The notes under the pieces were generated by a model. The model ran no database searches, was not told the origin of the DNA, and worked only from the letters and a program-made list of their open reading frames with translations. A DNA stretch of 50,216 nucleotides from an uncultured Opitutales bacterium (GTDB lineage: Bacteria > Verrucomicrobiota > Verrucomicrobiia > Opitutales > Seribacteraceae). Position numbers and translations under genes: made by a program. Each line of letters starts with the position of its first letter. Positions within the stretch are counted from its first letter, which is position 1. Shown one piece after another: positions 1 to 50,216 of the stretch. The stretch covers positions 1-50,216 of the forward strand of contig CAWVZQ010000001.1 of assembly GCA_963934405.1 (NCBI GenBank), in the 5' to 3' direction.

Positions 1-149
1 AGGCCGTTGTCGTCCGAAAACTTCCGCCTAAGAAAAAGAAACAGTCCGGCGGCCCCTGAAGTACTTGTGGTAACAAGAAAGGTAACACCTCAATTCGTAG
101 CCAGTTTGCTTAGAGTTTCGGCCTAGAGCCGGGGTGTATTACAAGCACC

Positions 150-851
150 TCACTTCTTTTCATCGGAGAATCTGCTTTTGTCGTCCATGTCGATGGTCCA
201 CAATTTGATGTGGGATTTCCAAACAAGAACAATGAGACCCACTGCAAGGAGACCTGTATAAATCGGTACGCAGATAACGAAATAAGCTCGTGTCGGATCG
301 AGTAGGATGATGACACCGTTGAGGGCGAGGAAATAGATGCGTATTTCCGTAGGGCCGATGCCGAAAAAGTAAATTTCAAATTCGTTGGTGGCGGCGAAGC
401 AGAGGAAGGAATTAACCATGTAGCCGCTAGTGATGGCTAGAATGCCGAAGAACCACCAATCGAGATTTTGCTGAGGCGGGGCAATTAAGGCATAGCCTAT
501 GATGAGTCCGCATTGAAAAACATAGTCCAGAAAATGGTCCATGTAGAATCCCCATTTTACTAGTCCGGTGTTTCGAGACCGTCCAACGGCTCCGTCGAAG
601 AGATCGGTGAGATATTGAAGAACGATGGCGAGCGACACGCCCCAGAACCAACGGATGTCTTCTGATTCCCGCACTTGCCATGCGGATGCAATGACTAGGC
701 TGGTCCATGGAATTGTGAGTAAAGTGAGATGGTGAGTTTCCAACCAAAAGGGCACGCGGTTAACCCATCTCGCCACGAACTTTTTTTCCAACGGACCAAG
801 TATCGATTCTCCCGCCTTGGTCGCGCCGCCGAATCCTTGCTTTTCCGTCAT
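150..851 (-). CDS. CDP-alcohol phosphatidyltransferase family membrane protein
   Basis: 233-aa ORF with several hydrophobic helices. 'DLFDGAVGRSRNTGLVKWGFYMDHFLDYV' approximates the D-G-x2-A-R...G-x3-D-x3-D signature. Its ATG overlaps the stop of the upstream gene (848-851). Confidence 0.75.
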   Translation of the reverse strand: MTEKQGFGGATKAGESILGPLEKKFVARWVNRVPFWLETHHLTLLTIPWTSLVIASAWQVRESEDIRWFWGVSLAIVLQYLTDLFDGAVGRSRNTGLVKWGFYMDHFLDYVFQCGLIIGYALIAPPQQNLDWWFFGILAITSGYMVNSFLCFAATNEFEIYFFGIGPTEIRIYFLALNGVIILLDPTRAYFVICVPIYTGLLAVGLIVLVWKSHIKLWTIDMDDKSRFSDEKK

Positions 852-2308
852 CCCTTACTTTTTATGTCGTAGCAGTAGAGGATGTTTTGAGCTCGGAGGT
901 AGAGCTTTCCGCCCGCTACGACTGGATGTTGCCAACTGTTTTTTCGGTCATTTGGGATTTGGAAGGACCCTTTCTCCATGTAACCTCGTGTGTTGGCTTC
1001 AACCAATTTCATCATGCCGTTTTGGTAGCGAAAGTAAAGGTGGCCATCGGCACAAGTCACGGCCGCCGATCCCATCTTGCGGATATTATTGTCGTTTACC
1101 TTCCATGTGATTCTCCCCGTTTTCATATCGAGACAAAAAGGTTCTCCCCTGTTGTGTCCATGTCCGCCATAGACATGTCCGGCCAGCAGCACCATTCCTC
1201 CGTGGTGGTTCTGTAGCTCCCCGGCCGAATAGTATTTGATCTCTCTAGCACCTGAGGTAGTTATTCGCAGTAGGGCGCTGCCACCATCGCCGTAACCCGT
1301 GGAGGCGAAGATGTGGTCGTCATCCACGATGACCGAAGGGATGTTTGCGGTTCCGTTTGCGATCTTATTGTAATGCCAAAGGGGGCGACCAGAACCAGCG
1401 TCAACGGCCAGAACACCTCGACCAGTCATCTGTACATATTGCTTCTTACCGCCAATTTCGACGATGGATACTGAACCGTAACCAGCACCGTCTTTGCCTT
1501 TGTTTCCCATGTCGCGAGGGAAGGGGGTTCGCCAGATCTCCTTACCAGTTTTTTTGTCCAAAGCCACAATCGCGGCGTTCGGTGCCCCGGGGCTACATAT
1601 AAGCCAAGGACCGTCTAGAAGTGGAGATTCCGAGTATCCCCAACCCGACATCATTTTACCGCCGAAGTCCCGCTCGAAGTTCTTTTGCCAAACGAGTTTT
1701 CCATCCGAGGCGCGAACACCAACCAAGTTGCCATTCTTAGTTAGCCCATAAACCAAGCTGAATTCTTTGTCATAGGCCGGTGTCCCGTTGACGCCCCCAC
1801 CTCCACGGATGGGACTTTCCCAAGTTTTTCTACCAGTTGCCCTGTCAAGGGCGTAAAGTGATGTGGCGCCGCCCGCTTCGCCTAGCGTGAAGATTCGGTC
1901 GCCTACGACAATGATGCTGGAGTAGCCTTTACCCAGATTATTGGTGCTCCAGAGAAGATTCGGTCCATTTTCAGGCCATTGTGCGAGCAAGCCTGTTTCG
2001 CGGGAAACACCATTTCCGTGAGGCCCTCTCCAGCGAGGCCAGTCCGTAGTTTGCTTTTTCCCGTCTCGGCTTTCACTTGGATTTTTGGAAGCAAGGCTTC
2101 GTGCAAAAAGTTGATCCGCCGCAGTAAGGCGAGATAGTGGGAATGCATAGGACTGAGTGCCTACACGCAGTACGATTATGTCGCCGCGTATGGTTTCAAA
2201 ATCTCCTGTCACTCGTCGACCTTGAACATCCGTCCAAATTCTCGGAGCGGACTTCATCCACAGGTTTGAGAGAAACAGCAAAGTAATGAGAAATGCGAAA
2301 GGCTTCAT
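848..2308 (-). CDS. Secreted PQQ-like (BamB-like) beta-propeller repeat protein with N-terminal SHD1-like module
   Basis: Signal peptide 'MKPFAFLITLLFLSNLW'. 'RIWTDVQGRRVTGDFETIRGDIIVLRV...LSRLTAADQ' resembles the SHD1 module common in PVC bacteria. The rest has repeated Gly/Trp-rich blades ('LYALDRATGRKTWE', 'LVGVRASDGKLVWQ', 'IVALDKKTGKEIWR', 'LAVDAGSGRPLWH', 'CLDMKTGRITWK'). Confidence 0.75.
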   Translation of the reverse strand: MKPFAFLITLLFLSNLWMKSAPRIWTDVQGRRVTGDFETIRGDIIVLRVGTQSYAFPLSRLTAADQLFARSLASKNPSESRDGKKQTTDWPRWRGPHGNGVSRETGLLAQWPENGPNLLWSTNNLGKGYSSIIVVGDRIFTLGEAGGATSLYALDRATGRKTWESPIRGGGGVNGTPAYDKEFSLVYGLTKNGNLVGVRASDGKLVWQKNFERDFGGKMMSGWGYSESPLLDGPWLICSPGAPNAAIVALDKKTGKEIWRTPFPRDMGNKGKDGAGYGSVSIVEIGGKKQYVQMTGRGVLAVDAGSGRPLWHYNKIANGTANIPSVIVDDDHIFASTGYGDGGSALLRITTSGAREIKYYSAGELQNHHGGMVLLAGHVYGGHGHNRGEPFCLDMKTGRITWKVNDNNIRKMGSAAVTCADGHLYFRYQNGMMKLVEANTRGYMEKGSFQIPNDRKNSWQHPVVAGGKLYLRAQNILYCYDIKSKG

Positions 2309-2549
2309 GGTGTTTCCTAGGGTTTGGCATTCATGCTTCCTTCAGTTAGTTTTAACTGTCAATAGAAACGAATGGTTCTTCTCGAGTTGAACTTTAACCA
2401 AGAGCTTAAATGCGAATGTTGGCCGAGCCTTTTCTTTTTTGGAAAATAGATCCTTGCGAAGCAGACGGTCGAGATTTTAAATCAAATCTCTTTTTTTAGA
2501 GAACTCGCGGAGCTTGACGTCTTTCATCCTGAAGTCATGAATTCACTTT

Positions 2550-3689
2550 ATGAATAAGAAAATACTTTGTGTCGATGACGAGGAATCGATCTTAAAGGGT
2601 TTCCGACTGCACTTGCGCAAGGGCTTTGATCTCTTTACGGCTAACTCCGGAGAGGATGGACTGCGTGTTTTTGATGAAGAAGGTGAATTTGCAGTCGTTC
2701 TTTCGGACATGCGGATGCCGGGCATAGATGGTGCGGCCATGTTGTCGGCCATAAAGGAGCGCAACGCCGATGTTGTGACAATGCTGCTCACGGGGCATGC
2801 CGATTTCGAGTCGGCCATGTCTGCAGTCAACGATGGAAATGTTTTTCGCATGCTATCGAAGCCCTGTCCTCCCGAACGATTGATTCAGTCCTTGTATGCC
2901 GGTCTTCGGCAACACGAATTAATCGTTGGCGAAAAAGTGTTGCTCGAGCAAACGCTCAAAGGAGCTGTCGATGCCTTAAGCCAAGCCTTGGCAACCGCCA
3001 AGCCTTTGTTTTTTGGTCGGGCTCAACGCGTGCAACGCCTTGCTGGCGAATTGGCGGAGAGGCTTGAAGAGCCGAACAAGTGGAGGATCGAGGTGGCCTC
3101 CATTTTTTCTCAGATTGCTTCCATTACCTTGCCTGAAGCAATTTCCGAGGATGTATATCACAAGAGAGAATTATCGAAGGAAGTTCAGGAGATAGTGAGT
3201 CGATTTCCTGAAGTGACTGAACAAATGCTGGAGAAAATTCCTCGACTCGAAGAAGTTCGCGAAATAATTACGAAAATCGATTTACAGCCACGCTTTGAAT
3301 TGTCGGACGAAGGAGGCACTCGTCGAGCGGCTTCGATCATTAAGGTTGCACTAGACTTTGACCATTACGAGGAACTTGGGTACGAGAAAGCTATCGTGGT
3401 GCAGACCTTGCGTGGTCGTGAAAAGTATTACGATCCAGAGGTGACCGAAGCGTTGCAGCACCTCCACTCTCTTGCCGATCAAAAATATCGTATCGAAGAA
3501 GTGTTGTTGAAGAATTTGGGACCAGGCATGAGATTGGCTCAGGAGTTGCGTCATGACTCTGGCTTTTTGGTTGCACCTTCAGGTACTGATGTGGATCGAC
3601 ACTTTATACGTGTTGTACGCAATCACCTTGCCTGTTACGAAGAAAGTCCTTTCCCGAAGAAAATTTTGGTAACAGTCCCAAATGCCTGA
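2550..3689 (+). CDS. Response regulator: REC domain plus degenerate HD-GYP-like output domain
   Basis: REC motifs 'KILCVDDE', 'VVLSDMRMPGIDG', 'LSKP'. The C-terminal ~230 aa aligns by eye to RpfG/HD-GYP domains, but the metal-ligand positions read 'GRAQRV' and 'FSQIAS' instead of H...HD. Confidence 0.8.
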   Translation: MNKKILCVDDEESILKGFRLHLRKGFDLFTANSGEDGLRVFDEEGEFAVVLSDMRMPGIDGAAMLSAIKERNADVVTMLLTGHADFESAMSAVNDGNVFRMLSKPCPPERLIQSLYAGLRQHELIVGEKVLLEQTLKGAVDALSQALATAKPLFFGRAQRVQRLAGELAERLEEPNKWRIEVASIFSQIASITLPEAISEDVYHKRELSKEVQEIVSRFPEVTEQMLEKIPRLEEVREIITKIDLQPRFELSDEGGTRRAASIIKVALDFDHYEELGYEKAIVVQTLRGREKYYDPEVTEALQHLHSLADQKYRIEEVLLKNLGPGMRLAQELRHDSGFLVAPSGTDVDRHFIRVVRNHLACYEESPFPKKILVTVPNA

Positions 3690-3734
3690 GAGCGATTCTT
3701 GTTTTGTTAGTTCAATTGATCTCAGCTTCCGACT

Positions 3735-5405
3735 GTGAAGGTACGATCTTATGTGATTTTGCTGACTCTTGCCGGTTTGGGCGGGGCTTCCATTCTGGCA
3801 ATTTTCGGGTGGTGGAAATTCTCTGGTTTGCAGTCTGCAACTGACGAGCTGCGGTTAGAGGCCGAAAGATCTGGAGCGGCGTCTCAGGAGCATTTAGACA
3901 TACAGGTATTCCTGACTTCTAGTAGTGACGCTCTAAATGCAATGGAAGTCTACCCCAAGGAGTTCAAGGGTTTATTTGGTGTAGTGAGAGACAGCCTAGT
4001 TTATTCCGCGGCCGCATTAGAGAAAATCACGGATGAATACTCGAGTAATTTTAAAGCGGATACATTAAACCAGTTGAAAAAAGAAATTTCAGGAATCAAT
4101 GATGCCTTGAATCAAATGGAAGAAGTAAGATTTTCCAAGAAGGCTGGGGGATCGAGTCGTAGCGAACTTAATGCTGCTCGCTCGACTTTCGATGAGTTTG
4201 CCAAAAAACTTGAGATTAGTTTGGAGTGGTTGCAGAACGAAGCCGACTCAAATATAAACAGTCGAAAAGAAGAGCTAAGTGCTCGCTGGATGGATTTGGA
4301 GCAAAGTCGAAAAGAGGCGAGTATTTTTTCTTGGATAGCCGTTGCTCTCTATTTTGGCATCACTGCATTTCTGGCATGGAGGACCTACCGAAGTCTTGCC
4401 CAACCCATACAGGCGTTAGAAAACGCCGCCGGTAATTCTTTGGACGGAGGAAAACCTTTTATTTTGGCGGAAACGGGACCTGCCGAAATTCGATCTTTGA
4501 CCAGACGCCTACGTGTTTTAGTCCATGGATTGGAGGAACAGGTGGCCCAGCGCACCCATGCGCTACGAACAAAGGCCCATCAATTGGAAGAAGAAATGAT
4601 GCAGCGCAAGCACTTGGAAACCGAACTTGTCCATGCCCAGAAGATGGAGGCTGTAGGTCAACTGGCAGCGGGGATTGCTCACGAAATCAATTCACCTTCA
4701 CAATTCGTCAACGACAACGTCATGTTCTTGAAGGATGCCGTCAATGAATTGTTGGCTGCGGTTTCCGAAGAAGGAGAAATTCCAGATGCCAAGGAAATTG
4801 AATTCTTAAGAGAAAACGCACCTGGTTCCGTTGAACAGGCTCTCCAGGGAATGGAGCGAATTACGACTATCGTTAAATCGATGAAAAATTTTGCGTATAG
4901 GGATGCAGCTTCAGAAAAAAGACCCCAAAACCTTAATCAGGCAATTGAGGCGACTGCGGTGGTCGCTACCAACGAATGGAAATACCACGCGGAACTTAAG
5001 ACCGACCTTGATTCAAATTTGCCTTTTGTTCCCTGTAACATTGGAGAGATTAATCAAGTGGTCCTTAATCTTATTGTTAATGCCGCCCATGCAATTCGAG
5101 ATTCTGAATTGAAGGACGGCAAAGGCCTGATCTTAGTTTCCACGAGGCAGTACGATCAATATGTGGTAATTACGATTCAGGATAACGGCGGCGGCATCCC
5201 GGAGCATGTTCAAGGTAAAATTTTCGAACCTTTCTTCACGACTAAGGAAGTGGGCGTGGGAACTGGTCAGGGCTTGGCAATTGCTCATAATGTGATTACG
5301 AAATCGCACGGCGGTCATATTTGGTTTGAAACAGAGCAAGGCAAGGGCACGACTTTCTTTATTCGACTGTCTTTGGATACTCCATCCCAAGCATCGGAAT
5401 CGTGA
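3735..5405 (+). CDS. Sensor histidine kinase (two TM, extracytoplasmic sensor, HisKA + HATPase_c)
   Basis: TM1 'YVILLTLAGLGGASILAIFGWW' and TM2 'IFSWIAVALYFGITAFLAW'. H-box 'AAGIAHEINSPSQF'. N/G boxes 'NLIVNAAHAI', 'DNGGGIP', 'GTGQGLAIAH'. A GTG start is assumed, so the start is uncertain. Confidence 0.85.
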   Translation: MKVRSYVILLTLAGLGGASILAIFGWWKFSGLQSATDELRLEAERSGAASQEHLDIQVFLTSSSDALNAMEVYPKEFKGLFGVVRDSLVYSAAALEKITDEYSSNFKADTLNQLKKEISGINDALNQMEEVRFSKKAGGSSRSELNAARSTFDEFAKKLEISLEWLQNEADSNINSRKEELSARWMDLEQSRKEASIFSWIAVALYFGITAFLAWRTYRSLAQPIQALENAAGNSLDGGKPFILAETGPAEIRSLTRRLRVLVHGLEEQVAQRTHALRTKAHQLEEEMMQRKHLETELVHAQKMEAVGQLAAGIAHEINSPSQFVNDNVMFLKDAVNELLAAVSEEGEIPDAKEIEFLRENAPGSVEQALQGMERITTIVKSMKNFAYRDAASEKRPQNLNQAIEATAVVATNEWKYHAELKTDLDSNLPFVPCNIGEINQVVLNLIVNAAHAIRDSELKDGKGLILVSTRQYDQYVVITIQDNGGGIPEHVQGKIFEPFFTTKEVGVGTGQGLAIAHNVITKSHGGHIWFETEQGKGTTFFIRLSLDTPSQASES

Positions 5406-6688
5406 TGTTTCAAGTGTGGCGATTTTCCAATCTGCCAGCAGTTGGAATACTGGTCTTGCTTGCATCGGGATGCGGTTCGGAGGAAACGATGAAAGGAAGT
5501 CTTAGCTTTTTGGACAGCAAAGGAGAAGAAGTTCCCCGAGAAGCTGTCTCCATAAAGGTTTTTGATAAAGACGGAATGGTGGCCATTCGTCGAAAATCTA
5601 GAGTTATGTTGGGGGAACAGGTTATTCAACTAAAGGGAGGAGAATCATCCTCTGACTTTGTCGATAATTATTTCTCGAGCTTGTTTGATATTGTTGATTC
5701 GACTCCCACGCTTTATGAGCTAGAAACCGATGATGTCGGGCTGTTTGACTTTTCGTTTACTGGTGGTGAATGTTTGGTCGCGACTCATTTGGTCGCGGGA
5801 GACGAAAATCCCAGATGGTTAAGGCTTATAAGTCGAAACGCTATAAAGCCGGAGGGCATAGATTTGAATACCGGCAACCAGCTGAAATTTGGCGGCATCG
5901 AGAACTTTGTCTCTTTGACGGAAATAGAGAATCAATTTAAAACCCGTCTCGGTGAACTTGGATTGGTTGCCGAATGGAAGCCAAAGCTTGAACCGCAAAA
6001 CCTGATTTATATTCCTCCTGGTAACTTTGTTATGGGAAGCAAGGAGGGCGATGCTCTTCGGGGCAAAAACGAAACTGTCCACGGGGTCACGATCACCCAT
6101 GGGTTCTGGATGGGAAAGTATGAAGTGACAAACGAAAGATGGAATGCAGTTTGGGCTATCACGGATTTTAACTCATCGGAGCAAAAATTGCCGGTCAGCC
6201 AAGTTTCCCATGGCAAGGCTCAGGCCTTTTGCTGGAAGTTGACCGAAAGTGAAAGAGGAGCGGGAAACTTGCCTGCTGGCTTTATTTATCGTTTACCTAC
6301 CGAGGCAGAATGGGAGTATGCTTGTCGGGCGGGTACTTCTTCAGTGTTTAGTTTCGGAGACGATCCAGCTTCACTTTCGGAGCATGCTTGGCATCAGGGC
6401 AATAGTCGCCGCATCTACCACCAAGTGGGAACGAAAACTGCGAATGCTTGGGGCTTGCATGACATGAGCGGTAACGTGCTGGAGTGGTGTTTTGACTGGT
6501 ATGGCGATTATCCTTCCTTTCCCGTGGTAAATCCCTTGGGAGCCTTGAGAGGAAAAGGGCGGGTGCTCCGAGGTGGCGGTTATACCTCTGCAGAATCCCA
6601 ATGTCGCTCGGGTTCCCGTGATCAGTGGTCACCTATTTCTCGCAGCTTCAATGTGGGCTTTCGTGTAGTGTTAGGATGCCCTTTGTGA
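5405..6688 (+). CDS. Lipoprotein with C-terminal formylglycine-generating-enzyme (SUMF1/EgtB/PvdO) fold domain
   Basis: Lipobox-like 'LVLLASGCGS'. C-terminal 'FWMGKYEVTNERW', 'YRLPTEAEWEYACRAG', 'NAWGLHDMSGNVLEWCFDWY', 'RVLRGGGY', 'NVGFRVV'. The ATG overlaps the kinase stop (TGATG). An in-frame GTG at 5402 is also possible. Confidence 0.8.
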   Translation: MFQVWRFSNLPAVGILVLLASGCGSEETMKGSLSFLDSKGEEVPREAVSIKVFDKDGMVAIRRKSRVMLGEQVIQLKGGESSSDFVDNYFSSLFDIVDSTPTLYELETDDVGLFDFSFTGGECLVATHLVAGDENPRWLRLISRNAIKPEGIDLNTGNQLKFGGIENFVSLTEIENQFKTRLGELGLVAEWKPKLEPQNLIYIPPGNFVMGSKEGDALRGKNETVHGVTITHGFWMGKYEVTNERWNAVWAITDFNSSEQKLPVSQVSHGKAQAFCWKLTESERGAGNLPAGFIYRLPTEAEWEYACRAGTSSVFSFGDDPASLSEHAWHQGNSRRIYHQVGTKTANAWGLHDMSGNVLEWCFDWYGDYPSFPVVNPLGALRGKGRVLRGGGYTSAESQCRSGSRDQWSPISRSFNVGFRVVLGCPL

Positions 6689-6710
6689 CCCGAGGTTGGA
6701 GGTTATTCAC

Positions 6711-7706
6711 CTAGCGATTAAGTGTCTTGAGGCTGTCTAGAACGATCTTTGCAGTGAGGGCATAGGTCGTTACTCTATCCACGCGGGCCATATTTAAGCC
6801 GACGGCTTTGCCATTAATATCGAGAACGGGACCACCCATTGCTTCCGGGGGTAAGGGTAGGTCGTGCTGGATGATCATCGGGAAATTATCCTTCCTCCTC
6901 GATACAGGACCGCTCATCTGTAGGTTCCGGTTGAACATTTCGAAAGTCACCGAGCGGTGACCGAGGGTCACCTGATAGGAAAAACTCCTATCATCTCGCA
7001 TCACTTCTATGCGAACAACGTCGCCTGGGTCATGCGAACCCACAAGCTCTATAACCTGTTCGCGTCGCTTTACGCTTTGTCCATTAACTTTCGTTACCAC
7101 ATCCCCCTTTTTCAACCCGGCGGTTGCTCCTGCCGCCCGAGGCACCACTTCGGCGATGGCGACACCACCGGTAGCATTCCCATCGCGTCCTAGTATTACG
7201 CCGATCACTCCACCTTCGCGCTTTATGGATCGTGGAGTTCCGCTGTTGACCCCCACTTTTAAACCCTTCAGCTTCGGGTCTGCCGAAACCATCCATCCAC
7301 CTTCGGTCGGCAACTTGTCACTCGACCATTGCACGGGCTCGAAGGACTTGTCTTTTGCCATAATCTGCAGAAGAGCAAGGTCTGTTTTATCATCTCTGCG
7401 GCGTATCCTGACGGGATATGTTTTGCCATCCGCGAATACTGCCTCTCTTGCACCTACGCAAGCACTCGCCTTGGTCAACAAGAGACCTTCCTTTGTCACT
7501 ATTGTTCCGTGAGTGATGAGCTTGCCGTTGCGAATGAGTCGAACTGTTGAAGCAAGCGCGGCTTGTTTGGTTTTGGCAAAAGCCTTGCGAGTGTTTGCTC
7601 CATTCAGGCGTTGAGAGGCCGAAAGATCTTCTGCATGAATTGTATTAACAAAGAGGACAGCGAACAGCCACAAAACAAGTTTACTTAGGAATACGCGGGA
7701 ACTCAT
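6711..7706 (-). CDS. HtrA-like trypsin-fold protein with inserted PDZ domain and degenerate catalytic triad (predicted inactive)
   Basis: Signal peptide present. 'LLLTKASACVG' sits where HtrA has 'LTxAHV'. The 'DLALLQI' Asp is kept. 'IQHDLPLPPEAMGGPVLDINGKAVGLN' sits where HtrA has 'IQTDAxINxGNSGGP'. PDZ-like 'GGVAIAEVVPRAAGATAGLKKGDVVTKVNGQSV' lies between the Asp and pseudo-Ser regions. Confidence 0.7.
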   Translation of the reverse strand: MSSRVFLSKLVLWLFAVLFVNTIHAEDLSASQRLNGANTRKAFAKTKQAALASTVRLIRNGKLITHGTIVTKEGLLLTKASACVGAREAVFADGKTYPVRIRRRDDKTDLALLQIMAKDKSFEPVQWSSDKLPTEGGWMVSADPKLKGLKVGVNSGTPRSIKREGGVIGVILGRDGNATGGVAIAEVVPRAAGATAGLKKGDVVTKVNGQSVKRREQVIELVGSHDPGDVVRIEVMRDDRSFSYQVTLGHRSVTFEMFNRNLQMSGPVSRRKDNFPMIIQHDLPLPPEAMGGPVLDINGKAVGLNMARVDRVTTYALTAKIVLDSLKTLNR

Positions 7707-8704
7707 TTCTCGTCTTCCTCAAAGTCGGGGCGTTTACCAAGTTTCACTTTGGCGGTCATTTCTTTTTCGCCTCGAAGATAATCTATTATTACTGATTTTC
7801 CGGGACCAGTTGTCGCAATGGCGATCGTGAGTTCCTCTCTTGTGTCAATGACGTCTCCATTTACCTTCACGATTATATCACCTTCCCGAAACCGAGCTTT
7901 ATTGGCCGCTGAATCCTCGACTACCTCGATAACTTTTAGGCCTTCCTCAGTTTCTTCGCATCCTACACCTAAGAAACCTCCGCCCTGTAGACTGCTTTGC
8001 GTTAAAAGCTCTTCGTCCCGGAAGGATTTCCAGTTTGCATGAAAAGCTTCGATGGGGGCATGGAAATTTTGATCGTCCTTCTTGGAGATACGACTGTGTA
8101 TTCCGATCACACGACCGTTGAAATCGAAGAGTGGCCCTCCAGAGTCACCTCCGAGAAGACGACTATCGGTTTGAATAGTTTCGTCTTCTTTGGCGATAAT
8201 TCGGCCAAGGCGAACTATGATTCCGCGTTCCTTGTCGAATCCACCGGGATGACCTAGAGCAAAACACCAATCCCCGATTTTAGAGGAACCCCGGGCGGCC
8301 ATAGGGGCAATCGGCCAATCTCCTTCATCCGTGATTTCAGCCATACCGGCATCCGAAATTTCTGAACCACCCAATGTAATTGCATTGACTCGCTTTCCAT
8401 CCGGCAGCCTCACTTTTACTCGCTTGCCGCGTTTCCCTATCACATGAGCGGCGGTTAGGACCATTCCATCTTCAGAGACGATTACACCACTGCCTGCGCC
8501 TCCACCGCTTTCTATAGCGACCACTGCTTTTTTAGCCTCGGGCAAGATTTTGCGAAGGCGTTCCTGAATGGCTAGCAGATCCTCCCCGTTTTCGGGGAAA
8601 GGTTTTTCCCACGCTTTCAGTTCCTCTGCCTTTAGGCACAGGGACAATGCGACCAAGGGCATGGCTGCAAGAAAAGTGATCTGCCAATTATTCAACACTA
8701 TCAA
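7703..8704 (-). CDS. HtrA/DegP-family serine protease with C-terminal PDZ domain
   Basis: Catalytic motifs 'LTAAHVIG' and 'IQTDSRLLGGDSGGPLFDFNGRVIGIH'. PDZ 'GLKVIEVVEDSAANKARFREGDIIVKVNGDVI'. Signal/anchor at the N-terminus. The stop overlaps the start of 6711-7706 by 4 nt. Confidence 0.85.
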   Translation of the reverse strand: MIVLNNWQITFLAAMPLVALSLCLKAEELKAWEKPFPENGEDLLAIQERLRKILPEAKKAVVAIESGGGAGSGVIVSEDGMVLTAAHVIGKRGKRVKVRLPDGKRVNAITLGGSEISDAGMAEITDEGDWPIAPMAARGSSKIGDWCFALGHPGGFDKERGIIVRLGRIIAKEDETIQTDSRLLGGDSGGPLFDFNGRVIGIHSRISKKDDQNFHAPIEAFHANWKSFRDEELLTQSSLQGGGFLGVGCEETEEGLKVIEVVEDSAANKARFREGDIIVKVNGDVIDTREELTIAIATTGPGKSVIIDYLRGEKEMTAKVKLGKRPDFEEDEK

Positions 8705-8802
8705 TTAATTATGCCGCTGATTGAATATGTCGCAAATGGTTTCAGCAAAAAACTCGAAATAAACTGTCAATGTAGGAGCCTAAAAGATAGCTATTCCGTA
8801 TG

Positions 8803-9444
8803 TTATCTTTCACAAGACAGCTCATTGCCGGCTATTCGAAAAACGACATCTGCCAAATTTTCGACTTCTCGTTTGTTGTGAGTAATGTGCAGAACGGTCA
8901 CCCCCGTCCCTTTTACCGTTTGCACCAGCAATTCGTAAATTTCATCATGGGTCTCCTCGTCGAGTGCGCTCAGTGGTTCATCTAGGCATAGGTATCTGGG
9001 ACGAATTGAAAGAGCTCTTCCCAGTGCAACTCTTTGGCGTTCCCCGCCGCTTAAGGCATCGGGCATGCGATCCAATAGATGAGAAATTCCCAGCCTTTCG
9101 GCCAGTTCCTCCACTCGCTCCTCAATTTGTTTTGGTTTTGCTTTTCGCAGAACAAGAGCAAACGCCAATTGCCTAGCCACGCTAAGATGCGGAAATAGTG
9201 CCCCGTCCTGTGGCACGTACCCAACGTCGCGCTCTCCGGGTTTGAGGGTCGTCACGTCTTTTGTCCCTAGAAGGATCTTGCCACTGGTAATCGCTCTAAG
9301 ACCGCACACGGCTTCGAGAAGGGTTGTCTTTCCGCACCCGCTTCTACCAACGAGGATTCCGTATGCTCCTTCCGGTAATTTGAAAGAAATGTCGGAAAGA
9401 GAGAATTCTCCCTGTCGAATATTTAGCTTTTCTACTGATATCAT
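8803..9444 (-). CDS. ABC transporter ATP-binding protein (ModC/CysA-like, no TOBE domain)
   Basis: Walker A 'GRSGCGKTT', signature 'LSGGERQRV', Walker B 'YLCLDEPLSALD'. I use the internal Met ('MISVEKLNIRQ') whose ATG overlaps the permease stop (ATGA at 9441-9444). The longer 301-aa ORF overlaps the permease and is rejected. Confidence 0.85.
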   Translation of the reverse strand: MISVEKLNIRQGEFSLSDISFKLPEGAYGILVGRSGCGKTTLLEAVCGLRAITSGKILLGTKDVTTLKPGERDVGYVPQDGALFPHLSVARQLAFALVLRKAKPKQIEERVEELAERLGISHLLDRMPDALSGGERQRVALGRALSIRPRYLCLDEPLSALDEETHDEIYELLVQTVKGTGVTVLHITHNKREVENLADVVFRIAGNELSCER

Positions 9445-10271
9445 GGCTCCAAGCGTTTCATGCCCATCAGGCGGGAGGTAACCAGCACGGCGGCAGCCGC
9501 AAATATCATAATTAGAGAAATCGCCAACATGCCTTTTAAGTTTCCCGCCTGCATCTCGAGATAGACTGAGGTCGGAAGGACTTCCGTTCTCATGCGGGTG
9601 GATCCGGCAAATACTAAAATAGGGCCGAACTCGCCTAGCGATCTCGCCCAAGCGAGGGTGCCCGCTGCCAGAATCCCTCTTTTCGCCTGAGGCATGACGA
9701 CAAGCCAAAATGCCTTGCTTCGGTTGCAGCCCAAGGTAAGAGCTACTTTTTCATAACGGGTCGGTATCTGGTCGAATGAGATTCGCATGGCTCTGGCTGC
9801 AAAGGCGCATGCAACCATGAATTGAGCTAAAATGACTGCAGGGATTTCGAATACGACCCATTGGCTAGTCCACGAAAAAGGCGCAAAATTAAATAGCGCC
9901 AACAGGGATATGCCAATGACCAGAGGAGGCAATACGATCGGAATGTCCAAAACCGTATCAAGCAAGCGTTTTCCCGGGAAGTCGAAGCGGGAGGTTAGGT
10001 AGCCTAGCGGAATCGCGACCCATAGGGACAGTAACGTAGAGAGAGAGCAAGAAAGTAGGCTGAGCCCAATGGAATATTGAATTTCTTTGCTTCGCAGGGC
10101 AGACAACATCGAATCGGCGTCCACATAGGCAAGGTCTGCCGCGATCATGGCGACGATGATTACGACGTAGGTACCGCTTAGGATGGAGAGCCCGACAATG
10201 AAGGGCGCGTCAGATCCCGGTCGAAAGCCGGTTGAGCCTGTAACGACATTGCCGTCAGTCGATTGCATCAT
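9441..10271 (-). CDS. modB: ABC transporter permease, molybdate (ModB)-type
   Basis: 'FDFPGKRLLDTVLDIPIVLPPLVIGISLL' and the EAA-loop 'AWARSLGEFGPILVFAGS' closely resemble ModB ('FPGKxLLDxLxxLPLVLPPxVxG', 'RxLGEFGAT'). Six predicted TM helices. Confidence 0.7.
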   Translation of the reverse strand: MMQSTDGNVVTGSTGFRPGSDAPFIVGLSILSGTYVVIIVAMIAADLAYVDADSMLSALRSKEIQYSIGLSLLSCSLSTLLSLWVAIPLGYLTSRFDFPGKRLLDTVLDIPIVLPPLVIGISLLALFNFAPFSWTSQWVVFEIPAVILAQFMVACAFAARAMRISFDQIPTRYEKVALTLGCNRSKAFWLVVMPQAKRGILAAGTLAWARSLGEFGPILVFAGSTRMRTEVLPTSVYLEMQAGNLKGMLAISLIMIFAAAAVLVTSRLMGMKRLEP

Positions 10272-10286
10272 CGAAAAGTTTCGACT

Positions 10287-11867
10287 TTAGTTTGCTTTTG
10301 CATCCTCCGCTTTCCAGCGGAAGCCGGCATTTAGAAAACGCGCTTTTGAGTCAAGGGAAGTTATGGCCTCCACTAGCCGACCAGTCATGTGGGGGAACGC
10401 ACTGTTATCGTACACGGCAATGTTTTGCGTTGCTCGGGCGATAGGGTCATTGATGGCAATCGTCTCGAATTGGCCTTTGCTTAGGTTTTGGCAATTCGCG
10501 AAATATACGAGGGCAACGTCCAGTTTGGGATGACCTTCCATTTGTAAAATTAATTCATGGGCCGTGGGAGTGGTCACTTCCCATGTTCCGTTTGCCTTGA
10601 TTTTCTCGTCCACACCGGCTTTTGCGAGGAGCTGCCAACTGAGGTCTCCCAGCGTGGAGATTTTTTGATCCGTGGTGCCTATAGACAAACCTTTTCGACC
10701 CAGGTCTTCGAGAGTCTGCAAGTTCTGTGGGTTCCCTTTGCGGACAAGCATTACAATGTCCGTGCTCGAGACATCGCGAGCACCACTGAATAACGAATCG
10801 ACCTTCCCCATATATGAGGCATCGCATGTGAGAAAGACATCGGGCATGGCTGTCTTAGCTTTGCTCATGTCAATGGCTTTAATATTGGCGACGAGTGAGC
10901 CACAGCCGGCAAACTGCTCGATGATCGCACAGCCTTCTCTCTCCTCAAAGTCTCTTAAGGTTTGGGTAACTGCTTCGCGATTAACTCCGCCGCAATAAAT
11001 GATTAGTTCGGGCTTCTTTACCCACTTGTCTCCTGCGACTCCCATGAAGTGATGTTTTGCGAAGTGCACTTGACCCTTCGATGGCGCAGCGAGGTATCGA
11101 GCGAAAAAAAGAGCTTGTCTGGCTTTTTGCGAAGAAGATGAAACATTTGCCGTTATGCGGGAGGTAACATTGGCCAATTCAGGAAGGTCGTGTATCTTGA
11201 GGCCGAATTGTTTTGCGGTTGTATTCCAAAGGAAGCCGGCTTGGACGATATCTGAGGCGACGACCGCCGCCGCCGCATCGGTCACGCGCGGTGAAGCGGT
11301 TTTTTTTGCTGTGTCGAACATTTCCCATTTGCCGAGGTTTTCAAGAGTTGCCTTGGTTGTTTTTCCTACACCGGCAGCTTCATTGCAAAGAACAAAGGGC
11401 ACTTCCAGTCCGAGGAATTCATCCAATGATGAAAAGGCTAAATTTGCTTTTGGGGATGAGGCGAGAACGAGATTGAACGAGGCCAACTGAATTGATTCGG
11501 AAGTGAGCCCTTTTTCTCGAGCTCGGGCGGCGAAAGATAGATCGGCGGGGATATAAAGGTCAGCTCGGGATTTGTTGCTGTCCCGGTCCAGTTGTAATTT
11601 GCCCTCAAGCGCACCACTTGAATCGTAGTCGAGTGTTATCTTTACTCCGAATTCTTTCTGAAAAGCGATAGCTGCTTCTTCCACGGGCTTCCGTATTCCT
11701 GCCGCGCAATAGACGATCAAGTCTTCTGGCGAGGTTTCCACTTCTGGAAACTTGCTCCATACCGCGATCATCGAGGCTAGAACGAAAATGGATACGAGCG
11801 ACAAAGTGACCCCGCCATACCATGGCGTTCGCCAACGCTTGTCTTTGTCTGGATTGAAAGGATTCAC
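10287..11867 (-). CDS. Membrane-anchored substrate-binding protein with two tandem ModA/PBP2-like domains
   Basis: N-terminal TM 'GVTLSLVSIFVLASMIAVW'. Two successive ~230-aa units each begin with a ModA-like strand ('LIVYCAAGIRKPVEEAAIAFQKEFG...SSGAL' and 'LIIYCGGVNREAVTQTLRDFEEREG...GCGSL'). Confidence 0.6.
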   Translation of the reverse strand: MNPFNPDKDKRWRTPWYGGVTLSLVSIFVLASMIAVWSKFPEVETSPEDLIVYCAAGIRKPVEEAAIAFQKEFGVKITLDYDSSGALEGKLQLDRDSNKSRADLYIPADLSFAARAREKGLTSESIQLASFNLVLASSPKANLAFSSLDEFLGLEVPFVLCNEAAGVGKTTKATLENLGKWEMFDTAKKTASPRVTDAAAAVVASDIVQAGFLWNTTAKQFGLKIHDLPELANVTSRITANVSSSSQKARQALFFARYLAAPSKGQVHFAKHHFMGVAGDKWVKKPELIIYCGGVNREAVTQTLRDFEEREGCAIIEQFAGCGSLVANIKAIDMSKAKTAMPDVFLTCDASYMGKVDSLFSGARDVSSTDIVMLVRKGNPQNLQTLEDLGRKGLSIGTTDQKISTLGDLSWQLLAKAGVDEKIKANGTWEVTTPTAHELILQMEGHPKLDVALVYFANCQNLSKGQFETIAINDPIARATQNIAVYDNSAFPHMTGRLVEAITSLDSKARFLNAGFRWKAEDAKAN

Positions 11868-11925
11868 AAGCTACTTAATCTAAGCGATTGATAGGTTGCC
11901 CATCAATTGAAAAAGGCTGAATTTC

Positions 11926-12657
11926 CTAACTGCACACGAGGCAGTCTATCCTGCGTGTCATATCGATTTTTCGTATATTGAACCGGTTGGCATCGATAAG
12001 CATCATCTTTCCTCGGCTGGTTGACCCAAAGTCTGCGATCAGCTTTAGGCCCTCCATCACTCCGAAGTTTGCGACGAGAGCGGAAACTGCTCCGAACACA
12101 GGAAAGCGACGTTTCCAGTGCGGTGGCGTTTCAGGGAACAGGCAGGCTAGACAAGGAGTTTCGCCCGGCACGATGGGCATGACGTGCCCTTCGAGGCTGT
12201 ACATTGCGCAATCGACCATAGTTTTATTTTGTCGTACGCACTCCCGGTTCATCAGGAATCGCTCTTCGAAAAGCGGTGCGCTGGCGAAGACGATGTCGGC
12301 TCTACTTACAAGCGCCGCCGCATTGGTTTCACTGAAATTTTCGTTATGAATCTCCACCTCTACTTTTGGATTAAAGGCGGCAAGAGTTTTGGCGGCGCTT
12401 TCTACGCGTGGTTTCCCCAGCCCTTCCCATTGCATGAGGATTTGTCGATTCAGGTCATCCTTTCGCAGGTTGCCGGCGTGGGCCAAGATGAGTTTGCCGA
12501 TTCCGGCTGCTGCTAAGGCGAAGGCGATGGGGCCCCCAAGTCCACCGATTCGTGATACAAGTGCAGTTGTGCTTCGAAGCTTCTCTTGGCCTTCTTCGCC
12601 GAACCCGGCCACATCCAGTTGCCATTCGTAAATGGCGCGATCTTCTTCAGTCAGCAT
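11926..12657 (-). CDS. HesA/MoeB/ThiF-family E1-like adenylyltransferase
   Basis: 'YEWQLDVAGFGEEGQEKL', nucleotide loop 'IGGLGGPIAFALAAAGIGKLIL', 'DLNRQ', and two Cys pairs 'CLAC' / 'CLVC' (zinc site). Confidence 0.85.
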   Translation of the reverse strand: MLTEEDRAIYEWQLDVAGFGEEGQEKLRSTTALVSRIGGLGGPIAFALAAAGIGKLILAHAGNLRKDDLNRQILMQWEGLGKPRVESAAKTLAAFNPKVEVEIHNENFSETNAAALVSRADIVFASAPLFEERFLMNRECVRQNKTMVDCAMYSLEGHVMPIVPGETPCLACLFPETPPHWKRRFPVFGAVSALVANFGVMEGLKLIADFGSTSRGKMMLIDANRFNIRKIDMTRRIDCLVCS

Positions 12658-12730
12658 GGAGGAAGTCTAATTCCTATAAAGAAAGGGTGTAAGGCAAAAG
12701 GGAAGGAAGTGCGGTTTTTGTCCGTCGAGC

Positions 12731-13516
12731 CTAATTTTTTTCGTAAGTTGTCCAAGTTCCTTTTTCGTAGCTCCAAAACTGCCGAGCATTTTCTCTGTGC
12801 TTGTAGTAAAGCCATTCCGATGTGGAGTGACAGTAGAAAAACGGGTAAATTGATTTGCCCGTGTAAAGCCAACCAAGTTGTCCATCCCACATCCATAATG
12901 CCAATTCGTCGGTCCCGGACACGAACAGCCACCCATGCTTTGTATGATAAGCCCACCCATCTCCGTTGTCATAGAAATCTCCAAACCATGTGGAACTTTT
13001 AAATCCTGCGTCCAAGGTCTCCGTAGAGTCGCCGGACCATGGGGAAGCTTCTTCAACTTGCAGCACTAACTTGTATGTCGAAGTCGACGGTCCTTGGCGA
13101 TTTGCCCAACGGTACCCCTTGATTTGAATTTCGTATTTACCCCCCGCGGGAAGGGTTCCGGAGATGGTCGGACTGTTCTTGTCGCCATTGAAGGTCAATC
13201 CATTAGGCAAACCGGAAATCAAATAGCTCTGTGCTTCGTGTCCATGAGTATAAAAACGGAAAGTATACGCATCGCCTTCCGTGCCTGTGGCAGGGTTCTT
13301 ATCAATCTCTTCAAATGCTTTTACATAGGTTGTGGCTCCCGTTAGTGCGTGCGGCAAAGTCGTAACTACTGTTGCCGGCAAGAGTGCCCTAAGTGTTTTA
13401 ACATGTGCGGCAATTGGAGCGAAAAAGGTCGAAAGGTGTTTCCCGAATGGCAAGATCGGCAAGCGTTGAAGAAGCATGGCCAATGTCATGCACAGGATTT
13501 GTGCTCTACTTTTCAT
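12731..13516 (-). CDS. Hypothetical secreted protein: Ig-like (He_PIG-type) segment plus Trp-rich C-terminal repeats
   Basis: 'YLISGLPNGLTFNGDKNSPTISGTLPAGGKYEIQIKGY' resembles putative-Ig (He_PIG) domains. The C-terminus has repeated GW/W-aromatic motifs ('GDGWAYHTKHGWLF', 'DGQLGWLYTG', 'SEWLYYK', 'QFWSYEKGTW'). The start at Met5 lies 2 nt after the DUF4266 stop. Confidence 0.5.
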   Translation of the reverse strand: MKSRAQILCMTLAMLLQRLPILPFGKHLSTFFAPIAAHVKTLRALLPATVVTTLPHALTGATTYVKAFEEIDKNPATGTEGDAYTFRFYTHGHEAQSYLISGLPNGLTFNGDKNSPTISGTLPAGGKYEIQIKGYRWANRQGPSTSTYKLVLQVEEASPWSGDSTETLDAGFKSSTWFGDFYDNGDGWAYHTKHGWLFVSGTDELALWMWDGQLGWLYTGKSIYPFFYCHSTSEWLYYKHRENARQFWSYEKGTWTTYEKN

Positions 13517-13518
13517 CT

Positions 13519-13770
13519 TTAGTTGCATCCGCAGCCTCCACCTCCTGCTCCGCGACCTCCTCGGGATGCCTCCCGGCTGTAAAAGGCGTGATCATTCATC
13601 TTAACCGCTAACTTGTCTCGGTCCGGGCGCATGATGTAGTCGGCGAGGTATCCTCTTTGCAGAATGTTCACAGTGGGCTTGGGCGAGCAACCACCAAAGG
13701 TAATGGCCGTTAAGGCGAATAGCGAAAGCCGCCAAGACTTCTTAATTCGTTGTGTCGTGCAGGTATTCAT
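13519..13770 (-). CDS. DUF4266-type small lipoprotein
   Basis: Lipobox 'AITFGGCS'. 'LQRGYLADYIMRPD' and the C-terminal 'GGGGCGCN' match my memory of the DUF4266 family. An internal Met is used, because the longer ORF overlaps apbE extensively. Confidence 0.7.
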   Translation of the reverse strand: MNTCTTQRIKKSWRLSLFALTAITFGGCSPKPTVNILQRGYLADYIMRPDRDKLAVKMNDHAFYSREASRGGRGAGGGGCGCN

Positions 13771-14728
13771 AAATGCCTTTTGTCCATTCAACGCCGTTTT
13801 GGTTTTGTACGCAACCTTCCGCTCCAAAAAACCTATCGATTCTGGCAAGCCCTCGTTCGGTTCCGTCCAGCAAGGCGCAAGTGGACAGAACTCCAGCTTC
13901 CAGGCAGGAGCGTGAGATGACCGTTGCCGACAGACAGTTGTTGCTCGTTGGGTAACCCGTGCGATGATCGATCAAGTGCCCGTACCTTTTGCCGTTCTTT
14001 TCGAAAAACCTTCGATAGTTCCCCGATGTCGCTACAGCCATGCCCGAAACCGAAAAAATCCGTTGTGCTTGGCCTTGCTTTCCGGGATCTTCAAGACCGA
14101 CTCGCCATGCAGGCGCGTCGGGCGGAGAACCTGCGGCAAAAACATCGCCTCCAAAGTCGATGAGAAAATCCTCCAGCTCATGTTCACGGGCCAACTCAGT
14201 TACTCGGTCAACGGCATATTCTTTGCCAAAGCCTCCGAAATCTAGTCCCATCCCTGTTTTCGGCAGGAAGATGGAGCGGTTCTCTCGATGAACTTTCTTC
14301 CATCCGATTTTTGAAAGTGCCTCACTGATTGCGGATTTGGAGGGGATTTGCGGGTTCTCGGCTTTAAAATCCCAAAGGCGGGAAAGAGGAAGAGTGGTGG
14401 GATCAAAGAGTCCTTCCGTCAAAAAATGGAGGGTATCGCACAGGTCGAAAAGGTGAGTGTCTGTTTCGTCGGTTTCAACGGGGTTTCGACCAGCTACAGC
14501 ATTGATCCGGGATATTAGGCTGTCGTCCTTGAATCGGGAATAGCGGGCCTCAAATTGGTGCATCCAATCGAGTGCGTTTTTGCGAAAGATGTCGGCAGCT
14601 CCCATCGAATTCGCAGCATAGAGTATTTCGCAACGGGTTCCCATGGCAGGAAACTGCAGACGAAAGAGACCGTTGGCCAAGATTTTAGGAGAAATTTTGG
14701 ATGGAGCGTGCATCTTCAGAACTCCCAT
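13742..14728 (-). CDS. apbE: FAD:protein FMN transferase (ApbE)
   Basis: 'FPAMGTRCEILY', 'GLDFGGFGKEYAVD', 'AVATSGNYRRFF...GKRYGHLIDHRTGYP' are the classic ApbE motifs. An alternative start at 14713 would remove the overlap with the DUF3570 gene. Confidence 0.9.
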   Translation of the reverse strand: MGVLKMHAPSKISPKILANGLFRLQFPAMGTRCEILYAANSMGAADIFRKNALDWMHQFEARYSRFKDDSLISRINAVAGRNPVETDETDTHLFDLCDTLHFLTEGLFDPTTLPLSRLWDFKAENPQIPSKSAISEALSKIGWKKVHRENRSIFLPKTGMGLDFGGFGKEYAVDRVTELAREHELEDFLIDFGGDVFAAGSPPDAPAWRVGLEDPGKQGQAQRIFSVSGMAVATSGNYRRFFEKNGKRYGHLIDHRTGYPTSNNCLSATVISRSCLEAGVLSTCALLDGTERGLARIDRFFGAEGCVQNQNGVEWTKGIYEYLHDTTN

Positions 14729-15873
14729 TGCAGGCCAACGGTATATATATCCGCGTCTGGATACATCAGAGGTGAGGTTACTCCGTCACGGCCTTCCATG
14801 TCGTACCTCTCGTAGGCCAAGTCTAGGTTAATGTTGTCACCTTTGAACATCGTCAGTTTCAGGCCATAGGCAAGGCTCTCCATTTTGGAAATCCGATAGT
14901 CTGCCGAATAATGGGGCGCCAACCCCGTGGGAGGAGCTCCGAAATTTATTTTGGATTCGTCTAGGATCGTGACGTAATAATCAGCCGCCGATTGATTATA
15001 GTATCTCAGCAAGGGTCGCACGACAAGATTTTCGCCAAAGCGTTGGAACCACTGCACTTCCAAGGTGTTGCCTCGAAGACCGGAATCGTCGGCAAAGAAT
15101 CGGTAACTGCCTTGGAGGCTAGAACGCAGGGATTCAATGTAGCGAGTTCCCTCGACAAAGACGACGTACACGTTGCGGGTATCGGGGCGGTTTTCTGGTG
15201 TTTGCCGAAGAACTTTGGCGCTATGCACTGTTGCGCGGTAGGCAACGTTCTTGTACGGATCGCTCAAATAACCTGACGGGCGAGAATACGAAAGGTTTAC
15301 CGCCAACGTAGTCTTGGGGTCGAGGACACGATGGGCACCCAAGATGATCTCGGGGGTTCGCTTGGTTTGCTCGTCGAATCCCGGGTATCCTATCATTTGC
15401 GTATCCACGGTGTCGTCGAGGTAGGAAAGCCCGGCGCTTAGAGTGAGAGTTTTTTCTGCATATTGACGAGCTAGTCGAACGGCATAACTATGTGAAAGAT
15501 AATCGGGTTCATGACTGAGTCCGAACTCGAAGGAGAAGTCGTATTCATTGGTTTCTTTCGAAAGGGTGACCACTCCGGCCCGTCTTACCTCTTCGATCGG
15601 GTCGGAAAGCCAGTCAGATTCAGTTGGGGGCAAGCCTATGGGAGTGGCCCCTGACCACGTATCCACAACGCCCACGACATCAAGGCGCCATTCTTCCGTG
15701 AGGGCTGCTTCCGCCTCTACGTACCATGAGCGAACGTGAATCCTATCTCCTTCTTCGACCCATTCGCGATACTTGGCTCGCAATGCCTTTTCGGCGGGAC
15801 TCTTTCGGGTGACCAATACGAGTAACGCGGCGACCGCCAAGAAGCGAATGGCTCTAATTGCGCTCGTTTTCAT
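14716..15873 (-). CDS. DUF3570-family protein (predicted beta-barrel) with ApbE flavinylation motif
   Basis: Signal peptide 'MKTSAIRAIRFLAVAALLVLV'. 'VDTWSGATPIG' (nt 15643-15663) fits the D-x-x-[ST]-G-A-[TS] flavinylation site. Alternating beta-strand pattern, aromatic C-terminus 'GLQWEF'. Sits upstream of apbE and DUF4266. Confidence 0.7.
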   Translation of the reverse strand: MKTSAIRAIRFLAVAALLVLVTRKSPAEKALRAKYREWVEEGDRIHVRSWYVEAEAALTEEWRLDVVGVVDTWSGATPIGLPPTESDWLSDPIEEVRRAGVVTLSKETNEYDFSFEFGLSHEPDYLSHSYAVRLARQYAEKTLTLSAGLSYLDDTVDTQMIGYPGFDEQTKRTPEIILGAHRVLDPKTTLAVNLSYSRPSGYLSDPYKNVAYRATVHSAKVLRQTPENRPDTRNVYVVFVEGTRYIESLRSSLQGSYRFFADDSGLRGNTLEVQWFQRFGENLVVRPLLRYYNQSAADYYVTILDESKINFGAPPTGLAPHYSADYRISKMESLAYGLKLTMFKGDNINLDLAYERYDMEGRDGVTSPLMYPDADIYTVGLQWEF

Positions 15874-16027
15874 TTAGAGAGAGCCTTTCGAAAGGGTGAG
15901 GTTTGGTCAAGCTCTGCAAGTCTGTATTGCTATCGGATTGTCTGGACTTGTTTCTTTCCCTCAGTTGTCCTGCAATCCTATCTTGCCAAAATTCGGCTTA
16001 CTCGCGAGGAATCATTTACTTGATTAT

Positions 16028-16726
16028 ATGAATTCGAAAAAACGCATATTCGTTGTCGACGATGAGAAAGATCTTACCGACCTTCTGCAATTCCAATTGA
16101 AGCGTGAGGGGTTCAAGGTGGAGACCGTGAACGATCCTTTCGTGGCTCTAAGCATGGCGCGCGACTATGGGCCCGATTTAATCGTACTGGACGTCATGAT
16201 GCCCGACTTGGATGGCTATCAACTGCTACGAATGTTCCGATCCGATCACCAGTTGACTGAGGTTCCCGTGGTCATGCTCACGGCTCGAGCGGGGGTGGAA
16301 GACCGCATCAAGGGGCTTGAAAGCGGTGCCGACGATTACATGTGCAAGCCATTCGAAACAAAGGAACTGATTCTGCGCATCCGTTCCATTTTGAAACGAA
16401 GCAGTGAGCAAAACCGAGCTCCTTCAGGGCGAATCGTTATGGGCAACGTCGCCATCGACGAGGAAGACCATTCCGTTAGCGTTGGTGGTGTGGAGATTCC
16501 CTTTACTGTGACCGAGTTCAAGTTGCTTCAGTTTTTCCTTAAGCGAAAGGGTAGGGTGCAAACCAGAGAGAATCTACTCGTTAGCGTTTGGAAGTTCGAT
16601 ACCGATGTCGAGACTCGCACCGTAGACGTTCATATTCGCCGACTGCGGAAAAAGATGGAGACGGCCGATTTGGAGATCGAGACGATACGTGGGGTTGGTT
16701 ATCGTTTGGCGGAAAAAGCAAAGTAG
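16028..16726 (+). CDS. phoB: OmpR/PhoB-family response regulator
   Basis: REC 'RIFVVDDEKDL...LIVLDVMMPDLDG...KPF'. Winged-helix 'LTVTEFKLLQFFLKRKGRVQTRENLL...VDVHIRRLRKK...IETIRGVGYRL'. The internal Met ('MNSKKRIF') is preferred over the 15896 start. Confidence 0.85.
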   Translation: MNSKKRIFVVDDEKDLTDLLQFQLKREGFKVETVNDPFVALSMARDYGPDLIVLDVMMPDLDGYQLLRMFRSDHQLTEVPVVMLTARAGVEDRIKGLESGADDYMCKPFETKELILRIRSILKRSSEQNRAPSGRIVMGNVAIDEEDHSVSVGGVEIPFTVTEFKLLQFFLKRKGRVQTRENLLVSVWKFDTDVETRTVDVHIRRLRKKMETADLEIETIRGVGYRLAEKAK

Positions 16727-16732
16727 ATTGCC

Positions 16733-17575
16733 ATGTATGTGGAACCATGGATCTTGGCGGCCGTCCTTCTCAGTTTTGTTTTGGCCTGTTCGGTGCTTTG
16801 GCGCCGCGGGAGATCCATGGACGGAAAACCTGAAGAGCAAACTTTAGTTGATATTGGCAACGAGGAACTGAATCCTCACGATAATTCCCGCAGGGATTTT
16901 GTGGCTAACGTATCCCATGAGTTGCGTACCCCGGTAGCCATCGTGAAAGGATTCGCGGAAACTCTGGACGACAGCTACGATGAACTTTCAGGCAAGAAAC
17001 GGCGAGAATTCATAGGGAAGATTCGAAAAAATTCGGATCGTCTTTGCTCCTTGGTCGGGGATCTCCTCTATTTGGCGGAACTGGAGTCTCCTTCTCATGC
17101 ATTGAGACCCGAACCCAGCAGTCTTTCGGTTGTTGTCCGTACCGTTGTAGACAGGTTGGGCGAGCGACTGGACCTGAATACCCAAAGAATACGATTGGAG
17201 CTTGCCGAGGAACGGAAGCCGATGTCCTTCGATCCGTTGAAGGTAGAGTGTGTCGTCGAGAACCTTTTGAGCAATGCCCTTCGCTATGCCCGTGATTCCT
17301 CCGTTATAACTATTCGAACTATTTTTGATGAAGCCCCCAAAGTGATCCGTTGTGAAGTGCAAGACGATGGCTGCGGTATTCCCGAGAAGGACGTGCCCCA
17401 TCTTTTCGAGCGATTCTATCGTGTCGACAAGGGACGTTCCAGGGAGAGTGGCGGCACGGGCTTGGGTTTAAGCATCGTGAAGCATATCGTGGAATTGCAT
17501 GGCGGCACGGTATCCGTTCGGAGTAAGCTCGGTGAAGGAACGACCTTCTCCTTCAGCCTGCCCTGCGACTTCTGA
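16733..17575 (+). CDS. phoR: PhoR-like sensor histidine kinase (single TM, HisKA + HATPase_c)
   Basis: H-box 'FVANVSHELRTPV'. 'LLSNALRYA', 'DDGCGIP', 'FERFYRVDKGRSRESGGTGLGLSIVKHIVELHGG'. Confidence 0.8.
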   Translation: MYVEPWILAAVLLSFVLACSVLWRRGRSMDGKPEEQTLVDIGNEELNPHDNSRRDFVANVSHELRTPVAIVKGFAETLDDSYDELSGKKRREFIGKIRKNSDRLCSLVGDLLYLAELESPSHALRPEPSSLSVVVRTVVDRLGERLDLNTQRIRLELAEERKPMSFDPLKVECVVENLLSNALRYARDSSVITIRTIFDEAPKVIRCEVQDDGCGIPEKDVPHLFERFYRVDKGRSRESGGTGLGLSIVKHIVELHGGTVSVRSKLGEGTTFSFSLPCDF

Positions 17576-17630
17576 ATTTCCCACATATCTTCCCTCAGTC
17601 GGGAAATTGGGAGTGAAGCATCTCTTGCAT

Positions 17631-17652
17631 TTGTAACGTAATTGTAACGTTT
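17631..17652 (+). promoter_or_regulatory. Pho-box-like tandem direct repeat upstream of the porin gene
   Basis: 'TTGTAACGTAA TTGTAACGTTT': two identical 7-mers at 11-bp spacing with AT-rich 4-bp linkers, as in the E. coli Pho box (CTGTCAT-A(A/T)A(T/A)-CTGTCA(C/T)). It lies 76-97 bp upstream of the 17728 ATG. 'cgtaat' (17665) and 'tataat' (17681) lie downstream. Confidence 0.45.
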
Positions 17653-17727
17653 TCTTCGCAAGATCGTAATTTGAATCTGCTATAATAAATGGAGACTTTA
17701 AGCCAATCATAGTCCGATAACAGTAAG

Positions 17728-18834
17728 ATGAACGCAAAAACCATAGCTATTCTGCTATCGATCACTTGTTTTGCATCCGCAAGTGGGCAGTCCGCCTACG
17801 ACAAAATTTGGAGCAAAGTGGTATGGTATGAGAATGAGGAGAACGACGTTTTTCAGAAGCTTGCATTCACGGGTCGTCTGCAAGGAGACTATCATAGCTT
17901 TGATGATGACGCTGGAGGAACATCCGAAAGCGACTACGATTGGCGACGTTTTCGAGTTGGCTTCAAAGCCTCTTTTTTTAATAGGCTGACCCTCCATTCG
18001 GAGGCCGACATGAACCTCAATGATCCTTCGCCTCTCTACAAGAAACTTACGGATACCTACCTTTCATGGACCACGGCAGGCGCGGTGAGGATCAAGGTGG
18101 GAAAGCAATCGGCGCCTTTTACTTTACATGGTTCGACGTCATCCAAAAAGCTTTACACTCTCGAAAGAGGTAAGGTTGCAAGTAATATCTGGTTTTCCAA
18201 TGAATACTATTCCGGGTTTACCATCTCAGGCAAAAAAGGCAGTTGGGAGTATTTCACCGGAATCTACTCGAGCGATCTTGGACCGGAGTTCGACGAGGCT
18301 TTTGACTACGGTTGCTTTGGTCTTATTTCCTTGGGATACAACTTTAAGGAAAATTTAGAATTGGATAACGCCTTGGTTCGCTTGGATTACGTCAAGCAAC
18401 AAGAAGATACGGCGAATCCCTCAAAACAGCCTGATCACAAGAATATAACTTCATTGGTAACCAAGTTCGAGAAGGATAATCTGCACCTCTGGGCAGACCT
18501 AAGCTTTTCCGATGGATATGGCTCCCAAAGCGATCTATTTGGTCTGCAGTTCATGCCCTTCTACGATATTACGGACAAGACCCAAGCGGTTTTTAGCTAC
18601 ACTTACCTAAAAAGCTCCGGCGGAGACGGTATCAAGCTAACCAAATACGAGAAGGATTTGTTTGGTGGCAAGGGCAACAAAACCAGTGAGAGCTTTCTCG
18701 GTCTGAATCACTTCTTTTATGGGCATAAGTTGAAGTGGCAAAATGGAATCCAATACACTGAAATGGAGACCACCTCGGCTGGCGACAAGTACGATGGCTG
18801 GGGGTTTACCTCCGGAATCCGTATCAGTTGGTAA
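17728..18834 (+). CDS. Phosphate-selective porin O/P (OprO/OprP)-family outer-membrane protein
   Basis: Signal peptide 'MNAKTIAILLSITCFASASG'. Beta-barrel-like alternating pattern, 'FTGRLQGDY', aromatic C-terminus 'GIRISW'. Sits between phoBR and a Na/Pi transporter. Confidence 0.65.
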   Translation: MNAKTIAILLSITCFASASGQSAYDKIWSKVVWYENEENDVFQKLAFTGRLQGDYHSFDDDAGGTSESDYDWRRFRVGFKASFFNRLTLHSEADMNLNDPSPLYKKLTDTYLSWTTAGAVRIKVGKQSAPFTLHGSTSSKKLYTLERGKVASNIWFSNEYYSGFTISGKKGSWEYFTGIYSSDLGPEFDEAFDYGCFGLISLGYNFKENLELDNALVRLDYVKQQEDTANPSKQPDHKNITSLVTKFEKDNLHLWADLSFSDGYGSQSDLFGLQFMPFYDITDKTQAVFSYTYLKSSGGDGIKLTKYEKDLFGGKGNKTSESFLGLNHFFYGHKLKWQNGIQYTEMETTSAGDKYDGWGFTSGIRISW

Positions 18835-18877
18835 ATGAAGCCTCATTTTTCCGAAACATCTAAACCTGGTCTAAAAA

Positions 18878-20710
18878 ATGGAACATATTGACTTTTGGGA
18901 TTTCTTTGTTGGCTTCCTTTACGTGTTGGGGGGGTTGGGCATCTTCCTCTTCGGCATGAGGGTGATGAGCGAAGGCATCCAAAAAGTAGCGGGAGAGGGC
19001 ATGCGCAGGATTATGGCGACGATGACCCAGAATCGTTTCTTCGGGCTCATGACGGGGGTGACGGTTACCTGTCTCGTGCAATCTTCATCGGCAACGACCG
19101 TGATGGTGGTGAGCTTCGTAAATGCTCAATTACTCACTTTGACAGAGTCAATAGGGATTATAATGGGAGCGAACCTTGGCACTACGTTGACGGGTTGGAT
19201 CATTGCGACCGTGGGCAAATTCAGTCTTTCAAAGATCGCCTTGCCCATAATTGGAGTGGGCCTGCCCATGATTTTCGTGAGCAAGCCGAGGGTAAAAAAC
19301 TTGGGTGAGGTGCTAGTCGGTTTCGGTTTGCTTTTCTTTGGCCTTAGCGAACTGAAGGATGCTGTTCCCGATGTCAAAACCCTGCTCAAGAGTACCGAAC
19401 CTGCCGATCAACTCCTGGTACAGGACATACAATCTCTGATCGAGCAATTGAACAGTTTCGGTTTCGGATCCGTTTTGATCTTTCTCGGGATAGGGGTCGT
19501 CTTGACGCTTCTTGTTCAGTCTTCGTCTGCCGCAATGGGGATCACGATCATCGTGGCCATTAACGGTTGGATCAATTTCGAGATCGCTGCCGCTATTGTG
19601 ATGGGGGAAAACATAGGAACCACCGTCACTGCGTGGTTGGCCTCTTTGGGAGCCAACTTGAACGCCAGGCGTGCGGCTCGTGCTCACTTTCTCTTCAATG
19701 TGGCGGGGGTTTGCTGGATGTTGCTCTTGTTTTACCCGTTCATCGCCATGGTGGACGGGGTCATGCCGGGTTCCATTCACCAAAAAGATGTTACGGCTCA
19801 AGAAATAGCGGTTTTTCGCAAAGTGCAATCCTTGGAAGCCGAGGGCATGGGCGACGAAAAAATTAAGAAGGCGATTGTGGATTGGAACACCCCGCTCCAC
19901 TTATCTTTGTTTCATACCCTCTTTAATCTCTGCAATATCTGTCTCCTGATCGGGTTCTCTCCGCATTTGGGGAGATTGGCCGAGAAATTGGTGAATCCTC
20001 GAACATCGAACGGGAAGGAACCTGTCCCGGGAAGTCTCGCCTCGATTCACTATGAGGGTTCGGGTCTGCTGCCCAAGACAGGTGAGCTGAATCTTGCCTT
20101 GGTCGAGGCGGAGGTCAATCGGCTTGCCGCCGTGACCCGTTACATGTTCGAAGGGTTCGTCGAGATATTCGAACACCCCGAGGAAGACAAGGGTCCGTTT
20201 ATTAAGGAGCTTATCGAATTGGAGGACAAGTGCGACGAACTTGCTTTCGAAATCACCCAAACGCTCATTCACTGTACGACCGAGAGTCTTGCTGGTGAAA
20301 GCGCATTGCACGTTACTGCTCTGCTTAGGGTGACTGCTGAACTGGAGGACATCGGTGACTGTTGCCACCGCTTAGTCCAATTGGCCCACCGGAAATACCG
20401 TAAGCAGCGTATTCTGCCCGAGGAAACAAAGAAGGAAATAAAGATTTTCTCGGAACAGATTCTCGACTTCATGGAGCTTTACCAGACTCACTTGAAGGAC
20501 AAGAGCATTCTTCCTGACATGGCCGAGGCTGAGCAAATCGAGCAGCGCATCGACGCTTCCAGAAAGATGCTTCGCAAGAGTGCCGTCAAGCGAATGAAAG
20601 AATCGGTGAACGTGAAGGCGGAAATGATCTACGTGGACATTCTCAACGAGATGGAGAGGATCGGCAACGACGCCCTAAACGTCGTTCATGCCCTCAACCA
20701 CGTGGTCTGA
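18878..20710 (+). CDS. Na+/phosphate cotransporter family protein with C-terminal PhoU-like domain
   Basis: 'LGIFLFGMRVMSEGIQKVAG', duplicated 'QSSSATTVMVVSFVNA' / 'QSSSAAMGITIIVA', 'GANLGTT' / 'GENIGTT'. Helical PhoU-like C-terminus. Confidence 0.85.
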   Translation: MEHIDFWDFFVGFLYVLGGLGIFLFGMRVMSEGIQKVAGEGMRRIMATMTQNRFFGLMTGVTVTCLVQSSSATTVMVVSFVNAQLLTLTESIGIIMGANLGTTLTGWIIATVGKFSLSKIALPIIGVGLPMIFVSKPRVKNLGEVLVGFGLLFFGLSELKDAVPDVKTLLKSTEPADQLLVQDIQSLIEQLNSFGFGSVLIFLGIGVVLTLLVQSSSAAMGITIIVAINGWINFEIAAAIVMGENIGTTVTAWLASLGANLNARRAARAHFLFNVAGVCWMLLLFYPFIAMVDGVMPGSIHQKDVTAQEIAVFRKVQSLEAEGMGDEKIKKAIVDWNTPLHLSLFHTLFNLCNICLLIGFSPHLGRLAEKLVNPRTSNGKEPVPGSLASIHYEGSGLLPKTGELNLALVEAEVNRLAAVTRYMFEGFVEIFEHPEEDKGPFIKELIELEDKCDELAFEITQTLIHCTTESLAGESALHVTALLRVTAELEDIGDCCHRLVQLAHRKYRKQRILPEETKKEIKIFSEQILDFMELYQTHLKDKSILPDMAEAEQIEQRIDASRKMLRKSAVKRMKESVNVKAEMIYVDILNEMERIGNDALNVVHALNHVV

Positions 20711-20740
20711 CTCTTCCGCCGGTTTCCGTTTGGCAAAGCC

Positions 20741-21169
20741 TTATACGACCGAGGGTATCCACTGCTCGACTCTGTCTCTGATGAGATCTCGGATTTCGCG
20801 GGTCCGCTCCAATTTTTCTTCCTCCGCGACTTGCAAGGTGGACGGATCGGGGAATCCCCAATGCAATCGCTTGACTGCCCTCGGGAAGGTCGGGCATCGT
20901 TCCGCGGATGCCTCGTCGCAGACGGTTATTACATAGGCGAACTCTTGGGCCCGGGGAATGAAATGTTCGACGGAGTCGCAAGTGTTCTTCGAAATATCCA
21001 CACCCACTTCTTGCATGGATTCGACGACGATGGGGTTCAACTTGCCTGGCTCGATGCCTGCGCTTTCGGCTTCGAATCTTCCCTTGGCGAATTGATTGAG
21101 AAAAGCCTCCGCCATTTGTGAACGAGCGCTGTTGTGAATGCATACGAATAAAACCTTTTGCATCCTCAT
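20741..21169 (-). CDS. arsC: Arsenate reductase, thioredoxin-coupled LMW-PTP type
   Basis: 'KVLFVCIHNSARSQMAEAF' (C-x5-R-S P-loop). 'VITVCDEASAERCP' gives the second and third Cys as in B. subtilis ArsC. 'HWGFPDP'. The start among M1/M11/M13 is uncertain. Confidence 0.85.
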   Translation of the reverse strand: MRMQKVLFVCIHNSARSQMAEAFLNQFAKGRFEAESAGIEPGKLNPIVVESMQEVGVDISKNTCDSVEHFIPRAQEFAYVITVCDEASAERCPTFPRAVKRLHWGFPDPSTLQVAEEEKLERTREIRDLIRDRVEQWIPSVV

Positions 21170-21334
21170 ATACCAAAGTCTACTTCTCTGAATGGTCAAG
21201 CCATGGAGAGTGAGTATTGTGAGCAGCCTGTAACTAATCCGTTTTCTTTAGGACCATATAAGCGATAAATCCTATGTTTTGTTTCATCCGGCTTGCCACG
21301 ATGGGCCTGTGTCGTTGCGATGTTAGATAAAGTT

Positions 21335-22018
21335 ATGTCCTTTCTGGAAGTCAGTCACTTACGCAAGAGCTTTGTTTCGCCTGACGGCGGGAAGTCTCTC
21401 GTAGTGGATGTAGAAAATTTTTCCCTGTCGGCAGGAGACCTCTTCGGCATGCGTGGCGAAAGTGGTTCGGGGAAAACAACGTTTCTTCATCTTTTGGCGG
21501 GCATACTTCGACCAGACGAGGGATCCATCATTCTGGACGGGACCGAAGTGTCCAAATTGAACGAGGCCGCTCGCGATCACCTTCGGGCCTCTGCAATCGG
21601 TTATGTCTTCCAGTCTTTCAACCTTCTTCAGGGTTTTACCTGTCTCGAAAACATCATGCTCGCCATGTCCTTTGCCGGGAAGGTGAACGAGACTCGAGCC
21701 AAGGAGTTGCTTGATCGGGTAGGCCTTTCTCACCGTTTGGCTCATTATCCCCGTCAGCTTTCTATTGGGCAGCAGCAACGCGTGGCCCTCGCTCGGGCCT
21801 TGGCTAATCGTCCCAAACTAGTATTGGCCGACGAGCCAACGGGCAACCTCGATCCTAGCAATGCCCACAAGGCCCTCGCTCTCCTCCGAGAACTTTGCTG
21901 CGATGCCGGGTCGGCTCTCCTCCTCGTGAGTCACGATGAGAACGTGATCGGTGGCTTTGACGAAAATCTTGATTGGAGTGACCTCAACCGAGCCTTCGCC
22001 GAGGCGATGAACGATTGA
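21335..22018 (+). CDS. ABC transporter ATP-binding protein (MacB/LolD-type)
   Basis: Walker A 'GESGSGKTT', Q-loop 'YVFQSFNLL', signature 'LSIGQQQRVALARAL', Walker B 'LVLADEPTGNLD'. The internal Met ('MSFLEV') is preferred. Confidence 0.85.
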   Translation: MSFLEVSHLRKSFVSPDGGKSLVVDVENFSLSAGDLFGMRGESGSGKTTFLHLLAGILRPDEGSIILDGTEVSKLNEAARDHLRASAIGYVFQSFNLLQGFTCLENIMLAMSFAGKVNETRAKELLDRVGLSHRLAHYPRQLSIGQQQRVALARALANRPKLVLADEPTGNLDPSNAHKALALLRELCCDAGSALLLVSHDENVIGGFDENLDWSDLNRAFAEAMND

Positions 22019-22022
22019 TCCG

Positions 22023-23243
22023 ATGTTGCGCTCCGGTCCATGGATAATCCTCTTCCTCGCGACCCGCGGGTTGCGGCAATATGCCTTTTCCACTGCAGTG
22101 GCATCGCTTGCGATTGCCTTGGCGGGAGGCCTGTTTCTTGGAACTTGGAAAATCAAGGAGGAAGCGAAAAACGCGTTTTCTCGTTCTTCGGGAGGCTACG
22201 ATGCCGTCCTCGGGGCAAGAGGTTCCAAGCTGCAACTCGTACTCAACGGCCTTTTTCATCTCGAGGCCTCGCCCGGTAATCTTTCATGGGAACAGTATGA
22301 ACTCATTCGTGATACTCGAGGCGTAAGCGAAGCCTATCCAATCGCCGTGGGCGACAACTATCATGGCTTTCGTCTTGTCGGAACGCTTGCCGAGATGTTT
22401 GAAAAGCACGAATGGCGAAAAGGTCGGAAATACATTGTACAATCCGGCGGTCGACTTTTCACCGACAATGCGAAAGAGGCTCTTGTTGGAGCCTTTGTCG
22501 CTCGTAACCTTGGCTTGAAGGTGGGCGATAACTTTCATCCCTATCACGGTCTCACCTTCAAGGAAGAGGCGAAGCACAAGGATCTCTATGTCGTTGTCGG
22601 CATACTTGAGGCTACGGGTACCCCTAGCGACAAGGTTATATGGATTCCGATCAAGGGTATCCAGCTTATGGATGGGCATAACCCAGAGACCGCTACCGAC
22701 GTCAGTGCCGTTCTTCTTAACCTCAAGGGTGCTGCTGGGTTCATGCTGGACATGAAGTACAACAAGCAAGGCAATGTAGCCACACTCGCTTGGCCTGTTG
22801 CGGGCACCCTTGCTAGTTTCTTTGAGCGACTCGTTTGGTTTCAGCGTGTGCTTGAGATTATAGCCTATCTTGTCGCCTTTGTGGCGGCCTGCGTCATTCT
22901 CGCTATTTTGCGAAACGCCATGAACGAGCGCCGGCGAGAGATCGCCATCTTGCGTAGTCTCGGCGCTCGGCGTGCTACGGTCACGGCGGTCGTTCTCGCC
23001 CAGGCCGGACTGATTACTCTGCTGGGGATAGTGGGCGCCGCCTTCGCCTATTTGGGTATCGGCTTTCTCGCGGCTTCCGTGGTACGCGAGCAAACGGGTG
23101 TGCTTCTTGAGCCTTTCACCTATGATCCGAGCTTCTTTTACGTTCCAATCGGTATGCTTGCCGTAGGGTTTTTAAGCGGTTTGTTGCCTGCTCTCCAAGC
23201 TTACCGATCCGATGTAGCCAAGAACCTCGTCCAGCAGTCTTGA
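22023..23243 (+). CDS. FtsX/MacB-type ABC permease with ~210-aa periplasmic domain
   Basis: TM1, then a large extracytoplasmic domain, then three C-terminal TMs. 'ERRREIAILRSLGARRA' is the FtsX cytoplasmic-loop signature. Confidence 0.85.
   Translation: MLRSGPWIILFLATRGLRQYAFSTAVASLAIALAGGLFLGTWKIKEEAKNAFSRSSGGYDAVLGARGSKLQLVLNGLFHLEASPGNLSWEQYELIRDTRGVSEAYPIAVGDNYHGFRLVGTLAEMFEKHEWRKGRKYIVQSGGRLFTDNAKEALVGAFVARNLGLKVGDNFHPYHGLTFKEEAKHKDLYVVVGILEATGTPSDKVIWIPIKGIQLMDGHNPETATDVSAVLLNLKGAAGFMLDMKYNKQGNVATLAWPVAGTLASFFERLVWFQRVLEIIAYLVAFVAACVILAILRNAMNERRREIAILRSLGARRATVTAVVLAQAGLITLLGIVGAAFAYLGIGFLAASVVREQTGVLLEPFTYDPSFFYVPIGMLAVGFLSGLLPALQAYRSDVAKNLVQQS
22200..22826 (+). repeat. Copy A of a ~630-bp intra-locus duplication (periplasmic domain of FtsX permease)
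   Basis: Collinear DNA and protein similarity to 24209-24835. Includes a 35-nt identical tract, 22527-22561 = 24536-24570 ('gataactttcatccctatcacggtctcaccttcaa'). Confidence 0.8.
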
Positions 23244-23374
23244 ATAAGTGATGGTAGTGAAAGCCCTTTAAAGCTATATTGTTCTAAGTGGTAGATGCTT
23301 TGCACCGCCCGATGCTTGCAATAAATCCTCAAGTTTGATTAACTCTTCTACTTTGCGCACCACTTTGATTTTCC

Positions 23375-23959
23375 GTGAAGACTTATAGTAAAGCATTCCA
23401 TTGGAGATTGTTTTCGATCTCCATACTTGCCTTTTTTTTGGGTGCTTGCGGTGCCGAGGACGGATTGGTGGATGATGGAAAGAATGCTCCTCCATCGATC
23501 CCACAGGATTACCTTCCCGAAATTGCCCGACCATCCTTCCCAAAAGTTAATTTCGGAGTCCTTACGGGTTTTCGGTATAATGTGAATTGGGAAACCGATG
23601 GCAGGAGTCCTGATCAAGCCGCTTTTGCGCGCCGCGTACCTTCTGCTGCCCGCAGCCTGCATGGTCGTCGGGTCTCGGTAGAAGGCTATATGATTCCCGT
23701 GACCCTTATCGAAAATGATTCCAAGACTACCGAGTTCCTTTTGCTCCCCGACACCAAGGCATGTTGCGAAGGAAAGACCCCAAAGCAAAACGGTTGGATC
23801 CTCGTGAGGACCCCGCCGAAAGGCGAAAAGCCAGAATTAGACAAACTCTTGCGTGTCACCGGCGAATTTACTGTCCAAGAAAGATGGAACCCTTCTGATG
23901 GTTTTTTTAAGGGTCTTTATCATATGACTTGCGAAGACGTGACTCCCATTGCTTTATAG
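23375..23959 (+). CDS. DUF3299-like lipoprotein
   Basis: GTG start. Lipobox 'AFFLGACG'. 'VSVEGYMIPV...TEFLLLPDTKACCEGKTPKQNGWILV...LRVTGEF...GLYHMTCEDV' follows the DUF3299 pattern ('V.I.GF.VPL...EFLLVPYFGACIHVPPPP.NQ...V.G.L...Y.M'). Confidence 0.6.
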   Translation: MKTYSKAFHWRLFSISILAFFLGACGAEDGLVDDGKNAPPSIPQDYLPEIARPSFPKVNFGVLTGFRYNVNWETDGRSPDQAAFARRVPSAARSLHGRRVSVEGYMIPVTLIENDSKTTEFLLLPDTKACCEGKTPKQNGWILVRTPPKGEKPELDKLLRVTGEFTVQERWNPSDGFFKGLYHMTCEDVTPIAL

Positions 23960-23983
23960 TTTGTGCCAACGGAATTCAAGAAA

Positions 23984-25537
23984 ATGAAGACTACACTCAC
24001 CATCACTGGGATCATCACAGTATGTCTTCTTGGTGGTTGTGGTGGCGAGGGAGGAATCCAAGATTCTTCGGATTCTGTACCAAAAGGTGAACCCATTAGG
24101 GGAGAACCTATAACGGTTGAAAAAAAGGAATTGGACAGTTGGGAGGTCGTCGCAACTGAGATCAAGGAACTGAACGCAAGTGCTTTTCGCGCATTGAAAT
24201 GCGGGTTTGATGCCGTGCTGGGGGCTCGTGGTTCGAAAATACAGCTGGTTCTCAATAGTCTCCTGCATCTGGAGTCTTCCCCCGGCAATCTTTCCTGGGA
24301 GGAGTACGAAACTATTCGCGACACCCGTGGAGTGAGCGAAGCTTATCCAATCGCCGTCGGCGATAATTTCCGCGGTCATCGCTTGGTTGGAGCTCTTTCG
24401 GAAATGTTCGAAAAACACGAGTGGCGGGAGGGACAAAAGTACAACGTTCTACCCGAAGGGCGTATTTACAAGGATGATGCCAAGGAAGCACTCGTCGGAA
24501 GTTTTGCGGCTCGGAAATTGGGCCTTAAGGTGGGGGATAACTTTCATCCCTATCACGGTCTCACCTTCAACGAGGGAGCGAAGCATAAGGATGTTTATCT
24601 GGTTGTAGGCATACTTGAAGCTACGGGCACGTCTGCCGACAATGTCATTTGGATTCCCGTTCAGGGAATTCAGCTCATGGATGGTCATGATCCCAAGTTC
24701 GCCAAGGATATTAGCGCCGTTCTACTTAAACTAGACGGAGCCACCGGCTTTAGGTTGGACATGAAGTACAATAAGCAAGGCAAGTCGGTCACGCTTGCTT
24801 GGCCCTTGGAAAGAGTGTTGGCGGGGTTTTTCCAAGGAGGTTTGCCTCGATACCTGAAACTCGCTCGTCAGTTCGGGCAAGGCAACATGTCGGCCTTTGT
24901 TGATGGGGACTCGGTTTTACATGATGCTTTCGATGCCAAAGACGCCAACGTCACGATTGTGGAAGGGGAGGTGACAAGTGTCGGTGGGAAGATTGTTTCT
25001 CAGGTGACTTCTTCGGAGGAAAGGGAAATCGTGGATTTGCCCCCCCCTCCTGGGTCAGACTCCAACTTTTCTAATTTTCAGGATCCCGTGGTTTCAAACC
25101 TCCCCCCCTTGCCCAAGGGAAGCGGATACGCTCCTCTAAGTTTTGCAAGTATGTCGAAGTTCGCCTACGAGGTTGACTGGGAAAAGGATGGTATTAAATT
25201 CGACCTTTCGGCCTTCGCTCGTCGCGTCCCTATTACTGTCCGTCAAATGGATGGGCTAGCTGCAGCCGTTGAGGGGTTTATGATTCCCACCGTAGTAAAC
25301 GAAGATAATATGGTCACCGAGTTCTTGCTGCTCCCTGACCAAATGAGTTGCTGTTTTGGCAAAGCTCCCGAAGCCAACGGTTGGGTTGTCGTGACTGCAC
25401 CCAAGGGAGTTGAAATCATGATGGACAGGATTATTCGGGTGACCGGCACCATGGCCGTAGAGGAAAAATGGGACGAGGAGTTCTTCGTCGGCCTTTACCA
25501 CATGACCTGTGACAAGATTACGGGCCCGGCACTCTAA
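23984..25537 (+). CDS. Lipoprotein fusion: MacB/FtsX periplasmic-domain paralog (no TM domain) + DUF3299-like domain
   Basis: Lipobox 'VCLLGGCGG'. Residues ~83-291 (numbered from the 23963 ORF-track start) look roughly three-quarters identical by eye to residues 60-268 of the permease at 22023-23243. The C-terminus 'AAVEGFMIPT...TEFLLLPDQMSCCFGKAPEANGWVVV...IRVTGTM...GLYHMTCDKI' is paralogous to 23375-23959. Confidence 0.7.
   Translation: MKTTLTITGIITVCLLGGCGGEGGIQDSSDSVPKGEPIRGEPITVEKKELDSWEVVATEIKELNASAFRALKCGFDAVLGARGSKIQLVLNSLLHLESSPGNLSWEEYETIRDTRGVSEAYPIAVGDNFRGHRLVGALSEMFEKHEWREGQKYNVLPEGRIYKDDAKEALVGSFAARKLGLKVGDNFHPYHGLTFNEGAKHKDVYLVVGILEATGTSADNVIWIPVQGIQLMDGHDPKFAKDISAVLLKLDGATGFRLDMKYNKQGKSVTLAWPLERVLAGFFQGGLPRYLKLARQFGQGNMSAFVDGDSVLHDAFDAKDANVTIVEGEVTSVGGKIVSQVTSSEEREIVDLPPPPGSDSNFSNFQDPVVSNLPPLPKGSGYAPLSFASMSKFAYEVDWEKDGIKFDLSAFARRVPITVRQMDGLAAAVEGFMIPTVVNEDNMVTEFLLLPDQMSCCFGKAPEANGWVVVTAPKGVEIMMDRIIRVTGTMAVEEKWDEEFFVGLYHMTCDKITGPAL
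24209..24835 (+). repeat. Copy B of the ~630-bp duplication (inside the fusion lipoprotein gene)
   Basis: See copy A. Shared peptides include 'DAVLGARGSK', 'PGNLSWE', 'IRDTRGVSEAYPIAVGDN', 'MFEKHEWR', 'LGLKVGDNFHPYHGLTF', 'VVGILEATGT', 'DMKYNKQG'. Confidence 0.8.
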
Positions 25538-25546
25538 CTCTTGGCA

Positions 25547-25825
25547 TCACCCACCTGACATCGGGGTGATCAAAATCACCTCCGATTCGTCTTCTAGCGA
25601 AAGATCGTCCCTAAGGTCGACTTGGGTGTCATTTACGGCTACGACCAAGGTCGGTACCGGAGTCCCGTCGTCATTCACAACGAATTTCGAAAATTCGGGA
25701 CCATGTTCTCTAGAAATATTTCCAAGTAGCTCCACAAGCCCAATTCCATCGGCGACCTCGATGTCTTCCTCGGAGGTTCCTGCAGCAGTAGCAAGTTGCG
25801 AAGTGTAGCGAAGTGTGATTTTCAT
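25547..25825 (-). CDS. MoaD/ThiS-family ubiquitin-fold (beta-grasp) sulfur-carrier-like protein
   Basis: 92 aa. 'VAVNDTQVDLRDDLSLEDESEVILITPMSGG' has the same layout as the MoaD C-terminus ('AVN...V...L.DGDEVAFFPPVTGG') and ends in Gly-Gly. The ATG overlaps the stop of the ATPase gene (25822-25825). Confidence 0.8.
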   Translation of the reverse strand: MKITLRYTSQLATAAGTSEEDIEVADGIGLVELLGNISREHGPEFSKFVVNDDGTPVPTLVVAVNDTQVDLRDDLSLEDESEVILITPMSGG

Positions 25826-26502
25826 GACACACTTTCGGCGAAACTTCCTTTCTCCATCCTAATGGACCGGGATGCCCGTCCCGCCGCGCGGTCGTCGTGC
25901 GTGACCATGAGTACAGTGCCTCCCTCTTCGGCGAAAGTGGCAAGGTGATCAAGAATCGAATCGGCATTTTCGGGATCGAGATTGCCGGTCGGTTCGTCGG
26001 CCAACAAAAGTTGGGGATCGAGAAGCAACGCTCTGGCGAGTGCTACTCGCTGCTGTTCGCCCACGCTTAAGGCGGATGGTACATGGTGTCGGCGCTCGGT
26101 TAGGCCAAACTTTTCAAGCAAAGCCTTTGCCTTGTCTTCTGCACCGGGAAGGGCTCGAGCTAGGGTGGGGGCGAGCACGTTGTCCAATGCGTCAAGGTAG
26201 GGAACAAGATGAAATTGTTGAAAGACGAAGCCGATGTATTTTGCCCGGATGCTTGCCCTCCTTGCGCTGTCTACTTCGTAGGGCCGAGTGCCCATGATTT
26301 CCACTTCCCCTTGATCGGGTCTCAACAATCCTCCCGCGATCAAAAGGATGGTCGATTTCCCGCAACCACTGGGTCCACCCAGAGCTACGAATTCGCCCGA
26401 CGCGATCTCTAGGCTCATGTTGTTCACTGCCGCTACGGACGAGCCTTTTGGTCCCGCAAACGTCTTGTGCACATTTGTCGCTCTTAGAGTAAAGTCACTC
26501 AT
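25822..26502 (-). CDS. ABC transporter ATP-binding protein (MacB/LolD-type)
   Basis: Walker A 'GPSGCGKST', 'FVFQQFHLV', signature 'LSVGEQQRVALARAL', Walker B 'LLLADEPTGNLD', H-loop 'VTHD'. The start overlaps the permease stop by 8 nt. Confidence 0.9.
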   Translation of the reverse strand: MSDFTLRATNVHKTFAGPKGSSVAAVNNMSLEIASGEFVALGGPSGCGKSTILLIAGGLLRPDQGEVEIMGTRPYEVDSARRASIRAKYIGFVFQQFHLVPYLDALDNVLAPTLARALPGAEDKAKALLEKFGLTERRHHVPSALSVGEQQRVALARALLLDPQLLLADEPTGNLDPENADSILDHLATFAEEGGTVLMVTHDDRAAGRASRSIRMEKGSFAESVS

Positions 26503-27808
26503 TGCGAAGGATGGTTGCTGGATCTCGGTTAGCGGCTTGCAGGGCGGGCAACCATGATGCCGCGCAGGAGAGGACGGGTACGGATAAAAGGACTAGAGGA
26601 ATATCTCCCCGAAGAGACCTTAGGTCGAACCCATGAAGCGAATCCTTTAAGATGTCGGCTAGGAGAAAAGCGAAAAGCAGTGTCAAACCGGCTCCAAACA
26701 ATCCAACGAGAAACGCTCGCCCCATCAACGCGCCCAAGATCGAACCCGTGGAAATTCCCATGGCTCGGAGGATGCCGATTTCGGCTTGACGATCTCGAGA
26801 GTTGGCAAAGGCGAGAAAGGAAACCCAAGCCATAGAACCAAGAATCACGACAGTGAGAAGAGCCGTGTACTTTTGCTTATCCTCGAATCTTAGCTGGTCG
26901 CGGTCAGCTTGGAGTTTGATCGCCTCGGCCTTTTTAGATGCGATGGCGCGTTGACTATGTTTCTTTGCCTTGTTTCGGGCCTCGGCCCGAGCCAATGCCT
27001 TGCTTTCGGTCTCGATGACTTTCGTCCCGGGAAGTATGCCCGCAATTTCGCGGCGAATTTCTCCGAGGCGATCAATTGTGGCGCAATTGCATTCCAATGC
27101 CTTGATCGCATTGATGCGTCCTTCTTCTTTAAGAAGTTCTTGGCATTCGCCGAGGTGCATCCAAATGGTGATGTCGTCCTTCGTTCCGCGTTCTGCGTGA
27201 CATTTCCCGACGATGAATTCGCGTCCCATGAATACGGTGGCGTTCCCTTCCTTCAGGTCAAGCGATCGGTGGAGTTCGTGACCGAGTACGATCTGCCCTT
27301 TCTGCACGGGGTCAATGAGTGGCTTCTTGGGGTCACGGTGTGCGATTGGAACTTCGCCGCGAATACCGATTAGGATGACGGTGCGTTCCCGTTCGGGCCA
27401 CTTCAGCTTGCGGGTAAGGCTCGGCAGGAGGTGATTGACGGTTACGATTTTGCTTTCAGCCAAGGTGCCGGCATAGGACTCGGGCATTGTCTTTGAAGCG
27501 AACCCTTCTGCGTAAACTTCGCTTAGCTCCTGTCCTTCGGGAAAGATGAAGATGTTGAAACCCAGTCCTTTCATCGTTTTGCGGACATCGTCCTCGTAGG
27601 CTTTCATCTCTTTCGCGAACTTTGCTTCCATGTCGGCGGATTCTTCGTTCATCCTCGTTAGCATTTTCGAAGTTCGCAAGTCGTGCGCACCAAGTAAAGC
27701 AACCACTGCGACAAGTCCTGCGACGCTCGTTGCTATCGTTGCCACGGCGAGTCCGAAGCTTAGCTTGCGGTGACAAATTTCCCGCCCGATAAGTCGCCGA
27801 AGGTTCAC
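26495..27808 (-). CDS. FtsX/MacB-type ABC permease with ~270-aa periplasmic domain
   Basis: TM1 'FGLAVATIATSVAGLVAVVALLGA'. Large extracytoplasmic domain ending in a charged helix 'ARAEARNKAKKHSQRAIASKKAEAIKLQADRDQLRFEDKQK'. FtsX loop 'SRDRQAEIGILRAMGIS', then three C-terminal TMs. Confidence 0.8.
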   Translation of the reverse strand: MNLRRLIGREICHRKLSFGLAVATIATSVAGLVAVVALLGAHDLRTSKMLTRMNEESADMEAKFAKEMKAYEDDVRKTMKGLGFNIFIFPEGQELSEVYAEGFASKTMPESYAGTLAESKIVTVNHLLPSLTRKLKWPERERTVILIGIRGEVPIAHRDPKKPLIDPVQKGQIVLGHELHRSLDLKEGNATVFMGREFIVGKCHAERGTKDDITIWMHLGECQELLKEEGRINAIKALECNCATIDRLGEIRREIAGILPGTKVIETESKALARAEARNKAKKHSQRAIASKKAEAIKLQADRDQLRFEDKQKYTALLTVVILGSMAWVSFLAFANSRDRQAEIGILRAMGISTGSILGALMGRAFLVGLFGAGLTLLFAFLLADILKDSLHGFDLRSLRGDIPLVLLSVPVLSCAASWLPALQAANRDPATILRNE

Positions 27809-29013
27809 TGATCGCGATTTTTGTTCAGTACAAAAGTGCCAACCAGCAAGATGCCCGAGACCAATACCACGGCAACGATGAGGCCGTTCGAAATGGGAGG
27901 TTCATCCGTCGCCGTCTCTCGCTCGACGACCTCCGAAGAAGATGCGTTCGCCTCGAGTTCACCACTGTTTTCTTCGGTATTATCTTTTGCGGGTTCGTTG
28001 GCTGCAATGAGATCTTCGACTCCCGTCAGCGGCGGCAGTTCCTTCTCTGCGATTACGGAACTTCCTTCAAGGGCAGTCCACCAATCGGCTTTTACCAGTA
28101 TGTCCATGCCCGGATTTTGATTCTTAACTTGGCAAGAGCATGCGCCGCAAAGATACCCGCAGTCGGCCAGTGCGTTTTCCTCGCTTATTCCGGCACCAAT
28201 AAGTGGGGGAAGGACGCGACCTTTGCCAAATGCCGGGAAAAGCATCGGTTTATTCTCCATTTCTTTATCGAGCAGGTCGTCCTCCAAGCGCAAAAGCATG
28301 GACCTCAATATGGCTTCTTGAGGATCCTTGCGAGAGAGGCGCAAGATTGAAAAGGCGATCTTGAGAGGAACGGAGGACTCGAGAATGTTTTCTTCGTCTC
28401 CGGGGCTGAGAAGAAGGTTTGGGTCGTCGAGAGCACTTTGCTGAATAACGCCTTCAGGAACCGAAATCTCCTTTTCGGCAATCTTGGCGTATTTTTCGAG
28501 TGTATCGAAGAGTTTGTCGTCCTCTTTCTGATTTCCGGTTTCGAGGAAAAGCCAGACCGCCGAATCGCCTGCGAGAATTCGTTTTACCAGTTCTCGCCGG
28601 GTCGGAGAGTCCAGAATCTGGTTGATATTATTCCTTGTGAAGTTCCCGTTCCAAATGGGATTAGTGTTCTGTTCGAAGGCTTCGAATGGGAAGAAAAGGT
28701 GAATGGAGACCGAAGCGTTTTGGTCGCTGTGAAGTTTTTTCCAGCGTGCAAACTGTTTTTCCTCCTTGGCCAGATCGAGGGTTTCGAAACGAAGATTTAT
28801 CATCGGGCCGTTCGGTCCGACTAGGTTTTCCTCCAAATAAGTGACATTGGATTGCTCTTCGCCGGTTAGGTTGCCGTCATGAACAATAACCAATTGGTAA
28901 TGATCGGGTTGCCATCTCTCCAACGCGTAACGAAATACGGGCACCTGACAAGCTTCCGTGATCACGGCAGCAGTTAGGAGAATTAAGCAAACTGTGGTTA
29001 TCCGAGCATTCAT
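27805..29013 (-). CDS. Hypothetical periplasmic protein with N-terminal Cys, C-x3-C-x2-C-x-C cluster and C-terminal TM anchor
   Basis: Signal peptide 'MNARITTVCLILLTAAVITEA', then 'CQVPVFRYALERW'. 'ADCGYLCGACSCQ' at nt 28132-28161. An acidic linker, then TM 'GLIVAVVLVSGILLVGTFVL'. The stop overlaps the permease start (ATGA). I recognise no characterised family. Confidence 0.8.
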   Translation of the reverse strand: MNARITTVCLILLTAAVITEACQVPVFRYALERWQPDHYQLVIVHDGNLTGEEQSNVTYLEENLVGPNGPMINLRFETLDLAKEEKQFARWKKLHSDQNASVSIHLFFPFEAFEQNTNPIWNGNFTRNNINQILDSPTRRELVKRILAGDSAVWLFLETGNQKEDDKLFDTLEKYAKIAEKEISVPEGVIQQSALDDPNLLLSPGDEENILESSVPLKIAFSILRLSRKDPQEAILRSMLLRLEDDLLDKEMENKPMLFPAFGKGRVLPPLIGAGISEENALADCGYLCGACSCQVKNQNPGMDILVKADWWTALEGSSVIAEKELPPLTGVEDLIAANEPAKDNTEENSGELEANASSSEVVERETATDEPPISNGLIVAVVLVSGILLVGTFVLNKNRDQ

Positions 29014-29180
29014 GAATTGGAAGTCTCCTAAAGTGTTTCGTTCGGGATTTAGGAGGTCAAGCAGATCTTCCCACGGACGACTTTTTTCTTAACTGGGCCT
29101 TCGACTCATTCAAATTCGATGATGTGAGATTACATTTGGAGTATTGAATCCCGATCAGTAATTAATTCAGTAAAAGCGAT

Positions 29181-29843
29181 TTACTTTGCCGACCTTTTCT
29201 TTCTCTTCGTTTTCCCCTTAGTCTTTTTCGAGGATTTTTTCTCGCCCGAAGAAGAGTCTTTGGAAGGTTTTGAAGCAGGCGCCAGACTAACTTTTTTCAT
29301 ATGGTCTGGATTGCTTACTGAACCGCTGCCTGGGGCGCCTCGCTTAATCTTATCGACAAATTTCATGCCTTCAACGACCTGCCCCCAAACCGTATATTGT
29401 CCATCCAGAAAGTTGGCATTGTCCAAACAGATGAAAAATTGGCTATTTGCGCTGTCCGGATTACTGGATCTAGCCATCGAGCAGGCGCCTTTGCCATGTT
29501 TGCGCTTGTTGAATTCTGCGGGAATGTCGGGTTTGTCGGAACCCCCTGTACCTACGCGTCCTTCGTTGAATTTTTTTACGTTGCCGAACTGTACGTCACC
29601 CGTCTGGGCCATAAAACCGTCTATCACCCTATGGAAGGCGACGCCGTCGTACTTTCCCGCTTTTGCGAGTTCTTTTATCCGGGCCACATGTTTGGGCGCG
29701 GTATCGGGGTACATCTCGATGACGACTTGTCCGTCATCCAAATCGATGAGCAAGGTGTTTTCGGGATCTATATCGGCCTTGGTTTTGGCGTCGGTCATTG
29801 TGATGGGAAGGATAAACGCGGCTATCGCGAGTAGTTTCTTCAT
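29181..29843 (-). CDS. Periplasmic cyclophilin-type peptidyl-prolyl cis-trans isomerase with polybasic C-terminal tail
   Basis: Signal 'MKKLLAIAAFILPITM'. 'FHRVIDGFMAQTGD', 'SMARSSNPDSANSQFFI', 'LDGQYTVWGQVVEGM'. Tail 'KKSSKKTKGKTKRKKRSAK'. Confidence 0.9.
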   Translation of the reverse strand: MKKLLAIAAFILPITMTDAKTKADIDPENTLLIDLDDGQVVIEMYPDTAPKHVARIKELAKAGKYDGVAFHRVIDGFMAQTGDVQFGNVKKFNEGRVGTGGSDKPDIPAEFNKRKHGKGACSMARSSNPDSANSQFFICLDNANFLDGQYTVWGQVVEGMKFVDKIKRGAPGSGSVSNPDHMKKVSLAPASKPSKDSSSGEKKSSKKTKGKTKRKKRSAK

Positions 29844-29886
29844 TGTAGTTTGGGTTGATGGTGAGCGACGGAGCAAGAAGGGCGGC

Positions 29887-30867
29887 TCAACCTGGATACC
29901 AGATCTTACGGGCATCTTCGGGAGAACGTTGATAGTTCCAAGCTTTGTCTATGAGTAGTTTCAAATCAATTTTTGGCCTCCAGTCGAGAAGGAACTTGGC
30001 TTTCGAGTTGTCCAGCCAAGTGCTGTGGTGGGGTGTTGGCACATCCACGGAGGGCAGTCCTCGGCTTTCCTTCAGGTAGTCGGCCACCTTGCGATAGTGC
30101 ACGGGCTCATTCATGCAGATATTAAAAAGCTGCTGGCGAGCCTTTGGATTATCGATCGCAAGCATAATCGCGGATGCGAGATCCTCGACGTGAACGAAGT
30201 TGCGCTGAACGGGTTCTCCTGTGGGGTCGAGCATAACCGGTATGGTTTGGGCGGCCTCATATCTCGTGGCTTCCTCAGGAGAAACGAGATCGTGCCAAAC
30301 AGGGCCTCCGAAGACATCACTTCCAAAGGAAAGCGTATGCTTGAAGTCGTCTTTCTCCATGATCCATGGGGCGCGAAGGCAGCAACCATTGAAATCGTAC
30401 TGGGTGTAGTACTGTTCGAGCATGACTTCCTCCAGTACTTTGGACAGAGCGTAGCATCCGGGGTAGGCTGAATGCTTTTGCGTTTCGGTAACGGGATTGG
30501 GATGGGGATAGAAGAAGTGCCCCATACCTGCATCCCCTCCGATCAAAATAAATTGTTCGAAGGATGGGCTCGTCCGGCATTCTTCCAGAAGCCAGAACAA
30601 TCCCTTAACCGTGACGTCCATTACTTCTTCGGGAGTCTCTTTGCAGGTGGCGAGATGCAAAACATGGGTGACTCCATTGATCGCTTCGGCGACCAGATTG
30701 CGATCGGCAATGCTCCCGCGGATTATTTCCAGCCGTGATGTCTCTTCCAGCAGTCGATTGTGACAAAGTGCCTTTACCGTGGCTTCGGAGAATTTTTTAT
30801 CTTCCAGAAAACGGCGAAGAAAATGCGTTCCCACTTTACCTGTCGCTCCGGTGAGGAGAATCTTCAT
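29887..30867 (-). CDS. NAD-dependent epimerase/dehydratase family (extended SDR) protein
   Basis: 'MKILLTGATGKVGTHF' Rossmann motif. Catalytic 'YALSK' (Y-x3-K). Confidence 0.85.
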   Translation of the reverse strand: MKILLTGATGKVGTHFLRRFLEDKKFSEATVKALCHNRLLEETSRLEIIRGSIADRNLVAEAINGVTHVLHLATCKETPEEVMDVTVKGLFWLLEECRTSPSFEQFILIGGDAGMGHFFYPHPNPVTETQKHSAYPGCYALSKVLEEVMLEQYYTQYDFNGCCLRAPWIMEKDDFKHTLSFGSDVFGGPVWHDLVSPEEATRYEAAQTIPVMLDPTGEPVQRNFVHVEDLASAIMLAIDNPKARQQLFNICMNEPVHYRKVADYLKESRGLPSVDVPTPHHSTWLDNSKAKFLLDWRPKIDLKLLIDKAWNYQRSPEDARKIWYPG

Positions 30868-30941
30868 GGGTGTTGAGGGGACAAATCTACAATGTCTTCC
30901 CTGTTCAAGGAAAGAGGGCAGGAATGAAAACGTACGCTCCC

Positions 30942-32243
30942 TTACAGCAATTTGGTAAGGGGTTGGCCTTTGTCGGCTAAGGTGAAGGGGCGGCGTGTGG
31001 GTGAGTAGACGATTTCGTCAAGTGGAAGTCCCAGAGCATAGGCTATGGTGGCATTGAAATCGGGAATCTCGACACGTTGATCTACGACTTCGCGACCTTC
31101 GGGGTCAGTTTTACCCCAGACTTGTCCTCCTCGAATACCTCCGCCCGCGAGCATGGATGAGAATGCTTTCGGATAATGATCACGGCCTTGGTTTACGTTA
31201 ATGTTTGGCGTACGGCCAAACTCAGTTGCCAGCACCACGAGGGTTTCGTCAAGCATGCCTCGCTTGTCGAGGTCTCCCAGTAGCGCCGCAAGCGCTTGGT
31301 CGAGGATAGCACAACGCTCGGGTGCTCTATCGAAGTTGAGTTGATGGGTGTCCCAACCTCCGAGTTGTACCTCCACGAAACGAACGTGCCTTTCCACCAA
31401 ACGCCGGGCTAGCAGTACGCCTTGACCGAATGTTTCTTCGCCATAAGCCTCTCGCGTCTCCTCAGACTCCTTATCTATATCGAAAGCCTCAAGGTCACCG
31501 CTTTTCATGAGGCGCACCGCATCTGCGTACATGTCCGAATAAGCTCTCACCTTCTTCAAATTGTATTTTTCTCGAAAGCCCTTGTCGAACTGATCGGCGA
31601 GAGAAAGGCGTTTCTTAAATTCCTCCTCGGTGACGCCGGGATGCATTCTGCTATTGCGGAGTCCTTCGTCGGGTTTGCCAATGGCTAACGGTTGGTGGGA
31701 GGATGGAAGAAATCCTGCGAGCGGATGCTGGCTGCCTCCGCTTACGACAACGGCTCCGGGCAAAGTGGGATTGGAACGTTCGTCAAGCCGAGTCATCCAA
31801 GCTCCCATGCTCGGGTGACGAATCGTCGATCTGGGAGCATAACTGGTATGCATGAAATAATTGCCTTGTTGATGCGCCCCCTTTGTCGACGTCATGCCCC
31901 GCACTACCGCGATCTTGTCCGCGTGATTAGCCAGAAGTGGAAGGTTTTCGGCAAGTTGCAATCCGTCTGTATTGGTCTTGATTGCGGTTGTAGGCCCCCC
32001 GGTTTTCGTGCCGGGTTTTGGGTCGAACGTATCGATGTGGGTCATGCCGCCGGCCATGTATAGGTAGATGACGTTGCGGGCCTTTGGAGCGTGGTTGAGG
32101 GGGCGATTGAGCCCTAAGCCTGCAGCTGTGGCTTGCTTCGGCATTGCCCAAGGCAGAATGCTGACACCGAGAAAAGCTTTTGCGGCTTGTGTGACGAAGC
32201 GGCGCCTAGAGAATTCGTCTGCTTGGTTTAGGATGTTTTTCAT
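30942..32243 (-). CDS. DUF1501 domain protein (sulfatase-fold, Tat signal)
   Basis: 'SRRRFVTQAAKAFLG' twin-Arg signal. 'GGMTHIDTFDPKP', 'TEFGRTP', 'GRDHYP' are hallmark DUF1501 motifs. Confidence 0.85.
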   Translation of the reverse strand: MKNILNQADEFSRRRFVTQAAKAFLGVSILPWAMPKQATAAGLGLNRPLNHAPKARNVIYLYMAGGMTHIDTFDPKPGTKTGGPTTAIKTNTDGLQLAENLPLLANHADKIAVVRGMTSTKGAHQQGNYFMHTSYAPRSTIRHPSMGAWMTRLDERSNPTLPGAVVVSGGSQHPLAGFLPSSHQPLAIGKPDEGLRNSRMHPGVTEEEFKKRLSLADQFDKGFREKYNLKKVRAYSDMYADAVRLMKSGDLEAFDIDKESEETREAYGEETFGQGVLLARRLVERHVRFVEVQLGGWDTHQLNFDRAPERCAILDQALAALLGDLDKRGMLDETLVVLATEFGRTPNINVNQGRDHYPKAFSSMLAGGGIRGGQVWGKTDPEGREVVDQRVEIPDFNATIAYALGLPLDEIVYSPTRRPFTLADKGQPLTKLL

Positions 32244-32280
32244 AATGTTTTCCGGAATGAAGTTCTTGGCAGTATCGGTT

Positions 32281-34533
32281 TTATTGAATGAATGAAAACT
32301 GCCTGGTGTTGAGCAAGGTCCAAGCGAGTCCTCGAATTCCTGAATTCATGCCATATGAGCTCTTACTTTTAGCTCTTTGGGCATAATACTTTAATAGCTT
32401 TCTCTTTCTCTCCGGGGAAATATTGGCGGGAATTCGCGAAGAGTAATCAGGGGTTTTATCTTTTGCCCCATCAATTTCGTCGAGACAGGTCTCCAGCTCC
32501 TCTTTGGTTGGTTTTCTGTTAAGAATGGAAAGGAATAAAATATCTACTTTATCCTTGATCGCATCAACTCGAGAAAGATCTTCGGCGAATGGTGCGGCAG
32601 GTTGTTTCAAGATGGCTTGATAAATGGAGCCATTCAGCAAACTGAGAGCTTGCGGCACAGAAGCTTCGCGACTGGCGTTTTCTATGACTTCTCTGTCCGA
32701 CTGACCAAATTCTCTTAGGAAATGACCGTTGGGTGCGGGTGATGGCATGTAGGAAGCTCTGACTAACTGTCTCGAAAAGCCTTTCCATCGATCCGGCGAC
32801 GAGTCGCTTGAACTTTTACTGCTTGGCGCTCTGCCGTAAAGGGCTCTGCCATCGAAACCTTTTCCCATTATGAGAGAGGCATAAGAGGCTCTTTGCTTAT
32901 TTCGAAGCTGCCCGTACTCACGGCGCAAGCGAGACACGGTTTCAAGTTCGTTATTCTCCTGAGCGTCTCGCAATTTTTTTTGAATGCCTAGCATTTCATC
33001 GTTTGAGCTTTTGCTCATGCGCGCACCTTTTTTGGCGACGGAAAGCATTTCTTTTCCTTTTAAATCGTAAACTTTTTCCTCATAGGCGGAGAGTTGCTCT
33101 TCCCGTGATTGATGACGACTCAAGTCAGGCTTCCTTTCATCAACATAGGGAATCGACAAGGTTACAAAAGAGTCCCACAGTTGCTCTGCGCTCATCCGTT
33201 GGAGGATGGGACCCGGGAAGTGATAGGGTTCGCCGGATACGATTTCTTCCGTGGAAGTCTCGCGACGAAAGGCTTTTACGTTGTAGAGGATTCGAAGAAA
33301 CTGCTTGATGTCGTAGTTAAGTCCGATCATCAGCTTTTCCAAGTGTGCCAATAGTTCGGGGTTGGAGGGGATCGTGTCGTCTCTAATGTCATCCACAGGT
33401 TCGATTACCCCGACCCCAAAAACACGTTTCCAAAGACGGTTTGCAATGACTTTTGAAAAGCGCGGGTTTTCTGACGAAGTCATCCACTGGGCATAGCCTT
33501 CCACCGGATCCGTTTCCTCATCTAGCTTATCACTTTTTCCGAAAATCGGAGCTGCAGAAATTGAAGCTTTAGGCTTTGCGTCTTCATATTGGTAATCGTG
33601 GGGGAGTTGCAACTTTCGCGGATTGTGGGAGGCGCCGTATCGGAGTGGTCGCATGATTTCGCTGGCCGCTCGTCGCAAGAGTTGGCCTTCCTTTGACTTG
33701 TACGCCTTTTTTCTTTTTTCTGCATCGCTTCCCTTGAATTGGCTGAAAAAAGCGTTCTGCATTTCCTTTTGTTTCTCCCCACCCATGCGCGCCTGAACAC
33801 CGTATGTGTAGGCTGCCATTTGGTAATACTCCATCTGCGTCCACTTGTCGAAAGGGTGGTTGTGACACTGTGCGCAAACCATTTGAGTACCGAGGAAGAC
33901 TTGTGTGGTGTTGGACATGTTGTCCAAGGGCATTCCCGCGTCTCGCATGTAGTAGCCCACGGCGCCATTGTTCCAGGGATAACCTTTCGCCGTAATGAGC
34001 TTTCGGGCCACTTCGTCGAAAGGCATGTTTTGCCTGATGGCATTCATCATCCAAATGGCATAACTTACTCCGCCGCCCACGTTGTTGGCTCCACCATTTC
34101 TAGCAGGAGATTGAATGCGTAGCAAATCCGCCCACCAATTGAAGGTATGGCTGTCATAAGCCTCGGAATTGAGAATCCGATCGATCAAGGTGGAGTGCTT
34201 TTGTGGATCGTTGCTTTCAAGAAACCCCGTGGTCTCTTGATAAGTGGGTATGCGACCCCCTACTTGAAGGTGTGCCCTGCGGACGAAAGTCGCATCATCC
34301 GCCAATGGCAAGGGTTTGACTTTATTTTTTGAGTAGCCTTTGGCCAATATGGCATCGATGGCTTTGGCGTCTTTGAGGACTTCTTCCAAAGCTCGGACTT
34401 CTTGTACTTCTTTGCCTTGAATCTTGGTATCGGTGTAAGCATTGCCAAAACCGTAAGTCACCCCCGACAGAGCAATGGCGATACAAGAGAGACTCAGTAA
34501 GTGATTTTTAATCATAATATAATTGTTCCTCAC
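32281..34533 (-). CDS. DUF1549/DUF1553 (PSD1) domain protein
   Basis: 'FVRRAHLQVGGRIPTYQETTGFL', 'CAQCHNHPFDKWTQMEYYQMAAY', 'RMSAEQLWDS', C-terminal 'LLNTRQFSFIQ'. Classic partner of DUF1501 in PVC genomes. Confidence 0.85.
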   Translation of the reverse strand: MRNNYIMIKNHLLSLSCIAIALSGVTYGFGNAYTDTKIQGKEVQEVRALEEVLKDAKAIDAILAKGYSKNKVKPLPLADDATFVRRAHLQVGGRIPTYQETTGFLESNDPQKHSTLIDRILNSEAYDSHTFNWWADLLRIQSPARNGGANNVGGGVSYAIWMMNAIRQNMPFDEVARKLITAKGYPWNNGAVGYYMRDAGMPLDNMSNTTQVFLGTQMVCAQCHNHPFDKWTQMEYYQMAAYTYGVQARMGGEKQKEMQNAFFSQFKGSDAEKRKKAYKSKEGQLLRRAASEIMRPLRYGASHNPRKLQLPHDYQYEDAKPKASISAAPIFGKSDKLDEETDPVEGYAQWMTSSENPRFSKVIANRLWKRVFGVGVIEPVDDIRDDTIPSNPELLAHLEKLMIGLNYDIKQFLRILYNVKAFRRETSTEEIVSGEPYHFPGPILQRMSAEQLWDSFVTLSIPYVDERKPDLSRHQSREEQLSAYEEKVYDLKGKEMLSVAKKGARMSKSSNDEMLGIQKKLRDAQENNELETVSRLRREYGQLRNKQRASYASLIMGKGFDGRALYGRAPSSKSSSDSSPDRWKGFSRQLVRASYMPSPAPNGHFLREFGQSDREVIENASREASVPQALSLLNGSIYQAILKQPAAPFAEDLSRVDAIKDKVDILFLSILNRKPTKEELETCLDEIDGAKDKTPDYSSRIPANISPERKRKLLKYYAQRAKSKSSYGMNSGIRGLAWTLLNTRQFSFIQ

Positions 34534-34642
34534 TCAATATAACTGTCACGTGAGACGCTTTGTTTCAAGAAACTTTCTCTCCTCGACAGGTAACTTTTGG
34601 TGAGAGCGTCTTGAGATTTTTGGCAGATGCAATTTGCAATTC

Positions 34643-36715
34643 TTAGAATGAAGACCTGACTGAAAGAATGAAATTTCGACCAGCTTCATTAGTCCCTGAG
34701 CCGTGGACTCTGTAATCCTCGTTCAGGAGGTTCTCCACAATTATAGACACTTCTGTCGTTTGACTTATAGAACGACCTGTTTGCAAATCCAGAACCGCAT
34801 AGCTAGGAGTGCCGCCGTCGGGTATGCGGGAAGTGTCTGCAATGTCACGGGTGGAGAGCTTGTCGGCTTCGCTGGCAAAGCGGCATGAAAATGCACCCCA
34901 CCAAGGAGAACCTTCTCGTTCCCAAGCCAAGCCCCCCTCTCCCATGAGAGGCATTAGCCTGTCGAGATATTCGCTGCGACGGTCGGAAAGGTTGGAATTG
35001 GGATACACGTAGGCTTCACCCTGAAGCCATGCAAGATGACCGTATAGGCTCCAAGAGCTCGATAGCGACATCTCGCCAACCATTTCGGCACCGGCAACCC
35101 AACCGTCACCCGAATTGCGTTTTGTAACTTCGTTCTCGCCATCGATTATATCGCCAGTCGGCGAACGGGTGATGAGGTCATCAATCCAAGTGTGAAATAA
35201 TGTAATTTCTATAGAACCACCGTCACCGGTTTTCCTGAAACCCAACTCACTGGTGAGGAACCGCTCGGGTTGTAGATTGGGTGATGGGGTCTCGATTTCG
35301 TTGGTGCGGGCGGAGTCTAAGCGAGTGAGGTCGGAAAGATTGGGAGCTCGAAACCCTTGCGAGAATCCAGTGAACCAAGTTGCCGCTTCGGTCGGTACGG
35401 ACAATCGCAGGCTACCGACGAAGGCGTTCCAGTCGTCCTCCAGTGAAGTTGTGAGCCCACTGATGGGGTCTTGGACGCTTCCGGCATCGGCAGCTGCGTG
35501 TGAAAAGCGGGCACCTGCGATGAGGCGAAAGTCTGCCGGCAGGAGGGTCTCTCGCTGAGCGAAGAGGTCGATGAGGTCGTAGGAGGCATCGTCCGCCACG
35601 GGACCCTGAATCGAGTTTGAACTGGAAAAGGAGTCGATCTTGTCGTGGTAGTATTCCGCCCCATAGGTCCAGCGGCCTTCTTCGTCGCCCTTGGACAGTT
35701 GGATTGTGGTTCCCAAAGTGCTAACTTGAAATCCCTGTAGTTGATTTGAGCCGTTTGATTTGATGCGGTCTCGAACCTCGTCCTGCTCCTGCCAAGAGAG
35801 AATGACACGGGCTTCGTCGGCCCACAAACCCCAATCTTCGGCGTCTAGACGGAGATAGGAAAGTGTCCGTTCTTGATCAAGTTCACGCCTTAGGTCCGAT
35901 CCCACGCTTGTGCCTTCCCAGCTTTTCGCATGAATGGTCTTGTGGGTTCGTGGCACGTTGTTTTGGCGAACGCGCTGATGAAGGAGCGTGAGGGTGGCGG
36001 AGTCCCCGAACCGGTGGACGAACTTGAGGTCACCGTCGTATTCATCGTACCCGACGCCCGTTTGTCGTCCGATATCGCGACCGCCTTCAAGGTCGCCAAA
36101 TCTCTTTCCCGAAAGCCCCGCGACAAAGGCGGATTTCGTCCCGATTAGGTTAGCTGTTTCTATCCTTCCGACAGTGGACCGCCGGGCGGAAGAAAAGCGG
36201 CTCAAAAAGAATCCGTTCCCGTCTTTGGCTCCCGTAAACGGGTCTTTCGTAAATACTTGCGCGGTTCCGCCGATGGCATCGGAACCGTAGAGAGACGACT
36301 TTGGGCCCTTCACGATTTCGATATGGTCGACGCCAAGAACGTCAATGGTGCTCCAGTATTGGTTTGGTCCCGAGCGGAATACCGAATTGTTCAATCTCAC
36401 GCCGTCTATTAGCATCAGGTTGCGGAATCCTGTAAATCCCCTTAAGTAGGGAGATCCTTGACCGGGCGAAGTTTCTTGAACCATTGCGCCGGGGACTTCA
36501 CGAAAAACTTGTGGCAATGTTCTAAAAGCTTTGCGGTGTATGTCCGCTTGCCCACTAACCACTATTGCGTAGGGAGTCTCGCCGATTGAAGATTCGTTGC
36601 GAGTGGCGGTAACGATCAGGGGAGCAAGAACCCCTTCGGTTTCTTGAGCCTTGGTGTGGATTGCCGCTAGAGAGACTCCGATGGCTAATATAAAAGATAG
36701 AAAAGCTTTTTGCAT
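34643..36715 (-). CDS. TonB-dependent outer-membrane receptor
   Basis: Signal peptide. Plug motifs 'LIVTATR', 'VPGAMVQE', 'GSPYLRGF', 'MLIDGVRLN', 'IEIVKGPKSSLYGSDAIGG'. Long beta-barrel with terminal Phe ('VRSSF'). Confidence 0.9.
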   Translation of the reverse strand: MQKAFLSFILAIGVSLAAIHTKAQETEGVLAPLIVTATRNESSIGETPYAIVVSGQADIHRKAFRTLPQVFREVPGAMVQETSPGQGSPYLRGFTGFRNLMLIDGVRLNNSVFRSGPNQYWSTIDVLGVDHIEIVKGPKSSLYGSDAIGGTAQVFTKDPFTGAKDGNGFFLSRFSSARRSTVGRIETANLIGTKSAFVAGLSGKRFGDLEGGRDIGRQTGVGYDEYDGDLKFVHRFGDSATLTLLHQRVRQNNVPRTHKTIHAKSWEGTSVGSDLRRELDQERTLSYLRLDAEDWGLWADEARVILSWQEQDEVRDRIKSNGSNQLQGFQVSTLGTTIQLSKGDEEGRWTYGAEYYHDKIDSFSSSNSIQGPVADDASYDLIDLFAQRETLLPADFRLIAGARFSHAAADAGSVQDPISGLTTSLEDDWNAFVGSLRLSVPTEAATWFTGFSQGFRAPNLSDLTRLDSARTNEIETPSPNLQPERFLTSELGFRKTGDGGSIEITLFHTWIDDLITRSPTGDIIDGENEVTKRNSGDGWVAGAEMVGEMSLSSSWSLYGHLAWLQGEAYVYPNSNLSDRRSEYLDRLMPLMGEGGLAWEREGSPWWGAFSCRFASEADKLSTRDIADTSRIPDGGTPSYAVLDLQTGRSISQTTEVSIIVENLLNEDYRVHGSGTNEAGRNFILSVRSSF

Positions 36716-36949
36716 GTATGCCAGTTTTTTTGTCGAATTTCTCGCCGTTAGTCAAAGCTCGAGACAATGGTCCGGGGCATTTTTAAAAGAGGCCATGCAA
36801 TCTTACTCCAACCTCTTCTGCTAAAAGGATTATTGAGTGATGCCCGAAAGCCTTTTCTTGATCGGAATCGGATTCCGACGGCATCATGTTTTCATCATTA
36901 AGATGTCGTCGAAGTTGACACGGGAAAGATCACCCTTTTTATTTTAACT

Positions 36950-37546
36950 ATGAATGACCCCTTCAGGCAAGACGAGCCCCCTAAACCGACTGGCAGACCT
37001 CCCAAGCCCGGAAAGCCTCCGTTGTTTAAGGATCGGCGGGCGCACAGGATCGAGTTGCGCAATAAGATCTCCGGATTCAAAGAAGAAATCAACGAACTCA
37101 AGACCTTTAAGACGGACGACGAATCCAAGAAAGCCGAGATTCAACAAAAAATGTCCGTTTTGAAGACTCGACTCAAGGAATGCGAAATGGAAAAAGAGTC
37201 CATTGAGCAATTCAACCATACCCAGTTCGTAAAGAACGTTGAGAAGAGTCGAGAAGACGAATCTCGTTTCGATAAGGAGTCACATGGGCAGACTCGTTTT
37301 TTTGAAAATCTTACTAAGGATGCGGAATCCGAGGACACTACTGCAGATTCAGTATGGGATTCCTCCGGCGATGAGAGCGCGGAGCCACCCGATGCTGTTC
37401 TGGAGGTAGAGAAAGAGGAAGAAGTTTCTTCAAGTGAGCCAGAAGCTGAATCAAGCGAGTCCCCTGCGAAAGAGGAGAAGTCCGAAGAAGTTGAATCCGA
37501 GGCTCCCTTGCCTCAAATTGAAATACCCCCGAATACAATCGTCTAG
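36950..37546 (+). CDS. Hypothetical charged/coiled-coil protein with acidic Ser/Glu-rich tail
   Basis: 198-aa ORF. Pro/Lys-rich N-terminus, predicted coiled-coil middle, acidic tail 'EVEKEEEVSSSEPEAESSESPAKEEKSEEVESE'. No recognisable domain. Confidence 0.5.
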   Translation: MNDPFRQDEPPKPTGRPPKPGKPPLFKDRRAHRIELRNKISGFKEEINELKTFKTDDESKKAEIQQKMSVLKTRLKECEMEKESIEQFNHTQFVKNVEKSREDESRFDKESHGQTRFFENLTKDAESEDTTADSVWDSSGDESAEPPDAVLEVEKEEEVSSSEPEAESSESPAKEEKSEEVESEAPLPQIEIPPNTIV

Positions 37547-37561
37547 TCCGGGCTGTTTCAG

Positions 37562-39037
37562 CTATTCGTAGCGCCACTTCATGACCCAAGGGTCGTTCGT
37601 CTGTGTCTGAAAGGCTTTCAGCTTTTTCTTTAGTCGAGCAAGAAGCTTCATGTGCTTAGAGGAGTCGGCCAGATTATTCCCCTCGTGAGGGTCTTCTTTC
37701 AGGTCGTATAGCTCGAAGGCTGGTCGGTGGATGTAGTTCCGCACGGTCTTGGCTCCGTAGGGAGCGCTCATTCCCTGCTTCCACTGCGCTTGCCAAGTAG
37801 GAGCCGCCCAAAGGTCCGATGCGAAAGGGTAGGGCAGGCCATGGGCGATGTTCCAAATCAACTTGTAGCGTCTTTCCCGAACTACGCGCATGGGGTAATA
37901 CATCGTAATCTCGTGGAAGGTATGTGAGGCGTTTACTTGATCCCAACCGTTGGTTCTTTCTTGATCCAGAACCGAGAGAAACGAGCGACCATGGAACTTG
38001 CCCGGTGCTAATGCCCGACCGTTTTGCTCCCCTTTGATCTTGGCAATACCGAGGCTTTTTTCGGTAGATGGAGTAAGCTTACCCTTGCCGTCGAGTACAT
38101 TGGCAAATTCAAGAATCGTTGGTGCCAGATCCACCCAGCTGACCATGGCATCTGTCGCGATGCCCCTTTTTTTCAAGTAGGGGTTTCTTACTAGGCAGGG
38201 AGATCGCATGCCCCCTTCATAAAGGGTGGTCTTGGCCCCCGGCATAGCGATGCCGTGGTCGGCAATGAAGAGGAATAGGGTGTCTTCCCATTTGCCCGTT
38301 TCCTTTAGGATTTCGATTAGACGACCGATGCCTTGATCCACCCGTGAAACAGACTGATAGTACTGTGCGATTTCGGCTCGGCAGGTCGGGGTGTCCGGCA
38401 AAAAACCCGGGACATTTACCTTTTTGGGATCGTAGATTACCTCCTTGATTCCAGGATAGCCCTTGGATCCTGGTTTTGGATTGCCGAAGCGGTCGGGTTT
38501 GTAGGGAAGTTCATTGGCGGAACCGCCTCCGCGATGCGGATCGGAGGTGCAGATGTAGAGAAAGAACGGTTTTTCCGAATCCTCTGTGAGAAAGGCTTTA
38601 GAGTTTTCGGCCATTTCTACGGGGCTACGGGAGTTGCCGGGGATGGCTTGGCCGAACTTGTAGATACTTTCGGGTGCTACATGATATTTGCCGCAACGAG
38701 CGGTCCGATAGCCGCCATGAGAAAGGTATACGGGAAGGCTGATGAGGTTTCCGTAGCTGTTGAATTTGTGGTAACTATGTTGATGACCGTAATGTCCGTT
38801 GGCATGGTTGTGTAGCCCCGAAAGGATGACGGACCGGCTGGCCGAGCAGCTGGCGGTCGTGCAGAAGGCGTTCTTGAAGAGAGTTCCGTCGGTGGCGAGA
38901 GCATCGAGATTCGGAGTTTTTAGCGCAGGGTTTCCGTATGTTCCGAAATCGGGACTCTGGTCGTCGGTTACGAACAAGACGACATTGCGCTTTGCGGCTT
39001 GGGCGATGCCTAAGCTGAGGCAAAGCAAGAAAATCAA
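37562..39037 (-). CDS. Sulfatase (N-sulfoglucosamine sulfohydrolase-like)
   Basis: 'NVVLFVTDDQ', FGly motif region 'CTTASCSASRSVILSGL', 'FLFIADHGIAMPGAKTTLYEGG'. Signal peptide at the N-terminus. Confidence 0.9.
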   Translation of the reverse strand: MIFLLCLSLGIAQAAKRNVVLFVTDDQSPDFGTYGNPALKTPNLDALATDGTLFKNAFCTTASCSASRSVILSGLHNHANGHYGHQHSYHKFNSYGNLISLPVYLSHGGYRTARCGKYHVAPESIYKFGQAIPGNSRSPVEMAENSKAFLTEDSEKPFFLYICTSDPHRGGGSANELPYKPDRFGNPKPGSKGYPGIKEVIYDPKKVNVPGFLPDTPTCRAEIAQYYQSVSRVDQGIGRLIEILKETGKWEDTLFLFIADHGIAMPGAKTTLYEGGMRSPCLVRNPYLKKRGIATDAMVSWVDLAPTILEFANVLDGKGKLTPSTEKSLGIAKIKGEQNGRALAPGKFHGRSFLSVLDQERTNGWDQVNASHTFHEITMYYPMRVVRERRYKLIWNIAHGLPYPFASDLWAAPTWQAQWKQGMSAPYGAKTVRNYIHRPAFELYDLKEDPHEGNNLADSSKHMKLLARLKKKLKAFQTQTNDPWVMKWRYE

Positions 39038-39130
39038 AGACGTAAAAGTTTTTATAGTACTGATATGTTAAGGGTGGGTGATGATTAATTAAATCCTCAT
39101 GGCGTCTGTCGAGTTCCAATCGACTTTTAA

Positions 39131-39160
39131 AATAGAAAAACCGGCGTCGAGTGACGCCGG
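39131..39160 (-). terminator. Rho-independent terminator downstream of 39231-40316
   Basis: On the minus strand: 'CCGGCGTC-ACTC-GACGCCGG' (8-bp GC-rich stem, 4-nt loop) followed by 'TTTTTCTATTTT'. Confidence 0.6.
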
Positions 39161-39230
39161 CTTTTCGGGATGTGGTGGAGCTTCTTAAGCCTTGCGGGAT
39201 AGGCTTTACCGAAATTTATTTGATATGAAT

Positions 39231-40316
39231 TTATCCAATCTCGACAGGTTTCCCGGTACGGGCGGATTCGTAGGTTGCATCAATCGTTTTCATTAGAGAC
39301 AAAGCTTGATCCGGGGTGTTCAGTGGCGCTTCGGCGCCTTCTACGGAAAGAATGAAGTTTTGGGCGGCGCGGATACGTCCCATATCCTCGTTTGCCTCAG
39401 TGATAATGGAGCGATTTACCGAGCGACCATTCTCCTGTACGTAGAGCTCGCAATCGTCGATTGCCGTCTCATCGAGACCATCCGAACCAAAAAGCCTGCG
39501 AATCATTCCGCCGGCTTTGGTGCCTTGAAAGGTAACGGAGACTTCCTCGCGTTTGTTCATCTCGGCCCAAGAGACCTGAAAGGAAAGAATTTGTCCGGTT
39601 GCGAACCGCACGAAGCCGTGGGCCGCAGTCTCGACATCCGTGGCGCCATCGACAACATCTGGTATTCCCCAAGGTCCCTTGAAGGCTTTATCCGTAATGA
39701 AATCATCGAAGGTTTGAGCGAGAACGTATTGCGGTTCAGGGTAGTCCATGTAGTACATGGCGAGGTCAACCATATGTAAAAGGTCGATGAGAGGACCTCC
39801 TCCGGATAGTTCCTTACTGGTAAACCAACCGCCAAACCCCGGTATGCCCGTACGTCGAACCCACTTGGCTTGCGCAGAATTTATGCGACCTACTTCGCCT
39901 CCCTTGATGTAATCCCGCAAGGCGTAGGACTCAGGTCGTGCTCGGTTGTTAAAATTAAACATCAAGGTCTTACCCGCTGTCTCTGCGGCATCTTTCATTT
40001 GAGAGACTTCAGAGGCATTCAATGCGGGAGGTTTTTCACAGAATACGTGCTTGCCCGCTTCCAGGAGTTGGACGCTGAGAGGTTTGTGAAACCGATTGGG
40101 GGTGATTACGCTGACGGCTTCCAGTTCGGGTTGCCGTTCAAGCATTTCCGCGACGTCGCTGAACACATTGGCAACTTCGTATTCTTTTGCCGCTTTTGCT
40201 GCTGCCGCTTCATTCATGTCGCAGATGGCGATTATTTCGGCATCGGCTTCTCGAAAGCCAGCCGCGTGGTATTGGAGCATGCCGCCCGCGCCGATGATTC
40301 CTACTTTGGTAGCCAT
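39231..40316 (-). CDS. Gfo/Idh/MocA-family oxidoreductase
   Basis: 'KVGIIGAGGMLQYH' Rossmann N-terminus, 'VFCEKP' motif. Met11 start, 5 nt after the upstream stop. Confidence 0.85.
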   Translation of the reverse strand: MATKVGIIGAGGMLQYHAAGFREADAEIIAICDMNEAAAAKAAKEYEVANVFSDVAEMLERQPELEAVSVITPNRFHKPLSVQLLEAGKHVFCEKPPALNASEVSQMKDAAETAGKTLMFNFNNRARPESYALRDYIKGGEVGRINSAQAKWVRRTGIPGFGGWFTSKELSGGGPLIDLLHMVDLAMYYMDYPEPQYVLAQTFDDFITDKAFKGPWGIPDVVDGATDVETAAHGFVRFATGQILSFQVSWAEMNKREEVSVTFQGTKAGGMIRRLFGSDGLDETAIDDCELYVQENGRSVNRSIITEANEDMGRIRAAQNFILSVEGAEAPLNTPDQALSLMKTIDATYESARTGKPVEIG

Positions 40317-40321
40317 AGTTT

Positions 40322-41482
40322 TCAGATGCGGGGAAATTTGACCCACTTTTCCTTTGCCTTTGAGCTTTTCACGACAGTCTCGATGAAAGCCATTCCAATT
40401 ATGCCGTCCCTAATATCGGGAAAGTCATAGCCGCTTTTGCGAGGGAACTTGCCCGCGATCTCATCACGAATGGCGACGCCGGCGGCGTTGTATACATTCG
40501 CAAAAGCCTCTATGAAGCCTTCGGGGTGACCAAATGGAATGCGCGTGTTTGCGGCAGCGGCTCCAGTTATGTAATCGTTGCCTCTCCTATAGATCGTGCG
40601 AGGGATTCGGGCATCTTTGACTAAAAGTTCGTTTGGATCTTCCTGATGCCATTCGAGAGACTTTTTGGTGCCGTATACTCTAATGTTTAGGTCGTTCTCG
40701 TCGCCGTTGGATACTTGTGACGCGTAAATTATACCCTTGGCGCCACCTTTGAAGCGGACGAGGACGTTTCCATCATCGTCAAGGGTACGACCTGGAATGT
40801 TCACGGACAGGTCGGCGCAGAGCTTGTCTATTTCCAAGCCCGTTACGTAGTGGACTAGATTTTCGGCATGCGTGCCGATATCTCCCATGCAATTGGAAAT
40901 GCCCGCTACTTTTGGGTCGGCTCTCCAGTTGGCGATCGCCTTGTCCTCACCCGTCAGCGCGGTGATCGCATATCCTTGTGGATATTCGCAGACAATTTTT
41001 ATGATTTCGCCGAGTTCCCCCTTCTTAACCATGTCACGGGCCAACTTAACCATTGGGTAGCCAGTATAGTTGTGAGTAAGAGCGAAGACCTTTTTCGACT
41101 TTTTGATGATCTTGCGAAGCTCGCGTGCTTGCTCAAGGTCGTAGGTAACCGGCTTATCACATATTACATTGAAGCCGGACTCGAGGAAGGTTTTGGCTAC
41201 TTCGAAGTGCAAGTAGTTCTGTACCACGATGGTCACGAAGTCGATACGCTCGTTTTCGGGTAGGGCGGCTTCCTTTTCGGCCATCTCTTGATAGCTTGCG
41301 TAAGTTCGCTTTGGATCGACGTAGAAGTCCTTGCCAGAGAGCTTGGACTTTTTGGGATCCGAGGAGAACGCCCCTGCAACAAGTTCGAATTGTCCGTCTA
41401 GGTTTGCGGCTGCTCGGTGAACACCCCCAATGAAGGCTCCGCGACCTCCACCGACCATTCCCATGCGTAGTTTACGTTTCAT
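40322..41482 (-). CDS. Gfo/Idh/MocA-family oxidoreductase
   Basis: 'LRMGMVGGGRGAFIGGVH', 'VICDKP', typical alpha/beta C-terminal domain. Confidence 0.85.
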   Translation of the reverse strand: MKRKLRMGMVGGGRGAFIGGVHRAAANLDGQFELVAGAFSSDPKKSKLSGKDFYVDPKRTYASYQEMAEKEAALPENERIDFVTIVVQNYLHFEVAKTFLESGFNVICDKPVTYDLEQARELRKIIKKSKKVFALTHNYTGYPMVKLARDMVKKGELGEIIKIVCEYPQGYAITALTGEDKAIANWRADPKVAGISNCMGDIGTHAENLVHYVTGLEIDKLCADLSVNIPGRTLDDDGNVLVRFKGGAKGIIYASQVSNGDENDLNIRVYGTKKSLEWHQEDPNELLVKDARIPRTIYRRGNDYITGAAAANTRIPFGHPEGFIEAFANVYNAAGVAIRDEIAGKFPRKSGYDFPDIRDGIIGMAFIETVVKSSKAKEKWVKFPRI

Positions 41483-41529
41483 ATCATTATTTTTCCGGCA
41501 GACTAATTATATGGCTTGATCGGACATCG

Positions 41530-42573
41530 TTACTGGTTGTCTTTGTCGAATGCTGAGTCGAATGCCATTTCATTGGGTTTGAAAGCAAGCTCCCTAACGA
41601 AATCGCATGATTCCTCGGCCCCATGAAAGCGATCCATTCTGCTGTCTTCCCATTCGACCGAAAGCGGACCCTTATAGCCGACATCGTTGAGGGCTACGAT
41701 AATCTCTTCGAAGTCGATGTCGCCTCGACCGACTGACCGAAAATCCCAAAAGCGCCGAGGGTCGGCGAACGTTGTGTGGCCTCCGAATACTCCAACGGAA
41801 CCATCTCCATGACCCCACCAAGCATCCTTCATGTGGACGTGATAGATCCGGTCAGCGAAGTCTCGAATGAATTTCACATAGTCTACTCCTTGATATCCTA
41901 GGTGGGAAGGATCGTAGTTGAAGCCGAAACGCTTGTGGTTCTTAAGGGCCTTGACCGCTCGTTCGGCACTGGCGATGTCAAAGGCTATTTCAGTCGGGTG
42001 GACTTCCAAGCCGAAGTTTACGTTATGCTTTTCGAACTCCTCCATGATGGGGCCGAAGCGTTTGGCGAAATCTTCAAAGCCTTTTTCCCAATAAGCTTGG
42101 TCGGTTGGCGGAAACGCATAGATTGAGTGCCATATGCTCGACCCCGTAAAGCCGTTCACCACCGCGGGGAAATCATCCTTTTTGCCGCGCCCAGGTTTGC
42201 AATTGATGAAATTTCGGCAGGCCTTAGCGGTTTTGGCCATCTTCTTTGCTGCGCGACGACGCACCTTCTCGGGATCACCTTCGCCCCATACGTCTTCTGG
42301 CAAAATAGCTTTGTGACGTTCGTCGATGAGGTCGCAAATGGCTTGGCCGACAAGGTGACTGGAAATGGCGAAACTGGTCAGCCCATGGTCGCTGAGGATT
42401 TCCCAACGCTCGTTGCAGTACTTCTTGGAGACTGCCGCCTTGTCCACGTCGAAGTGGTCGCCCCAGCAGGCAAGTTCCAAGCCGTCGTAACCCATTTCAG
42501 CTGCCTTTGCAGCTAAATCAGGAAGTGAAAGGTCGGCCCACTGGCCGGTGAATAAGGTTACTGGTCTCGCCAT
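41530..42573 (-). CDS. Sugar phosphate isomerase/epimerase (xylose-isomerase-like TIM barrel)
   Basis: '[15 protein letters not shown]', '[13 protein letters not shown]', '[10 protein letters not shown]', 'LSVEWED' metal-ligand pattern. Confidence 0.85.
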
Positions 42574-42736
42574 AATTGGAGGTGTTTGTAGATATTTTTT
42601 GAGGTCGAAAAAAAGGGAGAATCATCTTGAGGGAAAACAAATGGCCTGCAAAGACTTTTTTTCTCTTTTGCTTAATGCCAGATGGTTCAAGAACTGCTTT
42701 TTGACGAACTGCGGTGGCTATGCCAATTATCTAAAA

Positions 42737-43396
42737 CTAGCTTGAGACTAAAATCTTTTTGGCTGCTTTCGAGCCGAGAGTGAAAGGCTTTTTATTGCCA
42801 ACTCGCAATTCTACCGCATCAGAAATTAAATCGCGGTTGGTAACTTCGACCGAGGTTCCGGGTACTAATCCCTTCCTTCTTGCGAAGTTCAGAAAATCGG
42901 TGCTCTGGTCAGTCAAAAGTTTGATTGTGCGCGGTTGTTTACTTTGGCACTCCAACAAGTTGCGGATTCGCCGTTCTGCAAATTTTCCGTCCTTTGTAGG
43001 TATGGGATCGCCGTGAGGATCGAATTCAGGTCGCCCGAGGAATTTGTCCAGACGATCGAGGACCTTTTCCGATATTGAGTGTTCCAATTCCTCGGCTTCT
43101 TGATGAATCTCCGTCCAGTCCAGCCCTAAGGTTTCTACTAAGAAGGTTTCCACGAGTCGATGTCGCCTCAGCATGTCCATGCCCAACTTGCGGCCTTTTG
43201 CGGTAAGTGTTACTCCCTGCCTCGATTTGTAGCGTACGAGCTTTGTCCGCTCTAGGTTCTTGATCATCGAAGTGGCAGTGCCTGCTGCTACCTCTAGTCC
43301 CTTGGCGATTTCTCCCATACCCACTTGTCCCTCCCTCGTTTCTAGAGACAGGACGAGAATCTTTTTGACGTAATTTTCTACCGTTGCGCTAGGCAT
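42737..43396 (-). CDS. DtxR/MntR-family metal-dependent transcriptional repressor with C-terminal FeoA/SH3-like domain
   Basis: HTH 'MGEIAKGLEVAAGTATSMIKNLE'. 'RRHRLVETFL...HQEAEELEHSIS...DPHGDPIP'. Divergent from the metal ABC operon. Confidence 0.9.
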   Translation of the reverse strand: MPSATVENYVKKILVLSLETREGQVGMGEIAKGLEVAAGTATSMIKNLERTKLVRYKSRQGVTLTAKGRKLGMDMLRRHRLVETFLVETLGLDWTEIHQEAEELEHSISEKVLDRLDKFLGRPEFDPHGDPIPTKDGKFAERRIRNLLECQSKQPRTIKLLTDQSTDFLNFARRKGLVPGTSVEVTNRDLISDAVELRVGNKKPFTLGSKAAKKILVSS

Positions 43397-43469
43397 GCGA
43401 AGACTCGATCAAAGTATACCAAAAGGATTGACACAAGATTATTCGAGGAAGAGACTTTGACTAATCAAA

Positions 43470-44453
43470 ATGAAATCTTTTAATACAAAAAATTCAGTGC
43501 TTCGTTTTTTTGTTACGAGTCGATTGGTGGCACTCCGGGGACTTGGATCAATCTTCACTGTTTTGTTTTTTGCCGGATGCGGTGCGGGGGATTCGGACGG
43601 GAAGCTCGTTGTCGTTTCAACGACCACTCATGTTACGGACATTGTGAAGTTTGTAGCCGGTGACCGTTTGGATGTGATTGCACTCATGGGGCCCGGCGTA
43701 GATCCCCACTTATACAAGCCATCTGCGGGAGATGCGGCTACCTTGGCCAAGGCTGATTTGATTTTCTTCAGTGGTCTGATGCTGGAAGGTCGTATGGCTG
43801 ACGTTTTTGCAAAGGTCTCTCGCCGGGGAACCAAAGCTTATGCGGTAACCGAGAACGTGCCCGAAGAATTACTCCTTGAACCTGAAGAGTTTGAGGGACA
43901 CTGGGATCCTCACGTATGGTTCGATCCCGTGATCTGGTCCCAGTGTATCGATGTCGTCAGTAATGCACTCGCTGAAAATGATCCCGAGGGCAAGGCTGGC
44001 TATACCGAAAGAGCAGAGGCACTGAAGACCGAGTATCTCGCCGTGACCCAATGGGCACAGGTGCGCATAAGCGGTTTGCCTGAAGAATCTCGTTATCTTG
44101 TTACCAGTCACGATGCCTTCAATTACTTCGGGCGTGCTTTTGGTCTCGAAGTCCTAGCCGTCCAAGGCATTTCCACTGCTACCGAAGCAGGTCTTGCCGA
44201 TCGAGTCGCCATGGTCGACTTCGTAAAAAAGCATGAAGTGAAGGCTATTTTCGTCGAAAGCAGTGTTAATCCTGCAATTATTGAGGGCATCGCCAAGGAA
44301 GCTGGCGTGAAGATCGGAGGAGAATTGTTTTCCGACGCCATGGGCCGACCGGGTCGTTTGGAAAAGGGACCTGATGGCGAGCAATACGACATAGGCACCT
44401 GGTCTGGCATGATGAAGCATAACGTGAACACTATCGTGGAAGGGTTGAAGTAA
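43470..44453 (+). CDS. Metal (Mn/Zn/Fe) ABC transporter substrate-binding protein, cluster A-I (TroA/ZnuA/PsaA-like)
   Basis: Lipobox 'FFAGCG'. 'VVSTTTHVTDIV', 'DPHLYKPS', 'DPHVWFD', 'VTSHDAFNYF', 'IFVESSVNP'. Confidence 0.9.
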   Translation: MKSFNTKNSVLRFFVTSRLVALRGLGSIFTVLFFAGCGAGDSDGKLVVVSTTTHVTDIVKFVAGDRLDVIALMGPGVDPHLYKPSAGDAATLAKADLIFFSGLMLEGRMADVFAKVSRRGTKAYAVTENVPEELLLEPEEFEGHWDPHVWFDPVIWSQCIDVVSNALAENDPEGKAGYTERAEALKTEYLAVTQWAQVRISGLPEESRYLVTSHDAFNYFGRAFGLEVLAVQGISTATEAGLADRVAMVDFVKKHEVKAIFVESSVNPAIIEGIAKEAGVKIGGELFSDAMGRPGRLEKGPDGEQYDIGTWSGMMKHNVNTIVEGLK

Positions 44454-44457
44454 TAGT

Positions 44458-45252
44458 ATGGTTCATATTCCTCCTCCACTGGAGATTCACGACCTCACGG
44501 TTTCCTATGATCGCAAGCCAGTCCTTTATGGTGTGGATGTCGTTGTTGAGGCTGGATCGTTGGTCGGCGTGGTAGGGCCGAACGGGGCTGGTAAGTCTAC
44601 CCTGATCAAGACCATCATGGGCATCGTGCAGCCTAATGGCGGATGGGTGAAGATCTTTGGCCAACCATACAGGAAAGCAGTCACGCGTGTCGGTTACGTT
44701 CCACAGCGCGAATCGGTAGATTGGGACTTTCCCGTGAGCGTTATGGACGTTGTTCTCATGGGACGATATGGCCATGCCGGGCTCATGCGGCGAGTCAGTA
44801 AGCGAGATCGCCGGATTGCTTCCGAATGTTTGGACAAAGTGAATATGCAGCCTTTTTCAGATCGCCAGATTGGCAATCTCTCGGGCGGGCAGCAGCAGCG
44901 TGTCTTTCTTGCCCGAGCTCTTGCCCAGGAGAGCGACCTTTATCTTATGGACGAACCTTTTGCCGGTGTAGACGCCGCTACCGAGACAGCGATTGTGGAG
45001 TTGTTGCGAGATCTGAAGGAGCGGGGCAAAACCCTGATCGTAGTCCATCACGATCTTTCCTCTGCCCGCGAATATTTTGATAAGCTCATGCTGCTCAACA
45101 TGCGACTTGTGGCTTATGGGGAAATGGAGGAAACCTTCACTCCCGATCTTTTGCAAAAAACCTACGGAGGTCGTCTCACCATCCTGTCGGACGTCGCCGG
45201 CCAAGCGGCTGGTCGCTCGGAGTTCGAGCAAGAAGGCAATCCCAAGCTATAA
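44458..45252 (+). CDS. Metal ABC transporter ATP-binding protein (TroB/ZnuC-like)
   Basis: Walker A 'GPNGAGKST', 'GYVPQRESVDWDFP', 'LSGGQQQRVFLARAL', 'LYLMDEPFAGVD'. Confidence 0.9.
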   Translation: MVHIPPPLEIHDLTVSYDRKPVLYGVDVVVEAGSLVGVVGPNGAGKSTLIKTIMGIVQPNGGWVKIFGQPYRKAVTRVGYVPQRESVDWDFPVSVMDVVLMGRYGHAGLMRRVSKRDRRIASECLDKVNMQPFSDRQIGNLSGGQQQRVFLARALAQESDLYLMDEPFAGVDAATETAIVELLRDLKERGKTLIVVHHDLSSAREYFDKLMLLNMRLVAYGEMEETFTPDLLQKTYGGRLTILSDVAGQAAGRSEFEQEGNPKL

Positions 45253-46749
45253 ATGAAGGTTCCACGAATAAGCCCGGTTTTTGTATTGCTGGTCTTTTTT
45301 GCCTTTCCTGCTTCAGTTCATGCCACCCGCATCGGGGACGTGACCGATCTGGATTGGAGTGAGCAGACCTTTCGCTTCCTCAGCTTGCGTGACGCAGCCG
45401 TCCGCAATGCAGTTCTTGGTTCCGTCTTCATGGGTGTCAGTTGTGGTCTTTTCGGCGGCTATGTGGTTGCCCGACGTTTGGCATTGTTCGGCGACACCTT
45501 GTCGCACGCGGTGCTCCCGGGAGTTGCTCTCGGCTTCCTTTGGAGTCGCACGAAAGATCCCGTGGCTATTTTTGTCGGTGCGACTGTGGCCGGTCTATTG
45601 GGAACGGTGGTGGTTGCCTGGATACGTAAAACCACAAGGGTGAAAGAGGACAGTGCCTTGGGTCTAGTGCTTTCCGGATTCTATGCCGTGGGTATTTGTA
45701 TTTTGACGGTTATTCAGGAAATGGAATTCGGTAATCAGTCCGGCATCGACAAATTTCTTTTCGGGCAAGCCGCCGCCCTTTCGTCCGCCGACGTGAGTCT
45801 GATGGGAGCAGTTGCCATAGGGACCCTGATGATGGTCACTCTTTTTAACAAGGAGCTTCTCGTAACAAGTTTTGACGAAGGCTTTGCTCGCTCCGTGGGC
45901 ATACCCGTTGAGTTTATGCGTTACATACTCCTCGTGGGTCTGACTTTTGCGGTGGTCACCTCGCTGCAGGCGGTGGGCGTTGTTCTTGTTTCCGCCCTTC
46001 TCATTACGCCTGCAGCCACTGCCTACTTGCTGACCGATCGGATGGGAACTTTGCTGTTGCTTTCGGCCCTGTTTGGGGTCGCGGGCGGATTGCTCGGTTC
46101 TTATGGCTCTTTTCTCGGCAATAATCTGCCAACGGGTCCTTTCATGGTTCTTGCCTGTACTTCTTTCTTTGTCGTCGCCTTTTTTTGCGGCCCCAAGCAT
46201 GGGTTGATCTCCAAGTGGCTAAGGCGTCGAAACCGAGTTCGCCAAGTGAGTTTTGAGAATACAATGAAGGCTGCCTATCAAGTGCTCGAGGCTGGCGATT
46301 TTTCTAAAGAATCCGTAACCGTTGGAGCTCTGGCCGCCCGGAGACGGACAAGCGTGGCCGAGGCCCGGCGAGAGGCGGATGATCTGGTGAAAGCCGGATT
46401 CGCAAGTATGCTCGATTCCGATGATGCTGGTCCTCGTTATTCCCAAGACGCCCGACTCTCCCTTACTCCCGCCGGTTGGGAACGGGCCTGCCAAATTGTT
46501 CGTAACCACCGCCTCTGGGAGCTCTACCTGACCAACGAGGCGCGCTATGCCGCCGATCACGTTCATGAGGATGCCGAAAAGATCGAGCATGTTTTGGGTG
46601 AAAAAGTCGTGCGTCATCTCGAGCGCATCCTAAAGGACCCCCGACGGGATCCTCACGGGTCACCCATCCCAAGTCTCGAGGACATAGAACGTGGTGCCGG
46701 CTTATCAACTAATCCTGCATCCGCCACAGGGTACTTCCGGCAAAATTAA
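45253..46749 (+). CDS. Metal ABC transporter permease fused to a C-terminal DtxR-like repressor domain (YtgC-YtgR-like)
   Basis: Residues ~45-320 are a TroC/ZnuB-type permease ('LALFGDTLSHAVLPG', 'LLITPAATAYLL'). Residues ~325-475 (nt ~46225-46677) carry a winged-helix-like segment plus 'RNHRLWELYL...HVHEDAEKIEHVLG...DPHGSPIP', parallel to the stand-alone repressor at 42737-43396. Confidence 0.85.
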   Translation: MKVPRISPVFVLLVFFAFPASVHATRIGDVTDLDWSEQTFRFLSLRDAAVRNAVLGSVFMGVSCGLFGGYVVARRLALFGDTLSHAVLPGVALGFLWSRTKDPVAIFVGATVAGLLGTVVVAWIRKTTRVKEDSALGLVLSGFYAVGICILTVIQEMEFGNQSGIDKFLFGQAAALSSADVSLMGAVAIGTLMMVTLFNKELLVTSFDEGFARSVGIPVEFMRYILLVGLTFAVVTSLQAVGVVLVSALLITPAATAYLLTDRMGTLLLLSALFGVAGGLLGSYGSFLGNNLPTGPFMVLACTSFFVVAFFCGPKHGLISKWLRRRNRVRQVSFENTMKAAYQVLEAGDFSKESVTVGALAARRRTSVAEARREADDLVKAGFASMLDSDDAGPRYSQDARLSLTPAGWERACQIVRNHRLWELYLTNEARYAADHVHEDAEKIEHVLGEKVVRHLERILKDPRRDPHGSPIPSLEDIERGAGLSTNPASATGYFRQN

Positions 46750-46754
46750 ACACG

Positions 46755-47738
46755 ATGCGCGAAGAGTTTTTTCCGACCTTTGACTATGGTTCCGTTTTCG
46801 TGGATCCTTGGTGGTCTGGTTTCGAGAGCACCTTCCAAGTAGTCCTAATGGGTTTTTTTGTATGCTTGGCTTGCGGTGTCATCGGAAATTTCGTGGTTGC
46901 ACGTCGTCTTGCCTTGGTGGGAGACGCCATCAGCCACAGCCTGCTGCCCGGCATTGCCATTGCCTTTGTTTTTACTTCCTCACGTTCGTTGCCTGCAATG
47001 TTGATTGGAGCTGCTGTCGCGGGTGTTCTTACCACGGTTTTGATCGAGCTGATTCACCGCAAGTCAAGGGTGAAGCCCGACGCAGCCATTGGAATCGTCT
47101 TCACTACCCTCTTTGCGGTGGGTGTGGTGATAATCAGCATTTGGCTGGACAATGTTCACCTCGATGCCGATTGCGTGCTTTATGGTGAGATCGGCCTAGT
47201 TCCATTACGGGAAAGCTTCATCTTGGGCGGAGCGAATCTTGGTCCGCTGCCAATCGCGACTATGGGCGCAGTAGCCCTGTTGGACATACTTCTAGTTATT
47301 GTTTTTTACAGGGTGCTCCTTGTCACGTCTTTCGATGCCGGGCTTGCTCGATCGCTGGGAATGCCTGTGAACACCACACATTATGGGCTTATGATTGCCT
47401 TGGCGCTTACCATTGTGGCGGCCTTCGAGGCAGTGGGAGTCGTCTTGGTCGTGGCGATGCTTATTTTCCCCGCAGTCACGGCAGGTTTCTTTTTCGAGCG
47501 TTTACCGGCATTGCTGTTTGGTGTGGCGCCTCTTTCCTTGGCATATTCCCTAGGTGGTTTTCACCTTGCCAAGTGGTTGGACTGTTCAATCGCAGGGGCT
47601 ATGGTGGTAACGGCCGGCGCATTATTTGTTGTGGCTTGGTTTTTCGGACCCAAGGGTGGCTTAGTTTATCGCTCACGCGCGCTAGGTTTCCTTTTTACCG
47701 CGTCCAAGCAGAAGATATCCCCGCAGATTGTCGACTGA
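46755..47738 (+). CDS. Metal ABC transporter permease (TroD/ZnuB-like)
   Basis: 'LALVGDAISHSLLPG', 'MLIFPAVTAGFF', multiple TM helices. Confidence 0.9.
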   Translation: MREEFFPTFDYGSVFVDPWWSGFESTFQVVLMGFFVCLACGVIGNFVVARRLALVGDAISHSLLPGIAIAFVFTSSRSLPAMLIGAAVAGVLTTVLIELIHRKSRVKPDAAIGIVFTTLFAVGVVIISIWLDNVHLDADCVLYGEIGLVPLRESFILGGANLGPLPIATMGAVALLDILLVIVFYRVLLVTSFDAGLARSLGMPVNTTHYGLMIALALTIVAAFEAVGVVLVVAMLIFPAVTAGFFFERLPALLFGVAPLSLAYSLGGFHLAKWLDCSIAGAMVVTAGALFVVAWFFGPKGGLVYRSRALGFLFTASKQKISPQIVD

Positions 47739-47841
47739 TATTCCGTCGAGGACTCTGCGGGGAACTTTTCCGTCTGCGCCTCTCTTTCTCGTTGAATTAA
47801 CCGCAAGGTTTGTTTTCCTCTGATTCACTTGAGCTAACGGT

Positions 47842-48234
47842 ATGCTACGCAAAACCTGCATTCTTCTTTCATTACTTGCCGCCCTAACGGCCGCTCGCTT
47901 GCCTCTTGGCTTTGTTCAATTGGGGTCTTGGGCCGGAATGTTTTCAGATTACGTGGAACAGACCGGATCCGTACCGGTTTCCTTGGCGTGGACATTCGAT
48001 GGGGACCATCGATGTGGCGGATGCGTTTACGTCAGTGAAGCAACTGCAGATGCTGAAGAACAGGAGAAGTCCGCAACGCTTGACTCCTCCTTCTCGAAAA
48101 TTCCATTCGCCTTGCTGGATCTACAGGTTGTCGTAGTGGAACCCTCAAAAGTTTTGGGTGACTTGGCGGAGGAGCTTTGTCTCCTGCCCCTCTCTGTTCC
48201 GGAAACTACCGTTCCGCCCCCGCGAATTTCTTAA
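47842..48234 (+). CDS. Hypothetical small secreted protein with 'DGDHRCGGC' motif
   Basis: 130-aa ORF. Signal peptide 'MLRKTCILLSLLAALTAA'. Single C-x2-C preceded by Asp/His. No recognised family. Confidence 0.45.
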   Translation: MLRKTCILLSLLAALTAARLPLGFVQLGSWAGMFSDYVEQTGSVPVSLAWTFDGDHRCGGCVYVSEATADAEEQEKSATLDSSFSKIPFALLDLQVVVVEPSKVLGDLAEELCLLPLSVPETTVPPPRIS

Positions 48235-48414
48235 GGTCCGAGCGACTTTAGGCAAGCGACTGCGGCCTTTTTTGATTTCACGGTCGCGTTTGATGTCAAC
48301 CCCCGCTCGGGAACTTTTTTTGTGCAAGGTGCGACTGCGTTCGCATGACGAGCGGGAAGGTCTACTCATCCCGAAAACCATTTCTTACTAAACAAACTTT
48401 AATTCAAACATCTA

Positions 48415-49434
48415 ATGAAAAAACTGACGACAAAACTTCTTTTCCTTGCGACATCCGTAAGTATCCTCAACGCGCATGAAGGGCCTTGGACTGCCGGTCG
48501 CCCCGATGGTCATGCCCCCATCACCGTGATGGGCGACCACATGCACGCCATGGGCGAATGGATGCTCTCCTACCGTTTCATGTCCATGGATATGGAAGGA
48601 TTGCTCGATGGTTCTTCGAGTACCACCGCTGCCGACACTGTTACGAAATATGCTGAATATTCCTCCGCAAATATGTTTACAAAGGAAATGACTATGGACA
48701 TGCACATGTTTGGTGCTATGTACGCCGTTTCCGATAAGTGGACTCTTATGGGCATGCTCAACTATCTCGACAACGACATGACCATGCAGAATGGAAGCTC
48801 CATGGAATCGAGTGGCCTTGGTGATCTCAAGTTTTCTGGCCTTTATGACCTCGCTTCTTGGAATAATGGACGCCGCGTGCATTTGAATGTCGGTATCAGT
48901 GCCCCCACCGGAGCCATCGACGAACGAAAGGCCGACGGAACAACGATTCTTCCTTATGGAATGCAGCTCGGTTCGGGCACTTGGGACTTTCTTCCAGCCC
49001 TGACTTTTCTAGGGCAAACCGACAATTATTCGTGGGGTACTCAAGTTGGCGGCGCCTTGCGCATGGGTGACAACGAACGAGACTATAGTCTTGGCAATCG
49101 TTTCGATGCTGCCCTTTTCGGAGCTCGCAAGTTGAGTGATTCATTTAGCCTATCAATCAAGTTTGATTATTTTAGCCAAAGCGAAATTGATGGTAAGGAT
49201 TCCGATATCGAAGCTCGTCGAATGGGAATGATGAACAACCCGTCTTTCGATCCAGCCTCTCAAGGTCGCGACCTCAGTACCTTTGGACTCGGTCTCAATT
49301 ACTATTGCCGAAACGGAACTTTCAAGGGTCATCGTTTGGCCGTCGAGTGGGAAACCCCGATGAGCGAGGACGTAAACGGCGTGCAACTCGAAACAGATTC
49401 CATCTGGAGCCTTGGTTGGCAGTATGCCTGGTAG
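48415..49434 (+). CDS. Outer-membrane beta-barrel protein with Met/His-rich N-terminal motif (putative metal-related channel)
   Basis: Signal peptide. 'GHAPITVMGDHMHAMGEWMLSYRFMSMDMEG' and 'MTMDMHMFGAMY'. Alternating beta-strand pattern, aromatic C-terminus 'GWQYAW'. Resembles OM 'transporter' proteins (MetA/phenol-degradation-like barrels) that I recall seeing near metal loci. Confidence 0.65.
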   Translation: MKKLTTKLLFLATSVSILNAHEGPWTAGRPDGHAPITVMGDHMHAMGEWMLSYRFMSMDMEGLLDGSSSTTAADTVTKYAEYSSANMFTKEMTMDMHMFGAMYAVSDKWTLMGMLNYLDNDMTMQNGSSMESSGLGDLKFSGLYDLASWNNGRRVHLNVGISAPTGAIDERKADGTTILPYGMQLGSGTWDFLPALTFLGQTDNYSWGTQVGGALRMGDNERDYSLGNRFDAALFGARKLSDSFSLSIKFDYFSQSEIDGKDSDIEARRMGMMNNPSFDPASQGRDLSTFGLGLNYYCRNGTFKGHRLAVEWETPMSEDVNGVQLETDSIWSLGWQYAW

Positions 49435-49476
49435 TGCTTTGCCTTGGTTTAGCTAAGGATATTCGAACAAGTCATT

Positions 49477-49515
49477 TGGGGTGGGTTAGTTGAAGCTCCT
49501 TCGCCCCATTTTTTT
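49477..49515 (+). terminator. Possible Rho-independent terminator after the OM barrel gene
   Basis: 'TGGGGTG'-18 nt-'CGCCCCA' (7-bp stem with one G:U) followed by T7. The large loop weakens the call. Confidence 0.35.
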
Positions 49516-49587
49516 ATGGCGTGCTTGAACCTTGCCATAGAGCTCTTTTTTCCTATTTTCAGAAAGTTTCCCCAATATAATAAACCC

Positions 49588-50216
49588 ATGGGTACTCAAT
49601 ATAAAAAGGTTATCAAGCGCAAGCGACGCAAAGCTTATTTGGCTCGTCGCAAGGTGGCATTAAAAGAATCCCTCCCGACCTCTAAGAAGGGACGGAAAAC
49701 TGCGGCAGCAAAGCCAAAGTCTAAACGCAAGGCGTCTCCAAAGAAGGCTGCCCCCGAGAAAGTGAAGGAAGAAGTTGTCGAGGAGGCTCTTGCCGACAAA
49801 GCCTCGGCGGTCGACATTCTGGGAGTAGATTCCGTGGAGGAGAAGGAGACTTCAGGCGAAGAGACTCAGTCTGCGGAATCGGAACCAGTAGAGGAAACTC
49901 CTGCCGAAGAGGTTGCGGCCAAAGAGGAGCCCGCCGAGGGTTCTGCCGAACAAGCCGAGCCTGAAACCGAAGAACCCGTTGCTGAGGAACCTGCCGAAGC
50001 TGAAGAATCTCCTGATTCTGAAGATTCAGACGAATCAAGTGCGGAACCCGATGCGAAAGCTGACGATGAGGGCGTTGATCAAGAGACCGCGGAAGAAGGA
50101 GATGCCGATGCAGAGGACTCCGACGACAAATCCACTTCGGATGAACCTGAAGACAATGCTGCCGCTGCCGAGGAATCCACCGAGGAGGAAGCTTCCGAAT
50201 CCGATGACGAGCCTGA
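49588..50216 (+). CDS. Hypothetical protein (3'-truncated by window): polybasic N-terminus and long acidic Glu/Asp/Ala/Pro-rich region
   Basis: Open frame from the ATG at 49588 to the window end with no stop, so it is absent from the ORF track. 'MGTQYKKVIKRKRRKAYLARRKVALK...KPKSKRKASPKK', then an 'EEPAEAEESPDSEDSDESS'-type low-complexity region. Confidence 0.5.
   Translation, partial: MGTQYKKVIKRKRRKAYLARRKVALKESLPTSKKGRKTAAAKPKSKRKASPKKAAPEKVKEEVVEEALADKASAVDILGVDSVEEKETSGEETQSAESEPVEETPAEEVAAKEEPAEGSAEQAEPETEEPVAEEPAEAEESPDSEDSDESSAEPDAKADDEGVDQETAEEGDADAEDSDDKSTSDEPEDNAAAAEESTEEEASESDDEP

Follow-up and report, generated by a model that had tools for sequence, protein, structure and literature searches.

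A previously undescribed gene cluster linking a MacB-type ABC transporter and a cysteine-bearing periplasmic protein with ThiS/ThiF, a molybdate-like importer and secreted beta-propellers

Introduction

MacB works by mechanotransmission (PMC5985334), and CuZ assembly in NosZ strictly requires NosDFY (PMC8457098). HesA, a protein of the ThiF family, has been linked to the supply of S and Mo outside the Moco pathway (PMC6361004), and the affinity of the A. baumannii ModA can be tuned by redox-active Cys residues (PMC11734730). Here we analyze a stretch of 50,216 nucleotides from an uncultured Opitutales bacterium (the window), which carries, split in two, a previously undescribed cluster. In Verrucomicrobia and their relatives, where it is conserved, this cluster links a MacB-type ABC transporter and a Cys-bearing periplasmic protein, X, with ThiS/ThiF, a molybdate-like importer and secreted beta-propellers.

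Results and discussion

Four overlapping genes

One part of the cluster consists of four minus-strand ORFs, read directly from the sequence, each overlapping the next from stop to start:

25547-25825, minus strand: ThiS/MoaD-family ubiquitin-like protein, 92 aa, C-terminus TPMSGG (PF02597; junction; conserved position across loci)
25822-26502, minus strand: ABC ATPase of FtsX, LolD/MacB-like NBD, 226 aa (PF00005; motifs; junction)
26495-27808, minus strand: FtsX/MacB-type (type VII) ABC permease, 437 aa, GTG start (PF02687; TM topology; junction)
27083-27091, minus strand: periplasmic C240-N-C242 motif of FtsX, invariant (translation; 44/44 orthologues)
27805-29013, minus strand: X, periplasmic protein of an unannotated family, 402 aa (ORF; homologue alignments; AF2)
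28132-28161, minus strand: Cys cluster of X, CGYLCGACSC (translation; alignment)
28912-28950, minus strand: mature N-terminus of X, CQVPVFRYALERW, invariant (translation; invariant columns in a 74-sequence alignment)
29181-30867, minus strand: secreted cyclophilin PPIase and NAD-dependent epimerase, just upstream of X (Pfam)

All the ORFs and overlaps of the chain proposed in the sequence-only reading are real, but its first junction had been given as ATGA. Because the start codon of FtsX is GTG, the 4-nt overlap between X and FtsX reads GTGA. FtsX and the ATPase overlap by 8 nt (ATGAGTGA), and the ATPase and ThiS by 4 nt, ATGA.

Protein X had been called unassignable to any characterized family, and searches of Pfam, NCBIfam and PDB sequences indeed gave no match. 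More than 1,189 homologues were found, in a family whose representatives at 50% identity number about 3,586. The signal peptide, N-terminal Cys, Cys cluster, acidic linker and C-terminal TM segment first read from the letters could all be located. The signal peptide ends in an SPase-I-type site with Cys22 as the mature N-terminal residue, the linker holds 11 D/E vs 2 K/R, and the TM segment spans residues 378-396 (hydropathy); X is exported, cut by signal peptidase I so that Cys becomes residue 1, and anchored by its C-terminal helix. C22, C292 and C294 are present in 74/74 aligned sequences: within the Cys cluster the last two (C292-x-C294) are invariant, C289 is found in 65/74, and C285 is not conserved. 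The AF2 model of X (pLDDT 80.8) has PDI a-b, ERp57 and calsequestrin as its best Foldseek matches, with low TM-scores of 0.2-0.3, on which the ectodomain is modeled as thioredoxin/PDI-like.

The assignment of the next two genes to a 4-TM FtsX/MacB permease and its ATPase agrees with PF02687, PF00005 and hydropathy. FtsX has a periplasmic domain of ~277 aa between TM1 and TM2 that is highly conserved among 44 orthologues; C240 and C242 occur in all 44, and also in loci L085 and L087-L089. The ATPase carries Walker A, signature, Walker B and H-loop. FtsX scores under the LolC/E and MacB equivalog cut-offs, and the LolD model gives the ATPase 189 bits, where the cut-off is 307.75. We know of no MacB-type permease that moves substrates from the cytoplasm to the periplasm across the inner membrane, and therefore of no route by which ThiS-bound sulfur would reach the periplasm.

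The 92-aa protein matches PF02597 (34.6 bits, cut-off 22.5) and ends in Gly-Gly, as expected for the ubiquitin-like protein first proposed, and falls under the moaD (34.6 vs 66), moaD_arch and SAMP1 cut-offs. Its detectable orthologues number 87, all at least 57% identical to the copy in the window. The seven 92-aa copies that were mapped to loci of Opitutales all lie in an X/FtsX/ABC context, as does P0306 on a further contig, and moaE adjoins none of these mapped orthologues.

Linkage of ThiS to X, FtsX and the ATPase

Neighborhood counts were based on 77 non-redundant X genes, the denominators being loci with enough sequence. FtsX adjoins X in 44/67, the ATPase comes next in 38/42 X-FtsX loci, and ThiS follows the ATPase in 30 of these 42 (31 counting L053); about a quarter of the X-FtsX-ABC loci have no ThiS nearby. 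The ATGA overlap of ABC and ThiS recurs in 18/36 loci, some of them in lineages where the identity of X is only ~40%, an arrangement far beyond chance; the gap between the two genes is at most 90 nt in 30/36. The comparison of other genomes, with ThiS beside ABC/X on one side and beside moaE/moaA on the other, thus favors linkage (30-31/42 loci), and supports a functional tie of ThiS to X/FtsX/ABC.

The mundane alternative raised earlier, an ordinary moaD that happens to end an unrelated ABC operon, hardly survives these counts. We give a very low probability to this reading, together with its variant in which X is a lipoprotein served by a Lol-like ABC. In its favor, ThiS carries a MoaD-family annotation, the ABC genes match the LolD and LolC/E models weakly, and the invariant Cys of X directly follows a signal peptide. 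Set against this, ThiS follows the ATPase in about 74% of X-FtsX loci, in distant lineages and often with a 4-nt overlap, while the E1 and the importer described below share the operon in relatives; the neighborhood statistics largely refute the accidental moaD. Three points argue against the lipoprotein variant: a charged residue (E, K, R, D, H) often occupies position -2 of the cleavage site of X, which no lipobox would allow; X is anchored by a C-terminal TM segment; and the Lol models stay far below their cut-offs.

The second half of the operon

Ancestrally, the four genes formed the 5' half of an operon of eight (X, FtsX, ABC, ThiS, ThiF, tandem ModA-like SBP, ModB, ModC), whose 3' half is also in the window:

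8803-9444, minus strand: ModC/WtpC-like importer ATPase (PF00005; WtpC-like)
9441-10271, minus strand: ModB/NifC-like ABC importer permease (PF00528)
10287-11867, minus strand: SBP2, membrane-anchored periplasmic binding protein with two complete tandem ModA-like domains (PF13531 twice)
11926-12657, minus strand: ThiF/MoeB-family E1 with two invariant CxxC motifs (PF00899; contiguous with ThiS in relatives)

The eight genes are contiguous in about 25 loci, with X identities of 35-68%. The cluster is conserved in Verrucomicrobiota and Lentisphaerota, and parts of it occur in Kiritimatiellia, Planctomycetota and a few other bins. ThiF lies directly downstream of ThiS in L001-L003, L012, L017 and others, and ThiF and SBP2 each follow in 21/35. 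In the Opitutales genome studied here, a rearrangement split the operon downstream of ThiS. The E1 once noted as lying 13 kb off is indeed a PF00899 ThiF protein 12.9 kb away; it is not separate, however, but belongs to the same ancestral operon, and is the partner of the 92-aa protein. The ThiS/ThiF junction is uninterrupted in L011, L012 and the contig carrying P0306, and in L013 a 4.8-kb opposite-strand ABC/FtsX/DUF3299 insertion sits exactly at this point.

The linkage of ThiS, X, FtsX and ABC is kept despite different gene orders in L069 (SBP2-ModBC-X-FtsX-ABC-ThiS-ThiF), L087 (ThiS-ThiF-X-FtsX-ABC, divergent from SBP2-ModBC), L085 (Lentisphaera araneosa) and L089 (in both, X, then PQQ-PQQ-FtsX-ABC-SBP2-ModBC-Ubl(-ThiF)). 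In L088, SBP2 follows X-FtsX-ABC without ModBC, and 7/9 sampled SBP2 surroundings hold FtsX, X, a propeller or ThiS/ThiF.

SBP2 has C54, G57, S83 and W214 as invariant residues and six conserved Cys. Its AF2 model (pLDDT 89.4) best matches ModA and YvgL-like proteins in Foldseek (TMt 0.76-0.85), and differs from E. coli ModA in the pocket, where S12 is replaced by G and Y170 by W. The permease scores 191 bits vs 210 with TIGR01581 and 147 vs 183 with modB. The longest ModC ORF extends to 9708; M89 of this ORF corresponds to the conserved start, so translation probably begins with the ATG at 9444, which overlaps the stop codon of ModB.

These matches bear on a reading in which SBP2-ModBC would import molybdate or tungstate, ThiS/ThiF would be the MoaD/MoeB of molybdopterin synthesis, and X, FtsX-ABC and the propellers would act on this metal in the periplasm or make use of it, e.g., for its capture, for discrimination or at a Cys-ligated site free of pterin. 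The second half may have a plain Mo/Moco role, because the best matches of ThiS, ThiF and SBP2 are MoaD, MoeB and ModA; the family and structure matches extend to ModB/NifC-like and WtpC proteins, the source annotations are molybdate-binding protein and molybdopterin converting factor, and the redox tuning of the A. baumannii ModA cited above points the same way. We nevertheless consider the reading unlikely. No equivalog or subfamily cut-off is reached, whether by ThiS for moaD (see above), by the E1 for MoeB (NF004281, 152 bits vs 266) or by SBP2 for modA (TIGR01256, 53.9 vs 62.5), and S12 and Y170, the two residues replaced in SBP2, are positions that bind molybdate in ModA. In L090 a canonical MoeB::rhodanese that passes the MoeB cut-off (296 bits) sits beside a cluster-type E1. 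The window holds no moaE, as first noted, nor moaA, moaC, moeA or other Moco gene, among 39 ORFs scanned against Pfam (including 36/37 of the non-nested ORFs of at least 150 aa and leaving out 46755-47738 and 48415-49434); none of the four named genes is a conserved neighbor in the loci, and searches of the window and of five loci gave no Moco riboswitch.

Secreted beta-propellers beside X

X genes, extra paralogues included, usually adjoin large secreted PQQ/BamB-like beta-propellers: 31/64 overall, and 17/23 among X paralogues without FtsX. Five MAGs hold the full cluster plus an extra X, which adjoins a propeller in 4/5. A C-x(~22)-C-x-C motif is common to the X-linked propellers, its CxC being found in 46/68 neighboring ones, and LamG or malectin modules occur on propellers. 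Secreted PQQ-like beta-propellers with the C...CxC motif are the probable clients of the system. No CxC propeller is encoded in the window; its sole PQQ_2 protein (848-2308) lacks the motif and is not of the X-linked type. The Epim-PPI-X order is kept in L005-L014 and the contig carrying P0306, a synteny specific to Opitutales, and membership of the PPIase and epimerase in the system is uncertain. An anion-selective OprO/P-type porin also adjoins the cluster in Opitutales.

CxC is a known redox-active motif. X could be an oxidoreductase of the thiol-disulfide type or a chaperone, dedicated to the CxC propellers and regulated or energized by FtsX-ABC, with ThiS, ThiF and ModABC co-transcribed for a separate process. 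The PDI-like fold of X, the redox activity of CxC, the X-propeller pairing even without FtsX and ThiS (17/23) and the upstream cyclophilin in Opitutales fit this idea, which we still judge improbable: ThiS, ThiF and SBP2 stay linked to FtsX, X and the propellers in at least four gene orders and in different phyla, ABC and ThiS keep their ATGA coupling, and in L088 SBP2 follows X-FtsX-ABC without ModBC.

It is also doubtful that the system harvests sulfur inward, the propellers, X and the MacB-type ABC mobilizing an extracellular or periplasmic reduced-sulfur compound or thio-oxyanion (thiosulfate, polysulfide), the tandem SBP/ModBC importing it and ThiF/ThiS capturing the sulfur as a thiocarboxylate to be assimilated, as with CysO or HcyS. 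Such a scheme would account for an SBP-dependent importer with cytoplasmic ThiS/ThiF in one operon, for the rhodanese-fused E1 of L090, for the LamG or malectin modules, which are typical of exoproteins that act on substrates, for the anion-selective porin, and for a pocket unlike that of ModA, with an invariant Trp in place of Y170, a donor type of sulfate-binding protein. SBP2 is nearest to ModA by Foldseek, however, and not to Sbp or CysP; sulfate is abundant in seawater; the pattern of one X per propeller looks more like dedicated partnership than uptake; and no sulfite reductase or CysM, MetY or Mec-type acceptor appears, in that no additional family recurs among the clustered neighbors, most of whose individual ORFs were unscanned.

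A candidate periplasmic cysteine relay

Our preferred reading, held tentatively, is an ATP-driven periplasmic cysteine relay that may load or mature the propellers, fed by the oxyanion importer and by ThiS/ThiF sulfur activation. It builds on the invariant Cys of X and FtsX, the CxC of neighboring propellers, the frequent position of X beside propellers and the thioredoxin/PDI-like model of X. Sulfur-transfer chemistry is supported by the rhodanese-fused E1 adjoining the Ubl/E1/SBP2-ModBC set in L090. The delivery of sulfur or a thiol cofactor outward into the periplasm, as first proposed, is conjectural, and the SBP-dependent importer argues for at least one inward step. Several observations count against the relay: the conserved periplasmic Cys, six of them in SBP2, may simply form structural disulfides; the window has no CxC propeller and about a quarter of X-FtsX-ABC loci no ThiS nearby; the thioredoxin-like fold of X depends on TM-scores of 0.2-0.3; and the SBP-dependent transporter of the operon is an importer.

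In the proposed relay, the oxyanion would be caught by the tandem ModA-like protein and imported by ModBC, and ThiF would adenylate ThiS, leading to a thiocarboxylate that would supply or process sulfur for the same pathway. Cytoplasmic ATP hydrolysis by the MacB-type ABC would change the conformation of its periplasmic domain by mechanotransmission, and a thiophilic species, which could be sulfane sulfur or else a metal or thio-anion derived from the oxyanion, would pass from the CxC of FtsX to X (N-terminal Cys and CxC) and on to the Cys3 site of the propeller. The propellers would thereby be loaded or matured, a role equivalent to that of NosDFY/NosL for the beta-propeller enzyme NosZ.

Organization of the four-gene operon

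The window carries four consecutive genes on the minus strand, and both the ORF listing and a base-by-base reading of their junctions bear out the arrangement proposed by the sequence-only reading:

27805–29013, minus strand, X, a periplasmic protein of 402 aa (ORF listing)
26495–27808, minus strand, FtsX-type permease of 437 aa (PF02687, Pfam)
25822–26502, minus strand, ABC ATPase of 226 aa (PF00005 ABC_tran, Pfam)
25547–25825, minus strand, ThiS, a ubiquitin-like (Ubl) protein of 92 aa ending in GG (PF02597, Pfam)

The first junction, for which ATGA had been claimed, reads GTGA, common to the X stop and the FtsX start, the start codon of FtsX being GTG. The FtsX and ABC genes overlap by ATGAGTGA, and the ABC and ThiS genes by ATGA. 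Both motifs that had been quoted for X were found where that reading placed them. A promoter and terminator scan of 25300–31100 was uninformative, with counts at chance level. Neither the window nor five loci gave a hit in an Rfam gathering search, so no Moco, SAM, or other riboswitch is at hand to name a ligand.

Conservation and order of the eight-gene cluster

On contigs with X homologs about 45% identical, the order X-FtsX-ABC-ThiS is followed directly by ThiF (an E1), a protein of ~500 aa with a double SBP_bac_11 domain (the tandem SBP), a BPD_transp_1 permease, and a second ABC ATPase. The window has the corresponding genes on the same strand as the X operon:

11926–12657, minus strand, ThiF
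10287–11867, minus strand, tandem SBP
9441–10271, minus strand, ModB-like permease
8803–9444, minus strand, ModC/WtpC-like ATPase (start by ortholog alignment)

The longest ORF of the ModC-like gene (8803–9708, minus strand) runs 268 nt into the ModB gene; by ortholog alignment, its true start is probably the ATG at 9444, with a 4-nt overlap with the ModB stop.

One genome per species was scanned for X relatives, which gave 296 positive genomes, from which eighty loci were retrieved. The great majority of these genomes are Verrucomicrobiota; the others include some Lentisphaerales and a few bins of Omnitrophota and Gemmatimonadales. The eight families were mapped onto all loci by phmmer and locally built HMMs, and counts were made over 77 X genes, non-redundant at 95% identity. 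FtsX comes after X in 44 of 67, the ABC ATPase is next in 38 of 42, and ThiS next in 30 of 42 (31 of 42 with locus L053). Among loci with at least 6 kb of downstream sequence, ThiF and the tandem SBP were each found in 21 of 35. Of 36 loci, 18 have the ATGA overlap between the ABC stop and the ThiS start, and 30 have a gap of at most 90 nt, a close coupling also seen in Verrucomicrobiales whose X is just ~40% identical.

Other loci keep the gene content in other orders. In L087 the order is ThiS-ThiF-X-FtsX-ABC, divergent from SBP-ModB-ModC, while the Lentisphaerales locus L069 reads SBP-ModB-ModC-X-FtsX-ABC-ThiS-ThiF. In L085 (Lentisphaera araneosa HTCC2155) and L089, X lies on the opposite strand and is followed by two genes for beta-propellers, FtsX, ABC, SBP, ModB, ModC, and a GG-ending Ubl, with ThiF after the Ubl in the L089 set. 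The L. araneosa locus is on ABCK01000004.1, and its propellers include LNTAR_08754 and LNTAR_08749. L088 has X-FtsX-ABC-SBP without ModBC, and L086 has propeller-SBP-ModB-ModC. Conversely, when tandem SBP contexts were sampled (n = 9), seven had FtsX, X, a propeller, or ThiS/ThiF, and in two the importer stood alone, one of these being on a 4.8-kb contig. The same gene content in different orders is a classical signature of functional coupling, and its persistence through these reshuffled orders argues for such coupling here. The association of the Ubl with X, FtsX, and ABC, on which the earlier proposal had been staked, is kept across gene orders; judging from these neighborhoods, the linkage is real and stronger than the sequence-only reading knew, and its interpretation is supported in part.

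Also found among the loci was a cluster in L090 (6787–13223) without FtsX and without X, which holds a Ubl, a cluster-type ThiF, a canonical MoeB::rhodanese, two half-size ArsP_1 (PF03773) permease genes, and SBP-ModB-ModC; a different second membrane component replaces the MacB-type system there. In L085 and L089, a TrmB-family regulator adjoins X and sulfatase genes are near the cluster, and Metallophos (purple-acid-phosphatase-like) genes recur near it in L001/L017, L085, and L086.

Rearrangement of the cluster in the window

In two Opitutia loci (L011 and L012) and a JGI contig, the order Epimerase-PPIase-X-FtsX-ABC-ThiS-ThiF-SBP-ModB-ModC is unbroken, and in uninterrupted Opitutia loci ModC is followed by a response regulator, a histidine kinase, an OprO/P-type porin, and a Na/Pi-PhoU transporter. 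In L013, whose X is 60% identical, a 4.8-kb module on the opposite strand sits exactly at the ThiS/ThiF junction and consists of a second ABC, a second FtsX, and two DUF3299 proteins. The same inserted module is present in the window at 21293–25537, at the very point where ThiS meets ThiF in relatives; the regulator/porin/NaPi block and an ApbE/DUF3570 pair are likewise found between the halves. Given the contiguous order in relatives and these insertions, the E1 that had been described as lying 13 kb away is the operon's own, displaced from it by rearrangement.

The inserted module comprises the following genes:

21293–22018, plus strand, second MacB-type ABC ATPase
22023–23243, plus strand, second FtsX permease
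23375–23959 and 23963–25537, plus strand, two DUF3299 proteins

It is unrelated to the MacB-type system of the operon and corresponds to the inserted block of L013 and L005–L009. Residues 66–291 of the 524-aa DUF3299 protein (23963–25537, plus strand) are 73% identical to the periplasmic domain of the neighboring FtsX over 226 aligned residues, with a lipoprotein-like signal (LLGGCGG) ahead and the DUF3299 domain fused on at the C terminus, so that a soluble duplicate of an ABC permease periplasmic domain is part of this protein.

The block at 15896–20710 (plus strand), composed of an OmpR-type response regulator, a histidine kinase, an OprO/P phosphate-selective porin, and a Na/Pi cotransporter with a PhoU domain, is found after ModC on the same strand in relatives and is inverted, between the operon halves, in the window; it may reflect co-regulation with anion or phosphate status. 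Directly upstream of ThiF (12731–15873, minus strand) are a 265-aa protein without family match, an ApbE flavin transferase (13742–14728), and a DUF3570 protein (14716–15873), none of which is conserved beside the cluster in the other loci. Upstream of the epimerase-PPIase-X block (30942–34533, minus strand) is a PSCyt2/PSD1 and DUF1501 protein pair, syntenic in the Opitutales relatives (L005–L013 and the JGI contig) and typical of PVC bacteria as the "planctomycete cytochrome" pair. Farther away, an ABC-3 (ZnuB/MntB-type) permease with a C-terminal DtxR-type metal-binding/dimerization domain (Fe_dep_repr_C; 45253–46749, plus strand) is part of a ZnuA/ABC/ABC-3 operon beside a separate DtxR-FeoA regulator (42737–43396). 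The fusion of a repressor domain to a transporter permease is unusual.

Protein X

X has more than 1,189 homologs in a 90%-clustered database, all of them unnamed or "hypothetical," and a profile search of a 50%-identity library gave 3,586 representatives, 2,332 of them with E ≤ 1e-30. The sequence-only reading could assign X to no characterized family, and the HMM searches agree, with 0 matches in Pfam and 0 in NCBIfam; a profile search of PDB sequences gave no match either. As far as its sequence tells, X belongs to no described family.

Hydropathy indicates a signal peptide and one C-terminal TM segment, and in every member the C terminus is a hydrophobic helix with basic residues after it. 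Three invariant cysteines (C22, C292, and C294) are shared by all 74 sequences, the paralogs without FtsX among them, and the thirteen residues following C22 are almost invariant. At the cleavage site, Ala is always at −1, a small or aliphatic residue is at −3, and −2 is often E, K, R, D, H, or Q. Such a pattern points to signal peptidase I rather than to a lipobox, so mature X is predicted to start with a free Cys. We also considered X as a lipoprotein or Lol substrate, which was rejected because of the frequently charged −2 position and the C-terminal anchor.

In the AlphaFold model (pLDDT 80.8, pTM 0.70), an alpha/beta ectodomain is followed by a disordered acidic linker. The best Foldseek matches in the PDB were PDI a-b domains, ERp57, calsequestrin, and Wind, all tandem thioredoxin-like folds; the match to PDI a-b domains had a probability of 0.98 and an E-value of 5e-4, yet TM-scores of just 0.2–0.3. 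We take these matches as moderate evidence for a putative thioredoxin-like fold. Like PDI, ERp57, and Sco-type proteins, X would be built of tandem thioredoxin-like domains, here periplasmic and membrane-tethered, with a reactive-looking Cys at a helix start. Unlike the PDI type, it lacks a CxxC or CxxS active site: C22-Q-V-P has no second Cys, and the other invariant cysteines form a CxC at 292–294, distal to the predicted mature N-terminal Cys. A role for X in folding only, alongside unrelated co-transcribed genes, is where the PDI matches would lead; set beside the gene content conserved through different orders, it seems improbable.

The FtsX permease and its ATPase

The permease has, by hydropathy, four TM segments (20–38, 316–334, ~357–386, and 405–423) and a periplasmic domain of ~277 aa between TM1 and TM2, and the operon ATPase has all canonical motifs (Walker A/B, signature, and H-loop). 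The elements of the type VII architecture, namely an FtsX domain, four TM segments, a large periplasmic domain, and a cognate NBD, are all present. With MacAB-TolC, LolCDE, and FtsEX, the pair shares the PF02687 permease, the 4-TM topology, the large periplasmic domain, and a LolD/MacB-like NBD. Such MacB/FtsX systems act on periplasmic partners by mechanotransmission (PMC5985334).

In contrast to these systems, the present FtsX has an invariant periplasmic CxC, and the scores are far below the curated cut-offs (MacB equivalog NF007826, 21 bits vs. 966; lolCE, 36.4 vs. 362; LolD, 189 vs. 307.75). The periplasmic domain is very strongly conserved, with C240-N-C242 invariant in 44 of 44 orthologs and the C-N-C motif also present in L085 and L087–L089, and it is unrelated to that of the second FtsX of the window. 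No MacA-type adaptor or membrane fusion partner was found among the conserved neighbor families of the loci, and in the literature searched no MacB/FtsX member is described as operonic with a ThiS/ThiF pair or with a tandem ModA. An accidental juxtaposition or a Lol-like system, to which the LolD-like NBD would point, is very improbable in view of these scores and the conserved neighborhoods.

ThiS, ThiF, and the importer

ThiS ends in ...PMSGG and matches PF02597 (34.6 bits, cut-off 22.5). Its best models are moaD_arch, moaD, and SAMP1, all below curated cut-offs (TIGR01682 moaD, 34.6 bits vs. 66.15; TIGR01687 moaD_arch, 38.8 vs. 49.5), and a word-indexed search for remoter relatives returned just orthologs at least 57% identical. 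ThiF matches PF00899 (156.7 bits), and all 27 sequences keep its two CxxC zinc motifs, C169/C172 and C239/C242, without exception. The models closest to it, MoeB and UbaA, are likewise below cut-off (MoeB subfamily NF004281, 152.3 bits vs. 266; TIGR02355, 124.5 vs. 376.55). In L090, the MoeB::rhodanese passes the NF004281 cut-off of 266 with 296 bits and the neighboring cluster-type E1 fails it with 178, which argues that the cluster E1 is a distinct subfamily.

The pair resembles MoaD-MoeB, ThiS-ThiF, CysO-MoeZ, HcyS-HcyF, and QbsE-QbsC in combining a beta-grasp GG protein of ~90 aa with a two-CxxC ThiF-family adenylating enzyme, and one cluster variant has a rhodanese-fused E1. It differs from all of these in that the clusters have no MoaE, ThiG/ThiH, CysM/Mec, MetY, or JAMM partner, ThiS and ThiF are below every NCBIfam equivalog cut-off, and the Ubl/E1 pair is translationally coupled to an envelope ABC system. 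A beta-grasp survey mentions no ABC linkage (PMC1949818).

The model of the tandem SBP (pLDDT 89.4) has an N-terminal TM helix and two complete type-II binding proteins, and its nearest structures are ModA and YvgL-like proteins (Foldseek, E ~1e-14, TMt 0.76–0.85). The permease is closest to TIGR01581 (NifC-like) and modB, and the ATPase to WtpC and ModC, both below cut-off. The scores were 53.9 bits for SBP against modA TIGR01256 (cut-off 62.5) and 147.3 for ModB against modB TIGR02141 (cut-off 182.6). The importer thus has the SBP_bac_11 fold of the ModABC, WtpABC, and NifC-type systems, with ModA as best structural match. It departs from ModABC in its membrane-anchored tandem of two complete ModA-like domains and in its pocket, where the ligand positions S12 and Y170 of E. 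coli ModA are an invariant Gly and an invariant Trp (S12→G, Y170→W) and an invariant Cys is three residues ahead of the pocket loop. A precedent for Cys-dependent tuning of ModA exists in A. baumannii (PMC11734730). Because the fold is ModA-like, the ligand positions are altered, and the importer scores are below cut-off, we call the putative transported anion "ModA-type."

A molybdenum or tungsten pathway, in which ThiS and ThiF would be a true MoaD and MoeB, agrees with the best models of both proteins and of the importer; the scores below cut-off stand against it, as does the lack of moaE and other Moco genes among the 39 window ORFs scanned with Pfam and among the conserved neighbors of ~85 loci. 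We consider it unlikely.

Beta-propeller proteins near X

When all neighboring ORFs were clustered, the commonest neighbor of X was a family of secreted PQQ_2/BamB-like beta-propellers of 900–1,400 aa, with LamG_3 or malectin modules and a degenerate methyltransferase-like segment. Of the 64 loci with upstream sequence, 31 have a propeller no more than 600 bp from X; one is that close to 17 of 23 X genes without FtsX and to 15 of 44 with FtsX. A G-C-x-C motif followed by an aromatic residue is present in 46 of the 68 X-neighboring propellers, with a third Cys ~22 residues upstream in the examples inspected by eye. Five MAGs have the full cluster and a second X, which adjoins a propeller in four, and close relatives of the window organism are among them (L006/L067 and L009/L068).

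The sole PQQ_2 protein of the window (848–2308) was considered as an X-linked propeller and rejected for want of a CxC and of orthology to the 477-aa type; it is unrelated to the X-linked propellers. The idea of the propellers as tetrathionate-hydrolase-like enzymes gained no support, just generic blade similarity being seen (TetH, E = 0.002), no better than that to BamB.

Discussion

As scored against curated models, each part of the cluster falls in a known superfamily, yet none reaches the threshold of a characterized family. The Ubl/E1 pair and the NBDs are cytoplasmic, transport is provided by one MacB-type complex and one SBP-dependent importer, and all periplasmic members of the gene set have invariant Cys motifs. 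We file the cluster as a new variant of ABC-driven periplasmic assembly/mechanotransmission systems. No such cluster is described in the literature searched on Verrucomicrobia, PQQ, and sulfur carriers or on Lentisphaera and MacB, nor were the locus tags of the L. araneosa cluster found there.

The closest comparison is NosDFY-NosL, an ABC complex in which a cytoplasmic ATPase and a periplasm-facing partner are needed for the metal-sulfur site of the Sec-exported beta-propeller NosZ; NosDFY is strictly required to build the CuZ site of this enzyme, Cys-rich chaperones take part in its assembly, and the sulfide source is unknown (PMC8457098). NosY is, however, an ABC-2 type permease, unlike FtsX/MacB; X is related neither to the beta-helix protein NosD nor to the lipoprotein NosL, and both a Ubl/E1 pair and an SBP-dependent importer are missing from the nos cluster. 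The NosY, NosD, NosL, and NosZ families are absent from the cluster genes and their conserved neighbors. The resemblance to NosDFYL is a functional analogy only, and no link to copper is claimed.

Modeled on this NosDFY/CuZ analogy, our preferred reading is that the MacB-type complex would power, by mechanotransmission, a periplasmic cysteine relay from the FtsX CxC to X and on to the Cys3 site of the propellers, which would be loaded or matured with a thiophilic species. Oxyanion and sulfur for this pathway would come from, or be processed by, the importer and ThiS/ThiF. The A. baumannii ModA serves as one precedent, and HesA of nif clusters as another, showing that the ThiF family can have members devoted to S/Mo supply outside Moco (PMC6361004). 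We regard the MacB-driven relay as quite possible, if short of probable.

Topology is the weak point of the relay. The sole SBP-dependent transporter of the cluster points inward, and we know of no route for cytoplasmic thiocarboxylate sulfur to the periplasm. The first point would suit a pathway that harvests sulfur or a thio-oxyanion inward; the pairing of X genes with propellers speaks rather for a dedicated partnership than for uptake, and inward harvesting strikes us as doubtful. A fuller form of the relay, in which an unknown PVC envelope pathway would combine an imported ModA-type oxyanion with ThiS-thiocarboxylate sulfur and pass the product via the MacB-type ABC and X to the Cys3 (C...CxC) sites of secreted propellers, is offered as a speculative suggestion that may well prove wrong. 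If true, a new cofactor of the sulfur or thiometalate type would be assembled in the periplasm, and a ubiquitin-like sulfur carrier would for the first time be seen to feed a process outside the cytoplasm.

Such a system would also bear on the route by which Sec-exported enzymes of the periplasm receive sulfur or thiophilic cofactors, the classic case being the CuZ sulfide source in NosZ. The breadth of the X family, the unusual combination of modules, and a cultured strain with the whole set are grounds for attention; since L. araneosa HTCC2155 has the complete gene set (LNTAR_08719 to LNTAR_08764), the idea is directly testable. Verrucomicrobia, Lentisphaerae, and Planctomycetes play a key part in polysaccharide degradation in the sea and in soil. 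Should the modules work together, a Ubl carrier and its E1 would for the first time be coupled both to a mechanotransmission ABC of MacB type and to a thiol protein of the periplasm, and a function would be given to the very large unannotated X family (~3,586 clusters at 50% identity, no Pfam model) and to the abundant PQQ/BamB-like "giant" exoproteins of these three groups.
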